NCBI GenBank assembly: GCA_963821525.1
Contig: CAWGED010000005.1
Location: forward strand, 864,001-928,000
Length of the DNA stretch: 64,000 bases
Source of the DNA: an uncultured Gemmatimonadales bacterium
Lineage (GTDB): Bacteria; Gemmatimonadota; Gemmatimonadetes; Gemmatimonadales; GWC2-71-9
Direction of reading: 5' to 3'
The notes beneath the pieces are model-generated. The model was given only the letters and a program-made list of their open reading frames with translations. It did not search any database and was not told the origin of the DNA. The position numbers were made by a program, and so were the translations under genes. Shown here piece by piece: positions 1 to 64,000 of the stretch (the first letter of the stretch is position 1; each line of letters begins with the position of its first letter).

Positions 1-118
1 ACGCCACCAAAGGAGGCGTCGGGGTCTTTCAGGCGGGTAACGCCGCGGGGTCAGTCGCACATTGAGTGCGGACCGGTCTGCCTCGGAGCTTCTCAACCTC
101 TCGCGCGGGACAGCGCTC

Positions 119-676
119 ATGGACCTCAGCACGGATGCAGAGGTGTCGGTGCGGTACGACGCCCGGCTTGCAGGGATCTTCTATCTGCTCAACATCCTGA
201 CTGGAGCGTCCGCGCTCTTTGCTCACGGCACGCTGGCGTCCGCCTTACTTCTCATCTCCACCGTCTGTTACGTCGGGGTAACGATTCTTTTCTATCACCT
301 TTTCCGTCCGGTGGACCGGACAATTTCCGGATTGGCGGCGCTCTGCAGCATCACAGGATGCGTCATTACTACGCTCGGCACCTTGCGCCTTGCCGCCGCT
401 CCCGTCAGCCCGTTGGTGTTTTTCGGACTCTATTGCCTCCTGATCGGATATCTGATTCTTCGCTCGACCTTTCTGCCTCGGTTCCTCGGTGTGCTGATGG
501 CACTGGGCGGCCTGGGCTGGCTGACCTTTCTGTCGCCAGCACTCTCGAGCAAGTTGTCTCCCTGGAACATGGCCCCGGGTATCCTCGGTGAAGGCACGCT
601 CACTCTGTGGTTGCTGGTGGCTGCTGTAAATGCCCGACAATGGCTGGAGCAGTCGACCATCAGCGGTGTCGTGTAG
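119..676 (+). CDS. DUF4386-family integral membrane protein
   Basis: Several hydrophobic segments; ARLAGIFYLL N-terminal pattern and GYLILRSTFLPRFLG...GEGTLTLWLLV C-terminal pattern resemble DUF4386; ATG at 119 preferred over TTG at 62. Confidence 0.7.
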   Translation: MDLSTDAEVSVRYDARLAGIFYLLNILTGASALFAHGTLASALLLISTVCYVGVTILFYHLFRPVDRTISGLAALCSITGCVITTLGTLRLAAAPVSPLVFFGLYCLLIGYLILRSTFLPRFLGVLMALGGLGWLTFLSPALSSKLSPWNMAPGILGEGTLTLWLLVAAVNARQWLEQSTISGVV

Positions 677-680
677 CCGC

Positions 681-1619
681 TTGAGACTCGCAGGCGCCGC
701 GCTGCTCAGCGTTGTCGCTGCACCGCTCATCGCTCAGGCGAGGCCGCCGCTCGATCTCGTCGTCGTGACCGCGGTTACTCAGGAGGGTCACGCGACGGAC
801 GACTGGCTCGCTATTCTTCGGACCCGACTGTCTCCCGCGCAGTACGACTCGATCGCCCCGCTTCAGAAGGCTCTCGCACCCGACGAAGCGGCCTGGGATT
901 CCCTCATCCACGCCCGGGCACCGGCCTGGATCGGGCTGGCCGCGCCGATCACGTCGCTCTATTCTCCGGCTCAGCCACCGGCGGTCAGGGTGATGGTGGG
1001 CAATCGGGGAGCGGACGATGCCTTCACTGCCGACAATCACACCATCGCCTTCGATTTGTCCCGACTCGTCTCCATCTATGGTCCGGCCAACGATCCCGCG
1101 AACGGTGTCCGCATCGACCGTTTCTTCCGCCACGAGTTCTCTCACATTCTGCAGAAGGCGTGGCTCGCGGCTCACCCCTGGGCTATCACCTCCCCCTTGA
1201 ACGCCGCCTTATTCGACATCTGGACGGAAGGCCTTGGCAATTACTACTCGTTGTCCGACCAATGGCTCGATCCGCAGGGCCAGCTGACCGACCGGTCCCG
1301 GCAGACCCTGGCGGTCCTCGAGCCCCGCTTCGCCTCCAATCTCCATGCTCTTGCCTGTGCCGATTCGGCCAGCGCCGCGCCGCTCCTCGCGACCCTCTCT
1401 TCGGGCCCGTTTGATCGGAAGTGGGGGGCCATTCCCGCGGCCCTCTGGCTTGCCAGCGAACCAGAACCCGAAGACAGCGCACTCCGACGTTTCATCGTCG
1501 CCGGTCCCGCCGGAGTGTGGGACCTCGCCGCCCGCCATATCGCCCCGGAGTTGGCAGAGAGCCTGAGGGATGCGCAGCAGCGCGGATCGCAATGTGGTCA
1601 GACCTCTCGCCCGGAGTAA
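681..1619 (+). CDS. Secreted putative Zn-dependent protease (DUF5700/DUF2268-like gluzincin)
   Basis: Signal-peptide-like LAGAALLSVVAAPLIAQA; HEFSH zinc motif followed by WTEGLGNY (third ligand E); start uncertain. Confidence 0.65.
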   Translation: MRLAGAALLSVVAAPLIAQARPPLDLVVVTAVTQEGHATDDWLAILRTRLSPAQYDSIAPLQKALAPDEAAWDSLIHARAPAWIGLAAPITSLYSPAQPPAVRVMVGNRGADDAFTADNHTIAFDLSRLVSIYGPANDPANGVRIDRFFRHEFSHILQKAWLAAHPWAITSPLNAALFDIWTEGLGNYYSLSDQWLDPQGQLTDRSRQTLAVLEPRFASNLHALACADSASAAPLLATLSSGPFDRKWGAIPAALWLASEPEPEDSALRRFIVAGPAGVWDLAARHIAPELAESLRDAQQRGSQCGQTSRPE

Positions 1620-1683
1620 CGTGTCGCCCGCAGGCGCGGCGTCAGGCGGCTTCCAACTCAGTTCTTAACCCGAAGGGGTAAAG

Positions 1684-1960
1684 ATGCATACGATCAGGGT
1701 CATCGCCGGAGGTTTTCTCCTTCTCGCCCTCTGTCTCCTCATCGGCCGATGGACAGGAGACCCCACGCCGGCTGGTCGGACTGGCTAAGGCGGCGAAGGT
1801 CTTCATCCCGATCTGGTTCGTCGCCTCCGGAATCAATATGTGGATCGGGGTTTCCAAAGCCGGATACTCCGTTGCCGAGGAGGCTCCTACCTTCCTCGTC
1901 GTCTTTGCGGTCCCAGTCGCCGCGGCTCTCCTGGTGTGGTGGAGTGTCGCGCGGGGCTAG
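1684..1960 (+). CDS. Small three-helix membrane hypothetical protein (one frameshift, missing from the ORF track)
   Basis: Manual translation MHTIRVIAGGFLLLALCLLIGRW.../...LAKAAKVFIPIWFVASGINMWIGVSKAGYSVAEEAPTFLVVFAVPVAAALLVWWSVARG*; AAGGGG upstream of the ATG. Confidence 0.6.
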
Positions 1961-2085
1961 GTGGTGCCACGTGACAGGTAGACAGGTTCGGTCGGGAAGG
2001 GAACCATTCTTCCCACTGCTGCGTTCTTGCTGAAGTCCGGCTCACTGCGAGCCGGTCAGAACTTCAGCAAGGAGAGCAAGGAAAA

Positions 2086-2547
2086 GTGAAAGCGAAACAC
2101 CTCGCCGGCGCTGCCCTCTTGGCACTGGCCGTGAGCCTGTCCCCAGTGGTGGCCGGGGCTCAGGAGCTCAACGTGAACCATTCCGGGGTGGCGATCAGCG
2201 GCTACGACCCCGTCGCCTACTTCACCACCGCGAGCGCCGTCAAAGGCTCGCCGGAGATCACCGCGACCGAAGCGGGCGGCCACCTACCGCTTCAGCACCA
2301 CGACAAACCGCGACGCGTTTCTCGCGAATCCCGCCCGGTACCTCCCCGTGTACGGCGGCTACTGCGCCTACGGCGTTGCTCACGGGCACAAGGTGGACGT
2401 GGACCCCGAAGCGTTCCGGGTGGTGGACGACAAGCTGTATTTGAACTACAGCAAGGACGTGCAGAAGAAATGGCTGGCGGACATCCCCGGTAACATCAGC
2501 TGGCGGACAGCAATTGGACCAGCCTTCGGGACAAGCCACGGGACTAA
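2086..2547 (+). CDS. Secreted YHS-domain protein, Cys form (frameshifted)
   Basis: Signal peptide, AISGYDPVAYF, YRF...NRDAFLANPARYLPVYGGYCAYG, DPEAFRVVDDKLYLNY; joined from ORFs 2086 and 2348. Confidence 0.8.
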
Positions 2548-2563
2548 TCGGACGGGAGGACGT

Positions 2564-2667
2564 AGTACGTGGGGTCGTGGTATGTAGACGGGCGTGACCC
2601 CACGTACTCGGTACTCGGTACTTCGGCTCCAAATCTGAAATCTTCCATCTGAAATCTTCAATTTCCA
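2564..2667. repeat. 13-bp inverted repeat followed by heptamer tracts (GTACTCG)n and five ATCTGAA/ATCTTCC-like units
   Basis: AGTACGTGGGGTC 2564-2576 pairs with GACCCCACGTACT 2596-2608; ATCTGAA ATCTTCC ATCTGAA ATCTTCA ATTTCCA 2633-2667 ends at the ATG at 2668. Confidence 0.8.
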
Positions 2668-3315
2668 ATGCCAAGACTTCGCGTCAACTGCTTCTCCATC
2701 TCCCTTGATGGATACGGCGCCGGTCCCGATCAGGCCCTCGAGAATCCCCTCGGTGTCGGCGGGCTCGCATTGCATGACTGGGTCGTGGCCACCCGGGCAT
2801 TTCACCAGATGCAGCATCAGGAGGGAGGATCAACCGGCATCGATAACGACTTCGCGGTCCGCGGCATGGCCGGCATTGGTGCCTGGATCCTCGGCCGGAA
2901 CATGTTTGGGCCCATCCGAGGTCCCTGGCCCGACGAGGCCTGGCGGGGCTGGTGGGGAGAGGAGCCTCCGTACCACACGCCGGTGTTTGTGCTCACTCAC
3001 CATGCGCGAGCGCCGCTCACCATGAAAGGCGGCACCGAATTTCGTTTTGTCGCTGGAGGCATCCGTCACGCGTTGGAGCAGGCGGGAAAGGCCGCTGGAG
3101 GGCAGGATGTCCGGGTGGGCGGGGGAGTCTCCACCATTCGGCAGTATCTCGAAGCCGGACTGGTTGACGAGCTGCATCTCGCGATCGCGCCCGTGCTCTT
3201 GGGCACAGGTGAAAACCTGCTGGCAGGGCTCAACCTTCCTGCACTGGGCTACGGCGTCACGGAGCATGTTATGACTGCCGCGGCGACCCACGTGGTCTTG
3301 ACTAAGAAGAAGTAG
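2668..3315 (+). CDS. Dihydrofolate reductase / RibD C-terminal family protein
   Basis: SISLDGY, ILGRNMF, PVFVLTH, DVRVGGGVSTIRQYLEAGLVDELHLAIAPVLLG motifs. Confidence 0.9.
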   Translation: MPRLRVNCFSISLDGYGAGPDQALENPLGVGGLALHDWVVATRAFHQMQHQEGGSTGIDNDFAVRGMAGIGAWILGRNMFGPIRGPWPDEAWRGWWGEEPPYHTPVFVLTHHARAPLTMKGGTEFRFVAGGIRHALEQAGKAAGGQDVRVGGGVSTIRQYLEAGLVDELHLAIAPVLLGTGENLLAGLNLPALGYGVTEHVMTAAATHVVLTKKK

Positions 3316-3346
3316 GAAGTGAGACGAGACGTGGGCCGTCGTTCTC

Positions 3347-3374
3347 GAACTCGGAACCCGGAACTCGGAACTAA
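3347..3374. repeat. Heptamer tandem repeat (GAACTCG-like) x4
   Basis: GAACTCG GAACCCG GAACTCG GAACTAA. Confidence 0.75.
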
Positions 3375-3462
3375 CTACCGAACCATGTCTGATTGGCCAG
3401 ACCAACTGCGCATCTCATGGTAGGGCATTGCTGAACCATGTGAAACGCAGGAGGCAGGAGCC

Positions 3463-4267
3463 ATGTTTGCGGATGTGAAGTATGTGGAGCTGGCGATAGG
3501 AGTTAGGGTTCAGTACGTGGAGCAGGGAAGCCCTTCGGGCGTGCCGGTGTGATGCTCCACGGGTATAGCGACTCCTGGCATTCCTTCGAGCCGGTACTGC
3601 CATTTCTTCCTTCTTCGATTCGCGCCTACGCGCATCTCCCAGCGGGGGCACGGGAACACGGCCCGCCCATCGCCGGATACGGGCCGAGTGATTTTGCGGC
3701 GGATCTGGCGGAGTTCATGGATGCGCTGGACATCGATTCAGCGATCGTGGTGGGGCACTCCCTGGGGAGCCTGATCGCTCAGCGCTTCGCGCTCGACTAT
3801 CCCGAGCGGACAATTGGGATTGGTGCTGATCGGTTCGGGTCCCGCGATGCGAGGGAATCCGGTCTGGTCGGAGCTTCGCGCCCCCGTGCTGGATCTGACC
3901 GATCCGGTTGATCCCCGGTTCGTCCGGGAGTTCCAGGAGAGCACACTGGCGCAGCCGATACCGCCGACCTTTCTCGATACCGTGGTGCAGGAGAGTCGGA
4001 AGCTCCCGGCCCGGGTCTGGCGATCGATCTGGCAGGGACTTCGCCGAGGTGGATCACTCGGACGAGCTTAGCCAGCTCAAGGCGCCGACCCTGGTGACCT
4101 GGGGCGATCGGGACTCGGTATTCGGACGTAACGAGCAGGAGGCGATCGTTGCGGCGGTCCCGGATGCGCGACTCATCGTGTATCCGGGCGCCGGCCACGG
4201 GACGCACTGGGAGGAGCCGGAGCGGTTCGCGTCGGATCTGGTGGCGTTTGTCAGAAGGGTCGCTTGA
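3463..4267 (+). CDS. Alpha/beta-fold hydrolase (several frameshifts)
   Basis: GGAG RBS then MFADVKYVEL...; LHGYSDS oxyanion region, GHSLG nucleophile elbow, WGDRD and GAGHGTHWEEP; pieces in ORFs 3549, 3814 and 3908. Confidence 0.85.
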
Positions 4268-4345
4268 TCCCTACTTGATTCGCGGTTGATAGCGTTTGAC
4301 CAGTTGATCGGTCGAACCGCTGTCCACTCGAACCTGGGGGCTCCC

Positions 4346-4795
4346 ATGCGACTCGTGCTTTCCATCGTGGCCCTTGCCCTGCTCGGTTCAGGATGTGGCT
4401 CGGTGGCCTCGGCCCCGCCGGAACTTGCCGCGACAGCCCTCACCTTTACTCCCGCGCCGGGCAAGTCACGCATCTACGTGTATCGGCCGTCCCGGTTCGT
4501 CGGCTCGGCTGCCCACTTGAAGGTTGAGGTGGATAGCCAGTTCGTCGGCAAGACTGGTTCCGGCACCTTCATGATGATCGAAGTGGATCCTGGCCACCAC
4601 CGGGTCAGCGGCCTGAGCAGCGAGAGCGACCGGGGAGTGGATTTTGAGGCGTTGGCCGACAGCACCTACTTCTTCAAGCTGTGGCCCAAGATGGGGTTCA
4701 TGAGCGCGCAGTCGGGGATCGAACCCATGGACCCGGTCGAGGGGCGGCGTGCAGTTCAAGAGTCTCGCATGGTCCCCGCCAATTGGCCAGGGTGA
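4346..4795 (+). CDS. DUF2846-domain lipoprotein
   Basis: Lipoprotein-like signal MRLVLSIVALALLGSGC; SRIYVYRPS...EVDPGHHRV typical of DUF2846. Confidence 0.75.
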   Translation: MRLVLSIVALALLGSGCGSVASAPPELAATALTFTPAPGKSRIYVYRPSRFVGSAAHLKVEVDSQFVGKTGSGTFMMIEVDPGHHRVSGLSSESDRGVDFEALADSTYFFKLWPKMGFMSAQSGIEPMDPVEGRRAVQESRMVPANWPG

Positions 4796-4887
4796 GCCGG
4801 TCGCCACCAGCCAGTGAGCACCGCGGAGGTGCGTGGCATTGTTGCCAAGCCTGGTAACTCTTAGTCGCCAGCCGGGAGGAATAGGAT

Positions 4888-5377
4888 ATGACGTCCTACT
4901 ACCGAGTCAGTACCGCGAAACTGGTCGCGCTCAGTTTTTGCACCCTGGGCTTCTATAGCATCTACTGGTTCTACCGCCAGTGGCAGGCCGAGGGTGAAGA
5001 GCACGACGAGAGCGATTCTGCTCCCTTTCGGGCCTTTTTCTCTGTGTTTACCGCCTACTCGCTGTTCTCCCGAATCCACGCCGCATTGAGTCTGGACGGA
5101 GACCGTCCCCGCTTCTCCCCTGGCCTCTACGCCGTGGCGTACTTTGTCCTGGTGACAGCCTGGCGCCTGCCCGACCCCTACGGTTTGCTCGGCGTTGTTG
5201 TGGTTCATCCCGATCCTCCGTGTCCAGCAAGCGATTAATGCCAATGTCCGGAAGCACGATCCCACCGCCTCTTTGAATGAGACGTGGGAGTGGTGGGCCT
5301 TTTTCCTCGCCTGCGTCGGAGGGACGTTCATGCTGATAGGTGTGGTCGCAACTCTCTTCCCCGAGTTGCCTGAGTAG
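4888..5377 (+). CDS. Membrane protein, DUF4234-like (one frameshift)
   Basis: KLVALSFCTLGFYSIYWFYRQW N-terminus; joins ORF 5195 (FIPILRVQQAIN...); GGAGG RBS. Confidence 0.6.
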
Positions 5378-5532
5378 CCGGCGACCGGCGGGAAGCAGGA
5401 AGGCGGGAATCCAATGCGGCTAGCTCGATCTCCTTCTTGGCATCCGAGTCCTCCAGATCTGAACGTAGCATTGGTTCGCAAGGCGCTGGCGGCGTGAGAT
5501 GACATGCAGGTGTGCTGGCGAGCCGAACATAT

Positions 5533-5576
5533 TGACTTGACAATGACTTGATAAGTGATATGTAACCTATTACGTT
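5533..5576 (+). promoter_or_regulatory. Putative sigma70-type promoter overlapped by an 11-bp direct repeat
   Basis: AT-rich patch; TTGATA(5548)-N17-TACGTT(5571); TGACTTGACAA/TGACTTGATAA at 5533-5554. Confidence 0.5.
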
Positions 5577-5738
5577 AGCTCCACGGATCGATAGCAGCCG
5601 CGGTGGAGTCACTGCGACCCCGGGGAAATGCGCCCCGAATCGAACCGACAGTCCGCGAGCTCTACGCACGACGGCTCATCAAGCACTCGAATCTCCTCAG
5701 TCTCACTTCAGCCTGCCAGGCCCGCCTGCGTAAGGGTG

Positions 5739-5974
5739 ATGCCCCTTAGTCCCTATTGTCGATCGCAGAAGTCCTCCGCACTTTGGTCACCTCCCCTTGG
5801 GCCAGGACGGCCGTTACGCCAGACAGCACGGTGCGCAGGCGCCTCGTCGCAGGTCTCCCATCCCGCGTCGGTCTCACCGCCGAGCCTGCGCAGGCGCGTG
5901 CCCTGACCCCTGTAGTTCAAGCCCCACCAAACCAGTGGTTCCTGGCCAGACCCCCGCCAGCTTCAGTTGAATGA
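5739..5974 (+). CDS. Putative leader / ribosome-arrest peptide ending in ...WFLARPPPASVE
   Basis: ORF 5756-5974; a start at ATG 5739 would need one indel in a C-run; lies 55 nt before the heme-binding gene. Confidence 0.35.
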
Positions 5975-6029
5975 TTCCAGCAGCGCATTGTCCGTTTCAC
6001 ATTTGCAGCAAGAAAAAGGAGTCCATCAC

Positions 6030-6821
6030 ATGTCCAACATTCTGGGAAGCCGCCGAGCGCGGTTCCCTGCAGTGATCGTCGCGGCGGTCTTGGACTCGCC
6101 GCCTGCGGCGACGACATCACCAACAACAACGCTGCAATTCCCACGTTCACCCCTGACCCGATCGTTGCCGCGGCCGACCTTCAGACGGCGCTGGTAGGAT
6201 GCCGTCGCTGCCGGCAATGGCGGATTGGGTTTCCCCATGTGGGCAACCGTCGTGGACCGGGCCGGCGTCGTCGTAGCCGTGGTCCACAGCGGAGCCGGGC
6301 GTGGGTGATCAGTGGCTCGGCAGCCGGGCCATTTCGGCGCAAAAGGCGAACACCGCGAATGACTTCAGTCTGGACGGCTTCGCACTCTCCACTGCCAATC
6401 TCTACAGCGCGACGCAGCCGGGTGGGAGCCTCTTCGGCCTGCAGGAGAGCAATCCGGTGAATACCGACGTGGTCTATGGCGGCGACTTCATCAGTACGGC
6501 ACCACCAGCGATTTCATGGTCGGGAAGAAGCCCGGTGGGGTGAACGTCTTTGGCGGTGGACTCGCACTCTATGACGCGACCGGCGCCCTCATCGGTGCCG
6601 TCGGAGTCAGCGGGGATACCTCCTGCGCCGACCACAACATCGCCTGGCGGGTGCGCGATGCGCTGGCGTCTCGATTTCGTGCCCGGCAGGGGTCGATGCG
6701 GGCACCGATGACATCATTTACGACATCACGGGCGGCGTGAGCGCCAGCGGATTCGGCCACCCGACCTGCGGCGGGACCGAGGACACTTTCGACATGCCCA
6801 CCTTGTTACCCGATCAGCTGA
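6030..6821 (+). CDS. GlcG/HbpS-family heme-binding lipoprotein (multiple frameshifts)
   Basis: AAGGAG RBS; GLAAC lipobox; MWATVVDRAG, SRAISAQKANTA, NVFGGGLALYD...IGAVGVSGDTSCADHNIA motifs. Confidence 0.8.
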
Positions 6822-6845
6822 CGTCGAGTTCCTCTGAACCGTCTT

Positions 6846-6880
6846 CGGCGGGTCCGGCTCCGGCCGGGCCCGCTGTCATT
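6846..6880 (+). terminator. GC hairpin, possible intrinsic terminator
   Basis: CGGCGGGTCCGGC-TCCG-GCCGGGCCCGCTG followed by TCATT (weak U tract). Confidence 0.5.
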
Positions 6881-7027
6881 CGTGGCCTTCTCATCTGCGA
6901 CTGACAGTCGACCGATGTTGCGTTAGGCTCATGCCTTTCCTGAAACCAAACCACCGCAGCGCACGCTTATGTTTAGCGAGATTCGCTGATCCAGGATCCC
7001 TCCACCTTGACCCTCGCAAGAAGAGCC

Positions 7028-9839
7028 ATGTCCGCTGTTCGAGCAGATCTCCGTGTGCTGATTCTCGCCCTTGCCGTCCTTCACCGCCGCGCCGCCGCTC
7101 GTCCAACCTCAGCAGGCTCCGCCGGCCGCGAAGCCCGGCTCCCAAAGCGCCCGCGGCCCCGGCCCCGCGCCATCAAGGGGCCGACCGTCGAAGGCATCAC
7201 CGAATACAGCCTGCCCAATGGCCTCCGGTTCCTGCTGTTTCCCGATCCATCGAAGCCCACCATGACAGTCAACATCACATACATGGTTGGCTCCCGGAAT
7301 GAGGGATACGGGGAGACCGGAATGGCTCATCTTCTCGAGCACATGCTCTTCAAGGGCACCCCACGGCACCGCAACGTCCCGCAGGAGCTGACCGAGCACG
7401 GCGCCGATCCCAACGGGACGACCTGGTTCGATCGCACCAATTACTTCGAGACCTTCGCCGCGACCGACAGCAACCTGGCCTGGGCGCTCGATCTCGAATC
7501 CGACCGGATGATTCACAGTTACGTGGCCAAGAAGGATCTCGAGACCGAATTCACCGTGGTGCGGAACGAGTTCGAGCTGGGCGAGAACGATCCGGGCAGC
7601 ATTCTCGAAGAGCGGGCGATGTCCACCGCCTACCTCTGGCACAACTACGGGCACTCGACGATTGGGGCCCGTTCCGATATCGAGCAGGTGCCCATCGAGC
7701 GGCTGCAGGGCTTCTATCGGAAGTACTACCAGCCTGACAACGCATTGCTGGTCGTGGCTGGGAAATTCGACGAAGCGAAGACCCTGCGTCTCATCACCGC
7801 GAAGTTTGGCGCCATCCCGAGGCCCAAGCGCGATGGCGACATGAAGGTCTATCCGACCTACACCCTGGATCCGACCCAGGACGGAGAGCGGAGCGTCACG
7901 CTGCGTCGCACCGGCGATGTCCAGGCGCTGATCGCGATCTATCACGTGCCCGCCGGGTCTCACACCGATTTCCCGGCGGTCGAAGTTCTTTCCCGTGTGC
8001 TGGGAGACGCCCCATCCGGCCGGCTCTACGCCGCTCTGGTCGCGACCGGTCTCGCCGCCGACGTCTCGGCCGGGGTCTATCGACTCAAGGAACCGGGCGT
8101 TCTCGAAGCCACGGCGCAGGTCAGGAAGGAGAGTTCTCTGGACAGCGCGCGCACAGCACTGCTGGCGACGCTGACCGACGTAGTGAGCCGGCCGCCCAGC
8201 ACCGAAGAAGTCGAGCGCGCAAAATCAACCATCGTCAAGAATTTCGAGCTGCAGCTCAACAATTCTCAGGGTGTGGCGCGGAATCTGAGCGAGTGGCAGG
8301 CGATGGGAGACTGGCGGATGCTGTTTCTCTATCGCGACCGGATCAAGGCCGTCACCGTCCAGGATGTGCAGCGGGTGGCCCAGGCTTACCTGAAGCCGTC
8401 GAACCTTACCGTCGGCTCTTTTGTCCCCACGGAGAAACCAGATCGCGCCGAGATCCCTGCGACGCCTGACGTGGCGGCTTTGGTGAAGGACTACAAGGGA
8501 GACACGACGCTTGCCGTCGGTGAAGCGTTCGATCCTTCGCCGGGAAACATCGATCAGACGGACGACTCGAACCGCGGTCGGCGGGATGAAGCTGGCCCTG
8601 CTGCCGAAGCAGACCCGTGGCCAGTCGGTGAACGCGAGCCTCACGCTCCGCTTCGGGAGCGCACAATCGCTGCAGAATCGTGCGACGGCGGCGGATCTCG
8701 CGGGCGACATGCTGATGCGGGGCACCCGCACGCTCTCCCGCCAGCAGATCAAGGATTCGCTCGACAAACTCAAGGCCCGGGTCGCGATCATGAGCGCCCC
8801 CAATCAGGTCATGGCCCGGATCGAAACCACGCGGCCCAACCTGGTGCCGACCCTTCAGCTCCTGGGCTCGATCCTCAAGGAACCGGCCTTCGATCCGAAG
8901 GAGTTCGACGAGCTCAAGCGGCAGGATCTGGCTGGGCTCGAGGAGCAGAAGTCGGATCCCCAGGCCCTGGCCTTCAACAGCTTCACCCGCTACCTGAGCC
9001 CCTGGCCCAAGGAAGATCCCCGCTACACTCCCACCATCGAGGAGTCGATCGCCGACTACGGTGCCGCCACGGTGGATGACGCCAAGCGGTACTACGTCGA
9101 GTTCTATGGCGCGAGTGACGCGACCATGGCGGTGGTCGGGGATTTCGACCCGAAGCAGGTGACCGATCTGGTCGGAACGCTGTTCGGAACGTGGCAGAGT
9201 CCCAAGCCATTCGAGCGCCTGGCCAACGAGTACCGCGACATTCCTGCAACCGGAATTACCATCGCGACACCCGACAAAGCCAACGCCTGGTTCATCGCCG
9301 GAACCAACGTCCCGATGCGGGACGACGATCCCGACTATCCCGCCTTCATGCTGGCCAACGAGATCCTGGGCGGCGGTTTCCTGAATTCCCGTCTCGCGGT
9401 CCGCATCCGGCAGAAGGACGGCGTGAGCTATGGCGTCGGTTCGTTCGTGAACGCGAGCCCGCTCGACAAATCCGGCCAGTTCATCGGCTATGCCATCTAC
9501 GCGCCCGAGAATGTGGCGAAGGTGGAGACCGGCTTTAAGGAAGAAGTGGAGCGGGCCCGGCGGGACGGGTTCACGGCGGAAGAGGTCGAGAAAGCGCGCG
9601 CGGGAATGCTGCAGAACCGTCAGGTCGACCGCTCCCAGGATCCAGCGCTCTCGGGAGAGCTGTCAACCGAGCTCTACGTCGGCCGCACGATGGCCTTCGA
9701 GGCGGACTTCGAGAAGCGCCTGCTGGCTCTCCGTCCCGCCGATGTGACCGCAGCGCTTCGAAAATACGTGGATCCGGCGAAGGTCACGATCGTGAAAGCC
9801 GGAGATTTTTCGAAAGCGACAGCACCGGCCCAGCCGTAG
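7028..9839 (+). CDS. M16 (pitrilysin/PqqL-like) zinc metallopeptidase, probably secreted (frameshifted)
   Basis: GMAHLLEHMLFKG inverted HXXEH motif, NGTTWFDRTNYFE, second half with LGGGFLNSRLAVRIRQKDGVSYGV; ORFs 7007 and 8511. Confidence 0.92.
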
Positions 9840-9842
9840 GTA

Positions 9843-9936
9843 ATTGCAGATTGACGATTGCTGATTGTCGATTGAAAATTGAACGGTAGGGATTAGCGGC
9901 TTTTCAATCGTCAATCGTCAATCAGCAATCAGCAAT
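9843..9936. repeat. Inverted heptamer tracts (ATTGNNN)6 / (NNNCAAT)5 able to form a long hairpin
   Basis: ATTGCAG ATTGACG ATTGCTG ATTGTCG ATTGAAA ATTGAAC ... TTTCAAT CGTCAAT CGTCAAT CAGCAAT CAGCAAT. Confidence 0.9.
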
Positions 9937-9948
9937 TATCTTTGCCCC

Positions 9949-11265
9949 ATGCAGGACCGTTTCGTATCCCATCTCGCTTCCCTCGACATCCAGCCTGCCC
10001 GCGCCATTGTCGCGGTGTCGGGCGGGCCGGATTCGGTTGCCCTGCTCGACCTCCTGCTCCAGAGCCGGGAGTCTCACCAGCTCGACCTCCTGGTCGCGCA
10101 CGCGGACCACGGTATTTCCCCGGAAAGTGGTGACGTCGCCGTGCGGGTAGGCGAGCTCGCCCGCGTCGCCGGACTCCCGTTCGTGACCGCACGGCTTGCT
10201 CTGGGGCCCGAGGCCAGTGAGACCGAGGCGCGGGAGGCGCGATATGGCTGGCTGCGCCGGATGCGGGAGGCTCACGACGCGAGGTGGATCTTCACCGCTC
10301 ATCACGCAGACGACCAGGCCGAGACCGTATTGCTGCGCGCACTCGGGGGAAGCGGACCCGCGGGTCTCGCGGGAATGAAGCCAATCGAGGGAGACATTGT
10401 CCGGCCATTGCTCGGCTTCTCCCGCGCCGAGCTGCTCGCTTACGTGGAATCTCGCGGTCTCTGGTACTGGCACGATCCGGCCAATGAGGATGCGCGGCAT
10501 TTGCGCTCCTGGCTCCGGCACAGTGTGATGCCTCGGCTCAGAGAGCGGATCACCGACGTCGACCAGCGCCTGCGTGACGTGGGACGTCAGGCTGCCGCAG
10601 ACCGGGCCGCGTGGGATGCGGCACTTGATGTGGTGCCGGGACTCGACTGGCAGGTCGAGCCTGAGGGTGCATCTCTCGATGCAGCCACTTTGGCTCGTGT
10701 CGAGCCCTCACTCGGCGCGGCGCTGGCCATGGCGTGGGTCCGGCGTGCGGGAGGAGTGCTGGGACTGCGGCACGGGAGCCGGGTCCTGGCGTTCGCCAAA
10801 GAGTCTGAGAGCGGCGCCCGGCTGGAGTTGCCGAGTGGCTGGGTGGTGGAGCGGGGATTCGATCGGCTGCTTCTCTTGCGGCCGCGTTCTCCGGTCGTGG
10901 CCGAGGTGGTACTTCCTTCGGAGACCACAGGAGAGCTCAATTGGGGAAACTGGCGACTCGAATGGCGCCAGGAATCGGCGCCTCAGGTCCAGAAGCGGAA
11001 CGGCATGACAGCCTGGTTCGTCCCCGAGACCATGCTGCTCCGCACTTGGCGGGCGGGGGACCGGGTCGCTCCGATCGGCGGCACAGGACGGCGGCTCGCC
11101 GTTCGTTGTTTTCAGGACGCCCGGGTGCCCCGCATGCGGCGAAGCCAGTGGCCGGTCTTCGACCGGGAGGGCACGGTGATCTGGATTCCCGGAGTTTGTC
11201 GCTCCTCTCTGCTGCTACCGGCTGCCGGCAGTCCGGCGCTTCGGGTCGATGTCGCTCCCCGCTGA
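9949..11265 (+). CDS. tilS: tRNA(Ile)-lysidine synthetase
   Basis: VAVSGGPDS PP-loop, ARYGWL, TAHHADDQAETVL, VRPLL, DPAN; tilS-hpt-ftsH order. Confidence 0.95.
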   Translation: MQDRFVSHLASLDIQPARAIVAVSGGPDSVALLDLLLQSRESHQLDLLVAHADHGISPESGDVAVRVGELARVAGLPFVTARLALGPEASETEAREARYGWLRRMREAHDARWIFTAHHADDQAETVLLRALGGSGPAGLAGMKPIEGDIVRPLLGFSRAELLAYVESRGLWYWHDPANEDARHLRSWLRHSVMPRLRERITDVDQRLRDVGRQAAADRAAWDAALDVVPGLDWQVEPEGASLDAATLARVEPSLGAALAMAWVRRAGGVLGLRHGSRVLAFAKESESGARLELPSGWVVERGFDRLLLLRPRSPVVAEVVLPSETTGELNWGNWRLEWRQESAPQVQKRNGMTAWFVPETMLLRTWRAGDRVAPIGGTGRRLAVRCFQDARVPRMRRSQWPVFDREGTVIWIPGVCRSSLLLPAAGSPALRVDVAPR

Positions 11266-11812
11266 GGTGACCCGGAGAGTAGGCGCCCGGAGCCTGCGCC
11301 GGGTGGTCTACGACGCCGAGACGATTCGGCGGCGGATAGTCGAGCTGGGGCGGGAGATCACCAGCGCATATCCCGACGGCGATCTGCTCCTGGTGGGTCT
11401 CCTCAAGGGCAGTTTCATGTTCCTGGCCGATCTGGTGCGGGAAATCGAGCGGCCCCTTCAGGTAGACTTCATCCGGGTCAGCTCCTACGGGACCGGGCGG
11501 GAGTCCTCGGGGCGGGTCGAGCTGCTGTACGATCCTGAGACCAGCCTCCAGGGCAAGCACGTTGTGCTCGTTGAGGATATAATTGATAGCGGGAGAACGC
11601 TGGCCCGACTCATCGCGTTGCTCCAGTCCCGGGGCCCCGCGAGCCTCAGCGTCTCCGCCTTGCTGGACAAGCAGTTAGCCGACGTGCTGCCGGAAGCGCG
11701 GTTCATCGGCTTCGTGGCACCGCCGGTCTTTCTGGTCGGCTATGGTTTGGATCACGCGGAAGAGTTCCGGCATCTTCCGTTTATCGCGGAGCTGGATGAA
11801 CTGAATGGCTGA
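11249..11812 (+). CDS. hpt: Hypoxanthine phosphoribosyltransferase
   Basis: [29 protein letters not shown] motif, FLVGYGLD. Confidence 0.95.
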
Positions 11813-13791
11813 ACGGTTACCCTCTCGCCCGCCTCGTCCTGATTGGCGGAACATGCGCAATAATCTTGCGCTCTGGCTGCTGGTGGCTCTGGTGGCCATG
11901 GCCCTGTTCCAGCTGATGAACAGTCAGCGGGCGTCGATGCAGGAGTTCACTTACACCGCCTTCAAGCAGCAGTTGGAGGCCGGCAACGTCGCGTCCGTCA
12001 CGGTGTACGATGGTCGCCAGGTGGAAGGCGAATTCCGCGCCCCGGTTCCTCAGGATGGTCGTCAGGCCAAGACCTTCTCGGTCCTGCTTCCCATCGCCAA
12101 CAGCGAAACCTTCCTGGCCGAGCTGGAGAAGGCTGGCGTGCCCATTTCGGCCAAGGAGCCGAAGGTGGGCATCGCGAATTTCCTCATCGCCGCTTTGCCC
12201 TGGATCGTGATCATCGGCCTCTGGCTCTTCCTCCTGCGCCAGCTGCAGGCGGGAGGCAGTCGCGCGTTCTCCTTCGGCAAATCGAAGGCTCGGCTGCTCG
12301 CGGGAGACACTCCCAAGCTGACCTTCGCCGACGTGGCCGGTTGCGACGAGGCCAAGGTCGAGTTGCAGGAGATCATCGAGTTCCTGAAGGATCCCCAGAA
12401 GTTCACCCGGCTGGGTGGACGGCTTCCCAAGGGCGCCCTTCTGGTCGGTCCTCCGGGCACCGGCAAGACCCTGCTCGCCAAGGCGGTGGCCGGTGAAGCC
12501 GGGCGGCCGTTCTTCTCGATGTCGGGTTCCGACTTCGTGGAGATGTTCGTCGGCGTCGGTGCCTCGCGGGTGCGCGACCTGTTCGAACAGGGCAAGGCCC
12601 ACGCGCCCTGCATCATCTTCATCGATGAAATCGACGCCGTCGGCCGGCACCGCGGCGCCGGACTGGGCGGCGGCCACGACGAGCGGGAGCAGACCCTGAA
12701 TCAGCTGCTGGTCGAGATGGACGGCTTCGAGTCGAACGAAGGCGTCATCCTCGTCGCGGCCACCAACCGTCCCGATGTGCTCGATCCCGCGTTGCTGCGT
12801 CCCGGGCGCTTCGACCGGCAGATCGTGGTTGACGCTCCCGACGTGCGGGGCAGGGAAGGGATTCTCCGAGTGCACACCCGGAAGATCCCGCTCTCGGCCG
12901 ATGTGAATCTGGAGACGCTGGCCAAGGGCACTCCCGGCATGGCCGGGGCAGATCTCGCGAATCTGGTGAACGAGGCGGCGGTGCTCGCCGCGCGGCGCAA
13001 CAAGTCGCTGGTGGACATGTCGGACTTCGAGGACGCCAAGGACAAGGTGATGCTGGGCCTCGAGCGTCGCAGCCTGGTGCTCACCGAGGAAGAGCGGCGT
13101 CTCACGGCGTATCACGAGGCCGGGCATGCCATCGTCGCCCTGAGCACTCCGGGGGCGGATCCGATCCACAAGGTCACCATCGTTCCCCGGGGCCGTGCGC
13201 TTGGGGATCACCCTCGGGTTGCCGGACAAGGACCGCTACAACTACACCAAGGAATGGCTGCTCGGCGAGCTGGTCATCTTCTTCGGCGGCCGGGCGGCCG
13301 AAGAGCTCGTCTTCGGTCCCGACCAGGTCACTGCCGGCGCTTCCAACGACATCGAACGCGCCACAAACATCGCGCGCCGGATGGTAACCCAGTTCGGGAT
13401 GAGCGACAGCATCGGCATGATGGCGGTGGGAGACAAGGAGCAGGAGATCTTCCTGGGCCGTGAATTCTCGCAGCGGCGCGAGATCTCCGAGCGGACCGCC
13501 GAGGCGGTGGATGATGAAGTCAAGAAGATGCTCGATACGGCCTACCGGCACGCCCTCGAAATCGTGCGATCCCGCCGCGAGCTGCTCGATCGCATGGTCG
13601 AGGCGTTGATGGATCGGGAGACGCTTGACCGGGAAGAGGTGGACCTGCTGTACCAGGGCCAGCCGCTTCCTCCCAAGCCGCCGGCGCCGCCGGTTCCCCC
13701 CGCTGCGGTGGCTCCGGCCATTAAGCCCGACGCTCCGCCGCAGCGCACCCCCATTCTCGGCGCGCCCCCAGCGGAACCCGCCGGCGCGTGA
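11805..13791 (+). CDS. ftsH: ATP-dependent zinc metalloprotease FtsH (frameshift near 13205)
   Basis: Two TM segments, [38 protein letters not shown]. Confidence 0.97.
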
Positions 13792-14963
13792 TCGTCACCC
13801 CGCTGGCGACTCACTCGTCGCGCGCGGTCAGAGAAACACTCACTTCCCACGGCTGGGATGAACCTCGGGCCGAGTCCGCTGCCAGCGGACTCGGCCCGTA
13901 TGCCGTCATGGCGGAGGGCTTGAGCGAGGAAGTGCTCGCCGTCCTGCTCCGCCACGGCGGCTCGCTCGGTCTCGAGATCATCACCGGTGATGACTGGGCA
14001 ATCGTGGCGGGAAGTCTGTCGCGGATCGGTGCCTTGGCCCGCCCGTGGGGCGGTCCGCCCGAACTGGCTGCCGTCGCGCACCAGATCGGCTTGGCGCTTC
14101 CGCCCGAACAACCGCCTGTCTGGATAACCGCCCGCGGCACCGTCTCGCTGGAACGGCCGGTCATTCTCGGAATCCTCAACGTCACGCCCGATTCCTTCAG
14201 CGATGGAGGCCGCTTCAGCCAGCTCGACGACGCGCTGGCCCAGGCCGACCGTCTGCTCGCCGACGGAGCCGGCATGCTGGACATAGGCGGCGAATCTACC
14301 CGTCCCGGCAATCCCGATCCGGTTCCCGAAGACGAGGAGCTGCGGCGAGTCATCCCTGTCATCGAGGCTTTGGTCCGCCGGCATCCCGGCCTCATGCTTT
14401 CGGTGGACACGGTGAAGGCCGGGGTGGCCCGCACGGCAATCGACGCCGGGGCTGCGGTCATCAACGACGTATCCGCCTTCCGGCTCGATCCGGCTATGGC
14501 GGCGACGGCAGCGGAACTGAGAGCCGGAGTGGTCCTCATGCACTCGCGCGGCACCACGAGCACCATGGCTACTCTGGATCACGCGGAGTACGAAGGAGAC
14601 GTGGTCGCGGTGGTGCGCCGGGAGCTGTCCGATGCCGCGGCCAGGGCGGTGTCCGCGGGGATTCCCGATGAGAACATCGTCCTCGATCCCGGCCTCGGGT
14701 TCGCGAAGACCGCCGAGCACAACCTCCTGATCACCGACCGGCTGGCGGAGCTGGTTGCGTTGGGCCGGCCCGTTCTGGTCGGGCCCTCGCGCAAGCGATT
14801 CCTCGGCAGCGTCACGGGACGCGAAGTGGCCGAGCGAGACATGGCGACTGCGGCCGCCTGTGTGGTGGCCTACGAGCGCGGTGCGACTCTGTTCCGGGTG
14901 CACAACGTCGCACTGACCAGAGACGCTCTTGCCGTCGCGCATGCGGTGAGAGGGAGCCGATGA
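13788..14963 (+). CDS. folP: Dihydropteroate synthase with an N-terminal extension
   Basis: GILNVTPDSFSDGG, DIGGESTRPG, DPGLGFAK, SRKRF, FRVHNV. Confidence 0.95.
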   Translation: MIVTPLATHSSRAVRETLTSHGWDEPRAESAASGLGPYAVMAEGLSEEVLAVLLRHGGSLGLEIITGDDWAIVAGSLSRIGALARPWGGPPELAAVAHQIGLALPPEQPPVWITARGTVSLERPVILGILNVTPDSFSDGGRFSQLDDALAQADRLLADGAGMLDIGGESTRPGNPDPVPEDEELRRVIPVIEALVRRHPGLMLSVDTVKAGVARTAIDAGAAVINDVSAFRLDPAMAATAAELRAGVVLMHSRGTTSTMATLDHAEYEGDVVAVVRRELSDAAARAVSAGIPDENIVLDPGLGFAKTAEHNLLITDRLAELVALGRPVLVGPSRKRFLGSVTGREVAERDMATAAACVVAYERGATLFRVHNVALTRDALAVAHAVRGSR

Positions 14964-15754
14964 ACGCCTCGCTCGCTGTTCCGCCGTTCCTGGTCCCGAC
15001 CTGGAGGGACGTCGTCCAGATCCTGCTGGTCGCCCTGGTGATCTACCGGGGGCTTCGCTTCCTGGTGGGCACCAAGGCGCTGCAGATCGTGCTGGGGTTG
15101 GCACTGCTCGCGGCGATCTACATCGTCGCCTTTCTGCTCCGCTTCACGATGATCACCTACCTCCTGGGCCTGGTCTTCACCTACGGCGCCTTCGCCGCCC
15201 TGGTGGTCTTCGTGCCCGAGCTCAGGAGCGTGCTGGCCCGGCTGGGACAGTCCCGCATCTTCCGGTTCTTCTCCCCGATCAAGAGCACCGCGGTGGCGGA
15301 GCAGGTGGCTGAGGCGTTGGAGCGGCTGAGCCGGAATGCCACCGGGGCCATCATCGCGATCGAACGGGAAAACACCTTGGACGAGTACTTGGCTAGCGGC
15401 ACCGAGATGGAGGCGCGGGTCTCGGCCGACCTGCTGACCACCATCTTCACGCCCTATTCACCACTGCACGACGGGGCGGTCGTCGTGCGGGGGGACCAGA
15501 TCATCGGGGCGGGGTGCATCCTGCCCCTGACCCAGCAGCCGGTCACCGACCGGTCGCTGGGGACCCGGCACCGGGCGGCCTTGGGCTTAAGCGAGGAGAC
15601 GGATGCCCTGGTGCTCGTCGTATCAGAGGAAAGCACCATGATCAGCCTCGCTGTCCGCGGCGAGCTGCGACGTGGAGTAACACCTGAAGAGGTTCAAGTA
15701 TTACTTGAAGGTGGCTCGCCAGACGCCCTGCTCCCTCCGGCCCCGTCGCGATAG
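14960..15754 (+). CDS. cdaA: Membrane diadenylate cyclase CdaA/DacA
   Basis: Three N-terminal TM segments, HDGAV and GTRHRAALG catalytic motifs. Confidence 0.93.
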   Translation: MNASLAVPPFLVPTWRDVVQILLVALVIYRGLRFLVGTKALQIVLGLALLAAIYIVAFLLRFTMITYLLGLVFTYGAFAALVVFVPELRSVLARLGQSRIFRFFSPIKSTAVAEQVAEALERLSRNATGAIIAIERENTLDEYLASGTEMEARVSADLLTTIFTPYSPLHDGAVVVRGDQIIGAGCILPLTQQPVTDRSLGTRHRAALGLSEETDALVLVVSEESTMISLAVRGELRRGVTPEEVQVLLEGGSPDALLPPAPSR

Positions 15755-15771
15755 CTCCAGACAACCGACCT

Positions 15772-18142
15772 TTGCCACCTCGTCCTCCATACCGCCTCGC
15801 GCTGCTGGCCGCGGCCCTGGTCCTCACGGGGTACGTGATCACCCTGGCCCCTACCGTGACCTTCTGGGACGCCGGGGAGTTCATCGCGGCGGCCAAGACC
15901 CTTGGGATTCCCCATCCGCCGGGTACACCGCTTTTCACCCTGATCGCCCACGTGTGGGGAACCCTGGTGCCGGTGGGCGAGTATGCCGTCCGCCTCAACC
16001 TGCTGAGCGCCCTGCTGAGTGCCGCGGGGGCGGGTTGCTTCTTCCTTGTGGTTCACGAGAGCCTCGCCAAAGCGGGTGATGAATCAGCCGGCGGGCGGCT
16101 GCTCAGGGTCGGGGGCTCATTCGCCGCGATCCTGATCGCGGCATTCACCTTCACCGTCTGGCAGAACTCGAACGAGACCGAGGTCTACGCCATCGCCACC
16201 TTCACCATCGCGGCCATCTGCTGGGCCTGCATGGTTTGGCGGAGGCAGCGGGGTACCGGCACGGGCGAGTCACACTCTCCTGCTCATTCTCTACCTGGCC
16301 GGCGCATCCATCGGGAATCACCTCCTGGCGCTTCTCGCCGGCCCAGCCGTGGTGGCATTCCTGTGGGCGATGATCGTCATCGAGCCCGCAGCCGACCCCG
16401 ATCAGAGGGCGGTTGAGCAGGCTCAGCTGGCGGTTGTAGCAGGAACCTGGGCGCTTCTGATCGGCGGAGGACTGGGGAGTACTGCACTCACGGTCGTCGG
16501 GGCGCTGTGCTACCTGGTGGCGTTGGTCGTGGCGTTTCGTGCCCGGATGATCCCATTCGCGCTCGTGGCCTTTGCGGTCGCAGCGGTGGGAGTGACGAGC
16601 TACCTCTTCCTCTATATCCGCTCGGGCCAGCACCCGCCGATCAACGAGGCCCAGCCGGACAACTGGAACGCCTTGCTCGCGGTGATCCGGCGTCAGCAGT
16701 ACCCGGTTCGAACCCCGTGGGACGATCCCACCGTTCTCCACGGGCCCGACAATCCGGGCCGCACCCCGACCATGTTGTTGCTGCAGCTGGTGAACTACCT
16801 GCAGTACTACGACTGGCAGTGGGCCAACGGCATCAGGAAGATTCTCCACATCGGCGAAGTTGCCTTCCCGGTCCGCACCTTCTTCACGATCCTCTTCACC
16901 GGGCTGGGCCTCCGCGGGCTGTTCTATCACCGCCGGACCGACCGTGCGGGATGGTGGCTCCTCTTCACGTTGTTTCTCACCACCGGCCTGGTGCTCATGT
17001 TGTACATGAACTTCAAGCCGGGATACTCCCTCGGGTTCGATCTCTACCCGAGGACGGGCGATCACGAGGTTCGGGAGCGGGACTACTTCTTCGTGGTGAG
17101 CTACGTGGTGTGGGGACTCTGGGCCGGGATGGGACTGGGGACGCTGGTTCGGACGCTGATGGAGCGCTGGAGAGTGCCCGCGTTCGTCGGCGCCGGCATT
17201 CTCGCCTTCTCGCTCCTTCCCTTCGCCGGCAACTTCACCGCCGCTTCTCGCCGGCACGGTCCCGACGCGCGGCTCGCGGCCGATTTCGCCTACGACCTCC
17301 TCAACACCGTTCCCCCGTATGGCGTTCTTTTCACCTACGGCGACAACGACACCTTCCCGCTCTGGTGGGCCCAGGAGGTGGAAGGTGTGCGGCGGGACGT
17401 GACGGTGGTTTGCCTCGCTCTGGCGCAGACCGACTGGTACATGCGCCAGCTCCGGGACAACCCGACCCGCTCCTTCGAGGAGTCGCGCGCTCCCGCCATC
17501 TGGCAGGGGCGGAATCCCAAGGAGCCGGATTGGCCGGCGCACACCCTGACCAATGAGCAGATCGGGGGAATCCGTCCCCTGGCGCTCCCTCAGGATCTGA
17601 CGATCCCGATTGGAGCAATCACCAAGCACTATCCCTCCGGCACCGTCTTCATGACCAACGATCTGCTGGTCATGAGGGTACTGCAGCAGAACCTCGGTCG
17701 CCGCCCCATCGTCTGGGCCATGACGACCGGTCGTGACTATCAGGGTCTCGACTCCTACGTGGTGCAGCAGGGGCTCGGCTTCCGCCTCGAGCAGGCCTTG
17801 CCCGACTCAACCTCGCCCGACCTTGATCGCGGGCGAATCCTCGGTGCCGTGATAGATGTTCCCATGACTGATCGCCTGTTATGGGAGACCTACCGCTTCG
17901 GGAAGATGGCTGAGCCGCACGACGAGGCGCGCTCTGGAGCCCACCTCCGCCGGTATCGCGAACAATCTGGGCCTCCCCTTCGCGCAGGTGGCGAATGCCT
18001 ACGAGAATCGCGGCGACCTGGATCGAGCGGTGAAGAACCTCGAGCGCGCCACGGTCATCTCGACCAATCCGGCCATCGAAGGAGGCGATGTAGCAATTGC
18101 TGCTGGAGAGGGCGCGGGACTCGACAGCGGGCGGAGGAGTAG
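15772..18142 (+). CDS. DUF2723 (TMEM260-like) membrane glycosyltransferase with a C-terminal TPR (frameshifted)
   Basis: WDAGEFIAAAKTLGIPHPPGTPLF, ETEVYA, ERDYFF, FTYGDNDTFPLW motifs; many TM segments. Confidence 0.85.
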
Positions 18143-18220
18143 GGAGTAGGTGGCAGTCACAGCACCCCTACTCTCCTACATCCCTATTCCCTACTCCCTG
18201 CTTCCCGTTCCTCACTCCCC
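18136..18220. repeat. Inverted degenerate heptamer tracts (GGAGTAG)2 / (CCCTACT-like)n
   Basis: GGAGTAG GGAGTAG ... CCCTACT CTCCTAC ATCCCTA TTCCCTA CTCCCTG. Confidence 0.7.
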
Positions 18221-18260
18221 ACCTTCAATAAACCCCCACCCCGTCCTACATTTCCCCACC

Positions 18261-18947
18261 ATGTCCTACCCCGGACTGGCTGAGCGCGTCGCCGAGGTTC
18301 GGACGCGCATAGCAGAGCGTCAGGCCGTGGGCGGATGGACCCATCCCGTCACGATCGTAGCGGTTACCAAGACTCACGGTCCCGATGCGGTCGAGGCGGC
18401 GATCGCAGCAGGCATCACTGCGGTCGGTGAGAACCGGGTGCAGGAGGCGCTGAGCAAGCAGGATGCGCTTCCCGGTGCGCCGATCGAGTGGCACCTGATC
18501 GGGACTCTGCAACGCAACAAGGCGAAGCATGCGGCCGGCCGCTTCGCGCTGATTCACTCGGTGGATCGCGAGGACCTGGCTCAAGAGCTGGATCGCAGGA
18601 CGCCCGAGGGTGGCACTCAGCCGATCCTGGTCCAGGTGAATTGCTCGGCGGAGCCGCAGAAGGGCGGGGTAGAGCCGGATGCGTTGACTGGGTTGCTCGA
18701 TGCGTTGCGGGGGCATCCCCACTTGGTTGTGCGTGGCTTGATGACGATGGCCGAGTTTACCGACGATCCGGTGGTGCAGCGGCGCACCTTCAAGCTGCTC
18801 CGAACTCTGCGGGACGAGGCGGAAACCCGCGGCCACCGTTTGCCCGAACTTTCGATGGGAATGTCTGGCGATTACCTCGTGGCGATCGAGGAAGGCGCCA
18901 CGATGGTCAGGCTGGGAACCCTGCTCTTCGGAGAACGCCGCTTATGA
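18261..18947 (+). CDS. yggS: PLP homeostasis protein, YggS family
   Basis: VAVTKT (PLP lysine), GENRVQE, WHLIGTLQRNK, LSMGMSGD, VRLGT. Confidence 0.95.
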   Translation: MSYPGLAERVAEVRTRIAERQAVGGWTHPVTIVAVTKTHGPDAVEAAIAAGITAVGENRVQEALSKQDALPGAPIEWHLIGTLQRNKAKHAAGRFALIHSVDREDLAQELDRRTPEGGTQPILVQVNCSAEPQKGGVEPDALTGLLDALRGHPHLVVRGLMTMAEFTDDPVVQRRTFKLLRTLRDEAETRGHRLPELSMGMSGDYLVAIEEGATMVRLGTLLFGERRL

Positions 18948-19459
18948 CCGACGACGTCTTTCACCTGACGCCCAATGACGTCCGGGGCCAGCAGTTCCGT
19001 CGCGTCCTGCGGGGATACGATGCCGCGCAGGTCGAGGAGTTCAAGGAACGCGCCGCCGATGAGATGGAGCGCCTGCTCCGGGATCGCGCGAAGCTGGATG
19101 AGCGGCTTCAGGGGTTCCAGGAACAGCTGCGGGCCTTCCGCGAGCGTGAACGCGCCATGAACGAGGCGTTGCTCGCCGCGCAGCAGCTCAGAGTGGCCGC
19201 CCAGGAACAGGCCGAGAAGGAGGCCGAGGCGATTCTGCGGGAGGCCCGCGCCGATTCGCTGCGAATGGTCGGCCAGGCCCAGGATGAGGAGCGTCAGGTG
19301 CGGGAACGGCACGAGACGCTGAGCCGACAGTTCGCCGCGTACCTCGCCAACTTCCGCGCCCTGCTGGAGCGCCAGCTGGGCGAGATCGAAGGTCTGCAGG
19401 CCCACGCCCAGATCACCCACCAGGTGCAGACCGAGCTGCTGCTCAAACGCCACGCATGA
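18944..19459 (+). CDS. divIVA: DivIVA-domain protein
   Basis: LTPNDVRGQQFRRVLRGYDAAQVEEF DivIVA N-terminus plus a coiled coil; ATGA overlap with yggS. Confidence 0.9.
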   Translation: MTDDVFHLTPNDVRGQQFRRVLRGYDAAQVEEFKERAADEMERLLRDRAKLDERLQGFQEQLRAFRERERAMNEALLAAQQLRVAAQEQAEKEAEAILREARADSLRMVGQAQDEERQVRERHETLSRQFAAYLANFRALLERQLGEIEGLQAHAQITHQVQTELLLKRHA

Positions 19460-20290
19460 ACGAACCGGTCCTCTATGACCGGGTCCAGGCTGCCGCTCGC
19501 ACCATCCGGGATCGATCCCCTCGCCGACCCGCCGCTGCGATCATTCTCGGCACCGGGCTCGGCGGTCTTGCCAAGGAAATCAAGGCAGAAGCCGTCATCC
19601 CCTACGAGGAAATCCCCGGGTTTCCCCTCTCGACCGTCGAGGCTCACGCCGGCCGCCTGATTCTCGGAAGCCTGAGCGGCAAGCCGGTCGTCGCCATGCA
19701 GGGACGGTTTCACCGGTACGAAGGGTATTCCCTCCAGCAGGTCACCTTTCCCGTTCGCGTCATGCACGCCCTCGGCGCCGAGACACTCGTGGTGTCCAAC
19801 GCCTGCGGAGGGATGCATCCGCTCTGGGCGCCGGGGGACCTCGATGCTGATCGCCGATCACATCAATCTCATCGGCGACAATCCGCTCATCGGTCCTCAC
19901 GACGAACGGCTCGGTCCCCGCTTCCCCGACATGTCGCAGCCGTATGATGAGAGCCTTCGCGCGATGGCGCGAAAGCTGGCGCTCGAGTTGGGCATCACGC
20001 TCAGGGAAGGCGTCTATGTCGCGGTGACCGGTCCAAACCTCGAAACCCGGGCGGAGTACCGGATGCTTCGCGCTATGGGCGCAGACGTCGTGGGGATGTC
20101 TACCGTGCCCGAGGTCATCGTGGCGGTGCAGGAGGGGATGAAGGTCCTGGGGATTTCGATCATCACCGACCAGTGCCTCCCGGACGCGCTGGAACCGGCG
20201 AGTCTCGAGAAGATCATCGCGGTTGCCAACCGGGCCGAACCTTCGCTGACCCGGCTGGTGTCCGGAGTGGTGGAGCGTCTGGCTGCATGA
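19456..20290 (+). CDS. punA: Purine-nucleoside phosphorylase (frameshift near 19845)
   Basis: [34 protein letters not shown]. Confidence 0.92.
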
Positions 20291-23200
20291 GCTTTACGCC
20301 TTGGCCGGACCAGAGTCCGGATCAGATGGAGAAGGACCTGCTCGAAACCTGGAAGGCCGAGCGGCTTTTCCAGCGTACCCTCGAAGCCAATCGCGACGGC
20401 AAGCCTTTTGTGTTCTACGAGGGACCACCCACCGCCAACGGCCGTCCCGGAATCCATCACGTCTTCTCCCGTACGATCAAGGACCTGGTCTGCCGCTATC
20501 ACGCGATGCAGGGCGAGTCGGTGACCAGGATCGCGGGCTGGGACACCCACGGCTTGCCGGTCGAGATCGAGGTGGAAAAGCAGCTGGGGCTGACCGGCGG
20601 GAAGAAGGCGATCGAGCAGTACGGCGTCGAGAAGTTCAACGCGAAGTGCCGGGAGAACGTGTTCACCTACAAGCAGGACTGGGAACAACTCTCCGACCGG
20701 ATCGCGTACTGGCTCGACTACGAGCATCCCTACATCACCTACAGCAACGACTACGTCGAATCGGTCTGGTGGCTGCTCAGTCGTCTGTACGAGAAGAGCA
20801 TGCTGTACCGCGGTCACCGGGTGCTTCCGTACTGTCCCCGCTGCGGCACCGTGCTCTCCAGCCACGAGCTGGCGCTGGGCTACGAGAAGATCCAGGACCG
20901 CTCCATCTATGTCGCGTTCCCGCTGGAAGACGGGAGCGGGCGCGAGCTCATCGTCTGGACCACCACTCCCTGGACGCTGCCTTCCAACGTCGCGGTCGCG
21001 GTTCATCCCGATCTCGAATACGGCACCTATTCCAGCAGCAAGCATCCCGGCCGGAAGTTCATCACCGCGGTCGCGCTGCGCGACAAGCTGAACGAGGTGC
21101 TCGGCGGTGAGATAAAGGAAGAGTCCGCCGCTGTGCCGGGCTCATCGCTGGCGGGGCTTCGCTACCGGCGGCCGCTGGATATCGTCCCTCTCCCAGCCGA
21201 TGCGAAGCATTCAGTCGTCATCACGGGAGACTTCGTCACGGCGGACACCGGCTCCGGCATCGTGCACATGGCGCCGGCTTTCGGCGCAGACGACTACGCC
21301 GCGGGAAAAAAGCACGGGCTCGCGTTGCTCATGCCGGTGGCCCCCGACGGGACCTTCCGCGGAACATCCTGGCCCGACCTCGAAGGCAAGCTGGTTACCG
21401 ACAAGGAAACCAACGAGCTCATCATCCGCCGCCTCAAGGCCGACGGACGCTGGCTCCACACCGAGCAGTACGAGCACGACTATCCTCACTGCTGGCGCTG
21501 CTCCAGCAAGCTGATCTACTACGCTCGCGACTCCTGGTTCGTCCGCACCTCGGCGGTGAAGGAGCGGATGCTCGAGGTGAACCGGGCGAGTGAACTGGAG
21601 TCCGCCCGAGGTCGGCACCGGCCGGTTCGGCGAATGGCTGGCCAACAACGTGGACTGGGCGCTCTCGCGGGACCGCTACTGGGGCACACCGCTGCCGGTC
21701 TGGGTCTGCGAGAAGGAGCCGACGTCACGTCGAGGTGATCGGGAGCTATGCCCGGCTCGCCGAGCGTTGGGGAAAGCCGTTGCCCGAGAAGTTCGATCCG
21801 CACAAGCCCTACATCGACAGCTATACCTGGAAGTGTTCCTGTGGCGGAGTGATGCGCCGCGCCGCCGAGGTGATCGACACCTGGTTCGACTCGGGGTCGA
21901 TGCCGTACGCGCAGTGGCACTATCCGTTCGAGCACGAAGCCGAATTCAAGTCGCACTTCCCGGCCGACTACATCTGTGAAGGGGTGGACCAGACTCGCGG
22001 CTGGTTCTACTCGCTTCTGGCGATTGCGGTCACCGTGTTCGACAGCCCGGCCTATCGCAACGTGATCGTCAACGGGCTGGTACTGGACGCGAAGGGCCAG
22101 AAGATGTCCAAGACCCGGGGCAACGTGGTGGATCCCTGGGAGATGATCCGCGGAGTTCGGCGCCGATGCGGTCAGGCTTTATCTGCTGGCTTCGAGTCAG
22201 GTCTGGGCCGCGAAGCCATTCGATCCGAAGACCATCTCGCAGATCACCGGGAACTTCATCCGCGCCCTGCGGGAGACCTACCGGTTCTTCGCGCTCTACG
22301 CCGACCGCGACATGCTGCAGGCGGCCGGCAAGCTGACGCTCTCCGACCGCTGGATCCTGAGCCGGCTCGATTCCACCATCGAAGCGGTTCGTGCGTCGTA
22401 CGACGGCTACGACGTCACCGCCGGCACCAAAGTCCTGATGGCGTTCGTGGTGGACGACCTCTCCAACTGGTATGTGCGTCTCAACCGGGGCCGCTTCTGG
22501 GCTCCCGACGCCGCTGCCGACCCCGCAGCGGTCGCGACGCTTCACCATGTGCTGACTGCGGTTAGCCGTCTCCTGGCACCAGCCGCTCCGTTCATGAGTG
22601 ACTGGCTGCACCGGTCGCTCACCGGCGGATCGGTGCATCTGGCTCCCGTGCCGGTCCCCTCGGCGGCTCGGGACCAGGGTCTCGAATCGGCGATGGACGC
22701 CGTGCGGCGCCTGTCGTCGCTTTCCCGCGCCGCGCGAGAGACTGTCAAACTCGGGGTTCGTCAACCCCTGTCGCGGCTCCTTGTCGCCATTCCGGCGAGC
22801 GTGGATCGGGAGGCTTTCGCCAAGCTCACCGAGCTGTTACGCAACGAGGTAAACGTCAAAGCCGTAGAGGTCGTGGAATCGGACACTGCTCTGGTCAGGC
22901 TGCGCGGGAAGGCTAACTTTCGCGCCCTCGGTAAACGGTTCGGGAAGCAGACCCCGGCGGTTGCCGCGGCGGTTTCCCGCCTGACGGCGGATCAGTTGCA
23001 GGTACTGGAAGGAGGCGGGGAGGCCACCCTGGAGGTGGACGGTTCCCCCACCGTCTATCTTTCAGATGAGGTAGTGGTGGAGCGGGAGGTGGCCACCGAC
23101 TTGCTGCTGCAGAGCGACGGTCCTTATGTGGCGGCGCTTGACCCTGGCCTGACGCCGAACTTGCGGGCCGAAGGGCTGGCGCGGGAGATCGTCCACCACG

Positions 23201-23463
23201 TGCAGCGCCTGCGTCGAGGAAGCTGGCTACCGATTCGCAGATCGGATCGAGCTCGGTTGGAAGGGCCGCGCCGAGGTGCTGGAGGCCGCTAGGCGCACGC
23301 CGGGTTCATCCGCGGCGAAACCCTTGCCCGCTGAGTTCGAGGCGGTCGCTCGTGCCCGAGGCGGACCTGACTCAGGACGTGGAATTGGACGGACGGCGGG
23401 TAACGCGAGCACAAGCTACGAAACGGCGCGGGAGCGCTCGACCCACAACCGACGGGGAAGTAA
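20287..23463 (+). CDS. ileS: Isoleucine--tRNA ligase, type 2 (several frameshifts; end approximate)
   Basis: [56 protein letters not shown]. Confidence 0.95.
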
Positions 23464-23846
23464 TGAACAAGAAGAATTTGACGCACTTTGAGAAGCGGCT
23501 GCTGGAGGAACGGGCGCGGGTAATGAAGGAGCTCGGCTACTACGACGAGTCCTTCAACGCCACGCTGCAGTCATCCGACGGTGACCTCTCGTCCTACTCA
23601 TTCCACATGGCGGACCAGGGGACCGACGCCATGGAACGGGAGAAGCAATTCCTGTTTGCGTCACAGGAAGGCCGCTATCTCTGGCATGTGAACGAAGCGC
23701 TGCGCCGGTTGTACAAGACACCCGAAAAGTTCGGCCACTGTCATCAGTGCGGCGACGAGATCAACTTCGAACGGCTGGACGCGCTGCCTCACGCGCGGCT
23801 CTGCATCAAGTGCAAGGAAAAGGAAGAGGATGCCAAGCGGCGCTGA
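23463..23846 (+). CDS. TraR/DksA-family C4 zinc-finger protein
   Basis: Coiled coil with tip HMADQGTD; CHQC...ERLDALPHARLCIKC. Confidence 0.9.
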   Translation: MNKKNLTHFEKRLLEERARVMKELGYYDESFNATLQSSDGDLSSYSFHMADQGTDAMEREKQFLFASQEGRYLWHVNEALRRLYKTPEKFGHCHQCGDEINFERLDALPHARLCIKCKEKEEDAKRR

Positions 23847-24359
23847 GCGTCGGCTCTACTGGGGCACCGCGCTGGCGGTCATCGCCTTCGACCTGATCAC
23901 CAAGTTCCTCGCGGAAAAGTTCCTGGTGGCCTCGGTGGGCCGCCAGGTTCTGGGGCAGTGGCTGCAGCTCCGCCTGGTCTACAATCCCGGGGCCGCGTTC
24001 GGCCTCGACGTGGGACCCTACTCCCGCTGGATCTTCATGCTGGTCGCGATCGTCGCCGTGGTCGCGCTCTACCGGATGTCGCGCAATGCGCTTCCGGGCG
24101 ACTGGTTCCGGCAGCTCTCCCTGGGCCTGGTGAGCTGGCGGTGCTGCTCGGCAATCTGGTGGACCGGGTGCGCAACTCGCAGGGCGTGGTGGACTTCCTC
24201 GACGTCGGTGTCGGCGCATACCGCTGGCCAACCTTCAACGTGGCCGACATGGCCGTGAGCTGCGGCGCCATCGCGCTCGCGATCTCGCTCTGGCGGGAAG
24301 ACGCCCGCCGGGAGACCGTGACCGAACCGACCCCAGTCGGAGTAAGGAGTAAGGAGTGA
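23830..24359 (+). CDS. lspA: Lipoprotein signal peptidase (frameshift near 24140)
   Basis: [28 protein letters not shown]. Confidence 0.93.
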
Positions 24360-24419
24360 GGAGTGAGGAGTAACAGCGATTCGGACTCCTCACTCCTTAC
24401 TCCTCACTCCTCACTCACG
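24339..24419. repeat. Inverted heptamer tracts (GGAGTRA)5 / (ACTCCTY)5 spanning the lspA stop and rluD start
   Basis: GGAGTAA GGAGTAA GGAGTGA GGAGTGA GGAGTAA - 11 nt - ACTCCTC ACTCCTT ACTCCTC ACTCCTC ACTCACG. Confidence 0.92.
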
Positions 24420-25410
24420 TTCACGGTCCTCAGCGAGTCGACCGAACGGCTCGACCGCTTCCTCGCCGATCAGCTCCAATTTTCCCGAACTCAGTCCGCC
24501 CGGCTCGATCGCCGCCGGCTCGGTTACCGTCGCCGGTAAGCCCGCGCGCGCGTCGCGCCTGCTGGAGCGCGGGGATCAGGTGGTAGTCACCTTCCCCGAT
24601 CAGGAGCCGCCCCGCACCATTCAGCCGGCTCAGATTCCTCTCTCGGTAGTCTTCGAAGACGAACACCTCGCCATCATCGACAAGCCCGCCGGGTTAGTGG
24701 TTCATCCCGCGCCGGGTCACTGGCAGGACACGCTGGTGAATGCCCTCGTGGCCCGCGGCACGACGCTCTCCAGCGGGGCCGAAGGGCGTCCCGGCATCGT
24801 GCATCGTCTCGACCGCGATACCTCGGGCCTCATGGTCGTTGCCAAGACCGAGCTGGCTCATCGCCGGCTCGGTGCGGCCCTCGCGGCCCGCCGGATCAAC
24901 CGGCACTATGCGGCGCTGGTCTGGGGACATCTCGACAGCGACCCGGTCGTGATCGAAGCACCGCTCGGGCGAAATCCCCGCGACCGCAAGCGCATGGCGG
25001 TCCTTCCCGAAGGCCGTCCCGCCCGAACCGACGCCTTTCCCGTTGCCCGACTTTCACTCGTGGACCTGGTGCGGCTCGAGCTGCATACCGGTCGCACTCA
25101 CCAGATCAGAGTTCATCTCGCTCACATCGGCCATCCCGTGGTGGGCGATCCGGTCTACACCGCGGGGGGTAGCCGCCGGATGTCGAGCGACCGGCCCGGT
25201 GCGGCGGCCCTGGAACGGCTCGCTCCCCGCCAGGCGCTGCACGCCGCCTACCTCGGTTTCCGCCATCCTGCGACCGGGGAAGCCCTCGAATTTGAGGCCG
25301 GATGGCCGGCCGACCTGCAGCCTTTGCTGGTTGCGGCGCTAGGGCCCGGAAATCCCGTTGTTAATTCGGATGCCCTTCGGTATCTTCGTTTCTTTAAAGC
25401 ACATGAGTGA
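24363..25410 (+). CDS. rluD: RluA/RluD-family pseudouridine synthase with S4 domain (frameshift near 24505)
   Basis: ERLDRFLA S4 domain, IDKPAGLVVHP, IVHRLDRDTSG, TGRTHQIRVH, QALHA. Confidence 0.92.
25358..25386 (+). promoter_or_regulatory. Putative sigma70-type promoter for the che-mgl cluster, inside the 3' end of rluD
   Basis: TTGTTA-N17-TATCTT in an AT-rich patch, 16 nt before the cheW ATG. Confidence 0.5.
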
Positions 25411-25839
25411 TGTTCAGAGGCTCAGACTTGTGGTCTTCCGGGTCGGCGAAATCATCTGCGCCGTGCCTGCGGCAATTGTTCGGGAGGTCATCGCCCAGCA
25501 GCCGGCAACCCGGATCCCTGGGGCCTCGGCCGAGGTGGACGGACTCTTCAACGTCCGCGGCACGCTTTTGACTGTCTTTGACGGTCGGCGGATCCTGGAA
25601 CGGCAGGGCTCGGCCGATCGAGGACGGGTCGGTCCTGGTAATCGAGACCAACGGTCGCACCGTCGGACTCGGAGTGGACGAGGTCCTGGATCTGGTGGAG
25701 GTGCCAGCGGACAGTCTCGATCAACGAGAGGCCCTCCCCGGAATAGATCCGCGCCTGGCCCGAGCGGTGGGCCGGGCTGGACGACCGGGTCTTTGCAGTG
25801 CTCGACACCGACGCGCTGCTCGCACCGCTTCTGACCTGA
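25403..25839 (+). CDS. cheW: Chemotaxis coupling protein CheW (frameshifted)
   Basis: LVVFRVG...VREVI...TRIPGA...GLFNVRG...VGLGVDEVLD. Confidence 0.85.
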
Positions 25840-25889
25840 CGAATCAGTCTTTTCAAAAGCCCAAACGCTGCTCGCAACCGGAGGATCGC

Positions 25890-26252
25890 GTGAGCCATAC
25901 GGTGCTGGTCTGCGATGATGCCATCTTCATGCGCACCATGATCTCGGACATCCTTGCCCAGGCGGGATTCGAGGTCGTGGGCGAGGCGGAGACGGGCGCG
26001 AGGCGGTGAGACGCTATCGCAAGCTCAAGCCCGACCTCGTCACGATGGACATCGTGATGCCGGACATGGGCGGCATCGATGCGGTACGCGAGATCTGCAA
26101 GGAGCGATCCCGACGCCAAGATCCTGATGTGCAGCGCGATGGGACAGCAGGCCCTCGTGGTCGAGGCGATCCAGGCGGGCGCCAAGGACTTCGTGGTGAA
26201 ACCGTTCCAGCCCTCCCGGGTGCTCGAGGCGGTACAGCGCGTGCTCGGCTGA
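25890..26252 (+). CDS. cheY: Single-domain response regulator CheY, Bacillus/Thermotoga-like (frameshifted)
   Basis: VLVCDDAIFMRTMI, PDLVTMDIVMP, MCSAMGQQALVVEAIQAGAKDFVVKPF; GGAGG RBS. Confidence 0.92.
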
Positions 26253-26256
26253 GTTC

Positions 26257-28123
26257 ATGGATCTATCGCGCTACGCCGCGCTCTTTCAGACGGAGAGCAG
26301 GGAACACCTGGGCAGTTGCGCTCAGGCCCTGCTGGAGTGGGAGCGCGACCTCAAGGCCACCGAGCCGGTCGTCACGGTCTTTCGCGGCATGCACACCTTC
26401 AAGGGCATGGCCGCGGCGATGGGGTTCAACCACCTCACCGAGCTGGCTCACCGCACCGAAACGCTGCTCGATGTGGTCCGGAGCGATCCCGGTTCCGCGT
26501 CGCGCGAGTTGCTGGACCTGCTCTTTCGAATCGTTGATGCGCTGGAAGCCGGGGTTCCAGAGGCGGTGTCCGGCGGCGACGCGAAGCTGGACTTCACGCC
26601 GCTGCTCGAGGAGCTCGACAATGCCTCGGCGCGCTTCGGCGCCGACCGGCAGCTGGGCCATTCCGGTGCGGGAGGATCGCCCGGCCCCGGTTGCGGCTGG
26701 AGGGCGGCTGGTGCGAGTCGTCATCCGCTCCGGTACGGCGATGCGCGGCGCTCGCGCGATGCTGGCGATCCGGAAGGCCGAGGCGCTGGGCAAGGTCAAC
26801 TCCATCCGGCCGCCGGCCAGCACGTTCGAGCAGGAGGAGTTCGACGGCAAGCTCTCCTTCCGTTTCGAGGGCAGGGCCAGCGACGCCTCGCTGATTGCCG
26901 CGGTGCAGTCCGCCGGGGACGTCGCCTCGGTCCAGGTGGGTGAGGAGACCGGCGGTCGACGAGCCGGGCCGCAAGGTCGAGCGCCGCCGCCAGATCCGGA
27001 TCGATCTCCGGCGGCTCGACGCGCTGATGAACCAGGTCGGCGAGCTGGTCGTCGCCAAGGGACGGCTCGAGCGAGCTCGCTGCCGTGAGCGACTCGCCGG
27101 ATCTCAAGGCGGTCGCCGCGCGCATCGGACGGGTGACCTCCGAGATGCACGGCGAGATCGTGCAGGCCCGGATGACTCCGGTGTGGCAGGTGTTCGATCG
27201 CTTCCCCCGGATGGTGCGGGACCTCTCGCGGCAGCTGGGCAAGCGGGTCGCGTTCGAGGTCGAGGGAGAAGAGATCGAGATGGATCGCGCGATCCTGGAC
27301 GAGATCGGGGATCCGCTGATTCACCTGCTGCGGAACGCGGTGGACCACGGCATCGAGTCCACCGCCGAGCGGAAGAAGCGCAACAAGCCGGCTGAAGGCC
27401 GGATCCTGTTAAGCGCGATCCGGGACCGGACCAGCGTCGCCATCCGGGTGAAGGACGACGGGCAGGGCATCGACCGGCAGAAGGTTCTCGCCAAGGCCGT
27501 GAAGGAAGGGCACGTCCCTTCGCGGCACCACGACCTTGACCGACGACCAGCTGCTCCGCGTACTGGGCCGCCCGGGCTTCAGCACCGCGCGCTCGGTTAC
27601 CGACGTGTCGGGCCGCGGGGTCGGCATGGATGCCGTGCTGTCCAAGGTCCGGGCGCTGGGAGGCTCGGTCGAGCTGGAAACGGCCGCGGGCGAGGGCTCG
27701 ACCTTCACGATGCGGCTCCCGCTGACGCTGGCGATCGTGCGGGCCCTGCTCGCTCGCGTAGGCGATGAGCGCTACGCGGTGCCACTCGCCGGGGTGGCCG
27801 AAACGGTGGAGTTCAACCCGGTGCTGGTCGCGTCGCTCGAGGGCAAGGAGGCGTTCGTGTTGCGCCAGGAGCTCCTGCCCACGGTGCGACTGCGGGAGCG
27901 GCTGGGGGTAATCGGCGCCCGGCCGGTCGGGAAGGCGCCGACCATCATTCTGCAGGTCGGAGAGCGCCGTTGCGCGCTGGTAGTTGATGCCCTGGTCGGG
28001 CAGCAGGAGATCGTGGTAGAGCCGTTCGATGCGCCGAAGGGGATGCTGCCGATTTTTACCGGTGCCACAATCCTGGGTGACGGCGTGCCGGCCCTGATTG
28101 TGGATCCGGCCGCCCTGGTCTGA
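26257..28123 (+). CDS. cheA: Chemotaxis histidine kinase CheA (frameshifted)
   Basis: P1 FRGMHTFKGMA; P2-like ARAMLAIRKAEALG...EEFDG; LDALMNQVGELV; HLLRNAVDHGIE; DDGQGID; VSGRGVGMD; C-terminal CheW-like P5. Confidence 0.95.
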
Positions 28124-28132
28124 GAGGCCCGC

Positions 28133-28754
28133 ATGGACGACGTACGCGAGTTGCATGAGCTGCAGCGCGACGCGCTCAGGGAAGTCGCCAACATCGGCGC
28201 CGGCCATGCCGCGACCGCCCTGTCCCAGCTCACCAATCGTACGATCATGATCAGCGTGCCCGAGGTGAACATCTCCCGGCTCGAAGAGGTGCCGGAGATC
28301 CTGGGGCAAGCCGACGACGTGGTGGCCGCCGTCCTGATGCACATGATGGGCGACCTCACCGGCCGTACGCTGGTCCTCTTCCCCGATCCCTCGGCCAAGG
28401 TGCTCTGCGACATACTGCTCCGCCGGAAGCTCGGCACCACCGAGACCTACGAGCGAGATGGAACAGTCGGGACTCAAGGAGGTAGGAAACATCCTGACCA
28501 GCGCCTACATGAACGCGCTGAGCGACTTCATGGGCATGATGCTGGTCCCGTCGGTTCCCAGCCTCGCCATCGATCTGGCGGGAGCCGTCCTGACCTCCAC
28601 CTACATGAATTTCGGCTACGACCGCGACTTCGTCTTCTGTGTCGAGACCCAGTTCCTGTTCGAGGATCCGGCACTCAAGCTCCGTGGTCACTTCCTGCTG
28701 TTGCCCGATCTCGCGTCGCTTCGGGCAATTTTCGACGCGATCCGCCTGAGCTGA
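28133..28754 (+). CDS. cheC: CheY-P phosphatase CheC (frameshift near 28455)
   Basis: Two ExxN sites: DALREVANIGAGHAATALS and LKEVGNILTSAY. Confidence 0.92.
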
Positions 28755-28761
28755 GGCAGCC

Positions 28762-31464
28762 GTGACGGGGCCGGCTCTGTCGGAACGGGACCTCGCCGTC
28801 ATCCGATCCTTCGCACGCCGCATCGATCCGTCCGATGCCGGCGCCCACAACAACCTCGGCGTCCTCTACTACCAGAAGGGCCTGACCGCCGAGGCCATCA
28901 GCTGTTTCCTGCGTGCGCTCGAGCTGGACCCCAGCATGCAGGTCGCCAAGGACAACCTCGAGATCGCCTACCACGCCACCGGCTACTACGACAAGCGGGT
29001 GGCGGAGCTGCGCGACCGGCTGGCCCGCGCATCCCGCAGGACCGGGACGCGCGCTGGGAGCTGGGCCGGACCTACGCCTCGCTGGGCCATTTCGAAGAGG
29101 CGATCGCCGAATTCGAGACCCTGCTCGCCCGGCAGCCGGACGACGTCGCCGGCGTTACTGCAGATCGGCCTGGCCGAGAAGGCACGGGGCGATCTGGACG
29201 CGGCCACCGACTGCCTTCGGCCAGGCGCGTCGCGCACGACCCGAGCGTCCGGTCGTCCTCTTCTACTTCGGCGAGGTCGCTCTACAACCGCGGCCTCAAC
29301 GAGCCGGCGCGCGCGGCGCTGGAGGAGGCCGTCGCCCGGAACCCCGACCACGCCGACGCCTACTACCTCCTGGCCTTCGTCTACGGCGACATGGGCGATC
29401 ACGAGAGGCCCGGGCCGCGACCAAGAAAGCGACCGCAGCTCAATCCCACCTTCGCCCGCGCCCAGAGCAATCTCTCGCTGAATCGCTAGCGCGGGCGGCG
29501 CGACGCTCCCGGGCCGCAGCAGATGCCGCGGCCCAAGGTCGAGTCGAGGGTGGGGCGCTCGCGCACTTCAACCTGGGACTCGCATTCCGGCAGAAGGGCT
29601 ACTACGTCGAGGCGTTGCGCGAGTACAAGCTGGCCCTCGAGGCGGGCGAGGATCCGCCGGCTGGTGCTCCAGGCGATGGCGGAGGTGCACCTGCTGCGGC
29701 GCGACGTCTCCGCGGCGCTGGAGCTGTACGCGGCGCTGGTCGCGCGAGGACCCCGAGTCACCCAAGCTGTGGAATGAGCGCGGGGTCTGTCTGCAGCATG
29801 CCGGAAGGCGCGACCGAGGCCGGTGCCGCGTACAACAGGCCGCAGTCAACATCGATCCCGACTACGCGCTGGCCTGGAACAACCTCGGGGTACTCCGTGG
29901 CCCAGAGACCCGAAGACGAAGAGGCGCTCGAGGCCTTCCACCGGGCGCTGATGATCCGCCCCGACCTCGTCGTGGCCCGGCTCAACCTCGCGCTGGCTAC
30001 TCTTCCATCGCCGCCGGCTCCAGCTGTCGCTGGAGGCGTATCGCCAGGTGCTGGAGACCACGCCGACCAATGCCGTCGCCTGGAACGGGGTCGGGCTGGT
30101 GCTGGTTGAGCTCAAGCGCTTCGAGGATGCGCGGAACGCGTTCGGCCGTGCGGTAGACGCCGATCCGGACAGCGCATCGGCGCACTACAACCTGAGCTTC
30201 GCGCTCAGCAATCTGGGCGACTTCGACGGCGCGCTCCGCGCGACCAAGCGGCGCGCTCGAGCTCGAGCCGTTCTACGTCGCGCAGAAGTATGTCCTGTCG
30301 ATCGATCTCCAGTACGAGAATCCGGACGATCTCCATCGTCCCCGAGATCTCGGCCGACGTGTCATCGGACCTGGCCGAGCCGATTTCGCATTCGACACCC
30401 GGCTGCTGGATCGCATCTTCGACGAGCTGCAGCCCGCCGCGAAGCCCGCGCCGGCCCCCTCAGTGGATGATCCACTCGCCCTGGCCGCCGATTTCGTGGC
30501 GAAGGGACTGCTCGAGCTGGCCACAGCCCACATCGACCGCGCGCTGCAGCAAGGGCGCACCCCGTGCCCGCGCCACCACGCTCATGGGGCAGGTGTTCGC
30601 CCGGCGTGGCCTCCACGGCGAGGCATTGGAGCGGTTCCGGGAGGCGCTGATGCTGGAGCCGGGCGATCCCGACGCCACCCTTGGTGAGGTCCGCGCACTG
30701 CTCGCGCTCGGCCGGTCCGCCGAAGCCGGCGAGCACGTCGAGGACCTGGTCACCATGATGCCGCGCGACGTGGAAGTTCTGGTCGAGCGCGGCCCGGGTG
30801 CGATTGGAAGGTGACCAGCCGGAATCCGCCGGCGAGCTGGTCCGGCGTGCCCAGCAGCTCGCGCCGGGACGGGCCGATCTCTTCCAGTTGCAGGCGAAGG
30901 TCTGCGGCAAGCTGGGCGATATCCCCGGTGCGGTCGAGGCCTGCCAGGTCGCGCTCCAGCTCGACGGCACGCTCGCGCAGGTCTGGCACGACCTGGGCCG
31001 ACTCGAGGAAGCCCGGGAGAACTGCCGTGGCGGCGAAAGGTCGCCTACGAGCGAGGCGCTCGACCTCCTGCCCACTTTCATGGAAGCCGCGCTGGCCCTG
31101 GCCGATCTGGTGCGCCGGAGCGAGTCCCCCGCGGCCGCGGTAGACATCCTGGTCGAGATGCTGATGACGGAGCCGTGGGACCTCGATGCGCTCGCTGCTG
31201 CTGGGCCGCTGCCTGCTGGATGACGGCCGGCCGGAGCGGTCGATCGAGGCGCTCCAGCGTCTGCTCAAGTTCGATCCCGACAACGAATCCGCGCTGTTCC
31301 ACCTGGGCGTGGCCCTGGCCCGCATGCGGCAGTACGCGGACGCGGTTCACGCGTGGGAGCGGGTGATCCAGATCGATCCCGGCGGGCCCTATGCCCAGGC
31401 GGCGCGCAGCCACGCGCGGTCGGCGCGAGACCTCAAGCATATCTTCGCGGCGGGAGCGGCCTGA
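28762..31464 (+). CDS. Large cytoplasmic TPR protein, about 900 aa (many frameshifts)
   Basis: Repeated TPR units across frames: AHNNLGVLYYQKG, AHFNLGLAFRQKG, AWNGVGLVL, AHYNLSFALSNLG, ALFHLGVALARM. Confidence 0.85.
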
Positions 31465-31467
31465 GTC

Positions 31468-32618
31468 ATGGCGATCGAAGGGCCGCTCAAGGAACTGAGC
31501 ATCCACGATGTCTGCCAGCTCCTTGACCTGAGCCGGAAGACCGGCATTCTCCGCGTCACCTCCGAGCTCCGGCAGAACGCGGGCACCGTCTTCTTCGAAG
31601 AGGGTGTCGTGGTCGGCGCCGAAATCCGCAGCAACCCTCATCCGCTGGGCCGCCTCCTCTACGCCGCGGGCAAGATCACCGAGGAAGAGCTCGCGCGCGC
31701 GAGGGGAGCACAGGCGGCGGGTGACGGCCGCAGGCTCGGCGAGATCCTGGTGAGCCAGAGCGCCATCTCGCCGCGCGAGCTCGCGCGTCACGTGAGGCAG
31801 CAGATCGAAGAAGTCGTGTTCGAGCTGATGGGCTGGTCGGAGGGATACTTCTCGTTCGAGGAGGGCAGAGGAGGGGAATGGCCCACCGAGGCCACGATCC
31901 GGATTCCCACCTCGCTCCTTCTGATGGAGGCGGCCCGCCGGATCGATGAGTGGTCCCGGATCGAAAAGAAGATCTCCCACCTCGGCATCGTGCCTCGCTT
32001 GGGGCAGGAGCCCGCCGCGGACGGTCCGCTCGATCTCTTGCCCACCGAATGGGAAGTCCTCTCAATCGTGGACGGGAACCGCACCATTCGAGACGTCGCG
32101 GCGACACTGGGCCGCTCCGAGTTCGACGTGGCCAAAACGGTCTTCGGCCTGGCCTCCGCCGGGACTCCTCATGCTGGAGGATCCGTCCCGCCGCGCTATT
32201 GAAGAAACCTCGGACGGCGACCTCGCGATGCTCATCGGCGAAGCGGACTCCCACATGGATCAGCAAGACGCCGACGCGGCAGTAGCCGTCGCGGAAGTGG
32301 CGGTGAGTCGCCATCCCGATCAGCCTCTGGCGTACCTCGCGTACGGGCGCGCGCTGCTCACGGCCCAGCGCTACGCCGAGGCCACCGATGCGCTGTGGTA
32401 TGCCGTCGAACTGGATCCGCTATCCACTCCAGGCACCGCCTGCTCGGGCTTGAGTCTGATTGCGATGGGCCGCTTCCAGGAGGCCTCGGAGGTGTGGGAC
32501 CGTTGGCGCCGGCTGGGGCCGATGGCGCCGCGAGGAGTCCGCTCAGCTGCCCGCGGTAGACCGCCTGCGGCAGGCCGCGCTCACGATCGACAACGCACTG
32601 CGAGGTTCCCGTGATTGA
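31468..32618 (+). CDS. DUF4388 (PATAN-like) protein with MshEN-like motif and C-terminal TPRs (frameshifted)
   Basis: MAIEGPLKELSIHDVCQLLDLSRKTGIL, WSEGYFSFE, LLMEAARRIDEW; TPR LAYLAYGRALL. Confidence 0.85.
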
Positions 32619-33439
32619 AGACATCCGGGCCCTCACCGCCCAATTGGCGGCGGACCCGACCAGTCTGGTCTTTCTTCGCCTGGGCGAAGCGCTCCGGGGG
32701 CGAGGGCCAGCTCGAGGCGGCGCAGAAGGTGGCGCTGACCGGGCTCAGCCGTTACCCGCACCTGCCCGACGCTCACGATCTCTACGCCCGCATCCTCGCC
32801 GACCGGCAGGACTACGCCAATGCGTTCGACGAGTGGGACATGGTCCTCCGCATCGCGCCCAACCACGTCGGCGCGAACAAGGGCATCGGCTTCCTCTACT
32901 ACCGGGCCGGCGATCGGGAGAATGCCATCCGGCATCTCCAGCTGGCTCTGTCGGCCGACCCCGGCGATGACGGGCTGCGTACCGCGATCGACCGGCTGGG
33001 TGGAGGCGGTGAGGTATGGGATGCCCCTGAAGCGGCGCCACCGGAGATTACCGAGCCCCTGCCACAGCGCAGTCCGCCTGCTCCCGATCCCTTCTTCGGC
33101 TTCGAAGGCAGTGTGAACCGGCTGCTCCTCGCGAGCGCGGATGGCCTGAGGCTGGGCGGCGGACTCGCCAGCACTGCCGGCGAGGATGTGAGCGAGGTCG
33201 CCGCGGCACTCGTATCCGGCGCCGCGCGCGAAGCGACCCGGGCGGCGAAGCTGCTCGACCTCGGCGAATGGCGCCACGTCACCGTCGAATGCGGAGAGCT
33301 GAGCTTCTGCCTGGTCCAGCCGACGTCGGATACCGGGCTGATCGCGGCGATGGACACGGCGCTTCCCGTCGGCCAGCTCCACTTCCTCGCCGAGCGGGCC
33401 AGCAAGGCCGCGACCTCCTGGCTGGAGCGGGTGCGATGA
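32611..33439 (+). CDS. TPR plus Roadblock/LC7 fusion protein (frameshift near 32700)
   Basis: SLVFLRLGEALR...TPRs; C-terminal LLLASADGLRL...AAALVSGAAREATRAAKLLDLGEWRHVTVEC roadblock pattern. Confidence 0.8.
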
Positions 33440-33788
33440 TGCGCGACTACAAGGCCCTGCTCGAGCCGCTCACCCGGCTGCGTGGTGTGCGTGGCGCCAT
33501 GGTCGTCGCGGCCGATGACGGTGTCGTCGTGGTGGACGCGTTGATGGATGGCATGAAAGGCAAGGCTCTCGCGGCCCTCGCTGCGGCCCTCGCCAGCCGG
33601 ATCGTGGATCTCGAGCTACCAGGGCCTCGTTCGGCCCCGCCAGGTTCATCCAGCTGCAGGCGGCGGAAGGCAGCCTGCTGCTGGTCCCCGCGTCGGAGGA
33701 GCTGCTCCTGGTGACGGTGACCGGCCGTGATGTCCCGCTGGGACTCACCCGGCTCGAGATGCTCAAGGCCGCGGAGCGAATGCGCTGA
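33436..33788 (+). CDS. Roadblock/LC7 protein, MglB/MglC-like (frameshifted)
   Basis: LRGVRGAMVVAADDGVVV...ALAALAA...; C-terminal LLLVTVTGRDVPLGLTRLEMLKAAERMR*. Confidence 0.8.
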
Positions 33789-34250
33789 TGCGGGCCTTGG
33801 AACCCTGGGTAGTCCGGCCACTTGCAGGACTTCGTGTCGGAATCATCCGCGCGATTGACCCTGCTCATGACGACGTCCGGCCAGGTGGTGGCGCAACACG
33901 GATTCACCGGAGCGCTCGACCTGATGTCGGCGGCGGCGCTGGGGGCTGCCATCATCTCGTCGTCGAGCGAAATCGCCCGGGTCATGGATTGGCCGCCCTT
34001 CCGGAATCTGGTGCATCAGGGCCAGCGGCAGGCGCATTATCTGGCCTGGTTCGACACTCCCAGAGGGCGCTGGATTGCGTTCGTGGTCTTCGGCACGGAA
34101 ACCAATCTGGGCCTGGTGCAAGTCTTCTTCGAGCAAATGGTGGAAGAGCTTGCGGCCGCTGCTCCGGTAGAGTCGGCCCCCAAGGAAGTGCTTGCTGTGG
34201 ATTTCGAGCGGGAACTCAACGCGAGCCTGCGGGCTCTTTTCGGACGCTAG
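33788..34250 (+). CDS. mglB: Roadblock/LC7 MglB-type GAP (frameshift near 33820)
   Basis: LTLLMTTSGQVVAQHG...AAALGAAII...FRNLVHQG...VVFGTETNLGLVQ; lies immediately upstream of mglA. Confidence 0.8.
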
Positions 34251-34256
34251 GATTTC

Positions 34257-34859
34257 ATGTCGCTGGTCAACTTCACGACGCGTGAGATCACCTGCAAGAT
34301 CGTCTACTACGGACCGGGGCGGTCCGGGAAGACGACCAACTTGCAGTACATCTACGGCCGGGTTCCCGACTCGCGCCGGGGCCGCATGGTTTCTCTCGCG
34401 ACCCAGACCGACCGTACTCTCTTCTTCGATTTCCTGCCCCTCGACCTCGGCGTCATCTCCGGGTTCACAACCCGGTTCCAGCTCTATACCGTCCCGGGAC
34501 AGGTCTACTACAATGCCACGCGGAAGCTGGTGCTCCAGGGGACCGACGGTGTGGTCTTCGTGGCGGACAGCCAGGCCCGGCGATTGGACGACAATCTGGA
34601 GAGCCTGCAGAATCTGCAGGCCAACCTGCTGGCGCAGGGAGTGGAGGTGCGCCAGTTCCCCATGGTGCTCCAGTACAACAAGCAGGACCTGCCGCAGGAC
34701 CTGGTCCTCACGTCGAGCGATATGGACGAATCGCTCAATTTCTTCGGGTTGAAGAGCTTCCCCGCCGATGCGGTGCGCGGGACAGGAGTGTTCGAGACCC
34801 TGAAGGGGATTTCAGAGCTGGTGCTCAAGCGCCTGGCCGCAGGGAGTTCGGTGACGTGA
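34257..34859 (+). CDS. mglA: MglA-family small Ras-like GTPase
   Basis: [41 protein letters not shown]. Confidence 0.95.
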
Positions 34860-36888
34860 GTACTCCGCTGAACCCGCGGTACCGCTTCGACAACTACGTT
34901 GTGGGCGCAGCGAACAAGCTTGCCGCGACCGCCGCCCGCGCCGTGGCCGAGTCCCGGGCGCGGTCTACAACCCGCTCTTCGTCTACGCCGGATCCGGGTT
35001 GGGCAAGACCCACCTGCTGATGGCGATCGGGCACGCCGCCGCAGGAAATCAATCCGCAGGTGACGGTCGAGTATCTCACCCTCGACGACTTCGTCGAAGC
35101 CTTCCATACGGCCATCGCCGCAGGACAGGGAGACGCCTACCGCCGCCGCTACACCGAAGTCGGCGTGCTGCTGGTGGACGATGTGCAGTTCCTCACTCAC
35201 CGGCGCGAAATGCAGGCGGAGCTGCTCCGCCTCACCAACACGATGCTGTCCTCCGGCCGGCAAATCGTGCTCTCGAGCGATCGCCCGCCCAACGAGATCG
35301 AGGCGCTGGATGAGCGCCTGATCCAGCGTTTCGCCGGCGGGCTCGTGATCGACATCTCCGCACCCGATTTCGAAACCCGGGTCGCCATTCTTCGGAGACA
35401 GGCGGAGGAGCGCAAGGCGCAGGTTGACGCCAGCGTGATCGAGACCGTCGCACAACTGCCGCTCGGCAGCGTGCGGGAGCTGATCGGCGCTCTGAACCGG
35501 TTGATCGCGTTCCAGGCGGTGAGCGACAAGCCGCTGGACCCGCAGCAGGCCAGGGCAGTGCTGGGTCGAGTTGGTGTCGTGAAGCAGCCGAGTCCTGCTG
35601 CCGCGGAGGGACCTCCGAGTCCCGCTCAATCATGCCAGCCTGGAGAGTCACCTTCCCCTCGAACCGGAAGCCGTTCCGCCGCCCGAGGAGGAACCGGTGC
35701 TCTCGGGCGATGAGTTCGGCTCGTTCCTCTCCGAGATTCAGTCCGCGGTGGCGCGACAGGTCGAGCCGTGGCGGGTGAGGGTCAACGAGGCGATCCTCTT
35801 CTGGGACGGCGAAGGCTACCGGGTAGACCGGCTGCGCCAGATTCTTGGCCGAGGCATCGCCGGAGAACCCGGAAGCGGCGCTTGGCGCCTACATCGAAGA
35901 CATCGAGCGGCTCAAGCTGCTGCAGGCCGAGATGCAGGAGCTCGATCCCAGCGCCGCGGGCACCGCGCTGTTTCGCGATCCGGACCGGCTCTCCGAAGCA
36001 CTCACCGAAACCGATCGAGCACGCCAGGGCGCGAGCCCTCCGCCGGGACCCTCGCCGCTCTGGACGATGGAATCGTTCATCGAGTCGGCGGGCAACCGGA
36101 TGTCGGTCCGCTCGGCTCAGGCTGTCGTCGCCGAACCCGGAGCGACTTACAACCCGCTGGTAATCACCGGTAGCAGCGGAGTGGGGAAGACCCACCTGCT
36201 GCATGCGATCGGCAATGCCCTCGCCGCCAAGCCCAGGGAAGTCGTCGCCTGCCTCGGCACCCAGGACTTCGTCGATGATCTCATCAAGGCCATCGACAAA
36301 GACCGGGTGAACTGGTGGCGGATCCGCTATCGCCGCATCACCGCGCTGCTCCTCGACGACATCCACCTGTTGTCGGGGAAGGAGCGCTCGCAGGAAGAGT
36401 TGTTCTGGCTCTTCAATCTCCTGCACGAGGGCGGCAAGCAGATGGTCTTCACCTCGGCCCTGCCGCTGCAGGAGATCGAGGGCCTCGAACCACGTCTGCA
36501 GACCAGGCTGAACGGTGGGCTGGTGCTGGAACTCCCCGCGCCCGATCGGGAAGTCCGGGCCGCGATCATCGCCCGTCTGCTCGTCGAGCGAAAGCTGCCC
36601 GCCGACCAGGAGCTGGCGGACTATCTGGCGGGCAGGCCCGCCGACTCGGTGCGTAGTCTGCCCGAGATGCTCCAGCGGGTGCTGCACGAGGCGGATGAGC
36701 GTCACGGCAAGGTGAGTGCCGCCCTCGCGCGTGAAGTGCTGGAGGGCAGTCCTGCTGCCCCGTTGCGGCGCAGCACCGGCTATCGCACCAGCGGCGTGCT
36801 GTCGCCCACGGCGGGGCTCCGCAGCCGGGAGAAGATGGTGTGGGACTGGCCATCGCTGACCGATCGTGTGATTGAGGATCTGCGCTGA
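34856..36888 (+). CDS. Tandem DnaA/Hda-type AAA+ domain protein lacking DnaA domains I and IV (frameshifted)
   Basis: Module 1: [59 protein letters not shown]. Module 2: [45 protein letters not shown]. Confidence 0.88.
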
Positions 36889-38505
36889 TGGCCATCAAGG
36901 GCAGCCTCAAAGAGGCGAGTCTCCCGGACGTTCTTCAGCTCCTCGCGCTGGGGAAGAAGAGTGGCTGCCTGGCCGTGGCTGACCGGCAGAACTTCGGCTA
37001 CGTGTATTTCGACGAGGGACGGATCTGCTACGCGTCCATCGTGAACCGGCGCGACCGGATCGGCGACCTCCTGGTGAAGAACGGGCGGGTCAGTCCGGAG
37101 CAGCTGGAGCAGGCGATCGCGCTGCAGGAGCAACGCGCGGGACAGCAAGCTGGGCGAGTTGCTGGTTGAAATCAGCGCGGTGACGCGAAAAGACCTCGAA
37201 GACTACATGCGGATCCAGATCGAGGAGGCGGTCTACTATCTCTTCACCTGGACCCAGGGGACTTTCAACTTCGAGGCCGGCATGCGGCCGGATCAGGACT
37301 TCCTGGTCCGGATCAACCCCGAGTCGCTGCTCCTCGAGGGCGCGCGCCGGGTCGACGAGTGGAGTCTCATCGAAAAGAAGATCCCCAGCTTCGACCTCAT
37401 CTTCGCCGTCGATCGGGAGCACGTCTCCGACACTGACGTGGAGCTCGAACAGGCACAGGAACGCCTCCTCGGTCTCATCGACGGGCAGCGCGACGTGCAG
37501 GATCTGATCGAGGAGTCGGGCCTGGTCGAGTTCGAGGTGGGCAAGGCACTGTACGGCCTGGTGACGGCGGGATTCGTGCGTCGGGTGGGAACTTCGGCGA
37601 CTCCGGCGCAGCCCCAGGTGAACGAGACCCGGGTCGAGGAGCACCGGAACCTCGGCGTCGCCTTTTACAAGACCGGCATGCTCGAAGAGGCCTCGCGGGA
37701 ATTCCGCAGAGTCGCCGATCTGCGCGCCGCCGACCCCAGCGCTCCGTTCTACCTCGGCCTCATCGCGCTGCGTCAGGCTCGGTGGGAAGACGCGGTCGAA
37801 GCGCTGACGGCGACGCTTGAGAAGGCCGGCTCTCGGCCCGCCGTGCTCTACAACCTGGCCTTTGCTCTCGAGCAGCTCGGCCGGTTGCCCGAGGCGGAGA
37901 CCGCGTACGCCGACGCGGTGAGCAAGTCGCGCGACGATGCCCGGCTGATGCTGGGATGGGGAGTCGTGGCGCTCAAGCGTAACGATTCGGAAGTCGCCAC
38001 CAACCGTCTGGCCCGGGCTCGAGAGCTCTGGGGTGAACGCCCCGTTCCGCCTACCTGGTATTGGGCGATGGCGCTCGCCCTCGCGGGCCAGGCCGATCTC
38101 AACGAAGCGCTCAAGATCGCGAAAGAAGGCGTCGCCGCGTTCCCCTCGGACGCCGTGCTCCGCAACAACCTCGCGGTCCTCCTGGAAATGAGCGGGGATT
38201 TGCCCGGCGCCGAAATGCTTCTGCGCGGGGCCTTGTCCGAGGACCCGACGCTTCCGCAGATCTCGAAGAACCTGGGCGACTTGTTCTACCGTGCGGGCCG
38301 CTACGACGACGCGTTCGAAGCCTACGAGCGCGCCGCCAAGCTGAGCCCCGAGTTGGGCGACGACCTGTACTTCAAGCTGGGCAACATCGCCTTCAAGCGA
38401 CGCGACCGGGAGCGTGCCCGGGTCTGCTGGCAGCGGGTGACCGAGCTCAATCCGGCCCATCAGCTCGCGCGGGCCAACCTCGACACTCTGGAAACCAGCG
38501 CGTGA
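36888..38505 (+). CDS. DUF4388 protein with MshEN-like motifs and C-terminal TPRs (frameshift near 37145)
   Basis: [47 protein letters not shown]; several TPRs (EHRNLGVAFYKTG, VLYNLAFALEQLG, ISKNLGDLFYRAG). Confidence 0.88.
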
Positions 38506-39326
38506 CCGCAGAGCAGGATGCCGCTTTCACCGCTCTTGCGCAGCGCATCGCGGGGCGGGCCGGACTCGACGTCGGAGCTTACAAGGATCGCTGCCTCCGG
38601 CGCCGGATCGCCGTTCGCATGCGCGCCTGCGGCGTCCACACCTACTCGGACTATCTCGGCGAGCTCGACCGGCGTCCCGATGAGATCGACCGGCTCCTCG
38701 ATACCATCACCATCAACGTCACCAAGTTCTACCGCAACCCGGAGACCTGGTCCTGGCTCGAGCGAAACCTGCTGCAGGCGCTGGTCTCCGCCCGGCGGGG
38801 ACGGGTACGGGTCTGGAGCGCAGGCTGCGCTTCGGGTGAGGAACCCTATACCATCGCGATGGTGCTCGCTCAGGCCTGCGCCGCAGCCGGTCGCGAGGAC
38901 TGGATCGACGATGTCCGGATCGATGCTACCGATATCGACCGGGAGTCTCTCGACCGGGCGCGCGCCGCCCGGTACCACGAGCGGGTCTTCAGCGAGACGC
39001 CGCCTGCCTTGGTGAAGCGATACTGCCGTCAGATCGCGCCCGAAGAGTTCGAAGTGGATTCCCGTCTTCGTGCCGTCGTCGAGATCCGCCGGCTGGACCT
39101 GCTGCGGGAGTCCCCCGCCTCGCCCCAGTACGATCTCATCTTTTGCCGCAACGTGGTCATCTATTTCGATCGCCGGACCCAGGAACGTCTGATGGGCACC
39201 TTCTTCGACGCCCTGGTTCCCGGTGGCCACCTGATTCTGGGGAAAGTGGAGACCATCTTCGGACCGATCCGCGACCAGATCACTCTGCTCGAGCCTCGTG
39301 AACGCGTCTACCGGAAGCCGGTCTAG
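38502..39326 (+). CDS. cheR: Protein-glutamate O-methyltransferase CheR
   Basis: TINVTKFYRN, VWSAGCASGEEPYTIAM, ATDID, YDLIFCRNVVIYFD. Confidence 0.95.
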   Translation: MTAEQDAAFTALAQRIAGRAGLDVGAYKDRCLRRRIAVRMRACGVHTYSDYLGELDRRPDEIDRLLDTITINVTKFYRNPETWSWLERNLLQALVSARRGRVRVWSAGCASGEEPYTIAMVLAQACAAAGREDWIDDVRIDATDIDRESLDRARAARYHERVFSETPPALVKRYCRQIAPEEFEVDSRLRAVVEIRRLDLLRESPASPQYDLIFCRNVVIYFDRRTQERLMGTFFDALVPGGHLILGKVETIFGPIRDQITLLEPRERVYRKPV

Positions 39327-39813
39327 ATGGCGGGCGAGCAGATGGTGCGGGTTGCCGAGATCAAGGCCGCTACGGGAGACCAGATCCTGTGTACCCTCGG
39401 GCTGGGCAGTTGCGTCGGCATCGCCCTCTACGATTCGACCGCCCGGGTCGGCGGGCTCGCGCACATTCTTCTTCCTTCGCTCTCGCTGAGCCGTAACAGT
39501 CAGGCTCCAGGCCGGTTCCCGCAGTCTGCAGTGCCCGCACTCATCGCGGAGATGTCGGCGCTTGGTGCCGATCGGCGCCGACTCTTTGCGCGCCTGGTGG
39601 GAGGGGCGAGCATGTTCGCCAACCTCAACGCGCCCGGCTCCATCCAGATGGGCGACCGCAACGTCGTGGCGTGTCGCGAGGTGCTGAGCGCCCACGGCAT
39701 TCCGGTTGTGGCCGAGGCGGTGGGCGGAGGGCCAGGGGCGTTCGATGTGGTTTCACACCGCCGATGGGAAAATCGAGGTGCGTTCGGTCGGGAGCCCGGT
39801 CTATGAGCTTTGA
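39327..39813 (+). CDS. cheD: Chemoreceptor glutamine deamidase CheD (frameshift near 3' end)
   Basis: TLGLGSCVGIALYD...GGLAHILLP, LVGGASMF, MGDRNV. Confidence 0.93.
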
Positions 39814-40872
39814 CCTGCCCTCGGTCCTGGTGGTGGATGACAGCGCGTTCTTCCGGCGCATGATCTCCGAGATCGTCGCCGGTTCCGGCGCAGTTCCGCG
39901 TGGTGGGCACCGCGGCCAATGGAATGGAAGCGGTGCAGAAAGTCCACGAGCTTCACCCCGATCTGGTCACGATGGATCTGGAGATGCCTCAGCTCGACGG
40001 ACTCGGCGCGATCGGGTACATCATGTCGGAAGCCCCACGGCCCATCGTGGTCGTGAGCTCGCACGCGGGCGCCGGCACGTACCGGCTCGATCCGGGCTCT
40101 CGAGCTCGGTGCCGTCGAATTGGTGGCGAAGGAGGACGAGCAGGGCAGGGCGTCGGCGTTGCGAATCGCCCCCCGGCTGCTCGACGCGCTGCGTGCCGCT
40201 CGCGCGGCCGATATCGGGCGCCTGCCGGTTCTCGCCCGGCCGGCTACGGGTCGAGGGGCGGGCTCACGTCAGGGCGCCCAACGAGGCGCGCCGCACGCTC
40301 GCCATTGCCGCCTCAACCGGCGGCCCTCGGGCTCTGGCCGAATTGTTGCCCCAGATTGACCACCGGACAGGAAGCGGCGGTGCTGATTGTGCAACACATG
40401 CCGCGGGGATTCACCCGAAGCCTTGCCGAGCGGCTGGACTCGCAAAGCCGGCTCGCGGTGGTCGAGGCGGAGCAGGACGCTCCCGTTCGCGCCGATACCG
40501 CATACGTGGCTCCCGGCGATTATCATATGCGAATAACCTCCACCGCGACCGGCCTCAGAATCGTTCTCGATCAGGGGCCGACAATCTGGGGAGTTCGCCC
40601 GGCGGCTGATCCGCTGTTCTATTCGGTCGCCGAGTGTTTCGGTGCGGCCGCGGTCGGCGTGGTGCTGACCGGGCTGGGACGGGATGGAGCAGCCGGACTT
40701 CGTGCAATGCACGATGCCGGCGGCATCGGCATCGCGCAGGATCGGGAAACCGCCACGATTTACGGGATGCCCGGCGCCGCCCTGGCCGGCGGAGGAGCCG
40801 ACTACGTTCTTGGGCTCGGTCAGATCGCGGAGCACGCGAACCAGGATTCTCCGAGAAAGGCCGCGGCGGTGA
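39803..40872 (+). CDS. cheB: Chemotaxis methylesterase CheB, REC plus esterase (frameshifted)
   Basis: VLVVDDSAFFR, PDLVTMDLEMP; catalytic ASTGG, QHMP and LTGLGRDG. Confidence 0.93.
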
Positions 40873-41298
40873 AGCAAGCATTGCTCCTGGTCTCTGCCGG
40901 AGGGCGGCAACTCGCCTTCCGGATGGCCGACGTGATCGAGGTGCAGGAGGGTGGAGAGGTGCACCGGGTTCCTGCCGGCGCTCCTGCGCTCGCGCGGAGT
41001 CACCACGGTTCGGGGCCGGTTGGTGCCGCAGGTGCACCTCGGCGCGTTGCTCGACCAGGGTACCTATCCCCCGGAACCCTGTGCGACCGTCGTCGTGGCG
41101 ACCACCGACACCGGTTTGGTCGCGTTCGAAGTGGATGACGCGGACGCGCACCCCGAGATCGAGATTCTTCCGGCTCCGGAAGACGAGAGACTCTCGTGGG
41201 TAAGTGGGGTGCTGCGTCAGCAAGAAAGGTGGGTGCCCGTCTTGAATCTGACAGTCCTGGAGGAACGGCTGCGGACCAGCGAGGTAAGCCACGCATGA
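40869..41298 (+). CDS. cheW: Divergent CheW-domain protein (frameshifted)
   Basis: LLVSAGGRQLAFRMADVIEV...RGVTTVRGRLVPQVHL...VAFEVDD...VPVLNL. Confidence 0.75.
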
Positions 41299-41755
41299 CC
41301 GACGACGAACTGCAATTCGTGATCTTTCAGGTCGGTTCCCAGGCTCTGGCGCTCAGCATCTTTCAGGTCGAGCGCATTCTTCGCTGGGAGCAGCCCGCGG
41401 CGTTGCCCAACGCCCCGGCGTTCCTCGAGGGCGTGCTGCCCTACGGCGACGGCGTGGTCGCCGTGGTGGATCTCCGCAAGCGCCTCGACGCTACCGGCGA
41501 CGCAGCAGGAGGAAACCCGGGTCATGGTGCTGGAGCTGGAAGATCAGCGGGTCGGCATCGTCGTCGATGCGGTGCAGCGAGGTGGTCAGGGTCGATGCGC
41601 GTACCATCACCCCGCCGCCGCCCATGGTGCGGGGCCTGGCCGCCAAGTACATCACCGGCATCCTCAGCCAGCCGGACCGGACGGTCGTTGTGCTCAACGC
41701 GGGCAAGCTCCTCAACTCGAAGGAACGGCTCGCCCTGACCGGAGCGTTGGCCTGA
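41295..41755 (+). CDS. cheW: CheW (frameshifted)
   Basis: QFVIFQVG...VERIL...LPNAPAFLEGV...VGIVVDAV...YITGI. Confidence 0.85.
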
Positions 41756-41759
41756 GCTC

Positions 41760-42632
41760 ATGACCGATTCGCTGATTGCGACGCTGCGCAGCCAGTTCCA
41801 GGCGATCTCGCTCCGGCTCGACCAGGCCGGCTCCAATGCGGAGCGAGAGGCGGCCAAGCGGGAAATCATCGCCTACTTCAAGAAGGTGGATTCCACACTG
41901 GGCGAGCTCACCCAGTTGAAGGAAGACATCCGCGGACTGGTTGACCGCTACAAGCAGCTCCAGGCGTCGACCGATACCGCCCAGGCGCCGCAGTTCACCG
42001 GCGCCCGGCCGATGGTGCATGCCGACCACATCGGCGCCTCGACCTTCATCGAAAAGGGATGGAGCCTCATCTCCCTCGGTGATTACGCCGGGGCGATTCA
42101 GTCGCTCGACAAGGCGCTCCAGCTTTCACCGGCGGATGTCCAGGCCCAGTCGCTGCTCGGCTGGGCCCAGATGCTCCACGAGGATTACGACGACGCGCTG
42201 GCCACCTTCTCGAAAGTCTTGATGAAGGAGCCGGCGAATTCCCTGGCCCGCATCAACGTGGGCTACATCTGCCTCAAGAAGCGGATCTTCGGAGAGGCGA
42301 TCGAGCACCTGTCCAAGGCCATCCGGCTCGACAATGACCGGAAAGCCACGCTGTACGCCCACTACTATCTCGGGCTGGTCTACCTCGAGCGGGAGATGTT
42401 CGAGGACGCCCAGACCTTCTTTCAGAAGACCCTCAACCTCGGTCCCAATCTGATCGAGGCCTACTACGAGCTGGGCCGCGCTTCCTGGTTCATGGGAGAC
42501 AAGACCGCCGCTAGCGGCGCCTGGGAAGAGGGCTTCAAGGCCAACAAGTTCAATCCGTGGGGCAAACGCTGTAAGGAAATGCTCGATCTCGTCGCCTCCG
42601 GAGGAGAGCCGCCGCGCACGTCCTCCGCCTGA
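41760..42632 (+). CDS. Coiled-coil plus TPR protein
   Basis: N-terminal helical/coiled-coil segment followed by about five TPRs (ARINVGYICLKK, AHYYLGLVYLER, AYYELGRA). Confidence 0.85.
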   Translation: MTDSLIATLRSQFQAISLRLDQAGSNAEREAAKREIIAYFKKVDSTLGELTQLKEDIRGLVDRYKQLQASTDTAQAPQFTGARPMVHADHIGASTFIEKGWSLISLGDYAGAIQSLDKALQLSPADVQAQSLLGWAQMLHEDYDDALATFSKVLMKEPANSLARINVGYICLKKRIFGEAIEHLSKAIRLDNDRKATLYAHYYLGLVYLEREMFEDAQTFFQKTLNLGPNLIEAYYELGRASWFMGDKTAASGAWEEGFKANKFNPWGKRCKEMLDLVASGGEPPRTSSA

Positions 42633-42643
42633 TCTATCTGCTG

Positions 42644-43512
42644 GTGCAGGCCGCAGACTCGCTGACTCACGCCATGGTCGGTCGGGTCAGAGTCGTGGCT
42701 CGGGAGAAAGATCTCGCTCTCGGCATTCGCCTCGCCGAATCGGTGGACCGCCCGTTCGCCTGGCCGGGCCTCGGCCGCCGCGCACCGCCTCCCTTTACTC
42801 TGATTCTGGCTGCCGACTCGGCGACCATGTCCCGCATCGCCAGCGGTCGTGCGCCGGGCTGGGGAGCCGGGATCACTCTGCCTTCGGCTCGCACCATCGT
42901 TCTGCGCAGCGACCTCGGCGGTCTCGACCAGACGCTGCGCCATGAAGTGGCCCATCTGGCCCTGCACGATGCAGTCCCGGGGAGAGTCCCACTCTGGTTC
43001 GATGAGGGATATGCCTCGCTGGCTTCGGGAGAGTTCGAGCGGCTGATCACGCTCCAGCTCAACCTTTCGGTGGTTGCGAGGGCGGCTGCCGTCGCTTCGG
43101 GAGCTCGATAGTGACCTGAGGGGTTCGGCCCGCACCGCCGATGCCGCCTATGGTCTCGCCGCTTCAGCGGTGGCCGAGATCGCGCGGCATCCCGCGCCGG
43201 GTGGGCTGGAGCGATTGTTCAGCCGTATGGCCGCAGGCGATGATTTCGAGCAGAGTCTCATCGCGGCAACCGGGCTGACCCTCCGACAGATTCGAGAAGT
43301 CGTGGCAGGCAGGCGTTCGCCGGCGTTACGGTTTCATCGCCTGGTTGCTCGCGGGCGGCATTTGGGCTGTGGTGGCGGCTGTCCTTGGTGTCCTCGTATG
43401 GCTGCGCCGCCGCAGCGACCGACCCCGAAGGCTGGCCCTGGACCAGGGCTGGGAGATCGCTCCCCCCGATCCGCCGCCTCCGCCCGTTGACCCGGTCGAT
43501 CCGAAGCAGTAA
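42644..43512 (+). CDS. Peptidase MA-like metallohydrolase with a C-terminal TM (frameshifted; start uncertain)
   Basis: LRHEVAHL...VPLWFDEGYA motif; C-terminal hydrophobic helix. Confidence 0.75.
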
Positions 43513-43515
43513 GCT
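43487..43515 (+). promoter_or_regulatory. Putative sigma70-type promoter
   Basis: TTGACC-N17-TAAGCT directly upstream of the small ORF and tRNA-Val. Confidence 0.6.
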
Positions 43516-43517
43516 CA

Positions 43518-43715
43518 ATGCTTATGCCAAGTTCCGCCACTCCAACGGGTGAACGACACCTCCGGTTCGGCCCCCGAAATGTCATCCTGCTGGGGGCTGC
43601 CGTCGTCTCTCTGGTTGTGGGGTATCTTTGGTTGCATGCCGGTGGCACGACGGGTGCGGCCGCACTCCTCGTGCTCGGGTACTGCGTCCTTTTCCCTCTG
43701 GGCATTGCGCTCTGA
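43518..43715 (+). CDS. Small two-TM membrane protein, DUF3098-like
   Basis: FGPRNVILLGAAVVSLVVGY...LLVLGYCVLFPLGI. Confidence 0.6.
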   Translation: MLMPSSATPTGERHLRFGPRNVILLGAAVVSLVVGYLWLHAGGTTGAAALLVLGYCVLFPLGIAL

Positions 43716-43763
43716 TGCTCGTTGGGTAGTGGAAGGACGCGGTTCCCGTCGGCCTGACTATTC

Positions 43764-43838
43764 GGGCGAATAGCTCAGCTGGTCCAGAGCGCCTGCCTTA
43801 CACGCAGGATGTCGGGGGTTCGAATCCCTCTTCGCCCA
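43764..43838 (+). tRNA. tRNA-Val(TAC)
   Basis: GGGCGAA/TTCGCCC acceptor stem, anticodon arm CCTGC-CTTACAC-GCAGG, GGTTCGAATCC T arm; CCA not encoded. Confidence 0.95.
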
Positions 43839-43963
43839 TAGCGGGACGCCTGGTTGGCGGCCCGCGTGTTGTTCGGGCGGGCCTTGTGCCCCCCCTGGTT
43901 GGGCGTCCACGAGGGTCGCCCATGCGTATTTCGCTCTTCTGCTCCCTTTGCGGAGGCCATGTA

Positions 43964-45683
43964 ATGCGCCTGGTCCGTCTGCTGTCCCTGCCGCTGTTGG
44001 CCGCGATGCCCCTCGCGGCTCTTTCTGCCCAGATTCCCACTCGCCGTCCGGCACCGGGGGCTCCGACCGCCAACGCGCCCCGTTTGCTGGTAGCGAACCC
44101 CCATACGTTTTCGACTCAGGATTCCGCCTCCAGCGTCCTGATCGGTCAGGGAATTCGGGGCCGGATGGAGAAGGTGGTCGGCGTCCAGTTTCGCTGTTCT
44201 CGACCCGGGAACAGATGAACGACGCGCTGAAGCAGTTCGGCTATCCACCCGATGCGATCCTCGCCTCCACGGTCCAGAAGCAGTTCGGTAACGCCCTTCA
44301 GGCCCGCGCGCTGGTCTCTTCGACTCTTTCCAAAGATCAGAGTGGCCGCTTCTCGGTGACCTCGCGGCTCGCGGGCCTCAACGACGACGCGGGCAATGTG
44401 GTGGTCGTAACTCAGGCGCGCGAGCCAGAAGCTGGATGAAATGGGCGGCTCGGTCGCCGATGCGTTGCAGCCCGCGGTCAAGAGCTTCAACGATGCGCGG
44501 GCCTGCATCGATCAGAGCAAGGCGGCGCCGGACAAGGCCATCGCCTCGGCCAAGAAGGCTATCACCGCACTTCCGAAGAATGGTCTGGCCCATCTCTGCC
44601 TCGGACTGATCGCGCTGGACAAGAAGACGAACAAGGACAGCGCCGAGGCGATGGAGCATCTGCAACAGGGGGTGGAAGGAGACCCGCTGAGTCTCAAGGG
44701 CTGGACTACTCTCGCGCAGATCTACGAGGCTAAGGGCGACACGAACAAGACGGTGGACGCGCTGAAGCAGATGCTGCTGGTCGCACCCACCAACCAGACC
44801 CTGCGCGAGCAGGCCTTCAAGCTGTTCATCAAGTACGAGCGTCCCGACGCCGCCGAGCAAACCGCCTTGGACGGGCTCAAGATCGACCCGACCAACGCCG
44901 ATCTCTATGACCTGCTGAGCAACGCCCGGGTCTTCAAGGGCGATTTCGCGGGAGCGGTCGCCGCGCTGGAGCAGATGGTGGCCAATGATTCCACCAAGGC
45001 GGACAGCTCGTTTTATCTGAAGATTACCGTGATGGCGAGTCAGAAGCCTGATACTGCCAAACTTCTCAAGTGGGCTGCCGAGGGCAGCAAGAAGTATCCA
45101 GACTAACCTCGCCCTGCTGAACCAGCTGGTCGCGGCGTATCAGTTGACCGGACCGGTCGACAGCCAGGTTACCACCACCAAGCGGTTGATGGAGAAGGAC
45201 ACCACGGCCATAGGGCCCGCCCTCGCCACGGCGCAGGCGCTGGTCACCGCGAATCGCGCGAACGAGGCCCAACCATTCCTCGATTTCGTGACCAAATACG
45301 GCGACGCCCAGGCCAAGGAAGGGGTGTCGGTCATCCTGTTCAACATCGCGCGTCCCTTGCTGCAGCCGCCGCAGAACTGGCCCGAAGCCGCCACCAAGCT
45401 TCGTCAGGTCGTGGCGACCGCGAATCCCAGCGGCAAGATTTACCCGCTGGCCAACTACTACCTCGGGCTGTCGATCCTGCAGCAGATCCCGCCGCTCGAT
45501 GCGCAGGCGGAGAAGGAAAAATCCTGCGACAAGGCCAAACAGGAGGAGTCCATGGCGGCGGAGGCGGAAGCTGCCTTCAAGCTGGCACCTCCGGACCAGG
45601 CTCAGAATCTGGGGCAGTTCCAGAAGTATCTCGATGGCCTGAAACCGCGCATCGCGTCGATGCTTAAGGTCTACTGCAAGTAG
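43964..45683 (+). CDS. Secreted TPR-repeat protein (frameshifted)
   Basis: GGAGG RBS, signal peptide MRLVRLLSLPLLAAMPLAALSAQ, TPR-like helices in ORFs 44441 and 45144. Confidence 0.75.
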
Positions 45684-45750
45684 GGACGAGCGGGTGGTCG
45701 TCCCCTACCAATACGGGGGTCTGGTTCCTATATTCCCGCCCGCTCAATCA

Positions 45751-45825
45751 GGGGCTGTAGCTCAGCTTGGTTAGAGTGCCGCACTGTCACTGCGGAGGTC
45801 GCGGGTTCGAGCCCCGTCAGCCCCG
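45751..45825 (+). tRNA. tRNA-Asp(GTC)
   Basis: GGGGCTG/CAGCCCC acceptor stem, anticodon arm CCGCA-CTGTCAC-TGCGG, GGTTCGAGCCC T arm. Confidence 0.95.
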
Positions 45826-45843
45826 CTCCTTTGGGTTCGAGTC

Positions 45844-45882
45844 GACACCCCGTCCGCTGCTGCGGGCGGGGTGTCTCGCTTT
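45844..45882 (+). terminator. Hairpin after tRNA-Asp (terminator or processing signal)
   Basis: GACACCCCGTCCGC-TGCT-GCGGGCGGGGTGTC then TCGCTTT. Confidence 0.6.
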
Positions 45883-45898
45883 CGCGCGCTGAGTTCCG

Positions 45899-46814
45899 GT
45901 GACCCAACCTCCGTCCTACCACGAACCGGTTCTTCTCCGAGAAATACTCGAAGCCGCTCAAGGAGCGCGCCGGGTGGTGGACGCTACCCTGGGCGGGGGC
46001 GGCCACGCCGCCGCCTTCGTGGAGGCCGGAGCACAGGTGCTGGGGATCGACCGTGATCCCGAGGCGCTTGCCGCCGCCCGCGAGGTCCTCGACAGCCGGA
46101 TCGAATACCTGTTCGCCTCGTTCAGTGACCCGGCTGCTCTCCAAGCCATCACCGCGTTCCATCCCGACTTCATCCTGCTCGACCTGGGGGTGTCCTCCCA
46201 CCAGCTCGACGAAGAGGCTCGCGGGTTCAGCTTCCGGCCCGGCGCGCCGCTGGACATGCGGATGGGAGGCTCCGGAGCCACCGCCGCCGACCTGCTCAAT
46301 GAACTTGGCAGCGAGGAACTGCGCGAGGATTTTCGCCGAGTATGGGGACGAGTCCCGCGCCGGCCGGTTGGCGCAGGCCGTGGTGAGGCGCAGGTCGCGC
46401 CAGCAATTCGCAACCAGCGATGATCTGGTCAACGCGATTCGTAGCGTGCTCGGACCCCGCTCCGGGCCGGGGGACTTCGCCCGGCTCTTCCAGGCGGTCC
46501 GGATCGCGGTGAACGACGAACTCTCCGGGCTGGCGCGTGCTTTGCCTTCGATGCTGGAAGCATTGGTTCCCGATGGGGGACTAGCGGCGATCAGTTATCA
46601 TTCAGGCGAGGATCGCATCGTAAAGCACGCCTTTCAGGAATGGGCGCGGGCGTGCGTCTGTCCCCCCGGCACGCCGGTGTGTACCTGCCGTGGCCGGGCT
46701 CTGGGGAAGGTCAGGCCCCGGAAGCCGGTGAGACCATCACTCGAGGAAGCCGCCCGAAATCCCCGCGCCCGCAGCGCCAAACTGCGGGTCTTCCAGAAAG
46801 CCGATGACGTTTAG
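45899..46814 (+). CDS. rsmH: 16S rRNA m4C1402 methyltransferase (frameshift near 46330)
   Basis: HEPVLLRE, DATLGGGGH, DLGVSSHQLD, PLDMRM, FQAVRIAVNDEL, NPRARSAKLR. Confidence 0.95.
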
Positions 46815-47094
46815 AGGTCGCCACTGGATCATGCTCTGGCTGCTGCTCTTCCTGGGCGTGGCCGCGATCGTGCTCGCGCGCCGGACCGCGGCGTTGGAGA
46901 CCGCGCGGCGACTCAACGTCCTTCGAGAAGAGCGTACCGGGCTGGAGGCAGAGCGTGCCGCGCTTCAGCGCGACCTTCGCCTCACCCTCGGACGCCAGGA
47001 ACTCGGCCGCAGGGCGGAGAATCGCCTCGGTCTGCACCAGCCGGCCGACTCCGAGTTCACCGTCTTCCGCCTTCCCGCGCCTGACCACCGGTAA
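46804..47094 (+). CDS. ftsL: Cell division protein FtsL
   Basis: Single TM plus leucine zipper, located between rsmH and ftsI. Confidence 0.75.
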   Translation: MTFRGRHWIMLWLLLFLGVAAIVLARRTAALETARRLNVLREERTGLEAERAALQRDLRLTLGRQELGRRAENRLGLHQPADSEFTVFRLPAPDHR

Positions 47095-49062
47095 TGGCCA
47101 AGGTCACCACCCGCATCGCGTCGCTCGAAGTCGTCTTCGTCCTGGCCGTGGTGGCCGTGCTGGGGCGGGCAGCGCAACTGCAGATTGTCCAGCGCTCCCA
47201 GTGGGAATCCGAGGCCGAAGAGCAACGCAAGCTTCGGGTGGTGCTGCCGGCCCGCCGGGGCGGGATCTATGACAGGGGCGGCGTTGCCCTGGCGATTACC
47301 CAGGAATACTTCCACGTCGGCATCGCCCCCAATGAGGTCGAGGGCCGTTCGGCGACCATCACTGCCGTAGCCCGCAGCCTCGAACTGCCTGCCTCGCGGT
47401 TGCGGCGTGATTTCGCCAAGAACCCGAAGTGGATCTACTACCACGGCCCCTTCACCGGTATGCAGGTCCAGGCTCTGCGCAAGATGCCCGGCATTCACCT
47501 CACTCCGGAATTCGCCCGGCACTACCCGGCCGGATCCCTGGCGCGTTCGGTGATCGGCGGTCTGAACGCCGACAGCGGAAACGGAGCGTCGGGCATCGAG
47601 CTCGTCACTGGATTCGATCCTGACGGGCGTCCCCGGAGAAGAGGTGGTACTGCGGGACCGGGCCGGCCGGCGCTACGAGTCGCCCTCACGGCTGGTGAGC
47701 GACCCGGTTCCCGGCGAGGACGTGTATCTCACGCTGGATGCGGAGCTGCAGGAGATCGCGGAACACGGCCTGGACGAGGCGATCGAAAGGCTCCAGGCGG
47801 CCGGGGGCGACGTGGTCTTCATGGACCCTTCGACCGGCGAACTCCTGGCCCTCGCCTCAAGCCGCAGGGTCGATCACGATCTGATCGGCAATCGGCCCTC
47901 GTTCTTCACGGACCCCTTCGAGCCGGGCTCGACTGCCAAGCTCTTCACCGCGGCGGCGCTGTTGTCGCTCCACCGGGTTGATAGCACCGACGAGGTGTAC
48001 GGCGAGGAGGGGAAGTGGGTGATGCCGGTGACCAGCCGGCAAACCCGGACCATTAACGACACGCACGTGTCGCACGGCAATCTGACCCTGGCCAAGGCGA
48101 TCGAGGTATCGAGCAACATCGCCATGGCAAAGTTCTCCCAGCGGCTTTCGGCGACGGAACAGTACGACGCCCTGCGAGACTTCGGCTTCGGCAGTCCCAC
48201 CGGTGTCGAGTTCCCCTCCGAGGCACGCGGCCGTCTCCCGACGCCGGACCAGTGGAAGCCGGGATACAACGGCCCCAGCGTCGCCATGGGTTATTCGTTT
48301 GGCGTGACACCGGTTCAGCTGGCGGCGGCCTACGCCGCGCTCGCCAACGATGGCGTGCTGTTGACGCCGACGCTCATCCGCGAAGTCCGGAGCCCGGAGG
48401 GCGAGGTGCGCTATCGCCACAAGCCTGAGCCGGTCCGTCGGGCAGCGCGGCGCGAGGTGGTGCGTACCCTCCGGGAGTACCTGGCGGGCGCGGTCGGTGA
48501 GGGAGGTACCGGAGAGAGGGCGCAGATGGTGAATTACACGCTGATGGGGAAGACTGGCACGTCTAAGCGGTTCGAGGGGGGCCACTACGTCACCGGAAGC
48601 TTCACGGCGTCCTTCGCTGCGCTCTTCCCGGCGGACGATCCCCAGCTCGTCGTGATCGTGAAGATCGACGATCCCAAGGGTGACTATTACGGCGGCCAGA
48701 CGGCGGCTCCCGTCACCCGCAGCATGCTGCAGGAAGCCCTCGCGGCCCGGCGCAGCGCCATCGACCGCAAGCGGCTGGCGACCAGCGAGGCTCCCGCGTC
48801 CAGCGACACAGCCTCCCGGGCGGAGCCCGAGGCCGAGACCAGCGTGGTCGTGCCGTGGCCGCTGCGTGGCGACAGCACCAAGCCCCGCGACCTTCGCCCG
48901 GTGCCGAATGTGATCGGCGCCAACCTGCGCAAGGCGGCTGTCGCGATTCACAGGCGTGGCTTCCAGGTGGCGTTGCGGGGCAGTGGCCAGGTCGTACGCA
49001 CCGCTCCCGCTGCTGGTGATTCGCTCACCGCAGGGGGTACCGTGACGGTATGGGCCCAGTGA
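47094..49062 (+). CDS. ftsI: Class B PBP FtsI with C-terminal PASTA domain (frameshift near 47605)
   Basis: RGGIYDR, EPGSTAK (SxxK), SSN, KTGT; PASTA-like VPNVIG. Confidence 0.93.
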
Positions 49063-50522
49063 ACGGCCGCCCGCTGAGCGAACTGGTGCTGGCCCTGCGA
49101 CGCGAGGGCCTCGTGGCCCAGGGGCCGACGTCCTCGGTCAGCCTGAGCGGGCTCACTGCGGACAGTCGCAGCGTCGCCTCCGGCAACGCCTTCATCGCGG
49201 TGCGCGGCTCCCAGTCCGATGGACACCAGTTCGTGGCCGACGCCGTGAAACGTGGCGCCGCGGCTCTGGTCGTGGAGCAGCCGATGGGCAGTGGGGTCCC
49301 CGAGATCGTGGTGGTCGATGCCCGGCGCGCGGCGATCGCCGCCGGCAGGTTCTGGTACGGCGATCCCGCCCGGAAGCTCTGCCTCATCGGCATCACCGGT
49401 ACCAACGGGAAAACCACGACGACGGCCCTGGTTCGCCACCTCTTCAATGGCGAGGGCAAGGCGGGGAGCATCGGGACCCTGGGCGCTTTCGATGGCCTGG
49501 GCAAGCCGGTCGACTCCACCGCTGGCTCACTCACTACACCGGGGCCGATCGATCTGCAGGCGACGCTGGCCGCCATGGTCGCACGCGGGGTGACTCATGT
49601 CGCCATGGAGACTTCATCCCATAGCCTGGATCAGGGCCGGCTCGACGGCCTGTGCTTCGACGCGGGAATTTTTACCAACCTGACCCGCGATCACCTCGAT
49701 TATCACCGTACGATGGAGTCGTACCTCGCGGCCAAGCTCCGGCTGAGTGGATACCTTGGGCTCGAAGGCTGGGAGATCGTCAATCAGGATGATCCTGCCT
49801 GGGCCGCGCTGCCCTTGCGCAGCCGCCGGCTCAGCTATGGCTTCACTACCGGCTCGCAGGTCTCGGCCACCGACATTCAGCAGGATCATTCGGGGAGCCG
49901 GTTCAAGCTCTCCGCTCCGCAAGGCGAGGAGCACGTCACCCTGCCGCTCCTCGGCGAATTCAACATTCACAACGCCCTCGCCGCGGCGGCGACGGCTCTT
50001 GCGCTGGGACAATCGGTGGCCCGCGTTGCGGCTGGATTGACCGCCGCTCCTCAGGTGCCGGGGCGCATGGAGCGCATCGTCGAGCGTCCCTGTGTCGTGC
50101 TGCGCGACTACGCCCATACTCCCGACGCCCTGGAGCGCGCGCTGCAGAGTCTACGCCCACTGACCCCCGGCCGTCTCATTGTCGTCTTCGGGTGCGGCGG
50201 CGATCGCGACCGCGGCAAGCGGCCGGTGATGGGTCGCATCGCGGCGACGCTCTCCGATCTCGCGATCGTCACCTCGGACAATCCGCGCACCGAAGATCCC
50301 GACGGGATCATCGCCGATGTGGAGCAGGGAATGGGCAGCGCCTCTCATCTCCGGATGGTGGATCGCCGCGACGCGATTCGTGCGGCGCTCGATGCCGGCC
50401 GCTCTGGAGATACCATTCTGCTCGCCGGGAAGGGGCACGAGACCTACCAGGTGGTGGGCACGACGAAGCTGCCGTTCGACGAACGGGAAATCGTGAGCGA
50501 GATCGTGAGCGGCGAGCGGTGA
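49059..50522 (+). CDS. murE: UDP-MurNAc-dipeptide:meso-DAP ligase
   Basis: GITGTNGKTT, DYAHTPD, DNPR motif (mDAP specificity), AGKGHE. Confidence 0.96.
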   Translation: MNGRPLSELVLALRREGLVAQGPTSSVSLSGLTADSRSVASGNAFIAVRGSQSDGHQFVADAVKRGAAALVVEQPMGSGVPEIVVVDARRAAIAAGRFWYGDPARKLCLIGITGTNGKTTTTALVRHLFNGEGKAGSIGTLGAFDGLGKPVDSTAGSLTTPGPIDLQATLAAMVARGVTHVAMETSSHSLDQGRLDGLCFDAGIFTNLTRDHLDYHRTMESYLAAKLRLSGYLGLEGWEIVNQDDPAWAALPLRSRRLSYGFTTGSQVSATDIQQDHSGSRFKLSAPQGEEHVTLPLLGEFNIHNALAAAATALALGQSVARVAAGLTAAPQVPGRMERIVERPCVVLRDYAHTPDALERALQSLRPLTPGRLIVVFGCGGDRDRGKRPVMGRIAATLSDLAIVTSDNPRTEDPDGIIADVEQGMGSASHLRMVDRRDAIRAALDAGRSGDTILLAGKGHETYQVVGTTKLPFDEREIVSEIVSGER

Positions 50523-50532
50523 GCGGTGAGCG
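50505..50532. repeat. Heptamer repeat (GTGAGCG-like) x4 at the murE/murF junction
   Basis: GTGAGCG GCGAGCG GTGAGCG GTGAGCG. Confidence 0.8.
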
Positions 50533-51891
50533 GGGGTGGCAGGGCTGGAGCGACGCCGAGGTGCGTGCCGCGCTGGATCTTCCAGCGGGCGGCGACGGCG
50601 CTGAATACAGCGAGGTGTCAACCGACACCCGGACGCTGCAACCAGGTGCTTTGTTCGTCGCGATCAAGGGGGACCGGTTCGACGGGCACGACCACCTCGA
50701 AGCCGCCCGTGCCGCGGGAGCCAGCGGCCGCGGTGGTGCGCGAGGACATCGAGCCAGTCGCCGGACTCACGTCTCTATCCGGTTGAGGACACGCTCAAGG
50801 CGTATGGCATGCTGGCGCGCCACCGGCGGCGGGCGATCGGGGGGCCGGTGGTCGCGGTCGGTGGAGCAAACGGGAAGACCAGCACCAAGGAGATGTGCGC
50901 CGCCGTACTGCGGACTCGCTACCGTCTCCAATCCACCCCGGCCAACGACAACAACCTGGTAGGGATTCCCAAAACGATTCTCGCGGCACCGGCAGACACG
51001 GAAGCCCTCGTGATCGAAGCCGGCGCCAACATGCGAGGCGAGCTGGCGCAGGCGCGGGAGATCATCGAACCGACGGTTACCGTGACCACCAACGTGGTCC
51101 TGTCACATCTCGACGGTTTCGGCAGCCTGGAGGGGATTCTGGAAGAGGAGCTCGAGCTGCTGGAGGGCGTTCCCCTCGCGCTGGTCGGCACCGAGCCCCC
51201 GAATCTCGCGGACGCCGCTCGGCGGAAGGCACAACGGGTACTGGCCGTGGGCTTGGCAAGAGCCGATCGAGTCCCCCAATCCGTCTCGATGGACTCGACC
51301 GGGCGGGCCACTCTCACGGTGGAGGGGCTTCGAATCACCCTGCCGCTTCTGGGTCAGCATCAGGCCTCGAACGCCATGCTCGCGTGGACGCTTGGCCAGG
51401 AGCTCTCGATCGATCCATCTGCCGCCGCCGAGGCCCTCCGGGGGCTGCGAATTCCCGGAGGACGCGGGGAAATCATTGAGGCTGGCGGGCTGACGATCAT
51501 CAATGACGCCTACAACGCAAACCCCTCATCGTTCATGGCGGCGATCGCCACCGCTCGCGCCATGCGGGCGGGGCGCTCCTTGGTATTCATCGCGGGGACG
51601 ATGCGCGAGCTGGGTCCCGAGTCGGCCCGGCACCACGCAGCCGTCGCCGCCGCGCTGGTGGGGTTAGAGCCCGACCTTCTGGCCGCCGTGGGGGACTTCG
51701 TACCGGTCCTCACCCCTTATTCGGGACGGCTCAAAGACCGCCTGCTGACCGCGCCAGACGCTCCGACTCTCGGGCCGCTGCTCAAGGGACGGCTTCGTGG
51801 CGATGAGCTGGTCGTGCTCAAGGCATCCCGAGGCGTCGCGCTCGAACGTATACTTCCGTTTCTCACCGGACAGGATCACCCCATCCACTGA
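50519..51891 (+). CDS. murF: UDP-MurNAc-tripeptide:D-Ala-D-Ala ligase (frameshifted)
   Basis: STDTRTLQPGALFVAIKGDRFDGH, GANGKTSTKE, INDAYNANP, LKASRG. Confidence 0.93.
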
Positions 51892-51897
51892 GGCGCC

Positions 51898-53025
51898 GTG
51901 CTCTATCACTTGCTCGCGCCGCTGGGCAAGCAGTTCCTGATCTTCAATCTTCTCAATTACATCAGCTTCCGGGCTGCGGCCGCACTGGTCACCGCCATTC
52001 TGATGGCGTTCGTGGTCGGCCCGCCGATCATCGCCCGGCTTCGGGCACGCCGCATCGGACAGGTGATCCGCGCTGAGGGACCCGCGACTCACCAGGGGAA
52101 GCGGGGCACCCCGACCATGGGCGGCCTCATCATTCTGCTTGCGACGATCATCCCGACGTTGTTGTGGGCGCGGCTCAACTCCCGTTTCGTTTGGTTCGCG
52201 GTGCTGGCCACGCTGTGGATGGGCGGCATCGGTTTCATCGATGATTACCTGAAGATCGTCCAGGGGAAGTCCCGCGGACTGGTTGCCAAGTGGAAGTTGG
52301 TGGGACAGGTCTCGTTCGGTGTGGTGCTGGGAACGCTGTTGGTCTTCTTCCCCGTCATACCCACTGAAACCATGCCCGCCGCGGCGACCACGGTTCCGTT
52401 CTTCAAGTTCGTGATCGTGACCTTCGCCTGGTGGCTGTACATCGCCTTCGTCACCGTCGTGATCACCGGCAGCAGCAACGCGGTGAACCTGACCGACGGC
52501 CTCGATGGACTGGCGACCGGGCTCTCCGCCATCTCCGCCGCGGCTTTCGCGTTCTTCGCCTATGTCCTCGGCCGCACCGATACGACCACCTATCTGAACC
52601 TGTTCTACATGCCGGGTGCCGGTGAGTTGACGATCTTCTGCACCGCACTGACCGGTGCCTGTCTGGGATTCCTCTGGTTCAATTCCCACCCGGCCCAGGT
52701 TTTCATGGGAGACACGGGCAGTCTCGCGCTGGGCGGGGCCTTCGGCACGGTAGCGATTCTGCTCAAGGCGGAGTTCCTGCTGTTTCTGATCGGCGGGGTC
52801 TTCGTGGCGGAAGCGATTTCGGTGATCCTTCAGACCAGCGTCTACAAGTGGTTCAAGCGGACGAGGGGGAAGGAATACGCCGACGCACACAAGGTGTTTC
52901 GAATGGCGCCGCTCCATCATCACTTCGAAAAACTCGGCTGGCATGAGAGCACCGTGGTGACGCGGTTCTACATCCTGGGGATCTTCTGCGCCATGGTGGC
53001 TCTCGCCACCCTCAAGTTGCGGTGA
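51898..53025 (+). CDS. mraY: Phospho-MurNAc-pentapeptide transferase
   Basis: TPTMGG, DDY, NAVNLTDGLDGL, FMGDTGS, MAPLHHHFE. Confidence 0.97.
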   Translation: MLYHLLAPLGKQFLIFNLLNYISFRAAAALVTAILMAFVVGPPIIARLRARRIGQVIRAEGPATHQGKRGTPTMGGLIILLATIIPTLLWARLNSRFVWFAVLATLWMGGIGFIDDYLKIVQGKSRGLVAKWKLVGQVSFGVVLGTLLVFFPVIPTETMPAAATTVPFFKFVIVTFAWWLYIAFVTVVITGSSNAVNLTDGLDGLATGLSAISAAAFAFFAYVLGRTDTTTYLNLFYMPGAGELTIFCTALTGACLGFLWFNSHPAQVFMGDTGSLALGGAFGTVAILLKAEFLLFLIGGVFVAEAISVILQTSVYKWFKRTRGKEYADAHKVFRMAPLHHHFEKLGWHESTVVTRFYILGIFCAMVALATLKLR

Positions 53026-54388
53026 GCTTCGATCGCTGGCGGGCGACAGGGCGGGAGGTCGCCGTCCTCGGACTGGCGCGGAGTGGGATGGCCGCGGCAT
53101 TGCTGCTTCGGCGCGAAGGCATTCCGGTCTATGCCTCTGACCGGGCGGGAGAGGCGGACAAGGCGGTCGGGGCGGACGGACTGCGTACGGTTGGAGGAAG
53201 CCGGCGTCGCGGTCCAGTTGGGCGGACACGACCTGAAGCGAATCGCTCAGGCGGGACTCGTAGTGATCTCCCCCGGCATTCCACCCGACGCTCCGCCCGT
53301 GCTTGCGGCGAGAGACGCTGGGGTGCCGATCGTCTCCGAGGTGGACGTGGGCTACCACGCAATGCCCGGCGGTCAAGTACGCGGCCATCACCGGCACCAA
53401 CGGCAAGACTACGACGACGGCGCTCACCGGCCATCTGCTCCAGAGTGCCGGGCTCAACGCTGTAGCAGCGGGGAATATTGGCCGCCCGCTTTCACAGGTT
53501 GCGCTCGACAACGACCGTCCCGAATGGATCGCGCTCGAATTGTCGTCCTTCCAGCTGCACGACACGCATGACCTGGTGCCCGCGGTCGGTGCCATGACGA
53601 ACCTCGCACCGGATCATCTCGACCGCTACGCCACGCTGGAGGAGTACTATGCGGACAAGGACCGGCTCTTCGTAAACGCGACAGCCGCATCCTGTTGGGT
53701 TACCAACGGCGATGATGCCGAGGTGGAGCGGCGTTCGGCGGCGGTTCCCGGAACGCACCTGCGATTCCGGTTGCAAGAGCGGGCCGACGCGTGGTACGAT
53801 CGCAGCAAGGGAGCGCTGATTCTGCGGGATACCACACTGCTTCCGCGCGCCGATTTCCCTCTGCTGGGTGAACACAACGTCGCCAACGCCTTGGCCGCCT
53901 CCCTCATTACTTGGCGGGCCGGCGGGAGTCCTGAACGCATCGCGGAAGGGCTGCGCACCTTCCGTGCGTTGCCTCATCGGATGGAGCCGATTCGCACGGT
54001 GGACGGTGTCTTGTGGATCAATGATTCGAAGGCGACCAACGTGGCCTCCACCACCGTCGCGGTTCAGGCGCTGGAGCAGCACTTCGTCCTGCTTCTCGGC
54101 GGAAGACACAAGGGCGAACCCTATACTATGCTGGCCAAGGCCGCGGGCGATCGCTGCCGGGCGGTCATCGCCTTCGGTGAGTCGCGTGATCTGGTGACGC
54201 AGGACCTCAAGGACCTGATGCCGGTGACTCGGGCAGGCACCGACTTCGGCGAGGTCCTGGCGCTGGCCCGGCGGCTCGCTCAACCGGGGGACGCGGTACT
54301 TCTTTCACCGGCCTGCTCCAGCTACGACATGTTCAAGAACTATGAGGATCGAGGCGCGCAGTTCCGCGCCGCCGTGGAGGCCATGTGA
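53022..54388 (+). CDS. murD: UDP-MurNAc-L-Ala:D-Glu ligase (frameshifted)
   Basis: GLARSG, VISPGIP, ITGTNGKTT, ELSSFQL, NDSKATN, LSPACSSYD. Confidence 0.95.
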
Positions 54389-55527
54389 ACGAGCTGCGCT
54401 GGGAGACTCGACTGCTGGCCGTAGTGGCCGCGACCCTCGTGGTCTTCGGAATCGCGATGACCTACGGCGCCTCCAGTCTGGTGCGGACGAAGGATGGGGG
54501 TGTCGCGGGCGGTGCCTTCGCCCTTACCCAGCTCACCGGCGCACTCCTGGGCGGCGTGCTCATGGTGACGATCGCACGGATCGACTACCGCCGGCTGCGC
54601 CCTCTGGCCTGGCCGCTCCTGCTGGTGACGATCTTCTTCCTCTTCATCCCGATTCTCCCCTTCACTCGGAGCATTTCCCCGGTCATCAACGGCGCTCGCC
54701 GCTGGGTCCAGCTTGGCCCGATCAACTTCCAGCCCTCGGAGCTGGCCCGACTGGCGGTGATCCTCTGGTGCGCCATGCTGGCCGCGAAGAAGGGAGAGCA
54801 GGTGCGGCAGTTCAAGAAGGGTGTCTTGCCCTTCGTCGTGGTGCTGGGTTTCGTCTCGCTCCTGATCGTGCTGCAGCCCAACCTCTCGATGGCGACCCTC
54901 GTAGCCCTGCTGGGCGGTATCGTGCTGTTCACCGCCGGCGCCAAGATCGGGCACTTCCTGGTGCTGGGGTTCGTCGCGGTGCTCCTCGTCTTTCAGAAGA
55001 TCCATGACGCGCAGTATCGCCTGGCGCGGTTTACCGCGTTCATGAGCTCGGGCGATTCCCCGGACGCCGCGACCAGTCAGATCCACCAGTCCTTCGTCGG
55101 CATCGGGTCGGGCGGGCTCTTCGGGGTCGGATTCGGCCAGGGCCAGCAGGGATTCGGGTATCTCCCCTACGCCTATTCCGATTTCATCTTCAGCTCGATT
55201 GGGGAGGAGTGGGGGTTCATCGGCGTTGTGCTGATCGTGCTGCTGTTTGCCTTGTTCTGCTGGCTCGGATTCCGGATCGCTCGCACCGCCGAGGACCCCT
55301 TCGGTCAGTATCTCGCGACCGGGCTCACCGCCGCGGTTGGACTCACCGCGTTCATGCACATGGCGGTGACACTGGGCTTGATGCCGACGACGGGCCTCAC
55401 GCTCCCCTTCATCTCCTATGGGCGCTCGAGTCTCGTCGTGACTCTGATGGGCACCGGGATCCTGCTCAGCGTCGGGAGAATGCGGGGGAAGCCGGCTCGA
55501 CGTGAGAACGTGAGCAGTAAGCGGTGA
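54385..55527 (+). CDS. ftsW: SEDS peptidoglycan glycosyltransferase FtsW
   Basis: NGARRW, FQPSELA, YSDFIFS, GLTLPFISYG. Confidence 0.95.
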   Translation: MNELRWETRLLAVVAATLVVFGIAMTYGASSLVRTKDGGVAGGAFALTQLTGALLGGVLMVTIARIDYRRLRPLAWPLLLVTIFFLFIPILPFTRSISPVINGARRWVQLGPINFQPSELARLAVILWCAMLAAKKGEQVRQFKKGVLPFVVVLGFVSLLIVLQPNLSMATLVALLGGIVLFTAGAKIGHFLVLGFVAVLLVFQKIHDAQYRLARFTAFMSSGDSPDAATSQIHQSFVGIGSGGLFGVGFGQGQQGFGYLPYAYSDFIFSSIGEEWGFIGVVLIVLLFALFCWLGFRIARTAEDPFGQYLATGLTAAVGLTAFMHMAVTLGLMPTTGLTLPFISYGRSSLVVTLMGTGILLSVGRMRGKPARRENVSSKR

Positions 55528-55537
55528 GCGGTGAGCG
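55510..55537. repeat. Heptamer repeat (GTGAGCG-like) x4 at the ftsW/murG junction
   Basis: GTGAGCA GTAAGCG GTGAGCG GTGAGCG. Confidence 0.8.
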
Positions 55538-56637
55538 GGCCGAGACCAAGAAGCCCACTATCCTCATCGCGGGCGGCGGTACCGGCGGACACCTCATGCC
55601 GGCTCTCGCGATCGCCGAAGAGCTGCGACGGAGACGGCCGGATCTGGAGCCGGTCCTCCTGGGCGCCCAACGCGGGCTCGAGGCGACGCTCCTCCCCCAA
55701 CGAACCTTCCGTTACCACCTCCTCCCAGTCGAACCGATCTACCGGCGCCAGTGGTGGAAGAATTTCCGCTGGCCTCTGATCGCGCTGAATCTGAGGCGGG
55801 AACTCATCACGCTGTTCGAAACCGAGCAGCCGGTCGCCGTCATCGGGACCGGCGGCTATGCCTCGGGTCCCTGCGTCTGGTTCGCGGCACGGCAGAGGAA
55901 TCCCCACCGCCATTCAAGAACAGAACGCATTCCCGGGGATTGCCACTCGGCAGTTGAGCCGGATGGTCCGTCACGTCTACCTGGGTCTACCGGAAGCGCG
56001 GGCAAAGCTGAAGCTCGGACGGGAGACCCAGGTCTTCGACACCGGCAATCCCATCATTCCACCCGATCCTTCCCGCCGGGAGGCCGCCGCGGCTCGACTC
56101 GGCGTGGTCGGGGAAAAGCCGGTCCTGCTCATTACGGGAGGTAGTCAGGGGTCGCTCGCCATCAACGAAACGGTCGCGGCGTGGATCGAAAGCGGGGCCG
56201 CGAAAGACATGGTGGTGCTGTGGGCGACGGGGAAGGGCAGCTATCAACAGTTCGCTTCGCTCCAACAACCTCCCGCAGTGAAAGTTTTCGATTTCCTCGA
56301 TCCGATGGCCGATGCCTACTCGGTTGCCGATCTCGTCGTGGCGCGGGCGGGTATGATGACCGGTGCGGAACTCTGCGCCTGGGGACTGCCGTCGATTCTG
56401 ATTCCGCTCCCCAGTGCGGCGGCGGACCACCAGACCAAGAACGCGGAGGCTCTCGCGGCCGCTGGGGCCGCGAAGATGCTGCTTCAGCGGGACCTCACCG
56501 TGGCGTCCTTTGCCCAATCTGTGGGTAGCTTGCTGCACGACCCAACCCGCCGACTCGAGATGGGGCGAGCCGCTCTGGCTCGCGGGAAACCCCAGGCTCT
56601 GGAGTCGATTCTGTCACATCTTTTGACGCTTTTTTGA
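55524..56637 (+). CDS. murG: Lipid II GlcNAc transferase (frameshift near 55895)
   Basis: GGGTGGH, GTGGYAS, EQNAFPG, TGNP, GGSQG, DHQTKNA. Confidence 0.96.
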
Positions 56638-56689
56638 GTCGGCCGGGCTTTCGCAAATGCTGAACTGATTTTACATTAGCTATCCAACC

Positions 56690-58064
56690 ATGGATTTGTT
56701 CGACCCCAGCAATCCTCGTCCCGTCCATTTTATGGGTATCGGTGGTGCCGGCATGAGCGCTTTGGCGCTTGTGGCGCGCCGCCGAGGGGTTTTGGTCACC
56801 GGCTGTGACCCCGATCCGAGCGGTGCCGCCGATGTGGCGGCACTCGGCGCCGACGTCTTCTCCGGCCACGATCCGAAACACGTCGAGGGTGCGCGAGCCG
56901 TCGTGGTGACGGCGGCGGTCGCAACTGACCACCCCGAACTGGCCCGGGCACACGCACTGGGAGTGCCGGTAGTCCCCCGGAAGAAGGCTTTGGCCGACTT
57001 GGTAAGCGGCGGCACGGTGGTCGGGATCTCGGGAACCCACGGGAAGTCCACAACGACCGTCATGACCACCGAGGCGTTAACCGCTGCGGGCCTGGCCCCG
57101 ACCGGAATCGCCGGGGGCCGAGTGAATGAGTGGGGAGGTAACGCGAGGCCGGGAGGAGACCGGCTTTTCGTTGTGGAATCCGACGAGTACGACCAGGCTT
57201 TCCTCGCCCTTACCCCTTCGGTGGCCGTGGTCAACAACGTCGAGGCCGATCACCTCGAATGCTACGGATCGCTCGAGGCCCTGGAGCAGGCGTTCGTGAC
57301 CTTCGCGGGGCGCGGCGGGCCGGATCCTGATCGGTGCCGACGATCCCGGTGCGGGTCGTGTCGCGGCGCAGCTTCCTCCAGAACGGGTCTGGCGCTTTGG
57401 GCTGGGGACGGCGGACCTGAGGCTCTCAGCGATCGAACAGAGTCCGACGGGGAGCCGCGCTTCGCTGAGTCTTCCGGACCGAGAGGCGGTCACCCTGAGG
57501 CTGCAGGTTCCCGGAGTCCACAACCTGCGCAACGCTGCCGCGGCAGTCGGTGTGGTCGTGGCGCTCGGCGGAAAGGTGGAACCGGCGCTGGAGGCGTTGG
57601 CTCGGTATCGCGGATTGGGTCGCCGGTTCGAGCGATTGGGAGAGGTGCGGGGAATCGCGGTGGTAGACGACTACGCCCACCATCCTTCCGAACTGGAGGC
57701 TACTCTCGCCGCCGCACGGCAGGCCTTTCCGGGCCGCCGGCTCCTGGCGGTGTTCCAGCCTCATCTCTACTCCCGGACGGCGCAGCACGGAGTGGCCATG
57801 GGCCGAGCCCTGGCCGCGGCCGACCTGGTGATTGTGACCTCGATCTACCCGGCTCGCGAGCAACCGATTCCCGGCGTAACCGCCGCTGCGGTTGCCGACG
57901 CGGCGCGGGACGCAGGGGCCCAGGTGATCTACGAGCCAGATCGGGAGCGGATCGGTGAACGGATCCACGAGATTGTTCGCGAGGGTGATGTCGTCATCAC
58001 CCTTGGCGCCGGCGATATCACCCGGGTCGGGCGGGAACTCGCCCAGTGGCTGAACGCCGCCTGA
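56690..58064 (+). CDS. murC: UDP-MurNAc:L-Ala ligase (frameshift near 57310)
   Basis: HFMGIGGAGMS, GTHGKSTTT, ESDEYD, DDYAHHP, FQPHLYSRT. Confidence 0.96.
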
Positions 58065-58737
58065 AACCCGGCTGGAAAATCCTCGGCGCGCTGGTTCTGG
58101 GCGTGGTGCTGTGGCTCGCGCTGCCACCGCTTCTCGGCGGGCTGGAGTTCTTCCGCATCCGGCAGGTCGAGGTTCGCGGTCTCAAGAACCTCGAGGCCTC
58201 GACGGTGATCAAGGCGCTCAAGCTGCCTTCCCGGGCTAGCGTGTTCGACCGGGTAGGTCCGATCGAGCAGAGGGTGCAGGCGATGCCCGGGAGTCAGTCC
58301 ATGCCGAGGTGAGCCGCCGCCCGCCAGGCACGCTGCGGGTCACGGTGGAGGAGGCCGTCCCGGTCGCGCTGGTCCCGAGCAGCAACCGGCTCAAGGCAGT
58401 GGACGCCACCGGAAAGGTGTTGCCCTTCGACGCGACCGTCGGTGCCGAGGATTTGCCGCTGATCCGGCAGCCCGATTCGCTGGTGACCCGGTTTCTCGCC
58501 AAGCTGCAGGAGGTGGATGCGACGCTGTACGGCCGCGTGGTCGCCGGCTGGCGGGTGCAAAGGGACGTGGTGATCCAGGTAGACAACCAACGATACTGGT
58601 TCCGGCCAGATGCTACGGCGGAGGCGATTCGGGCGGTGACGGCTGTGGCGCAGGATCTGACGCGTAAAGGGCGGGCGTTCGCGGAGCTGGATGGGCGCTT
58701 CGCGGGATACGTCGTCGTCCGCTGGAAGGCTGCGTGA
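58046..58737 (+). CDS. ftsQ: Cell division protein FtsQ/DivIB (frameshift near 58295)
   Basis: TM plus POTRA (FRIRQVEVRG...RRPPGTLRVTVEE), C-terminal ELDGRF; lies before ftsA. Confidence 0.85.
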
Positions 58738-59987
58738 GCGGACCCCAGCAGCGGTTGGTTGCGGCGGTGGATCTGGGAACCACGAAAGTGGCCGCCGTCA
58801 TCGCCGAGGTCTCGGGCGACGCCCCGCATCCCAATGCCCGGATCCTTGGCGTCGGGGTGGAACGGAGCGCAGGCGTGCGCCGCGGGGTGGTGCGAGATAT
58901 CGAAGCGAGCACCCGCGCCATCTCGAAGGCCATGCACGACGCGGAGCGGATGGCCGGCGTCGAGGTCGGCACGGTGTACTGCGGGCTGGCGGGAGAGCAC
59001 GTGGCGGGGCAGAACTCGAGCGGTGTCGTGTCCGTCACCGGCGGAGAAATTCGCACTGGTGATGTCGCCCGGGTGAACGATGTAGCGAGCAGCGTCCCGC
59101 TCGGGCGGGAGCACGAGCTGCTGCACGCGATCCCGCAGGACTACCTGGTGGATCTCCAGCCCGGCATCAGCGAGCCGATCGGGATGACTGGCTCCCGGCT
59201 CGACGCCCAGGTCTACCTGGTCACCGTCCTCTCGAGCGTCCCGCAGAATCTCCGGAAGTGCGTCGAGGGAGCAGGGTACCACGTCGCCGAATTCGTGCTG
59301 GAGCCGCTGGCTGCCTCGCTCGCGGTGCTGACGCCGGATGAGCGGGAACTGGGAACCGCACTGGTCGAGCTGGGAGGCGGGTCCACCAACGTTGCTATCT
59401 TTCACGGCGGAAAGATCCGGCACACCGGGTCGCTGCCGTTCGCCGGGGGGCATGTCACCAACGACATCGTTCACGGGCTGCAGGTCACCCAGCAGGATGC
59501 GGAGAAGCTCAAGCAGCGGCACGGTGCGGCCTACGAACCGCTGGTTCCCGAAAGCGATGTCATCGAGCTGCCGAGTACGCCGGGGCAGGGAAGCCGCAGC
59601 GCCCACCGGCGAGTCCTCGCGCACATCATGCACGCGCGCATTCAGGAAATGCTGGAGTTCGCCAACGACGAGATCGCCCGGGCCGGCTACCAGCAGCGGT
59701 TGCCTGCGGGCGTGGTGCTGACGGGTGGCGGTGCGCTGGTTCCGGGCGTGGTGGAGCTGGGTCGCGAGGTCTTCGCGATGCCGGTGCGTATAGGGGTGCC
59801 GGGTCAGGGGCTGACCGGCCTTACCGACAGCGTCGAGTCTCCCCGGTTCGCGGTGCCCGCCGGGCTCGCGCTCTACGGGGCCAAGCAGTTGTTGCAGGGA
59901 AGCGCCTTCGGAGCGGGCGGCCGGAGGTCGCAGTCGATCGAGAAGTGGGTCACACCGGTGAAACGCTGGCTCCAGGACTTTTTCTGA
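58734..59987 (+). CDS. ftsA: Cell division protein FtsA
   Basis: DLGTTKV, LVELGGGST, VVLTGGG, C-terminal amphipathic VKRWLQDFF. Confidence 0.96.
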   Translation: MSGPQQRLVAAVDLGTTKVAAVIAEVSGDAPHPNARILGVGVERSAGVRRGVVRDIEASTRAISKAMHDAERMAGVEVGTVYCGLAGEHVAGQNSSGVVSVTGGEIRTGDVARVNDVASSVPLGREHELLHAIPQDYLVDLQPGISEPIGMTGSRLDAQVYLVTVLSSVPQNLRKCVEGAGYHVAEFVLEPLAASLAVLTPDERELGTALVELGGGSTNVAIFHGGKIRHTGSLPFAGGHVTNDIVHGLQVTQQDAEKLKQRHGAAYEPLVPESDVIELPSTPGQGSRSAHRRVLAHIMHARIQEMLEFANDEIARAGYQQRLPAGVVLTGGGALVPGVVELGREVFAMPVRIGVPGQGLTGLTDSVESPRFAVPAGLALYGAKQLLQGSAFGAGGRRSQSIEKWVTPVKRWLQDFF

Positions 59988-60009
59988 GGTGGGCCGTATG
60001 GGACATCCC

Positions 60010-61172
60010 ATGATCTTCGAGCTGGAAGATTCCGGAGCGCAGAGCGCGCGGATGAAGGTGATCGGCGTTGGCGGCGGTGGAGGCAATGCCGTCAATCGCA
60101 TGATCGAGGAGCAGCTCCGCGGAGTGGACTTCGTCTCGGTCAACACCGACTCGCAGGCGCTGTCCGCCTCGAAGTCGGATGTGAAGATCCAGATCGGGAG
60201 GAAGCTCACCAAGGGACTGGGCGCCGGCGCCCGGCCCGAAATCGGGCGACAAGCCATCGAGGAGAACCGCGAGGAAGTGCTCGGGGTGCTCGACGGCTGC
60301 GACCTGGTCTTCATCACCTGCGGAATGGGAGGCGGCACCGGTACGGGCGCCGCACCCATCATCGCCCAAATGGCACGAGACCTCGGCGCCCTCGCCGTCG
60401 GCATCGTGACCAAGCCCTTCCTGTTCGAGGGCAAGAAGCGAATGAAGCAGGCCGAGATGGGCATCGCCGACATGCGCAAGAGTGTCGACACGATGATCGT
60501 GGTGCCCAACGAACGGCTCCTGGCCGTGGTCGGGAAGGGGATTCCCTTCCAGGACTCGCTCAAGAAAGCCGATGAGGTCCTGCTTCAGGCGACTCAGGGC
60601 ATCGCCGACCTCATCACCCGCACCGGCATCATCAACGTCGACTTCGCCGACGTCCGGACCATCATGCAGAACGGTGGCGCGGCGCTCATGGGCACCGGTA
60701 TCGGCCGGGGAGAGAACCGGGCGATGGAAGCGGCCCAGCAGGCCATTTCCAGCCCGCTGCTGGACAACGTCTCGATCGCCGGGGCCTACGGGGTCCTGAT
60801 CAACGTCACCGGCGGGAACGACCTGACCCTTGCGGAAGTGACGCATATAGGCGAAATCGTCCAGGATGCGGCGGGGGAGGAAGCCGAGACCATCTTCGGC
60901 GCCACCAACGATCCGGCGATGGCAGGCGAGATTCGGGTAACGGTGATCGCCACCGGGTTCGACCGCGCGGAACAGGCCGCCCCGGTAGCGACCGGACCTG
61001 GCAACAAGCCGGCCTCGGGGGTCATCAACTTCCCGACTGGCAAGCGTCTCACGACGCCACCTCCGCCGCCGCAGGCAGCACCGCCCAAGCCCGAGGCGCG
61101 GCGTCCGCCGGAGCGTCTCCCGAGGTGCCCGAGATGGAGATTCCGACGTTTATTCGGAGGCAGATGGATTAG
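60010..61172 (+). CDS. ftsZ: Cell division GTPase FtsZ (frameshift near 61120)
   Basis: GVGGGGGNAV, GMGGGTGTG, NVDFADV; the conserved tail EMEIPTFIRRQMD* is in the shifted frame. Confidence 0.98.
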
Positions 61173-61260
61173 GTGATAGGTAGTAGGAGTAGGAGTAGGG
61201 TGTAGGGGGGCGGCCACTTTGCGGGCACCACCTACACCTACCCACTATCCCCGACTCCCT
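61170..61260. repeat. Degenerate inverted short-repeat tracts (GTAGGA)n / (CCTACA-like)n after ftsZ
   Basis: TAGGTGATAGGTAGTAGGAGTAGGAGTAGGGTGTAGGG ... CCTACACCTACCCACTATCCCCGACTCCCT. Confidence 0.65.
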
Positions 61261-61278
61261 CGTCCACCCGACCCTCGC

Positions 61279-62532
61279 ATGACCACCATGCCCCGCCTCC
61301 GCTTCCTCCTCGCCCTGGCCGTGCTCGTCGCCGCCGCCGTCTTCACGGCGCGGGACCAGTGGCCGTGGCCGCGGCCGGTCATGCAGGCGCCGGCGGTGGT
61401 GGCGGACATCTTCACCGAAACACTTGATACCCTCCGTCTCGGCGAGACCGTATCCGAGCTGTTCTCACGACAGGGTGTGAAGAGATTCATGCTTGCGAGC
61501 GAGGTCGATCGCTCCGTATTCGACCTCCGGCGGCTGCGGGCCGGATTGGTCTTCAACTTCCGGCGGAAGCTCACCGATAGCCTGCCGTCGCAGGTGGTCG
61601 TGCGCACCGGACCGGAGCAGAAGGTGAATTTGCAGCTCGTCGCCGACGGCTGGAGGGCGGTGGCCGAGCCGATTGTATGGCAGTCCGAAATGTTCGCTCT
61701 CGAAGGCCCGATCGATAACTCGCTGTACGAAGCGCTCGATTCGGATATCGCCGACACGCTGCTCGACGGAGGAGACCGGGTAGCGCTCGCGTGGGACCTC
61801 GCCGACATCTATGCCTGGCAGGTCGATTTTTCTCGCGATATCCGCCCCGGCGATCACTTCCGGATCCTGGTCGAGCGGCTGGTGTCTCCCGAGGGAGAGA
61901 CCCGGTTCGGAAAAGTGGTGGCCGGAGATCTCACCGTCGGTGGCCAGGCCTACTCGGCCTACTGGTTTGCCGCCGCCGATGGCAGAGTCGGTTACTACGA
62001 CGCATCGGGCCGCAGCCTGCGACGCGCTTTTCTCCGGGCGCCTCTCCAGTTCCGCCGGATTTCTTCCCGGCTGAGCAGCGCTCGACGGCATCCGATTCTC
62101 GGCACCGTACGGCGTCATGAGGGCACCGACTACGCCGCGGATCCGGGCACTCCGGTGATGGCAGCGGGCGACGGGATGATCACTCAGATGGGATGGTCCG
62201 GCGGCTACGGCAACCTGGTCGAGGTCCGCCATCCGAACAGCGTCACCACCCGGTACGGACATCTGCAGGGTTTCAAGCGAGGCCTGCAAGTCGGGCAGCG
62301 GGTGAACCAGGGGGACGTGCTCGGCTATGTAGGCTCCACCGGTCTCGCGACAGGGCCCCATCTCCACTATGAGTTCCGGGTTTCCGGTGTCTCCCGCGAT
62401 CCCGCGCGGGTGGACTTCGGTTCCGGAGAGCCGGTTCCTCCTGCTTCGCGCGCTGCGTTCGAACAGGAGCGGGCCCGCTTGAACGCCCTTCTCCACCCAG
62501 TGCCCAATCCCGCCATCGCGGTAGCGCGCTGA
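61279..62532 (+). CDS. M23-family peptidoglycan endopeptidase (MepM/Csd3-like)
   Basis: HEGTDY (HxxxD) and TGPHLHYE (HxH) motifs; WQVDFSRDIRPGD central domain. Confidence 0.92.
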   Translation: MTTMPRLRFLLALAVLVAAAVFTARDQWPWPRPVMQAPAVVADIFTETLDTLRLGETVSELFSRQGVKRFMLASEVDRSVFDLRRLRAGLVFNFRRKLTDSLPSQVVVRTGPEQKVNLQLVADGWRAVAEPIVWQSEMFALEGPIDNSLYEALDSDIADTLLDGGDRVALAWDLADIYAWQVDFSRDIRPGDHFRILVERLVSPEGETRFGKVVAGDLTVGGQAYSAYWFAAADGRVGYYDASGRSLRRAFLRAPLQFRRISSRLSSARRHPILGTVRRHEGTDYAADPGTPVMAAGDGMITQMGWSGGYGNLVEVRHPNSVTTRYGHLQGFKRGLQVGQRVNQGDVLGYVGSTGLATGPHLHYEFRVSGVSRDPARVDFGSGEPVPPASRAAFEQERARLNALLHPVPNPAIAVAR

Positions 62533-62571
62533 ATCGCGGGCAACTCCCGCGCTACTCCCTCGGCAGTTTCA

Positions 62572-63286
62572 GTGGATCTCCTCCCAGCAATCGATATTCG
62601 CGCCGGCCGCGTCGTCCGTCTGAGCCAGGGCGAGGCATCCAGCAGTGTCACCTACGGCGACGATCCGGTTGCCCAGGCCGAGGCTTTCATAGCGGCCGGG
62701 GTCGAGCTGGATCCATGTGGTGGACCTCGATCGCGCCTTCGGGAAGGGAGACAACACCGCAGTGGTGCACGGGCTCACCGCGAAGCTCGGGCACCGCGTG
62801 AAGCTTGAGGTGAGCGGCGGCCTGCGATCCCGGGAAGCGGTGCGAGCCGTGTTGGACGCGGGGGCTACCAGGGTCGTGGTCAGTACGGCGGCAATAACAT
62901 CCCCGTCGTTCCTTCCCGATTTGATCGGGGAGGTGGGCGCCGAGGCGATCGCGATCGGCCTCGATGGCCGGCGCGGCATCGTCGCGATTCGGGGATGGAC
63001 GGAATCGACGGGGGAGAAAGTTGAAGACGTGGCCCGCCGCGTCATTGCCGACGGCGCGCGGACGATCATCTACACCGATGTGGAGCGGGATGGAATGCTG
63101 AATGGCCCCGACATCGCGGGAGCGGTCGAGCTTCAGCGGCTGGGTGCGCAGGTCGTAGCGAGCGGTGGCGTCTCGAAACTCGACGACCTTCGTGCCGTCA
63201 GGGCGGCAGGGCTCGCCGGCGCCATCGTCGGGCGCGCCATCTACGAGAACCGCTTCACCGTCGCGGAGGCGTTGGCATGCTGTTGA
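62572..63286 (+). CDS. hisA: ProFAR isomerase HisA, PriA-like (frameshift near 62700)
   Basis: LPAIDIRAGRVVRL, HVVDLD, SGGLRS, RGW, YTDVERDGML, ASGGV, AIVGRAIY. Confidence 0.9.
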
Positions 63287-63296
63287 GCGGGGAGCA

Positions 63297-64000
63297 ATGA
63301 CCTTCGCGCTAGTCATCCTGGTGGCAATAGCGCTCGCGGGGCTCACCTACCTGTGGCTCGAGCGCGTGGGGACCAAGGCCTGGCCTGCCATCGCCTGCCG
63401 TGCGGTCGCATGGGCAGCGCTGGGCGTCCTCCTGGTGAACCTGACCTGTGCGCTACCCGCTTCGTCGCTCAAGCCGATGGTGCTCTTCGATGGAAGCCTC
63501 AGCATGGGCGGGGCGGGAGGGCGCTGGCGCGAGGCGCTCGACACCGCAAAGACGCTGGGCGACGTCCGCTGGTTCGGCGATGAAGCTGGCGCGCCCGACA
63601 CGATGCCCTCGGCCGGGCGATCGTTGCTGGGCCCGGCCCTGGTGGCCGCCGCCGCGTCGGGACGCCCGATCATCGTCGTGAGCGACGGCGAAGTGGAGGA
63701 CGTGAGCGACGTCCCGCCTGAGCTGCTTTCGCGAGTAGGAGTTCGGACCTTTCCTCGCCAGCCGGCGAACGATATCGCGCTCACTCGAGTGACCGGCCCG
63801 GCGCTCGCCGACGGTTGGAGATACCGTCACGGTCGGCGTAGAGGTCCAGGTATTCGGAACGGCACCGCGTGACAGCCTCACCCTTGAACTCCGCACCGGA
63901 CGCCAGGTCCTGCTCCGTCGCCGCATCGGCGCCTCGACGGGTGGCGTGATTGATCGTTCGTTCAGTCTCCCCACGACCGGACTGTCGGGCGGAGACCACG
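63297..64000 (+). CDS. Membrane-anchored VWA-like domain protein (partial, runs off the window)
   Basis: Two N-terminal TM segments, FDGSLSM (DxSxS MIDAS-like) and IIVVSDGE. Confidence 0.55.

Follow-up and report, generated by a model that had tools for sequence, protein, structure and literature searches.

Even in Myxococcus, whose relevant genes are scattered, the route by which a chemosensory pathway reaches the small GTPase MglA is, to our knowledge, understood only in part. Chemosensory systems of the F1/Dif class combine a CheA kinase that contains the P2 domain with CheC, CheD and 44-heptad receptors; they include the system of Thermotoga maritima, the archaeal Che systems with CheF, on which archaeal CheY docks, and Myxococcus Dif, which controls exopolysaccharide and is encoded in the order cheW-cheY-cheA-cheC. 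According to the domain table of PMC3945109, FrzE contains a receiver and lacks P2, whereas DifE contains P2 and lacks a receiver; in Myxococcus, mglA sits away from its partner genes (available part of PMC4316618), and MglA recruits the TPR protein SgmX for pili (available part of PMC11580455). The operon described here shares with the Frz-MglA/MglB/MglC/RomR/SgmX system a chemosensory pathway, a group 1 MglA, MglB-like and additional Roadblock proteins, a large TPR protein and, probably, a pilus output. However, its CheA, as judged from Pfam matches set against the same domain table, has P2 and no fused receiver, and it is accompanied by CheC and CheD, so that the pathway is not Frz, in agreement with a preceding sequence-only reading of this DNA; moreover, the described Frz-Mgl module includes neither a DnaA-like ATPase nor a PATAN-MshEN hub.

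The PatA-type (PATAN-REC) proteins that regulate type IV pili in cyanobacteria resemble the operon in having PATAN as the output domain of a chemosensory system, downstream of it; in the operon, however, PATAN is combined with TPRs and an MshEN insert, and CheY is a stand-alone receiver. The actinobacterial conservons (CvnABCD) similarly bring together a sensor kinase, a Roadblock protein and an MglA-family GTPase in a single operon (available part of PMC4316618), but their GTPase belongs to group 2, their kinase is of the simple histidine type, and they lack a Che pathway, MshEN and an AAA+ protein. The neighborhoods tabulated by Wuichet and Sogaard-Andersen in 2014 (PMC4316618) include group 1 MglA adjoining PATAN proteins: for Gemmatimonas aurantiaca, the supplement lists GAU_1409 as PATAN>MglA>-PATAN> and GAU_1115 as MglB>MglA>, whereas the part of it that was searched makes no mention of che flanks, of the ATPase or of TPR genes, 'DnaA' having no matches and 'Che' occurring only within a species name. 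The suggestion that the system is undescribed thus holds for the whole operon, of which no description was found in the literature searched (subscription papers lie outside this coverage), but not for the PATAN-MglA-PATAN core, which alone was found in print, in one row of that 2014 table.

The operon occupies positions 25403..42632 of the window, that is, of the whole 64,000-nucleotide stretch analyzed. Pfam searches with 43 frame segments and tblastn with clean, unbroken orthologs from a locus of the same genus (L031) agree on 18 co-oriented genes, in the order that had been claimed: cheW-cheY-cheA-cheC-TPR (892 aa)-DUF4388/TPR-TPR/Roadblock-Roadblock-mglB-mglA, followed by tandem DnaA-type AAA+-DUF4388/TPR-cheR-cheD-cheB-cheW-cheW-TPR. 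The features are as follows.

25403..25839, +, cheW, first of three (Pfam CheW, tblastn); overlaps rluD and is frameshifted in the window
25890..26252, +, cheY, single receiver domain (Pfam; nearest solved structure 1TMY)
26257..28123, +, cheA with Hpt, P2, dimerisation, HATPase and one CheW domain, no receiver (Pfam)
28133..28754, +, cheC phosphatase, both ExxN-type motifs present (Pfam, residue check)
28762..31464, +, large TPR protein (Pfam), with a clean ortholog of 892 aa; SgmX-like by analogy
31468..32618, +, DUF4388a: PATAN, degenerate MshEN insert, winged helix and TPR (PF14332)
32614..33439, +, TPR-Roadblock fusion (Pfam)
33436..33788, +, small Roadblock/LC7 protein, 116 aa (PF03259, E 6e-9 for the clean ortholog)
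33788..34250, +, MglB-like Roadblock protein with a helix-like C-terminal tail (solved MglB chains, E 4e-8)
34257..34859, +, MglA paralog; G1, Arg53/Thr54, Gln82 and G4 intact
34856..36888, +, tandem DnaA-type AAA+ protein: AAA1, linker, helical domain, AAA2, tail
35703..35760, +, acidic amphipathic helix motif (EFxxFL), conserved, survives deletion of the ATPase domains
36820..36888, +, conserved C-terminal tail EKxVWxWP...R.IEE, adjoining the start of DUF4388b
36888..38505, +, DUF4388b: PATAN, tandem MshEN motif, winged helix and TPR
38502..39326, +, cheR (Pfam)
39327..39813, +, cheD (Pfam, residue check)
39803..40872, +, cheB, receiver and methylesterase, start approximate (Pfam, tblastn)
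40869..41298, +, cheW, second, divergent and frequently lost (Pfam, tblastn)
41295..41755, +, cheW, third (Pfam, tblastn)
41760..42632, +, TPR protein with a helical N-terminal region, retained with either block in most loci
42644..43512, +, HExxH protein, usually the next gene downstream (HExxH in 27/27 orthologs); operon membership unsure

The genes mostly abut or overlap, as had been noted: the 19 gene junctions of L031, counted from rluD through the downstream gene, all lie between -11 and +49 bp, with +7 and -4 bp at the che/mgl borders. Most of the window genes are frameshifted. Alignment with L031 (17,248 columns, 90.6% identity) contains 66 gap openings and 69 gap bases, and since these gaps are nearly all single-base and the same-genus genome is free of them, the frameshifts are best read as assembly error. 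No receptor, flagellar or pilus gene was found within the stretch, again as claimed. The operon is flanked by yggS-divIVA-ileS-lspA-rluD on one side and the rsmH-ftsI-mur-ftsA-ftsZ cluster on the other. One metatranscriptome contained 5% of the words; its contigs come from mixed organisms, are spread over all 30 bins and demonstrate neither a transcript nor co-transcription of the operon.

The residues of the CheY phosphorylation site are invariant in 32 of 32 orthologs, and the His and the N-box of CheA in 26 of 26. The nearest solved chains, 1TMY for CheY, 1XKR for CheC, 1B3Q/3JA6 for CheA and 2CH7 for the receptor, are those of proteins that we take to be of the T. maritima F1/44H class, and the one receptor aligned is gap-free against 2CH7 over the C-terminal arm. 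By domain content and nearest solved chains, the Che set appears to belong to the F1, or Dif-type, class. It shares CheC and CheD with the other F1 systems but has no CheF, is interleaved with a GTPase module and, in most carriers, lacks a flagellar output. A Dif-like pathway of surface lifestyle, in which Che and a c-di-GMP hub would act at a pole on exopolysaccharide, adhesion or secretion and pili would be either an input or a bystander, would fit a CheA that resembles DifE and not FrzE (domain table of PMC3945109), the receptor alignment, the MshEN motifs and a close DUF4388b paralog that, in other genomes, is fused to carboxypeptidase-regulatory-like domains. Nevertheless, we consider this scenario improbable: MglA, the three Roadblocks and the PilT-count pattern described below are left unexplained, and the locus contains no polysaccharide genes.

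The operon MglA matches M. xanthus MglA with an E-value of 6e-73 and has intact G1, Arg53/Thr54, Gln82 and NKxD (Arg53 in 34 of 36 orthologs, Gln82 in all 36), which identifies it, at the level of sequence motifs, as a group 1 MglA GTPase. The ortholog of M. xanthus MglA is expected in a recR-mglB-mglA context, and a recR-linked copy indeed scores higher against the M. xanthus protein (295 bits versus 248), so the operon MglA is apparently not that ortholog but a paralog of this more Myxococcus-like MglA. This second MglA, the MshEN motifs and the receptors encoded elsewhere had been overlooked in the earlier reading. The Roadblock profile matches are generic, with no chain named MglC among the 46 listed, and the profile matches of the large TPR protein are likewise to generic TPRs.

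Among the matches listed, the gene order is kept in 47 of the 48 named Gemmatimonadota loci with a full upstream flank. In L151-L157, the compared flank stops short of the cheA/cheY/cheC side, upstream of the large TPR gene. The order also recurs outside the phylum, with receptors sitting inside the operon, and the interleaved che/mgl arrangement is present in a distant lineage. Because relatives share the same order, the layout is not a product of chance. Whole families lack the operon. At the MglA cut-off used for the survey, degenerate copies (genus g37) escaped detection, and one copy from outside the operon (G138) was counted.

Natural deletions are informative with regard to the importance of the individual parts. 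The loci without che genes (L045, L056-L058) retain the entire Mgl block, the Mgl-less loci L053 and L054 retain Che and DUF4388b, and the reduced loci L158-L160 retain the ATPase, DUF4388b and few others; in several loci, all three Roadblocks are lost or MglA lacks Arg53/Thr54. After loss of either block, DUF4388b and two short ATPase motifs remain, DUF4388b being the least dispensable gene of the operon. Given that the Che and Mgl blocks are each lost independently, the shared element is apparently the pair of DUF4388b and the DnaA-protein motifs rather than MglA. The proposed circuit from Che to a small GTPase is therefore upheld in part: conserved linkage, spacing and catalytic residues favor it, whereas the direct Che-to-MglA link, which we infer, sits uneasily with the separate loss of the blocks.

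The clean loss of either block also counts against a common hub, in that it is compatible with two pathways that act separately although encoded on one transcript, with CheY serving a flagellum, if present, or an unlinked target. The genomic context is relevant to this possibility. FliG and FliM have no match in the window's genome (81% complete) or in G001 (98%); among 41 relatives, FliG was detected in 7, PilT in 41, and receptors and CheA in 40 each, and a single CheA match without FliG is seen in 26, which is compatible with the anticipated non-flagellar output in most carriers. Of nine flagellated genomes, six have a second CheA, in five cases on a contig with fliG or fliM; among the three without one, FliM lacks the N-terminal CheY-docking peptide in two, in a comparison that left out G006, G010 and G016. 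By contrast, G037, which is flagellated, has the operon CheA as its single match, and its FliM retains a peptide of the docking type, which speaks for separate action and against a hub. Both Mgl-less, Che-keeping genomes are flagellated as well, but they have a separate CheA beside the flagellar genes, and in both DUF4388b and an ATPase-derived mini-protein (see below) still lie inside the che string. Considering also the recurrence of the interleaved order and the operon Che without FliG in 26 of 41 genomes, we give little credence to co-location without wiring.

Most likely, the output is retractable surface pili rather than flagella. The window's genome has five receptor matches outside the operon, pilB-pilT-pilC, with a c-di-GMP motif of its own in pilB, and a PilQ-like secretin match below the cut-off. 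In a sample of 61 genomes of the class, at least three PilT matches were found in 21 of the 22 genomes with DUF4388b and in none of the 39 without it, a pattern that rests on few independent losses and in which genome reduction could remove both. Against the pilus link, the operon itself contains no pilus gene, PilT is still found in 35 of the 39 system-less genomes, G109 has three PilT matches without DUF4388b, and G078 has two with the system.

DUF4388b scores 49.4 against the MshEN profile NF053729 (cut-off 38), and its MshEN region matches 5HTL with a Z-score of 10.9; DUF4388a barely reaches the same cut-off (38.1 bits) and has lost the first Arg. The tandem 24-residue consensus of MshEN c-di-GMP receptors, RLGxx..QxxxxxRLG..Q (PMC5013675), is present in DUF4388b, which is accordingly predicted to bind c-di-GMP, although, of 38 orthologs, 24 fit the strict form of the first motif and 4 have lost the insert. 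The PATAN core, searched as part of the protein, yielded no fold match among the matches listed. The winged helix compares with 7OD9, a CheF-type adaptor comparison, at a Z-score of 6.0, within the generic range; its top fold matches are to GATOR1 subunits (Foldseek E 0.04, Z 9.7 and 9.4, about 72 residues), which we do not interpret as homology. A co-fold of CheY, DUF4388b(1-184) and the L053 mini-protein, run without controls, scored 0.02 against a mark of 0.32.

On balance, we lean toward the view that the operon encodes a pilus-polarity hub at the cell pole that controls type IV pili, with optional chemosensory input; of the outputs proposed earlier, pilus polarity is thus supported, indirectly. 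The core complex would consist of DUF4388b and the DnaA-like protein joined through the two short motifs of the ATPase, and the AAA+ domains, rather than initiating replication, would contribute a step of oligomer formation or remodelling that depends on nucleotide. DUF4388b would bind c-di-GMP via the MshEN insert and, by analogy with cyanobacterial PATAN domains, might contact the pilus motor (PilB/PilC); in Synechocystis, PATAN binds PilB1/PilC (available part of 10.1101/2021.06.11.447907). The place in the cell at which the hub is active would be set by the operon MglA together with the Roadblock proteins and the large TPR protein, a role modelled on MglA/MglB/SgmX of Myxococcus. The Thermotoga/Dif-type Che pathway, with receptors encoded elsewhere, would bias the hub through CheY~P, the most likely targets being DUF4388b or the last TPR protein because both stay with Che after loss of the Mgl block; Che and Mgl would then converge on a common scaffold instead of forming a fixed linear chain. 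A bolder and rather doubtful extension is that an initiator AAA+ recruited as a signalling ATPase, together with a c-di-GMP-binding PATAN scaffold, makes up a hub that docks CheY~P directly, perhaps on the winged helix in the manner of archaeal CheY on CheF, and gates the MglA/Roadblock switch, as an older, second route from chemoreceptors to a Ras-like GTPase of cell polarity in several deep phyla. The locus offers a candidate Che-to-MglA parts list in one operon, already ranked by natural deletions; it also suggests a function of PATAN-MshEN proteins that can be put to the test and, for an ATPase of the DnaA family, a role outside replication; the predicted behavior, pilus-based and c-di-GMP-gated on surfaces, would belong to Gemmatimonadota, abundant, widespread and little-studied bacteria of soil and water, for which a cultured species with the tabulated core exists (G. 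aurantiaca, GAU_1409). Contact-dependent predation or cell-cell attack, as with MglA, a TPR protein and RomR in Bdellovibrio, would draw on the role of MglA with RomR in predation (available part of PMC4316618), the MglA-TPR-c-di-GMP combination and the several PilT paralogs; however, the locus contains no effector, Tad or secretion genes, no result points to predation, and we regard it as very improbable.

The DnaA-like protein shares with DnaA and Hda the fold and motifs of AAA+ domain III. It contains two DnaA-type AAA+ domains in tandem, or a single one in some lineages; the DnaA profile matches at positions 102-339 of 437 only, and the AAA+ domain fits DnaA domain III with an rmsd of 1.4 A. 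In the first domain, the Walker A/B and other ATPase motif residues are kept in 28-30 of 30 sequences, the sensor I, arginine finger and sensor II positions being presumed from DnaA. Unlike these relatives, the operon protein lacks the initiator domain I and the DNA-binding domain IV, has dispensable ATPase domains and has a fixed partner, DUF4388b. Hda consists of a single AAA+ domain and an N-terminal clamp-binding peptide, so the operon protein, which is tandem and begins at domain III, is not Hda. In 5 loci from 3 genera, the AAA+ domains are gone and an open reading frame of 60-75 aa with both motifs is left. A role in asymmetric division or replication timing, with the ATPase modulating true DnaA or the divisome and MglA marking the pole, would accord with the position of the operon between the divIVA-side genes and the ftsI-mur-ftsA-ftsZ cluster, which is all that supports the asymmetric division proposed earlier, and with the preserved AAA1 motifs and domain III fold. 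Yet the motifs and DUF4388b can persist after loss of both ATPase domains, there is no DNA-binding domain, whole families lack the operon, and a normal dnaA gene is located elsewhere, which makes such a role quite unlikely.

The association with DUF4388b is tight. Of 127 loci, 124 have the ATPase tail immediately before DUF4388b, recognized by pattern in 111 and by eye in 13, and P0156, from a cluster of 4, is a clean in-frame fusion of the ATPase and DUF4388b; the fusions P0273, P0272 and P0138 were dropped as frameshift artefacts. Mimicry of the FliM docking peptide by the ATPase linker was likewise rejected, the likeness being confined to L031 and the helix being kept in che-less genomes. 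Between two copies of the mini-protein compared, there are 7 synonymous and 0 non-synonymous codon differences.

The operon at positions 25403..42632 of the window is real and conserved and, taken as a whole, apparently undescribed. The Pfam domain search confirmed the 18 genes of the sequence-only reading, all on the forward strand and in the order given there, namely, cheW-cheY-cheA-cheC, an inner block (large TPR, DUF4388a, TPR/Roadblock, Roadblock, mglB, mglA, a tandem DnaA-type AAA+ protein, hereinafter the ATPase, and DUF4388b) and cheR-cheD-cheB-cheW-cheW-TPR; DUF4388a and DUF4388b each combine PATAN, MshEN, winged helix and TPR, the MshEN of DUF4388a being degenerate. Because the window is rich in indels (its alignment with L031, a clean locus from the same genus, opens 66 gaps totalling 69 bases across 17,248 columns), the analysis was based on L031, where every gene junction falls between -11 and +49 bp. 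The GC content of the region is unremarkable, and its setting is core genome, with yggS-divIVA-ileS-lspA-rluD upstream and the rsmH-ftsI-mur-ftsZ cluster downstream. A further TPR gene (44441-45106) immediately precedes this rsmH/dcw cluster, as it does in relatives, and a diadenylate cyclase gene, cdaA (14960-15754), lies downstream of ftsH-folP. The gene that adjoins the operon is the following:

Window 42644-43512: HExxH metallopeptidase-like gene, 11 bp past the last TPR gene; the next gene in most loci

The gene order, whose loss in relatives would have spoken against the sequence-only reading, is largely kept in the Gemmatimonadota samples, which overlap and were all drawn from one collection. 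Of 41 close genomes, the 20 with long contigs were taken for gene-order comparison; in all 20, the inner block of eight genes is intact and in order, as is the final TPR gene, and in 19, cheW-Y-A-C precedes them. In a phylum-wide sample of 141 Gemmatimonadota genomes searched for operon-type MglA and CheC, the former was matched in 90, the latter in 92 and both in 84. The two genes share a strand in 76 of these 84, separated by 4.5-6.3 kb; in the remaining eight, mglA is <6 kb from the contig start. With DUF4388b as the anchor, 32 of the 80 named loci among the matches listed were too short to offer 10 kb of upstream flank; in 47 of the other 48, cheA-cheC through the ATPase was found. The protein-atlas clusters of the ATPase are for the most part from Gemmatimonadota, and 79 of the 80 named loci among the matches listed have Gemmatimonad- titles; the system is scarce or absent in several families (f6, 0/15; f9, 0/13; f7, 1/12). 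The consulted part of the 2014 supplement of PMC4316618 tabulates G. aurantiaca GAU_1409 as PATAN>MglA>-PATAN>, with neither che nor DnaA noted there, and no published account of the whole operon was found in the literature searched, subscription journals excepted.

Gene loss was compared in 20 additional loci selected for unusual patterns. In two genera (G017, G134, G074 and G117), both che blocks are cleanly lost and the inner block is kept, and these genomes yielded no CheA match. In G096 and G098, the Che genes, DUF4388b and the last TPR gene are kept and the large TPR, DUF4388a, every Roadblock and MglA are lost; every Roadblock is gone in four of the 20 loci, MglA is without Arg53/Thr54 in two, and three more genomes are reduced to little beyond the ATPase and DUF4388b. 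Where the AAA+ domains are lost, a mini-ORF of 60-75 residues that keeps the EFxxFL helix and the tryptophan tail abuts the DUF4388b start. The ATPase tail is directly ahead of DUF4388b in 124 of 127 loci (the exceptions are the low-GC L071 and L073, with a stand-alone DUF4388b-like gene, and one other locus), and P0156, one member of the protein family, is a clean ATPase-DUF4388b fusion. Together, the deletions, mini-ORF, tail linkage and fusion suggest that the ATPase, or at least its motifs, and DUF4388b form the core of the system, to which the Che and Mgl blocks are each optional. That the Che and Mgl genes are merely co-located, a reading to be weighed between these separate losses and the conserved order, appears improbable. 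A minimal locus, mglA-mini-DUF4388b-cheR-TPR, occurs in G136 (L059, 9691-13733), where a short tandem repeat separates the mini-ORF from DUF4388b and cheR is an orphan, the genome having one receptor and no CheA.

The ATPase consists of a helical domain flanked by two DnaA domain III folds, and domain and profile searches detected neither DnaA domain I nor domain IV. The first AAA+ domain keeps all motifs and the second has lost the residue that we take to be of the sensor I type, the motif labels being our own assignment. An ordinary dnaA gene is present elsewhere, and the operon ATPase is probably not a replication initiator; control of division or replication, for all the nearby ftsI and ftsZ, is improbable. 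The predicted structure of DUF4388b residues 1-236 (pLDDT 90) contains a PATAN domain, a winged helix and two MshEN hairpins that match 5HTL, and the protein scores above the NCBIfam cut-off for the c-di-GMP motif, DUF4388a barely so. The best fold matches of the modeled winged helix (residues 160-236) are GATOR1 subunits (Z 9.7 and 9.4), a likeness that is curious beside Roadblocks and a small GTPase but may be generic. A close paralog of the DUF4388b N-terminus is fused to carboxypeptidase-regulatory-like domains in P0095, P0264 and some 55 other proteins (950-1500 aa), possibly an envelope-spanning output; no such fusion was found in the window's own genome.

The sequence motifs of the operon MglA are intact. 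At least two MglA matches were found in 39 of the 41 relatives, the operon MglA being the second copy, and the recR-linked copy is nearer to Myxococcus MglA:

G000:C5:647516-648638 (L171, window's own genome): second mglB-mglA pair, directly downstream of recR; insertion near the C-terminus

The operon encodes both CheC and CheD, and the Che catalytic residues are invariant among orthologs; the nearest solved chains found for CheY, CheC, CheA and one receptor are Thermotoga proteins. The proposal of a Che class other than Frz was borne out, CheA having P2 and lacking a receiver, a layout like that of Myxococcus DifE and unlike that of FrzE in the table of PMC3945109. Dif-like control of the matrix, which this layout would suit, seems unlikely next to the pilus evidence below. 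Receptor genes lie outside the operon (40 of 41 relatives positive; five matches in the window's genome). FliG is present in 7/41 relatives and PilT in 41/41; 26/41 have one CheA match and no FliG. A second CheA occurs in six of nine flagellated genomes, in five of these on the flagellar contig; in the other three, the FliM N-terminal docking peptide, described in PMC9126983, is missing in two and kept as a variant in G037, which counts against a purely non-flagellar Che role. A FliM lacking this CheY-docking peptide, together with the lack of any match to a flagellar CheA, is seen at L172 and L175 (two flagellated genomes), whose flagella possibly escape chemotactic control. The window's genome also has a second small che cluster (G000:C19:975000-982000, L166: cheA, cheW, receptor, cheR-like, receiver), whose CheA is matched in 5/5 genomes of the genus, and a receptor gene adjoining a GldF/GldG-like ABC transporter gene (L163 7086-9593, G000:C14).

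In a class sample of 61 genomes, 22 with DUF4388b and 39 without, at least three PilT matches were found in 21/22 and 0/39, respectively, a pattern that reflects few independent events of loss. Within the order, system losses mostly follow suit, with PilT counts of 1 (G073), 1 (G113) and 2 (G115), and the Mgl- or ATPase-reduced G096, G098, G079 and G136 have two each; G109, with three PilT matches and no system, is among the exceptions. Given this pattern, the binding of PATAN to PilB in Synechocystis (bioRxiv 2021.06.11.447907) and the control of pili by MglA-SgmX (PMC11580455), pilus polarity is the best reading of the output, somewhat favored overall, with a signalling path from CheY onward that we infer; predation is very improbable. 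The operon appears to work like a chemosensory-polarity-pilus system distinct from Frz.

Outside Gemmatimonadota, seven metagenome contigs, which encode 58-61% relatives of one protein assigned by NCBI to Ca. Edwardsbacteria, share the operon order as far as each extends, suggesting that the arrangement is old; the operon there contains its own receptors, as in L154:

L154, part 1: TPR-DUF4388a-TPR/Roadblock-Roadblock-mglB-mglA-single-domain DnaA-like-DUF4388b
L154, part 2: cheR-D-B-TPR-cheW, followed by two receptor genes, a weakly cheW-like gene and lastly a kinase-like gene

In this contig, a foreign-looking AAA/ABC-type ATPase and partner gene (2474-4626) separate DUF4388a from the large TPR gene, and the kinase-like gene, of the Ser/Thr type (19562-21274), directly follows the receptors and the cheW-like gene.

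Follow-up and report, generated by a model that had tools for sequence, protein, structure and literature searches.

A tandem DnaA-type AAA+ protein that is not an initiator, with a predicted PATAN-MshEN-TPR partner, in signalling operons of Gemmatimonadota

Background

The ATPase of DnaA is known for opening the replication origin and, in the form of Hda, for switching initiation off. The locus described here raises the question of what such an ATPase does among chemosensory genes. It lies in a window of 64,000 nucleotides from an uncultured Gemmatimonadales bacterium (assembly GCA_963821525.1, contig CAWGED010000005.1, positions 864,001 to 928,000 of the forward strand), in which a gene with two modules resembling DnaA domain III stands between the gene of an mglA-type GTPase and that of a PATAN/DUF4388 protein (Table 1). 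The original prediction offered two readings of this gene: a repurposed initiator fold that acts in signalling, or a covalent dimer that caps or inhibits the true DnaA and so links polarity and chemosensing to replication initiation.

Table 1. Features of the locus in window coordinates; residue numbers are those of the protein from the same-genus genome G001.
Feature	Position	Strand	Remarks
Upstream operon: cheW, cheY, cheA, cheC-like, 892-aa TPR gene	25403..31464	+	non-TPR names from reading translations
DUF4388a, second PATAN + MshEN-motif + TPR protein	31468..32615	+	
Three roadblock/MglB-like genes, the first with N-terminal TPRs	32596..34250	+	
mglA-type small GTPase	34257..34859	+	stop overlaps ATPase start
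Tandem DnaA-domain-III ATPase gene	34856..36888	+	676 aa in relatives; four 1-bp assembly indels here
AAA+ module 1, residues 1-237	34856..35566	+	complete ATP site, arginine finger R158
Disordered Pro/Glu-rich linker, residues 238-284	35567..35708	+	7-118 aa across 75 homologues
Anchor helix, residues 285-303	35709..35765	+	retained in mini-ORF remnants
One helical repeat unit, residues ~304-391	35766..36030	+	homologous to ~98-110-aa archaeal-type repeats; no Pfam family
AAA+ module 2, residues 396-630	36043..36747	+	Walker A/B, R546/R550, R599 intact; sensor I degenerate
Conserved C-terminal tail, residues 650-676	36805..36885	+	predicted in TPR groove of downstream protein
DUF4388b partner: PATAN/DUF4388 + MshEN-type c-di-GMP motif + TPRs	36888..38505	+	538 aa in G001; one indel near 37136
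Downstream operon: cheR, cheD, cheB, two cheW, 290-aa TPR gene, Peptidase_MA_2 gene	38505..43510	+	

Results

Integrity of the gene

As assembled, the gene consists of five frame pieces. Alignment with two genomes of the same genus places four 1-bp indels at about 34953 (-1), 35039 (+1), 35617/8 (+1) and 35845 (+1). Because every correction is seen in short-read contigs, in at least three of four runs, and because 20 kb of this assembly differ from G001 by 73 non-triplet indels, with most neighbouring genes broken too, we regard the four indels as assembly errors. In G001, which is 93% identical over the 347-aa C-terminal piece, the gene is one ORF of 676 aa; the 90% cluster of its protein has 33 members, and the same length is found in 10 of the 15 members listed. 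The G001 frame and the short-read corrections confirm the single ORF that had been expected and rule out two separate genes or a pseudogene. Three of the suspected indel sites (near 34950, 35050 and 35850) were placed correctly, but the fourth, near 35690, is actually at 35617/8. Both predicted overlaps are present, with the mglA stop (GTGA, 34856-34859) and with the next start (TGATG, 36886-36890). The named homologous loci belong to Gemmatimonadales or Gemmatimonadota. In one RNA library, contig coverage of the gene is flat at roughly 5x, a pattern that does not demonstrate transcription.

Domain anatomy

All motifs predicted for the two modules were recovered (module 1: Walker A GSGLGKT, Walker B LLVDD, SDRPP, RLIQRF, SVRE; module 2: Walker A GSSGVGKT, Walker B LLLDD, TSALP, RLQTRL, SVRS), and Pfam Bac_DnaA covers both. 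The ATP site of module 1 comprises K51, D108/D109, sensor I D142 and sensor II R207; this module is without the AID-1 and H-motif residues of DnaA. An AlphaFold2 monomer (mean pLDDT 83, pTM 0.51) predicts module 1 at residues 1-237, a disordered linker at 239-284, a helical middle domain at 286-391, module 2 at 396-630 and a low-confidence tail, and its pTM counts against reading a contact between the two modules from this model. The closest structure is DnaA domain III (8bv3: Z 29.6, rmsd 1.4 over 235 aligned residues, 43% identity), followed by Hda, DnaC and IstB, and the middle domain has no convincing match in Pfam, PDB sequences or the Atlas. In the tail, E658 and W664 occur in 75 of 75 homologues.

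The predicted absences hold as well. There is no domain I, since the protein starts four residues ahead of the domain III motif and the mglA stop is at most 11 nt away in 75 of 75 loci. A domain IV is likewise missing, and no homologue (0/75) matches the patterns used for a Hda-type beta-clamp-binding motif.

Relation to DnaA and Hda

The genome's only match to Bac_DnaA_C (G000:C4:234198-234404), beside rnpA/yidD-type ORFs, is the canonical dnaA, which had been expected elsewhere in the genome and which rules out the tandem gene as the sole dnaA. All 20 relatives examined have a dnaA with a domain IV motif, and the DnaAs of 13 relatives form a separate clade in a module tree (support 100). In this tree, which was built by a quick method from 103 rows after partial module-2 rows had been dropped, module 1 forms one group (98) and module 2 another (91), both apart from Gemmatimonadota DnaA (100); the order within module 1 roughly follows the family codes, and some copies have long branches. 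On these sequences, one old duplication followed by vertical descent fits.

Databases label the protein 'chromosomal replication initiator protein DnaA' or 'DnaA/Hda family protein'. The match to TIGR00362 spans only positions 102-339 of the 437 in the profile, and its score of 489 against a cut-off of 344 sums the two modules, which explains part of the labelling. All five Hda/HdaA models of NCBIfam stay below cut-off (TIGR03420 at 178.9 vs 194.8, even with modules summed). None of three findings that would speak against the original prediction (two genes in homologues, a domain IV, or no other dnaA in the genome) was made. The tandem protein is real and conserved, and rather than an initiator it represents a variant DnaA-type AAA+ protein for which a specific partner is predicted.

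Conservation of the two modules

We aligned 75 full-length homologues with 64 canonical DnaAs, leaving out 12 partial, frameshifted or unpublished loci and exact duplicates. The Walker A lysine is present in 75 of 75 rows in both modules, as is the Walker B DD of module 1. The arginine finger is kept in 67 rows of module 1 and 74 of module 2, and sensor II in 71 and 70, respectively. Sensor I is retained in 71 of 75 rows of module 1, but module 2 has the D in only 17 of 75, and this is the sole domain III element that it misses. Sequence identity amounts to 36.7% between the two modules, to 37-39% with DnaA of their own lineage, a level no higher than with E. coli DnaA, and to some 20% with Hda.

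Divergent copies depart from this pattern unevenly. In 15 divergent module-2 rows the Walker A lysine remains in four and sensor II in none, but the equivalents of R281, R285, L290, K223(R), R245 and E249 are kept in all 15; R285, R281 and L290 are residues of the DnaA-DnaA interface (PMC5742627). The arginine-finger face of module 2 is thus, in the aligned sequences, invariant even where the ATP site has decayed. Divergent module-1 rows keep Walker A in 17 of 17 cases, and the three rows of family f8 have lost arginines of module 1. Module 2 is missing altogether from five of 20 distant loci (G076, G128, G206, G290, G300) and is dispensable. Because of these five loci and the arginine losses in f8, neither ATP site appears to be universally required. 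The description as a 'double' protein holds for the gene in the window, but the double form is not essential.

The constant neighbour

Coupling to mglA was the second element of the original prediction. In every one of the 37 near loci, that of the window among them, mglA is the gene immediately upstream, and its gap to the ATPase is at most 11 nt throughout the alignment. However, among 20 distant loci (of 24 more divergent ones located) mglA is adjacent in only nine, and it persists without the ATPase in six genomes (G031, G035, G235, G245, G134, G186), so that the link is weaker than proposed. DUF4388b, in contrast, is the next gene after the ATPase at each of the 34 near loci (of 37 examined) for which downstream DNA is available, and in 20 of 20 distant ones, with a gap of -1 to +1 nt in 72 of 75 cases. 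All ten loci of family f7 read rluA, ATPase, DUF4388b, peptidase. The constant partner is the downstream DUF4388/PATAN-MshEN-TPR gene, not mglA, an observation that is new here.

DUF4388b matches PF14332 at 131.1 bits against a threshold of 25. Both DUF4388 proteins of the operon exceed the 38-bit cut-off of the c-di-GMP motif model NF053729 (DUF4388b 49.4, the other 38.1); judging by this motif, DUF4388b probably senses c-di-GMP. No replication genes were found at the ATPase locus. The genome has six T2SSE-family ATPase matches, 13 GGDEF and five MCP, and no flagellin was found in it at 81% completeness. PilM occurs in 37 of 40 genomes irrespective of the ATPase, and the distribution therefore lends no support to a pilus output.

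Predicted contact between tail and TPR groove

Co-folding of residues 281-676 with the full partner, for which we used our own alignments, gave a score of 0.72 against 0.01 for the best of three controls; the mark applied is reached by 116 of 157 solved complexes and by two of 215 mismatched pairs. At least 68% of the contacts recur between runs, and the pLDDT of the partner is 82 or more. In the model, the TPR groove (387-493) holds K659-W664 of the tail, and the start of the PATAN domain and the first TPRs are contacted by the last helix and by residues 411-432 and 552-558 of module 2. TPR-peptide complexes are common in the PDB, and the pass may therefore reflect a generic groove.

Conservation in 53 partners, whose kinship means that the rows are not independent, is higher at predicted TPR contact positions than at other TPR positions (0.63 vs 0.56, p 0.036), and in the same non-independent set more so at polar contact positions (0.67 vs 0.53, p 0.007). 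We predict from the model that the C-terminal tail docks in the TPR groove of DUF4388b.

Distribution in the phylum and loss of the ATPase

A first phylum search at E 1e-60 (170/301) was too strict, and 64 of the 80 loci in the first locus scan were canonical dnaA; a profile of the middle domain (residues 284-400) was used instead. It matches in 201 of 301 phylum genomes, nearly always once, and has no match in the other 100, single-contig genomes included. By family, the ATPase is found in f1 (121/125), f2 (55/70), f3 (3/3), f4 (4/6), f5 (1/1), f7 (12/48) and f8 (4/4), but not in f6 (0/23) or f9-f12 (0/20); these tallies include the unpublished genomes G081, G119, G175 and G200, which are used for no other claim.

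We searched for the partner in 72 of the 100 profile-negative genomes and in eight positive controls. It was not found in f6 (0/11), in the negatives of f7 (0/22), in f9 (0/2) or in f10 (0/11). Three genera of f2 have a partner without the 53-residue MshEN insert, and these loci have lost the ATPase gene but in many cases retain mglA and che genes. In nine genomes of three genera, both modules have disappeared and a frame of 60-75 aa persists that ends at the partner start. This mini-ORF, seen in nine of the 12 intervals read in genomes missed by the family profile, consists of the first helix of the middle domain and the C-terminal tail. The three other intervals differ: nothing remains in G134, where the MshEN insert is kept, one degenerate module and the tail remain in G221, and both modules remain in G198, which has lost the repeat. 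N426, N427, Q457 and N461 of the partner groove are kept in seven of seven aligned partners beside remnants, and three of these four are changed in G134, which has lost the tail. The seven partners without the insert all fall into one clade (support 99), so that loss of the ATPase together with the MshEN insert is best counted as a single event.

Repeat-DnaA fusions of archaeal type

Searched against 1.84 billion representatives, the middle-domain profile gave 460 matches at E 0.001, and 26 of the 149 listed matches that were rescored carry at least three copies of the repeat, spaced about 95-110 aa apart. Among these multi-repeat proteins are a Thermoplasmata DUF835 protein and a Ca. Wallbacteria protein, as well as proteins with Bac_DnaA and zinc ribbons at their ends (family P0126, 24 proteins). 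One member of the P0126 cluster is labelled as a Thermoplasmata archaeon and the others are without taxon. A reverse profile of 68 repeats, from long proteins only, matched 73 of the 75 tandem proteins at a median of 28 bits, compared with 11.6 for the highest-scoring unrelated frame of the genome, and hhalign relates the middle domain to the archaeal repeats with a probability of 98% and E 1.6e-13. By these profile comparisons, the middle domain is one copy of the repeat found in the archaeal fusions.

In the fusions the same repeat stands directly before DnaA domain III, and the domain IV motif is absent from 20 of 20. They differ from the tandem protein in having five to eight detected repeats, a single AAA+ module that is much closer to canonical DnaA, C-terminal zinc ribbons (19/20) and an N-terminal domain weakly like PATAN/DUF2226, and in lacking the tail motif. 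The likeness of this N-terminal domain is weak (hhalign E 0.027-0.038, a score reached by one of 30 shuffles); it has no relevant Pfam match, its Atlas look-alikes (DUF2226 0.86, PF14332 0.83) stay under the mark of 0.9, and its best structural Z is 5.4. A locus scan for the archaeal fusions gave 80 of 80 matches in the AAA+ part only (canonical dnaA).

A tree test with 55 rows, after 48 long or redundant rows had been dropped, does not reject a single clade of archaeal and bacterial ATPases (p-AU 0.396), and grouping with own-lineage DnaA receives a support of 11. Independent recruitment of the archaeal ATPase is possible, given its 64% identity to a Bacillaceae DnaA.

Discussion

A putative adaptor of the PATAN-MshEN-TPR protein

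We consider it moderately probable that the tandem protein is a non-replicative, ATP-switched adaptor which works with the PATAN-MshEN-TPR protein encoded next to it, itself a putative regulator of polarity or pili. First, the C-terminal tail would bind the TPR groove of the partner, as modelled and as the co-retention of tail and groove residues supports, with the last helix and the nucleotide-side surface of module 2 predicted to touch the PATAN domain. Second, the conservation pattern suggests that module 1 is the working ATP site and that module 2, in the manner of an inbuilt Hda, mainly supplies the arginine finger for a module 1, be it in cis or in trans; the result may be a short capped unit rather than a filament anchored on DNA boxes. 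Third, the nucleotide state of the ATPase and c-di-GMP on the MshEN motif may jointly gate the PATAN domain, which in cyanobacteria passes output to the type IV pilus motor. The Che and MglA/B genes would be a usual but separable input, and the final target, as the context suggests, could be the pilus motor or the cell pole. PATAN (= DUF4388) binds PilB1 and PilC in Synechocystis (10.1101/2021.06.11.447907), and this, together with the pilus-type ATPases, GGDEF and MCP of the genome, argues by analogy for an output to the pilus or polarity machinery.

Some observations count against the adaptor. The anchor helix, although retained in the mini-ORFs, lies outside the confident interface, and the insert was lost only once together with the ATPase and is retained in G134. 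Nevertheless, of the two readings offered originally, it is the repurposed initiator fold in signalling that genomic context, conservation and the predicted contact of tail and TPRs back.

Alternatively, the initiator-specific motif might still bind single-stranded nucleic acid or a dinucleotide, and the protein would then be a sensor that feeds the PATAN protein. The residues that contact single-stranded DNA and the DnaA-trio (B. subtilis E183, N187, I190, I193, R202, K222, E228) are mostly kept in module 2 (I or V at I190 in 66/75, I or L at I193 in 67/75, R202 in 73/75, K or R at K222 in 65/75, E228 in 75/75) and partly lost in module 1, which has an acid at E183 in 71 of 75 rows; 20 archaeal fusion domains keep nearly all of them (N187 in 19, R206 in 20). 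In DnaA the pocket draws R202/E228 from one protomer and N187/E183 from its neighbour (PMC10721633). However, both modules replace N187 with an acidic residue (E or D), position I190 of module 1 is occupied by H or N and its B motif carries E, and an anchor for DNA binding is absent. Moreover, these residues double as protomer contacts. We regard this explanation as improbable.

Hardly better are the prospects of the second original reading, according to which module 2 gives its arginine finger to DnaA-bound ATP in the manner of Hda, or caps DnaA filaments, and so connects polarity to replication. It could account for the retention in module 2 of R281 and R285 (each 74/75), AID-1 R227 (69/75) and AID-2 L290 (73/75), and in structure comparisons Hda (Z 21.0, rmsd 5.0, 223 aligned) comes next after DnaA (Z 28.5-29.6). 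Against it stand the missing clamp-binding motif and replication genes, and the modules do not resemble own-lineage DnaA more than E. coli DnaA. Further, many lineages lack module 2 or have it in decayed form, W stands at AID-1 in 10 of the 15 divergent module-2 rows, 100 of 301 genomes give no match to the family profile, and the remnant favoured by selection is non-catalytic. The covalent dimer that caps or inhibits DnaA thus lacks specific backing, although the Hda-like arginine-finger face of module 2 leaves it a small probability.

An equally unlikely alternative is a direct effector or scaffold of MglA in a polarity module as in Myxococcus. The close and regular upstream position of mglA speaks for it, and so does an unlinked mglA paralogue in seven of seven ATPase-bearing f7 genomes tested, but 11 of the 20 distant loci are without mglA, which also outlasts the ATPase in the six genomes named above. 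That the ATPase modules are slowly decaying passengers, helix and tail alone mattering as a structural cofactor of the TPR protein, is suggested by the mini-ORF remnants in three genera, by single-module and degenerate forms and by the long branches of some copies, but is very improbable given the Walker A lysine in every row of both modules and in all 17 divergent module-1 rows, and the near-universal presence in f1.

Comparison with known systems

With DnaA domain III (B. subtilis 8bv3/8btg, T. maritima 2z4r, A. aeolicus 1l8q/2hcb/3r8f) the tandem protein shares the fold and the residues of ATP site and arginine finger. Unlike DnaA, it has two modules, an added repeat domain and a tail, no domain I, II or IV, an altered pocket for single-stranded DNA, a place in a signalling operon and a separate canonical dnaA in the genome. 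Like Hda, it is a DnaA-type AAA+ protein without a DNA-binding domain, and module 2 resembles an arginine-finger donor; in contrast to Hda, apart from the low identity, sub-threshold scores and missing clamp motif already mentioned, it has an intact Walker A GKT and both ISM helices.

The Frz-MglA/MglB polarity module of Myxococcus, with its TPR effector SgmX, likewise combines a Che pathway, MglA, roadblock and TPR proteins. In the locus studied here, however, the components form one operon, and the literature searched names no DnaA-type ATPase in the Myxococcus module. The partner protein compares with the PatA-type PATAN regulators of cyanobacteria (PixE, PixG, which bind PilB1/PilC), sharing PATAN/DUF4388 with its two-clip helical insert and the location in a chemosensory operon. 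It differs in that TPRs take the place of a receiver domain and in that the ATPase predicted to bind it is of DnaA type, not of PilB type.

mglA near PATAN genes has been noted (PMC4316618), and supplement file 3 of that paper tabulates a G. aurantiaca neighbourhood as 'PATAN>MglA>-PATAN>', with the ATPase unnamed. DUF835 has been treated as an inactive KaiC domain, with no mention of DnaA in the part of the text available (PMC5847659). No description of the tandem protein or the archaeal fusions was found in the literature searched, of which subscription journals made up a thin share, and an earlier mention is possible.

Conclusions

Gemmatimonadota soil bacteria appear to have reused the ATP engine of DnaA, without the domain that binds DNA boxes, as a signalling protein. 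The named partner, a predicted docking tail of 25 residues and natural deletion variants make this testable with purified proteins. Because of the database labels, counts of dnaA in Gemmatimonadota and Thermoplasmata may be inflated. A lineage-wide DnaA-type copy tethered to a c-di-GMP/PATAN regulator would be a use of this ATPase outside DNA metabolism. It is also conceivable, though we hold it to be rather doubtful, that Gemmatimonadota and Thermoplasmata have a signalling module in common, composed of a DnaA core without the DNA-box domain, the repeat and a PATAN-like output, which would form one chain in the archaea and be held together in trans by the tail-TPR latch, gated by c-di-GMP, in the bacteria. 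If true, this would be a second, non-replicative career of the DnaA engine in two domains of life.

Genomic surroundings and chemoreceptors

A run of housekeeping genes precedes the operon, and tRNA genes and a cell-division-like cluster come after it (see table). No chemoreceptor gene was recognised in the chemosensory operon (window 25403-41755), and the five MCP matches all lie on contigs other than that of the operon.

Features in and around the operon in the window
Feature	Position	Remark
tilS, ftsH, folP, DAC-domain gene, TMEM260-like gene, PLP-binding gene, divIVA, tRNA synthetase, lspA, rluA	9949-25410	upstream housekeeping run
Peptidase_MA_2 gene	42644-43510	downstream of DUF4388b
tRNA-Val	43764-43838	
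TPR gene		between the two tRNA genes
tRNA-Asp	45751-45826	
rsmH/ftsL/ftsI-like cell-division cluster		after tRNA-Asp; names from a reading of the translations

Locus L078 (CAXMUQ010000073.1) is a copy of the Gemmatimonadales operon on a contig labelled Acidimicrobiia; its DUF4388b groups inside the sequences of family f1, and the label is probably a binning error.

Proteins built from the helical repeat

The helical repeat of the ATPase middle domain also builds long proteins without an ATPase (P0068, P0113, P0069, P0075, P0092, P0117 and others), which reach 3143 aa and for the most part have no Pfam match; those named belong to Thermoplasmata (with a DUF835 fusion) and Ca. Wallbacteria. P0070/P0244 and P0248/P0229 are archaeal-type paralogue pairs, each with one ATPase-less and one ATPase-bearing member. 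Because the length of the longest contig is equal within each pair (13582 and 28206), the paralogues may adjoin on one contig.

Paralogues, gene loss and the operon core

A second, unlinked mglA paralogue (G001:C175:27417-27893 and equivalents) occurs in most genomes tested, and in the tested genomes of family f7 it is the sole mglA found. Outside the operon, L300 (G026:C7:160863) encodes another DUF4388 protein, the third, with a length of 972 aa.

The ATPase has been deleted at loci L291, L292, L293, L294, L295, L296, L297, L298 and L301, where mini-ORFs of about 60-75 aa, composed of the anchor helix and the tail, are left just upstream of DUF4388b. Mini-ORFs of this kind can easily be overlooked by annotation.

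Even the minimal f7 loci keep the Peptidase_MA_2 gene downstream of DUF4388b, and this gene is possibly a third core member alongside the ATPase and DUF4388b.
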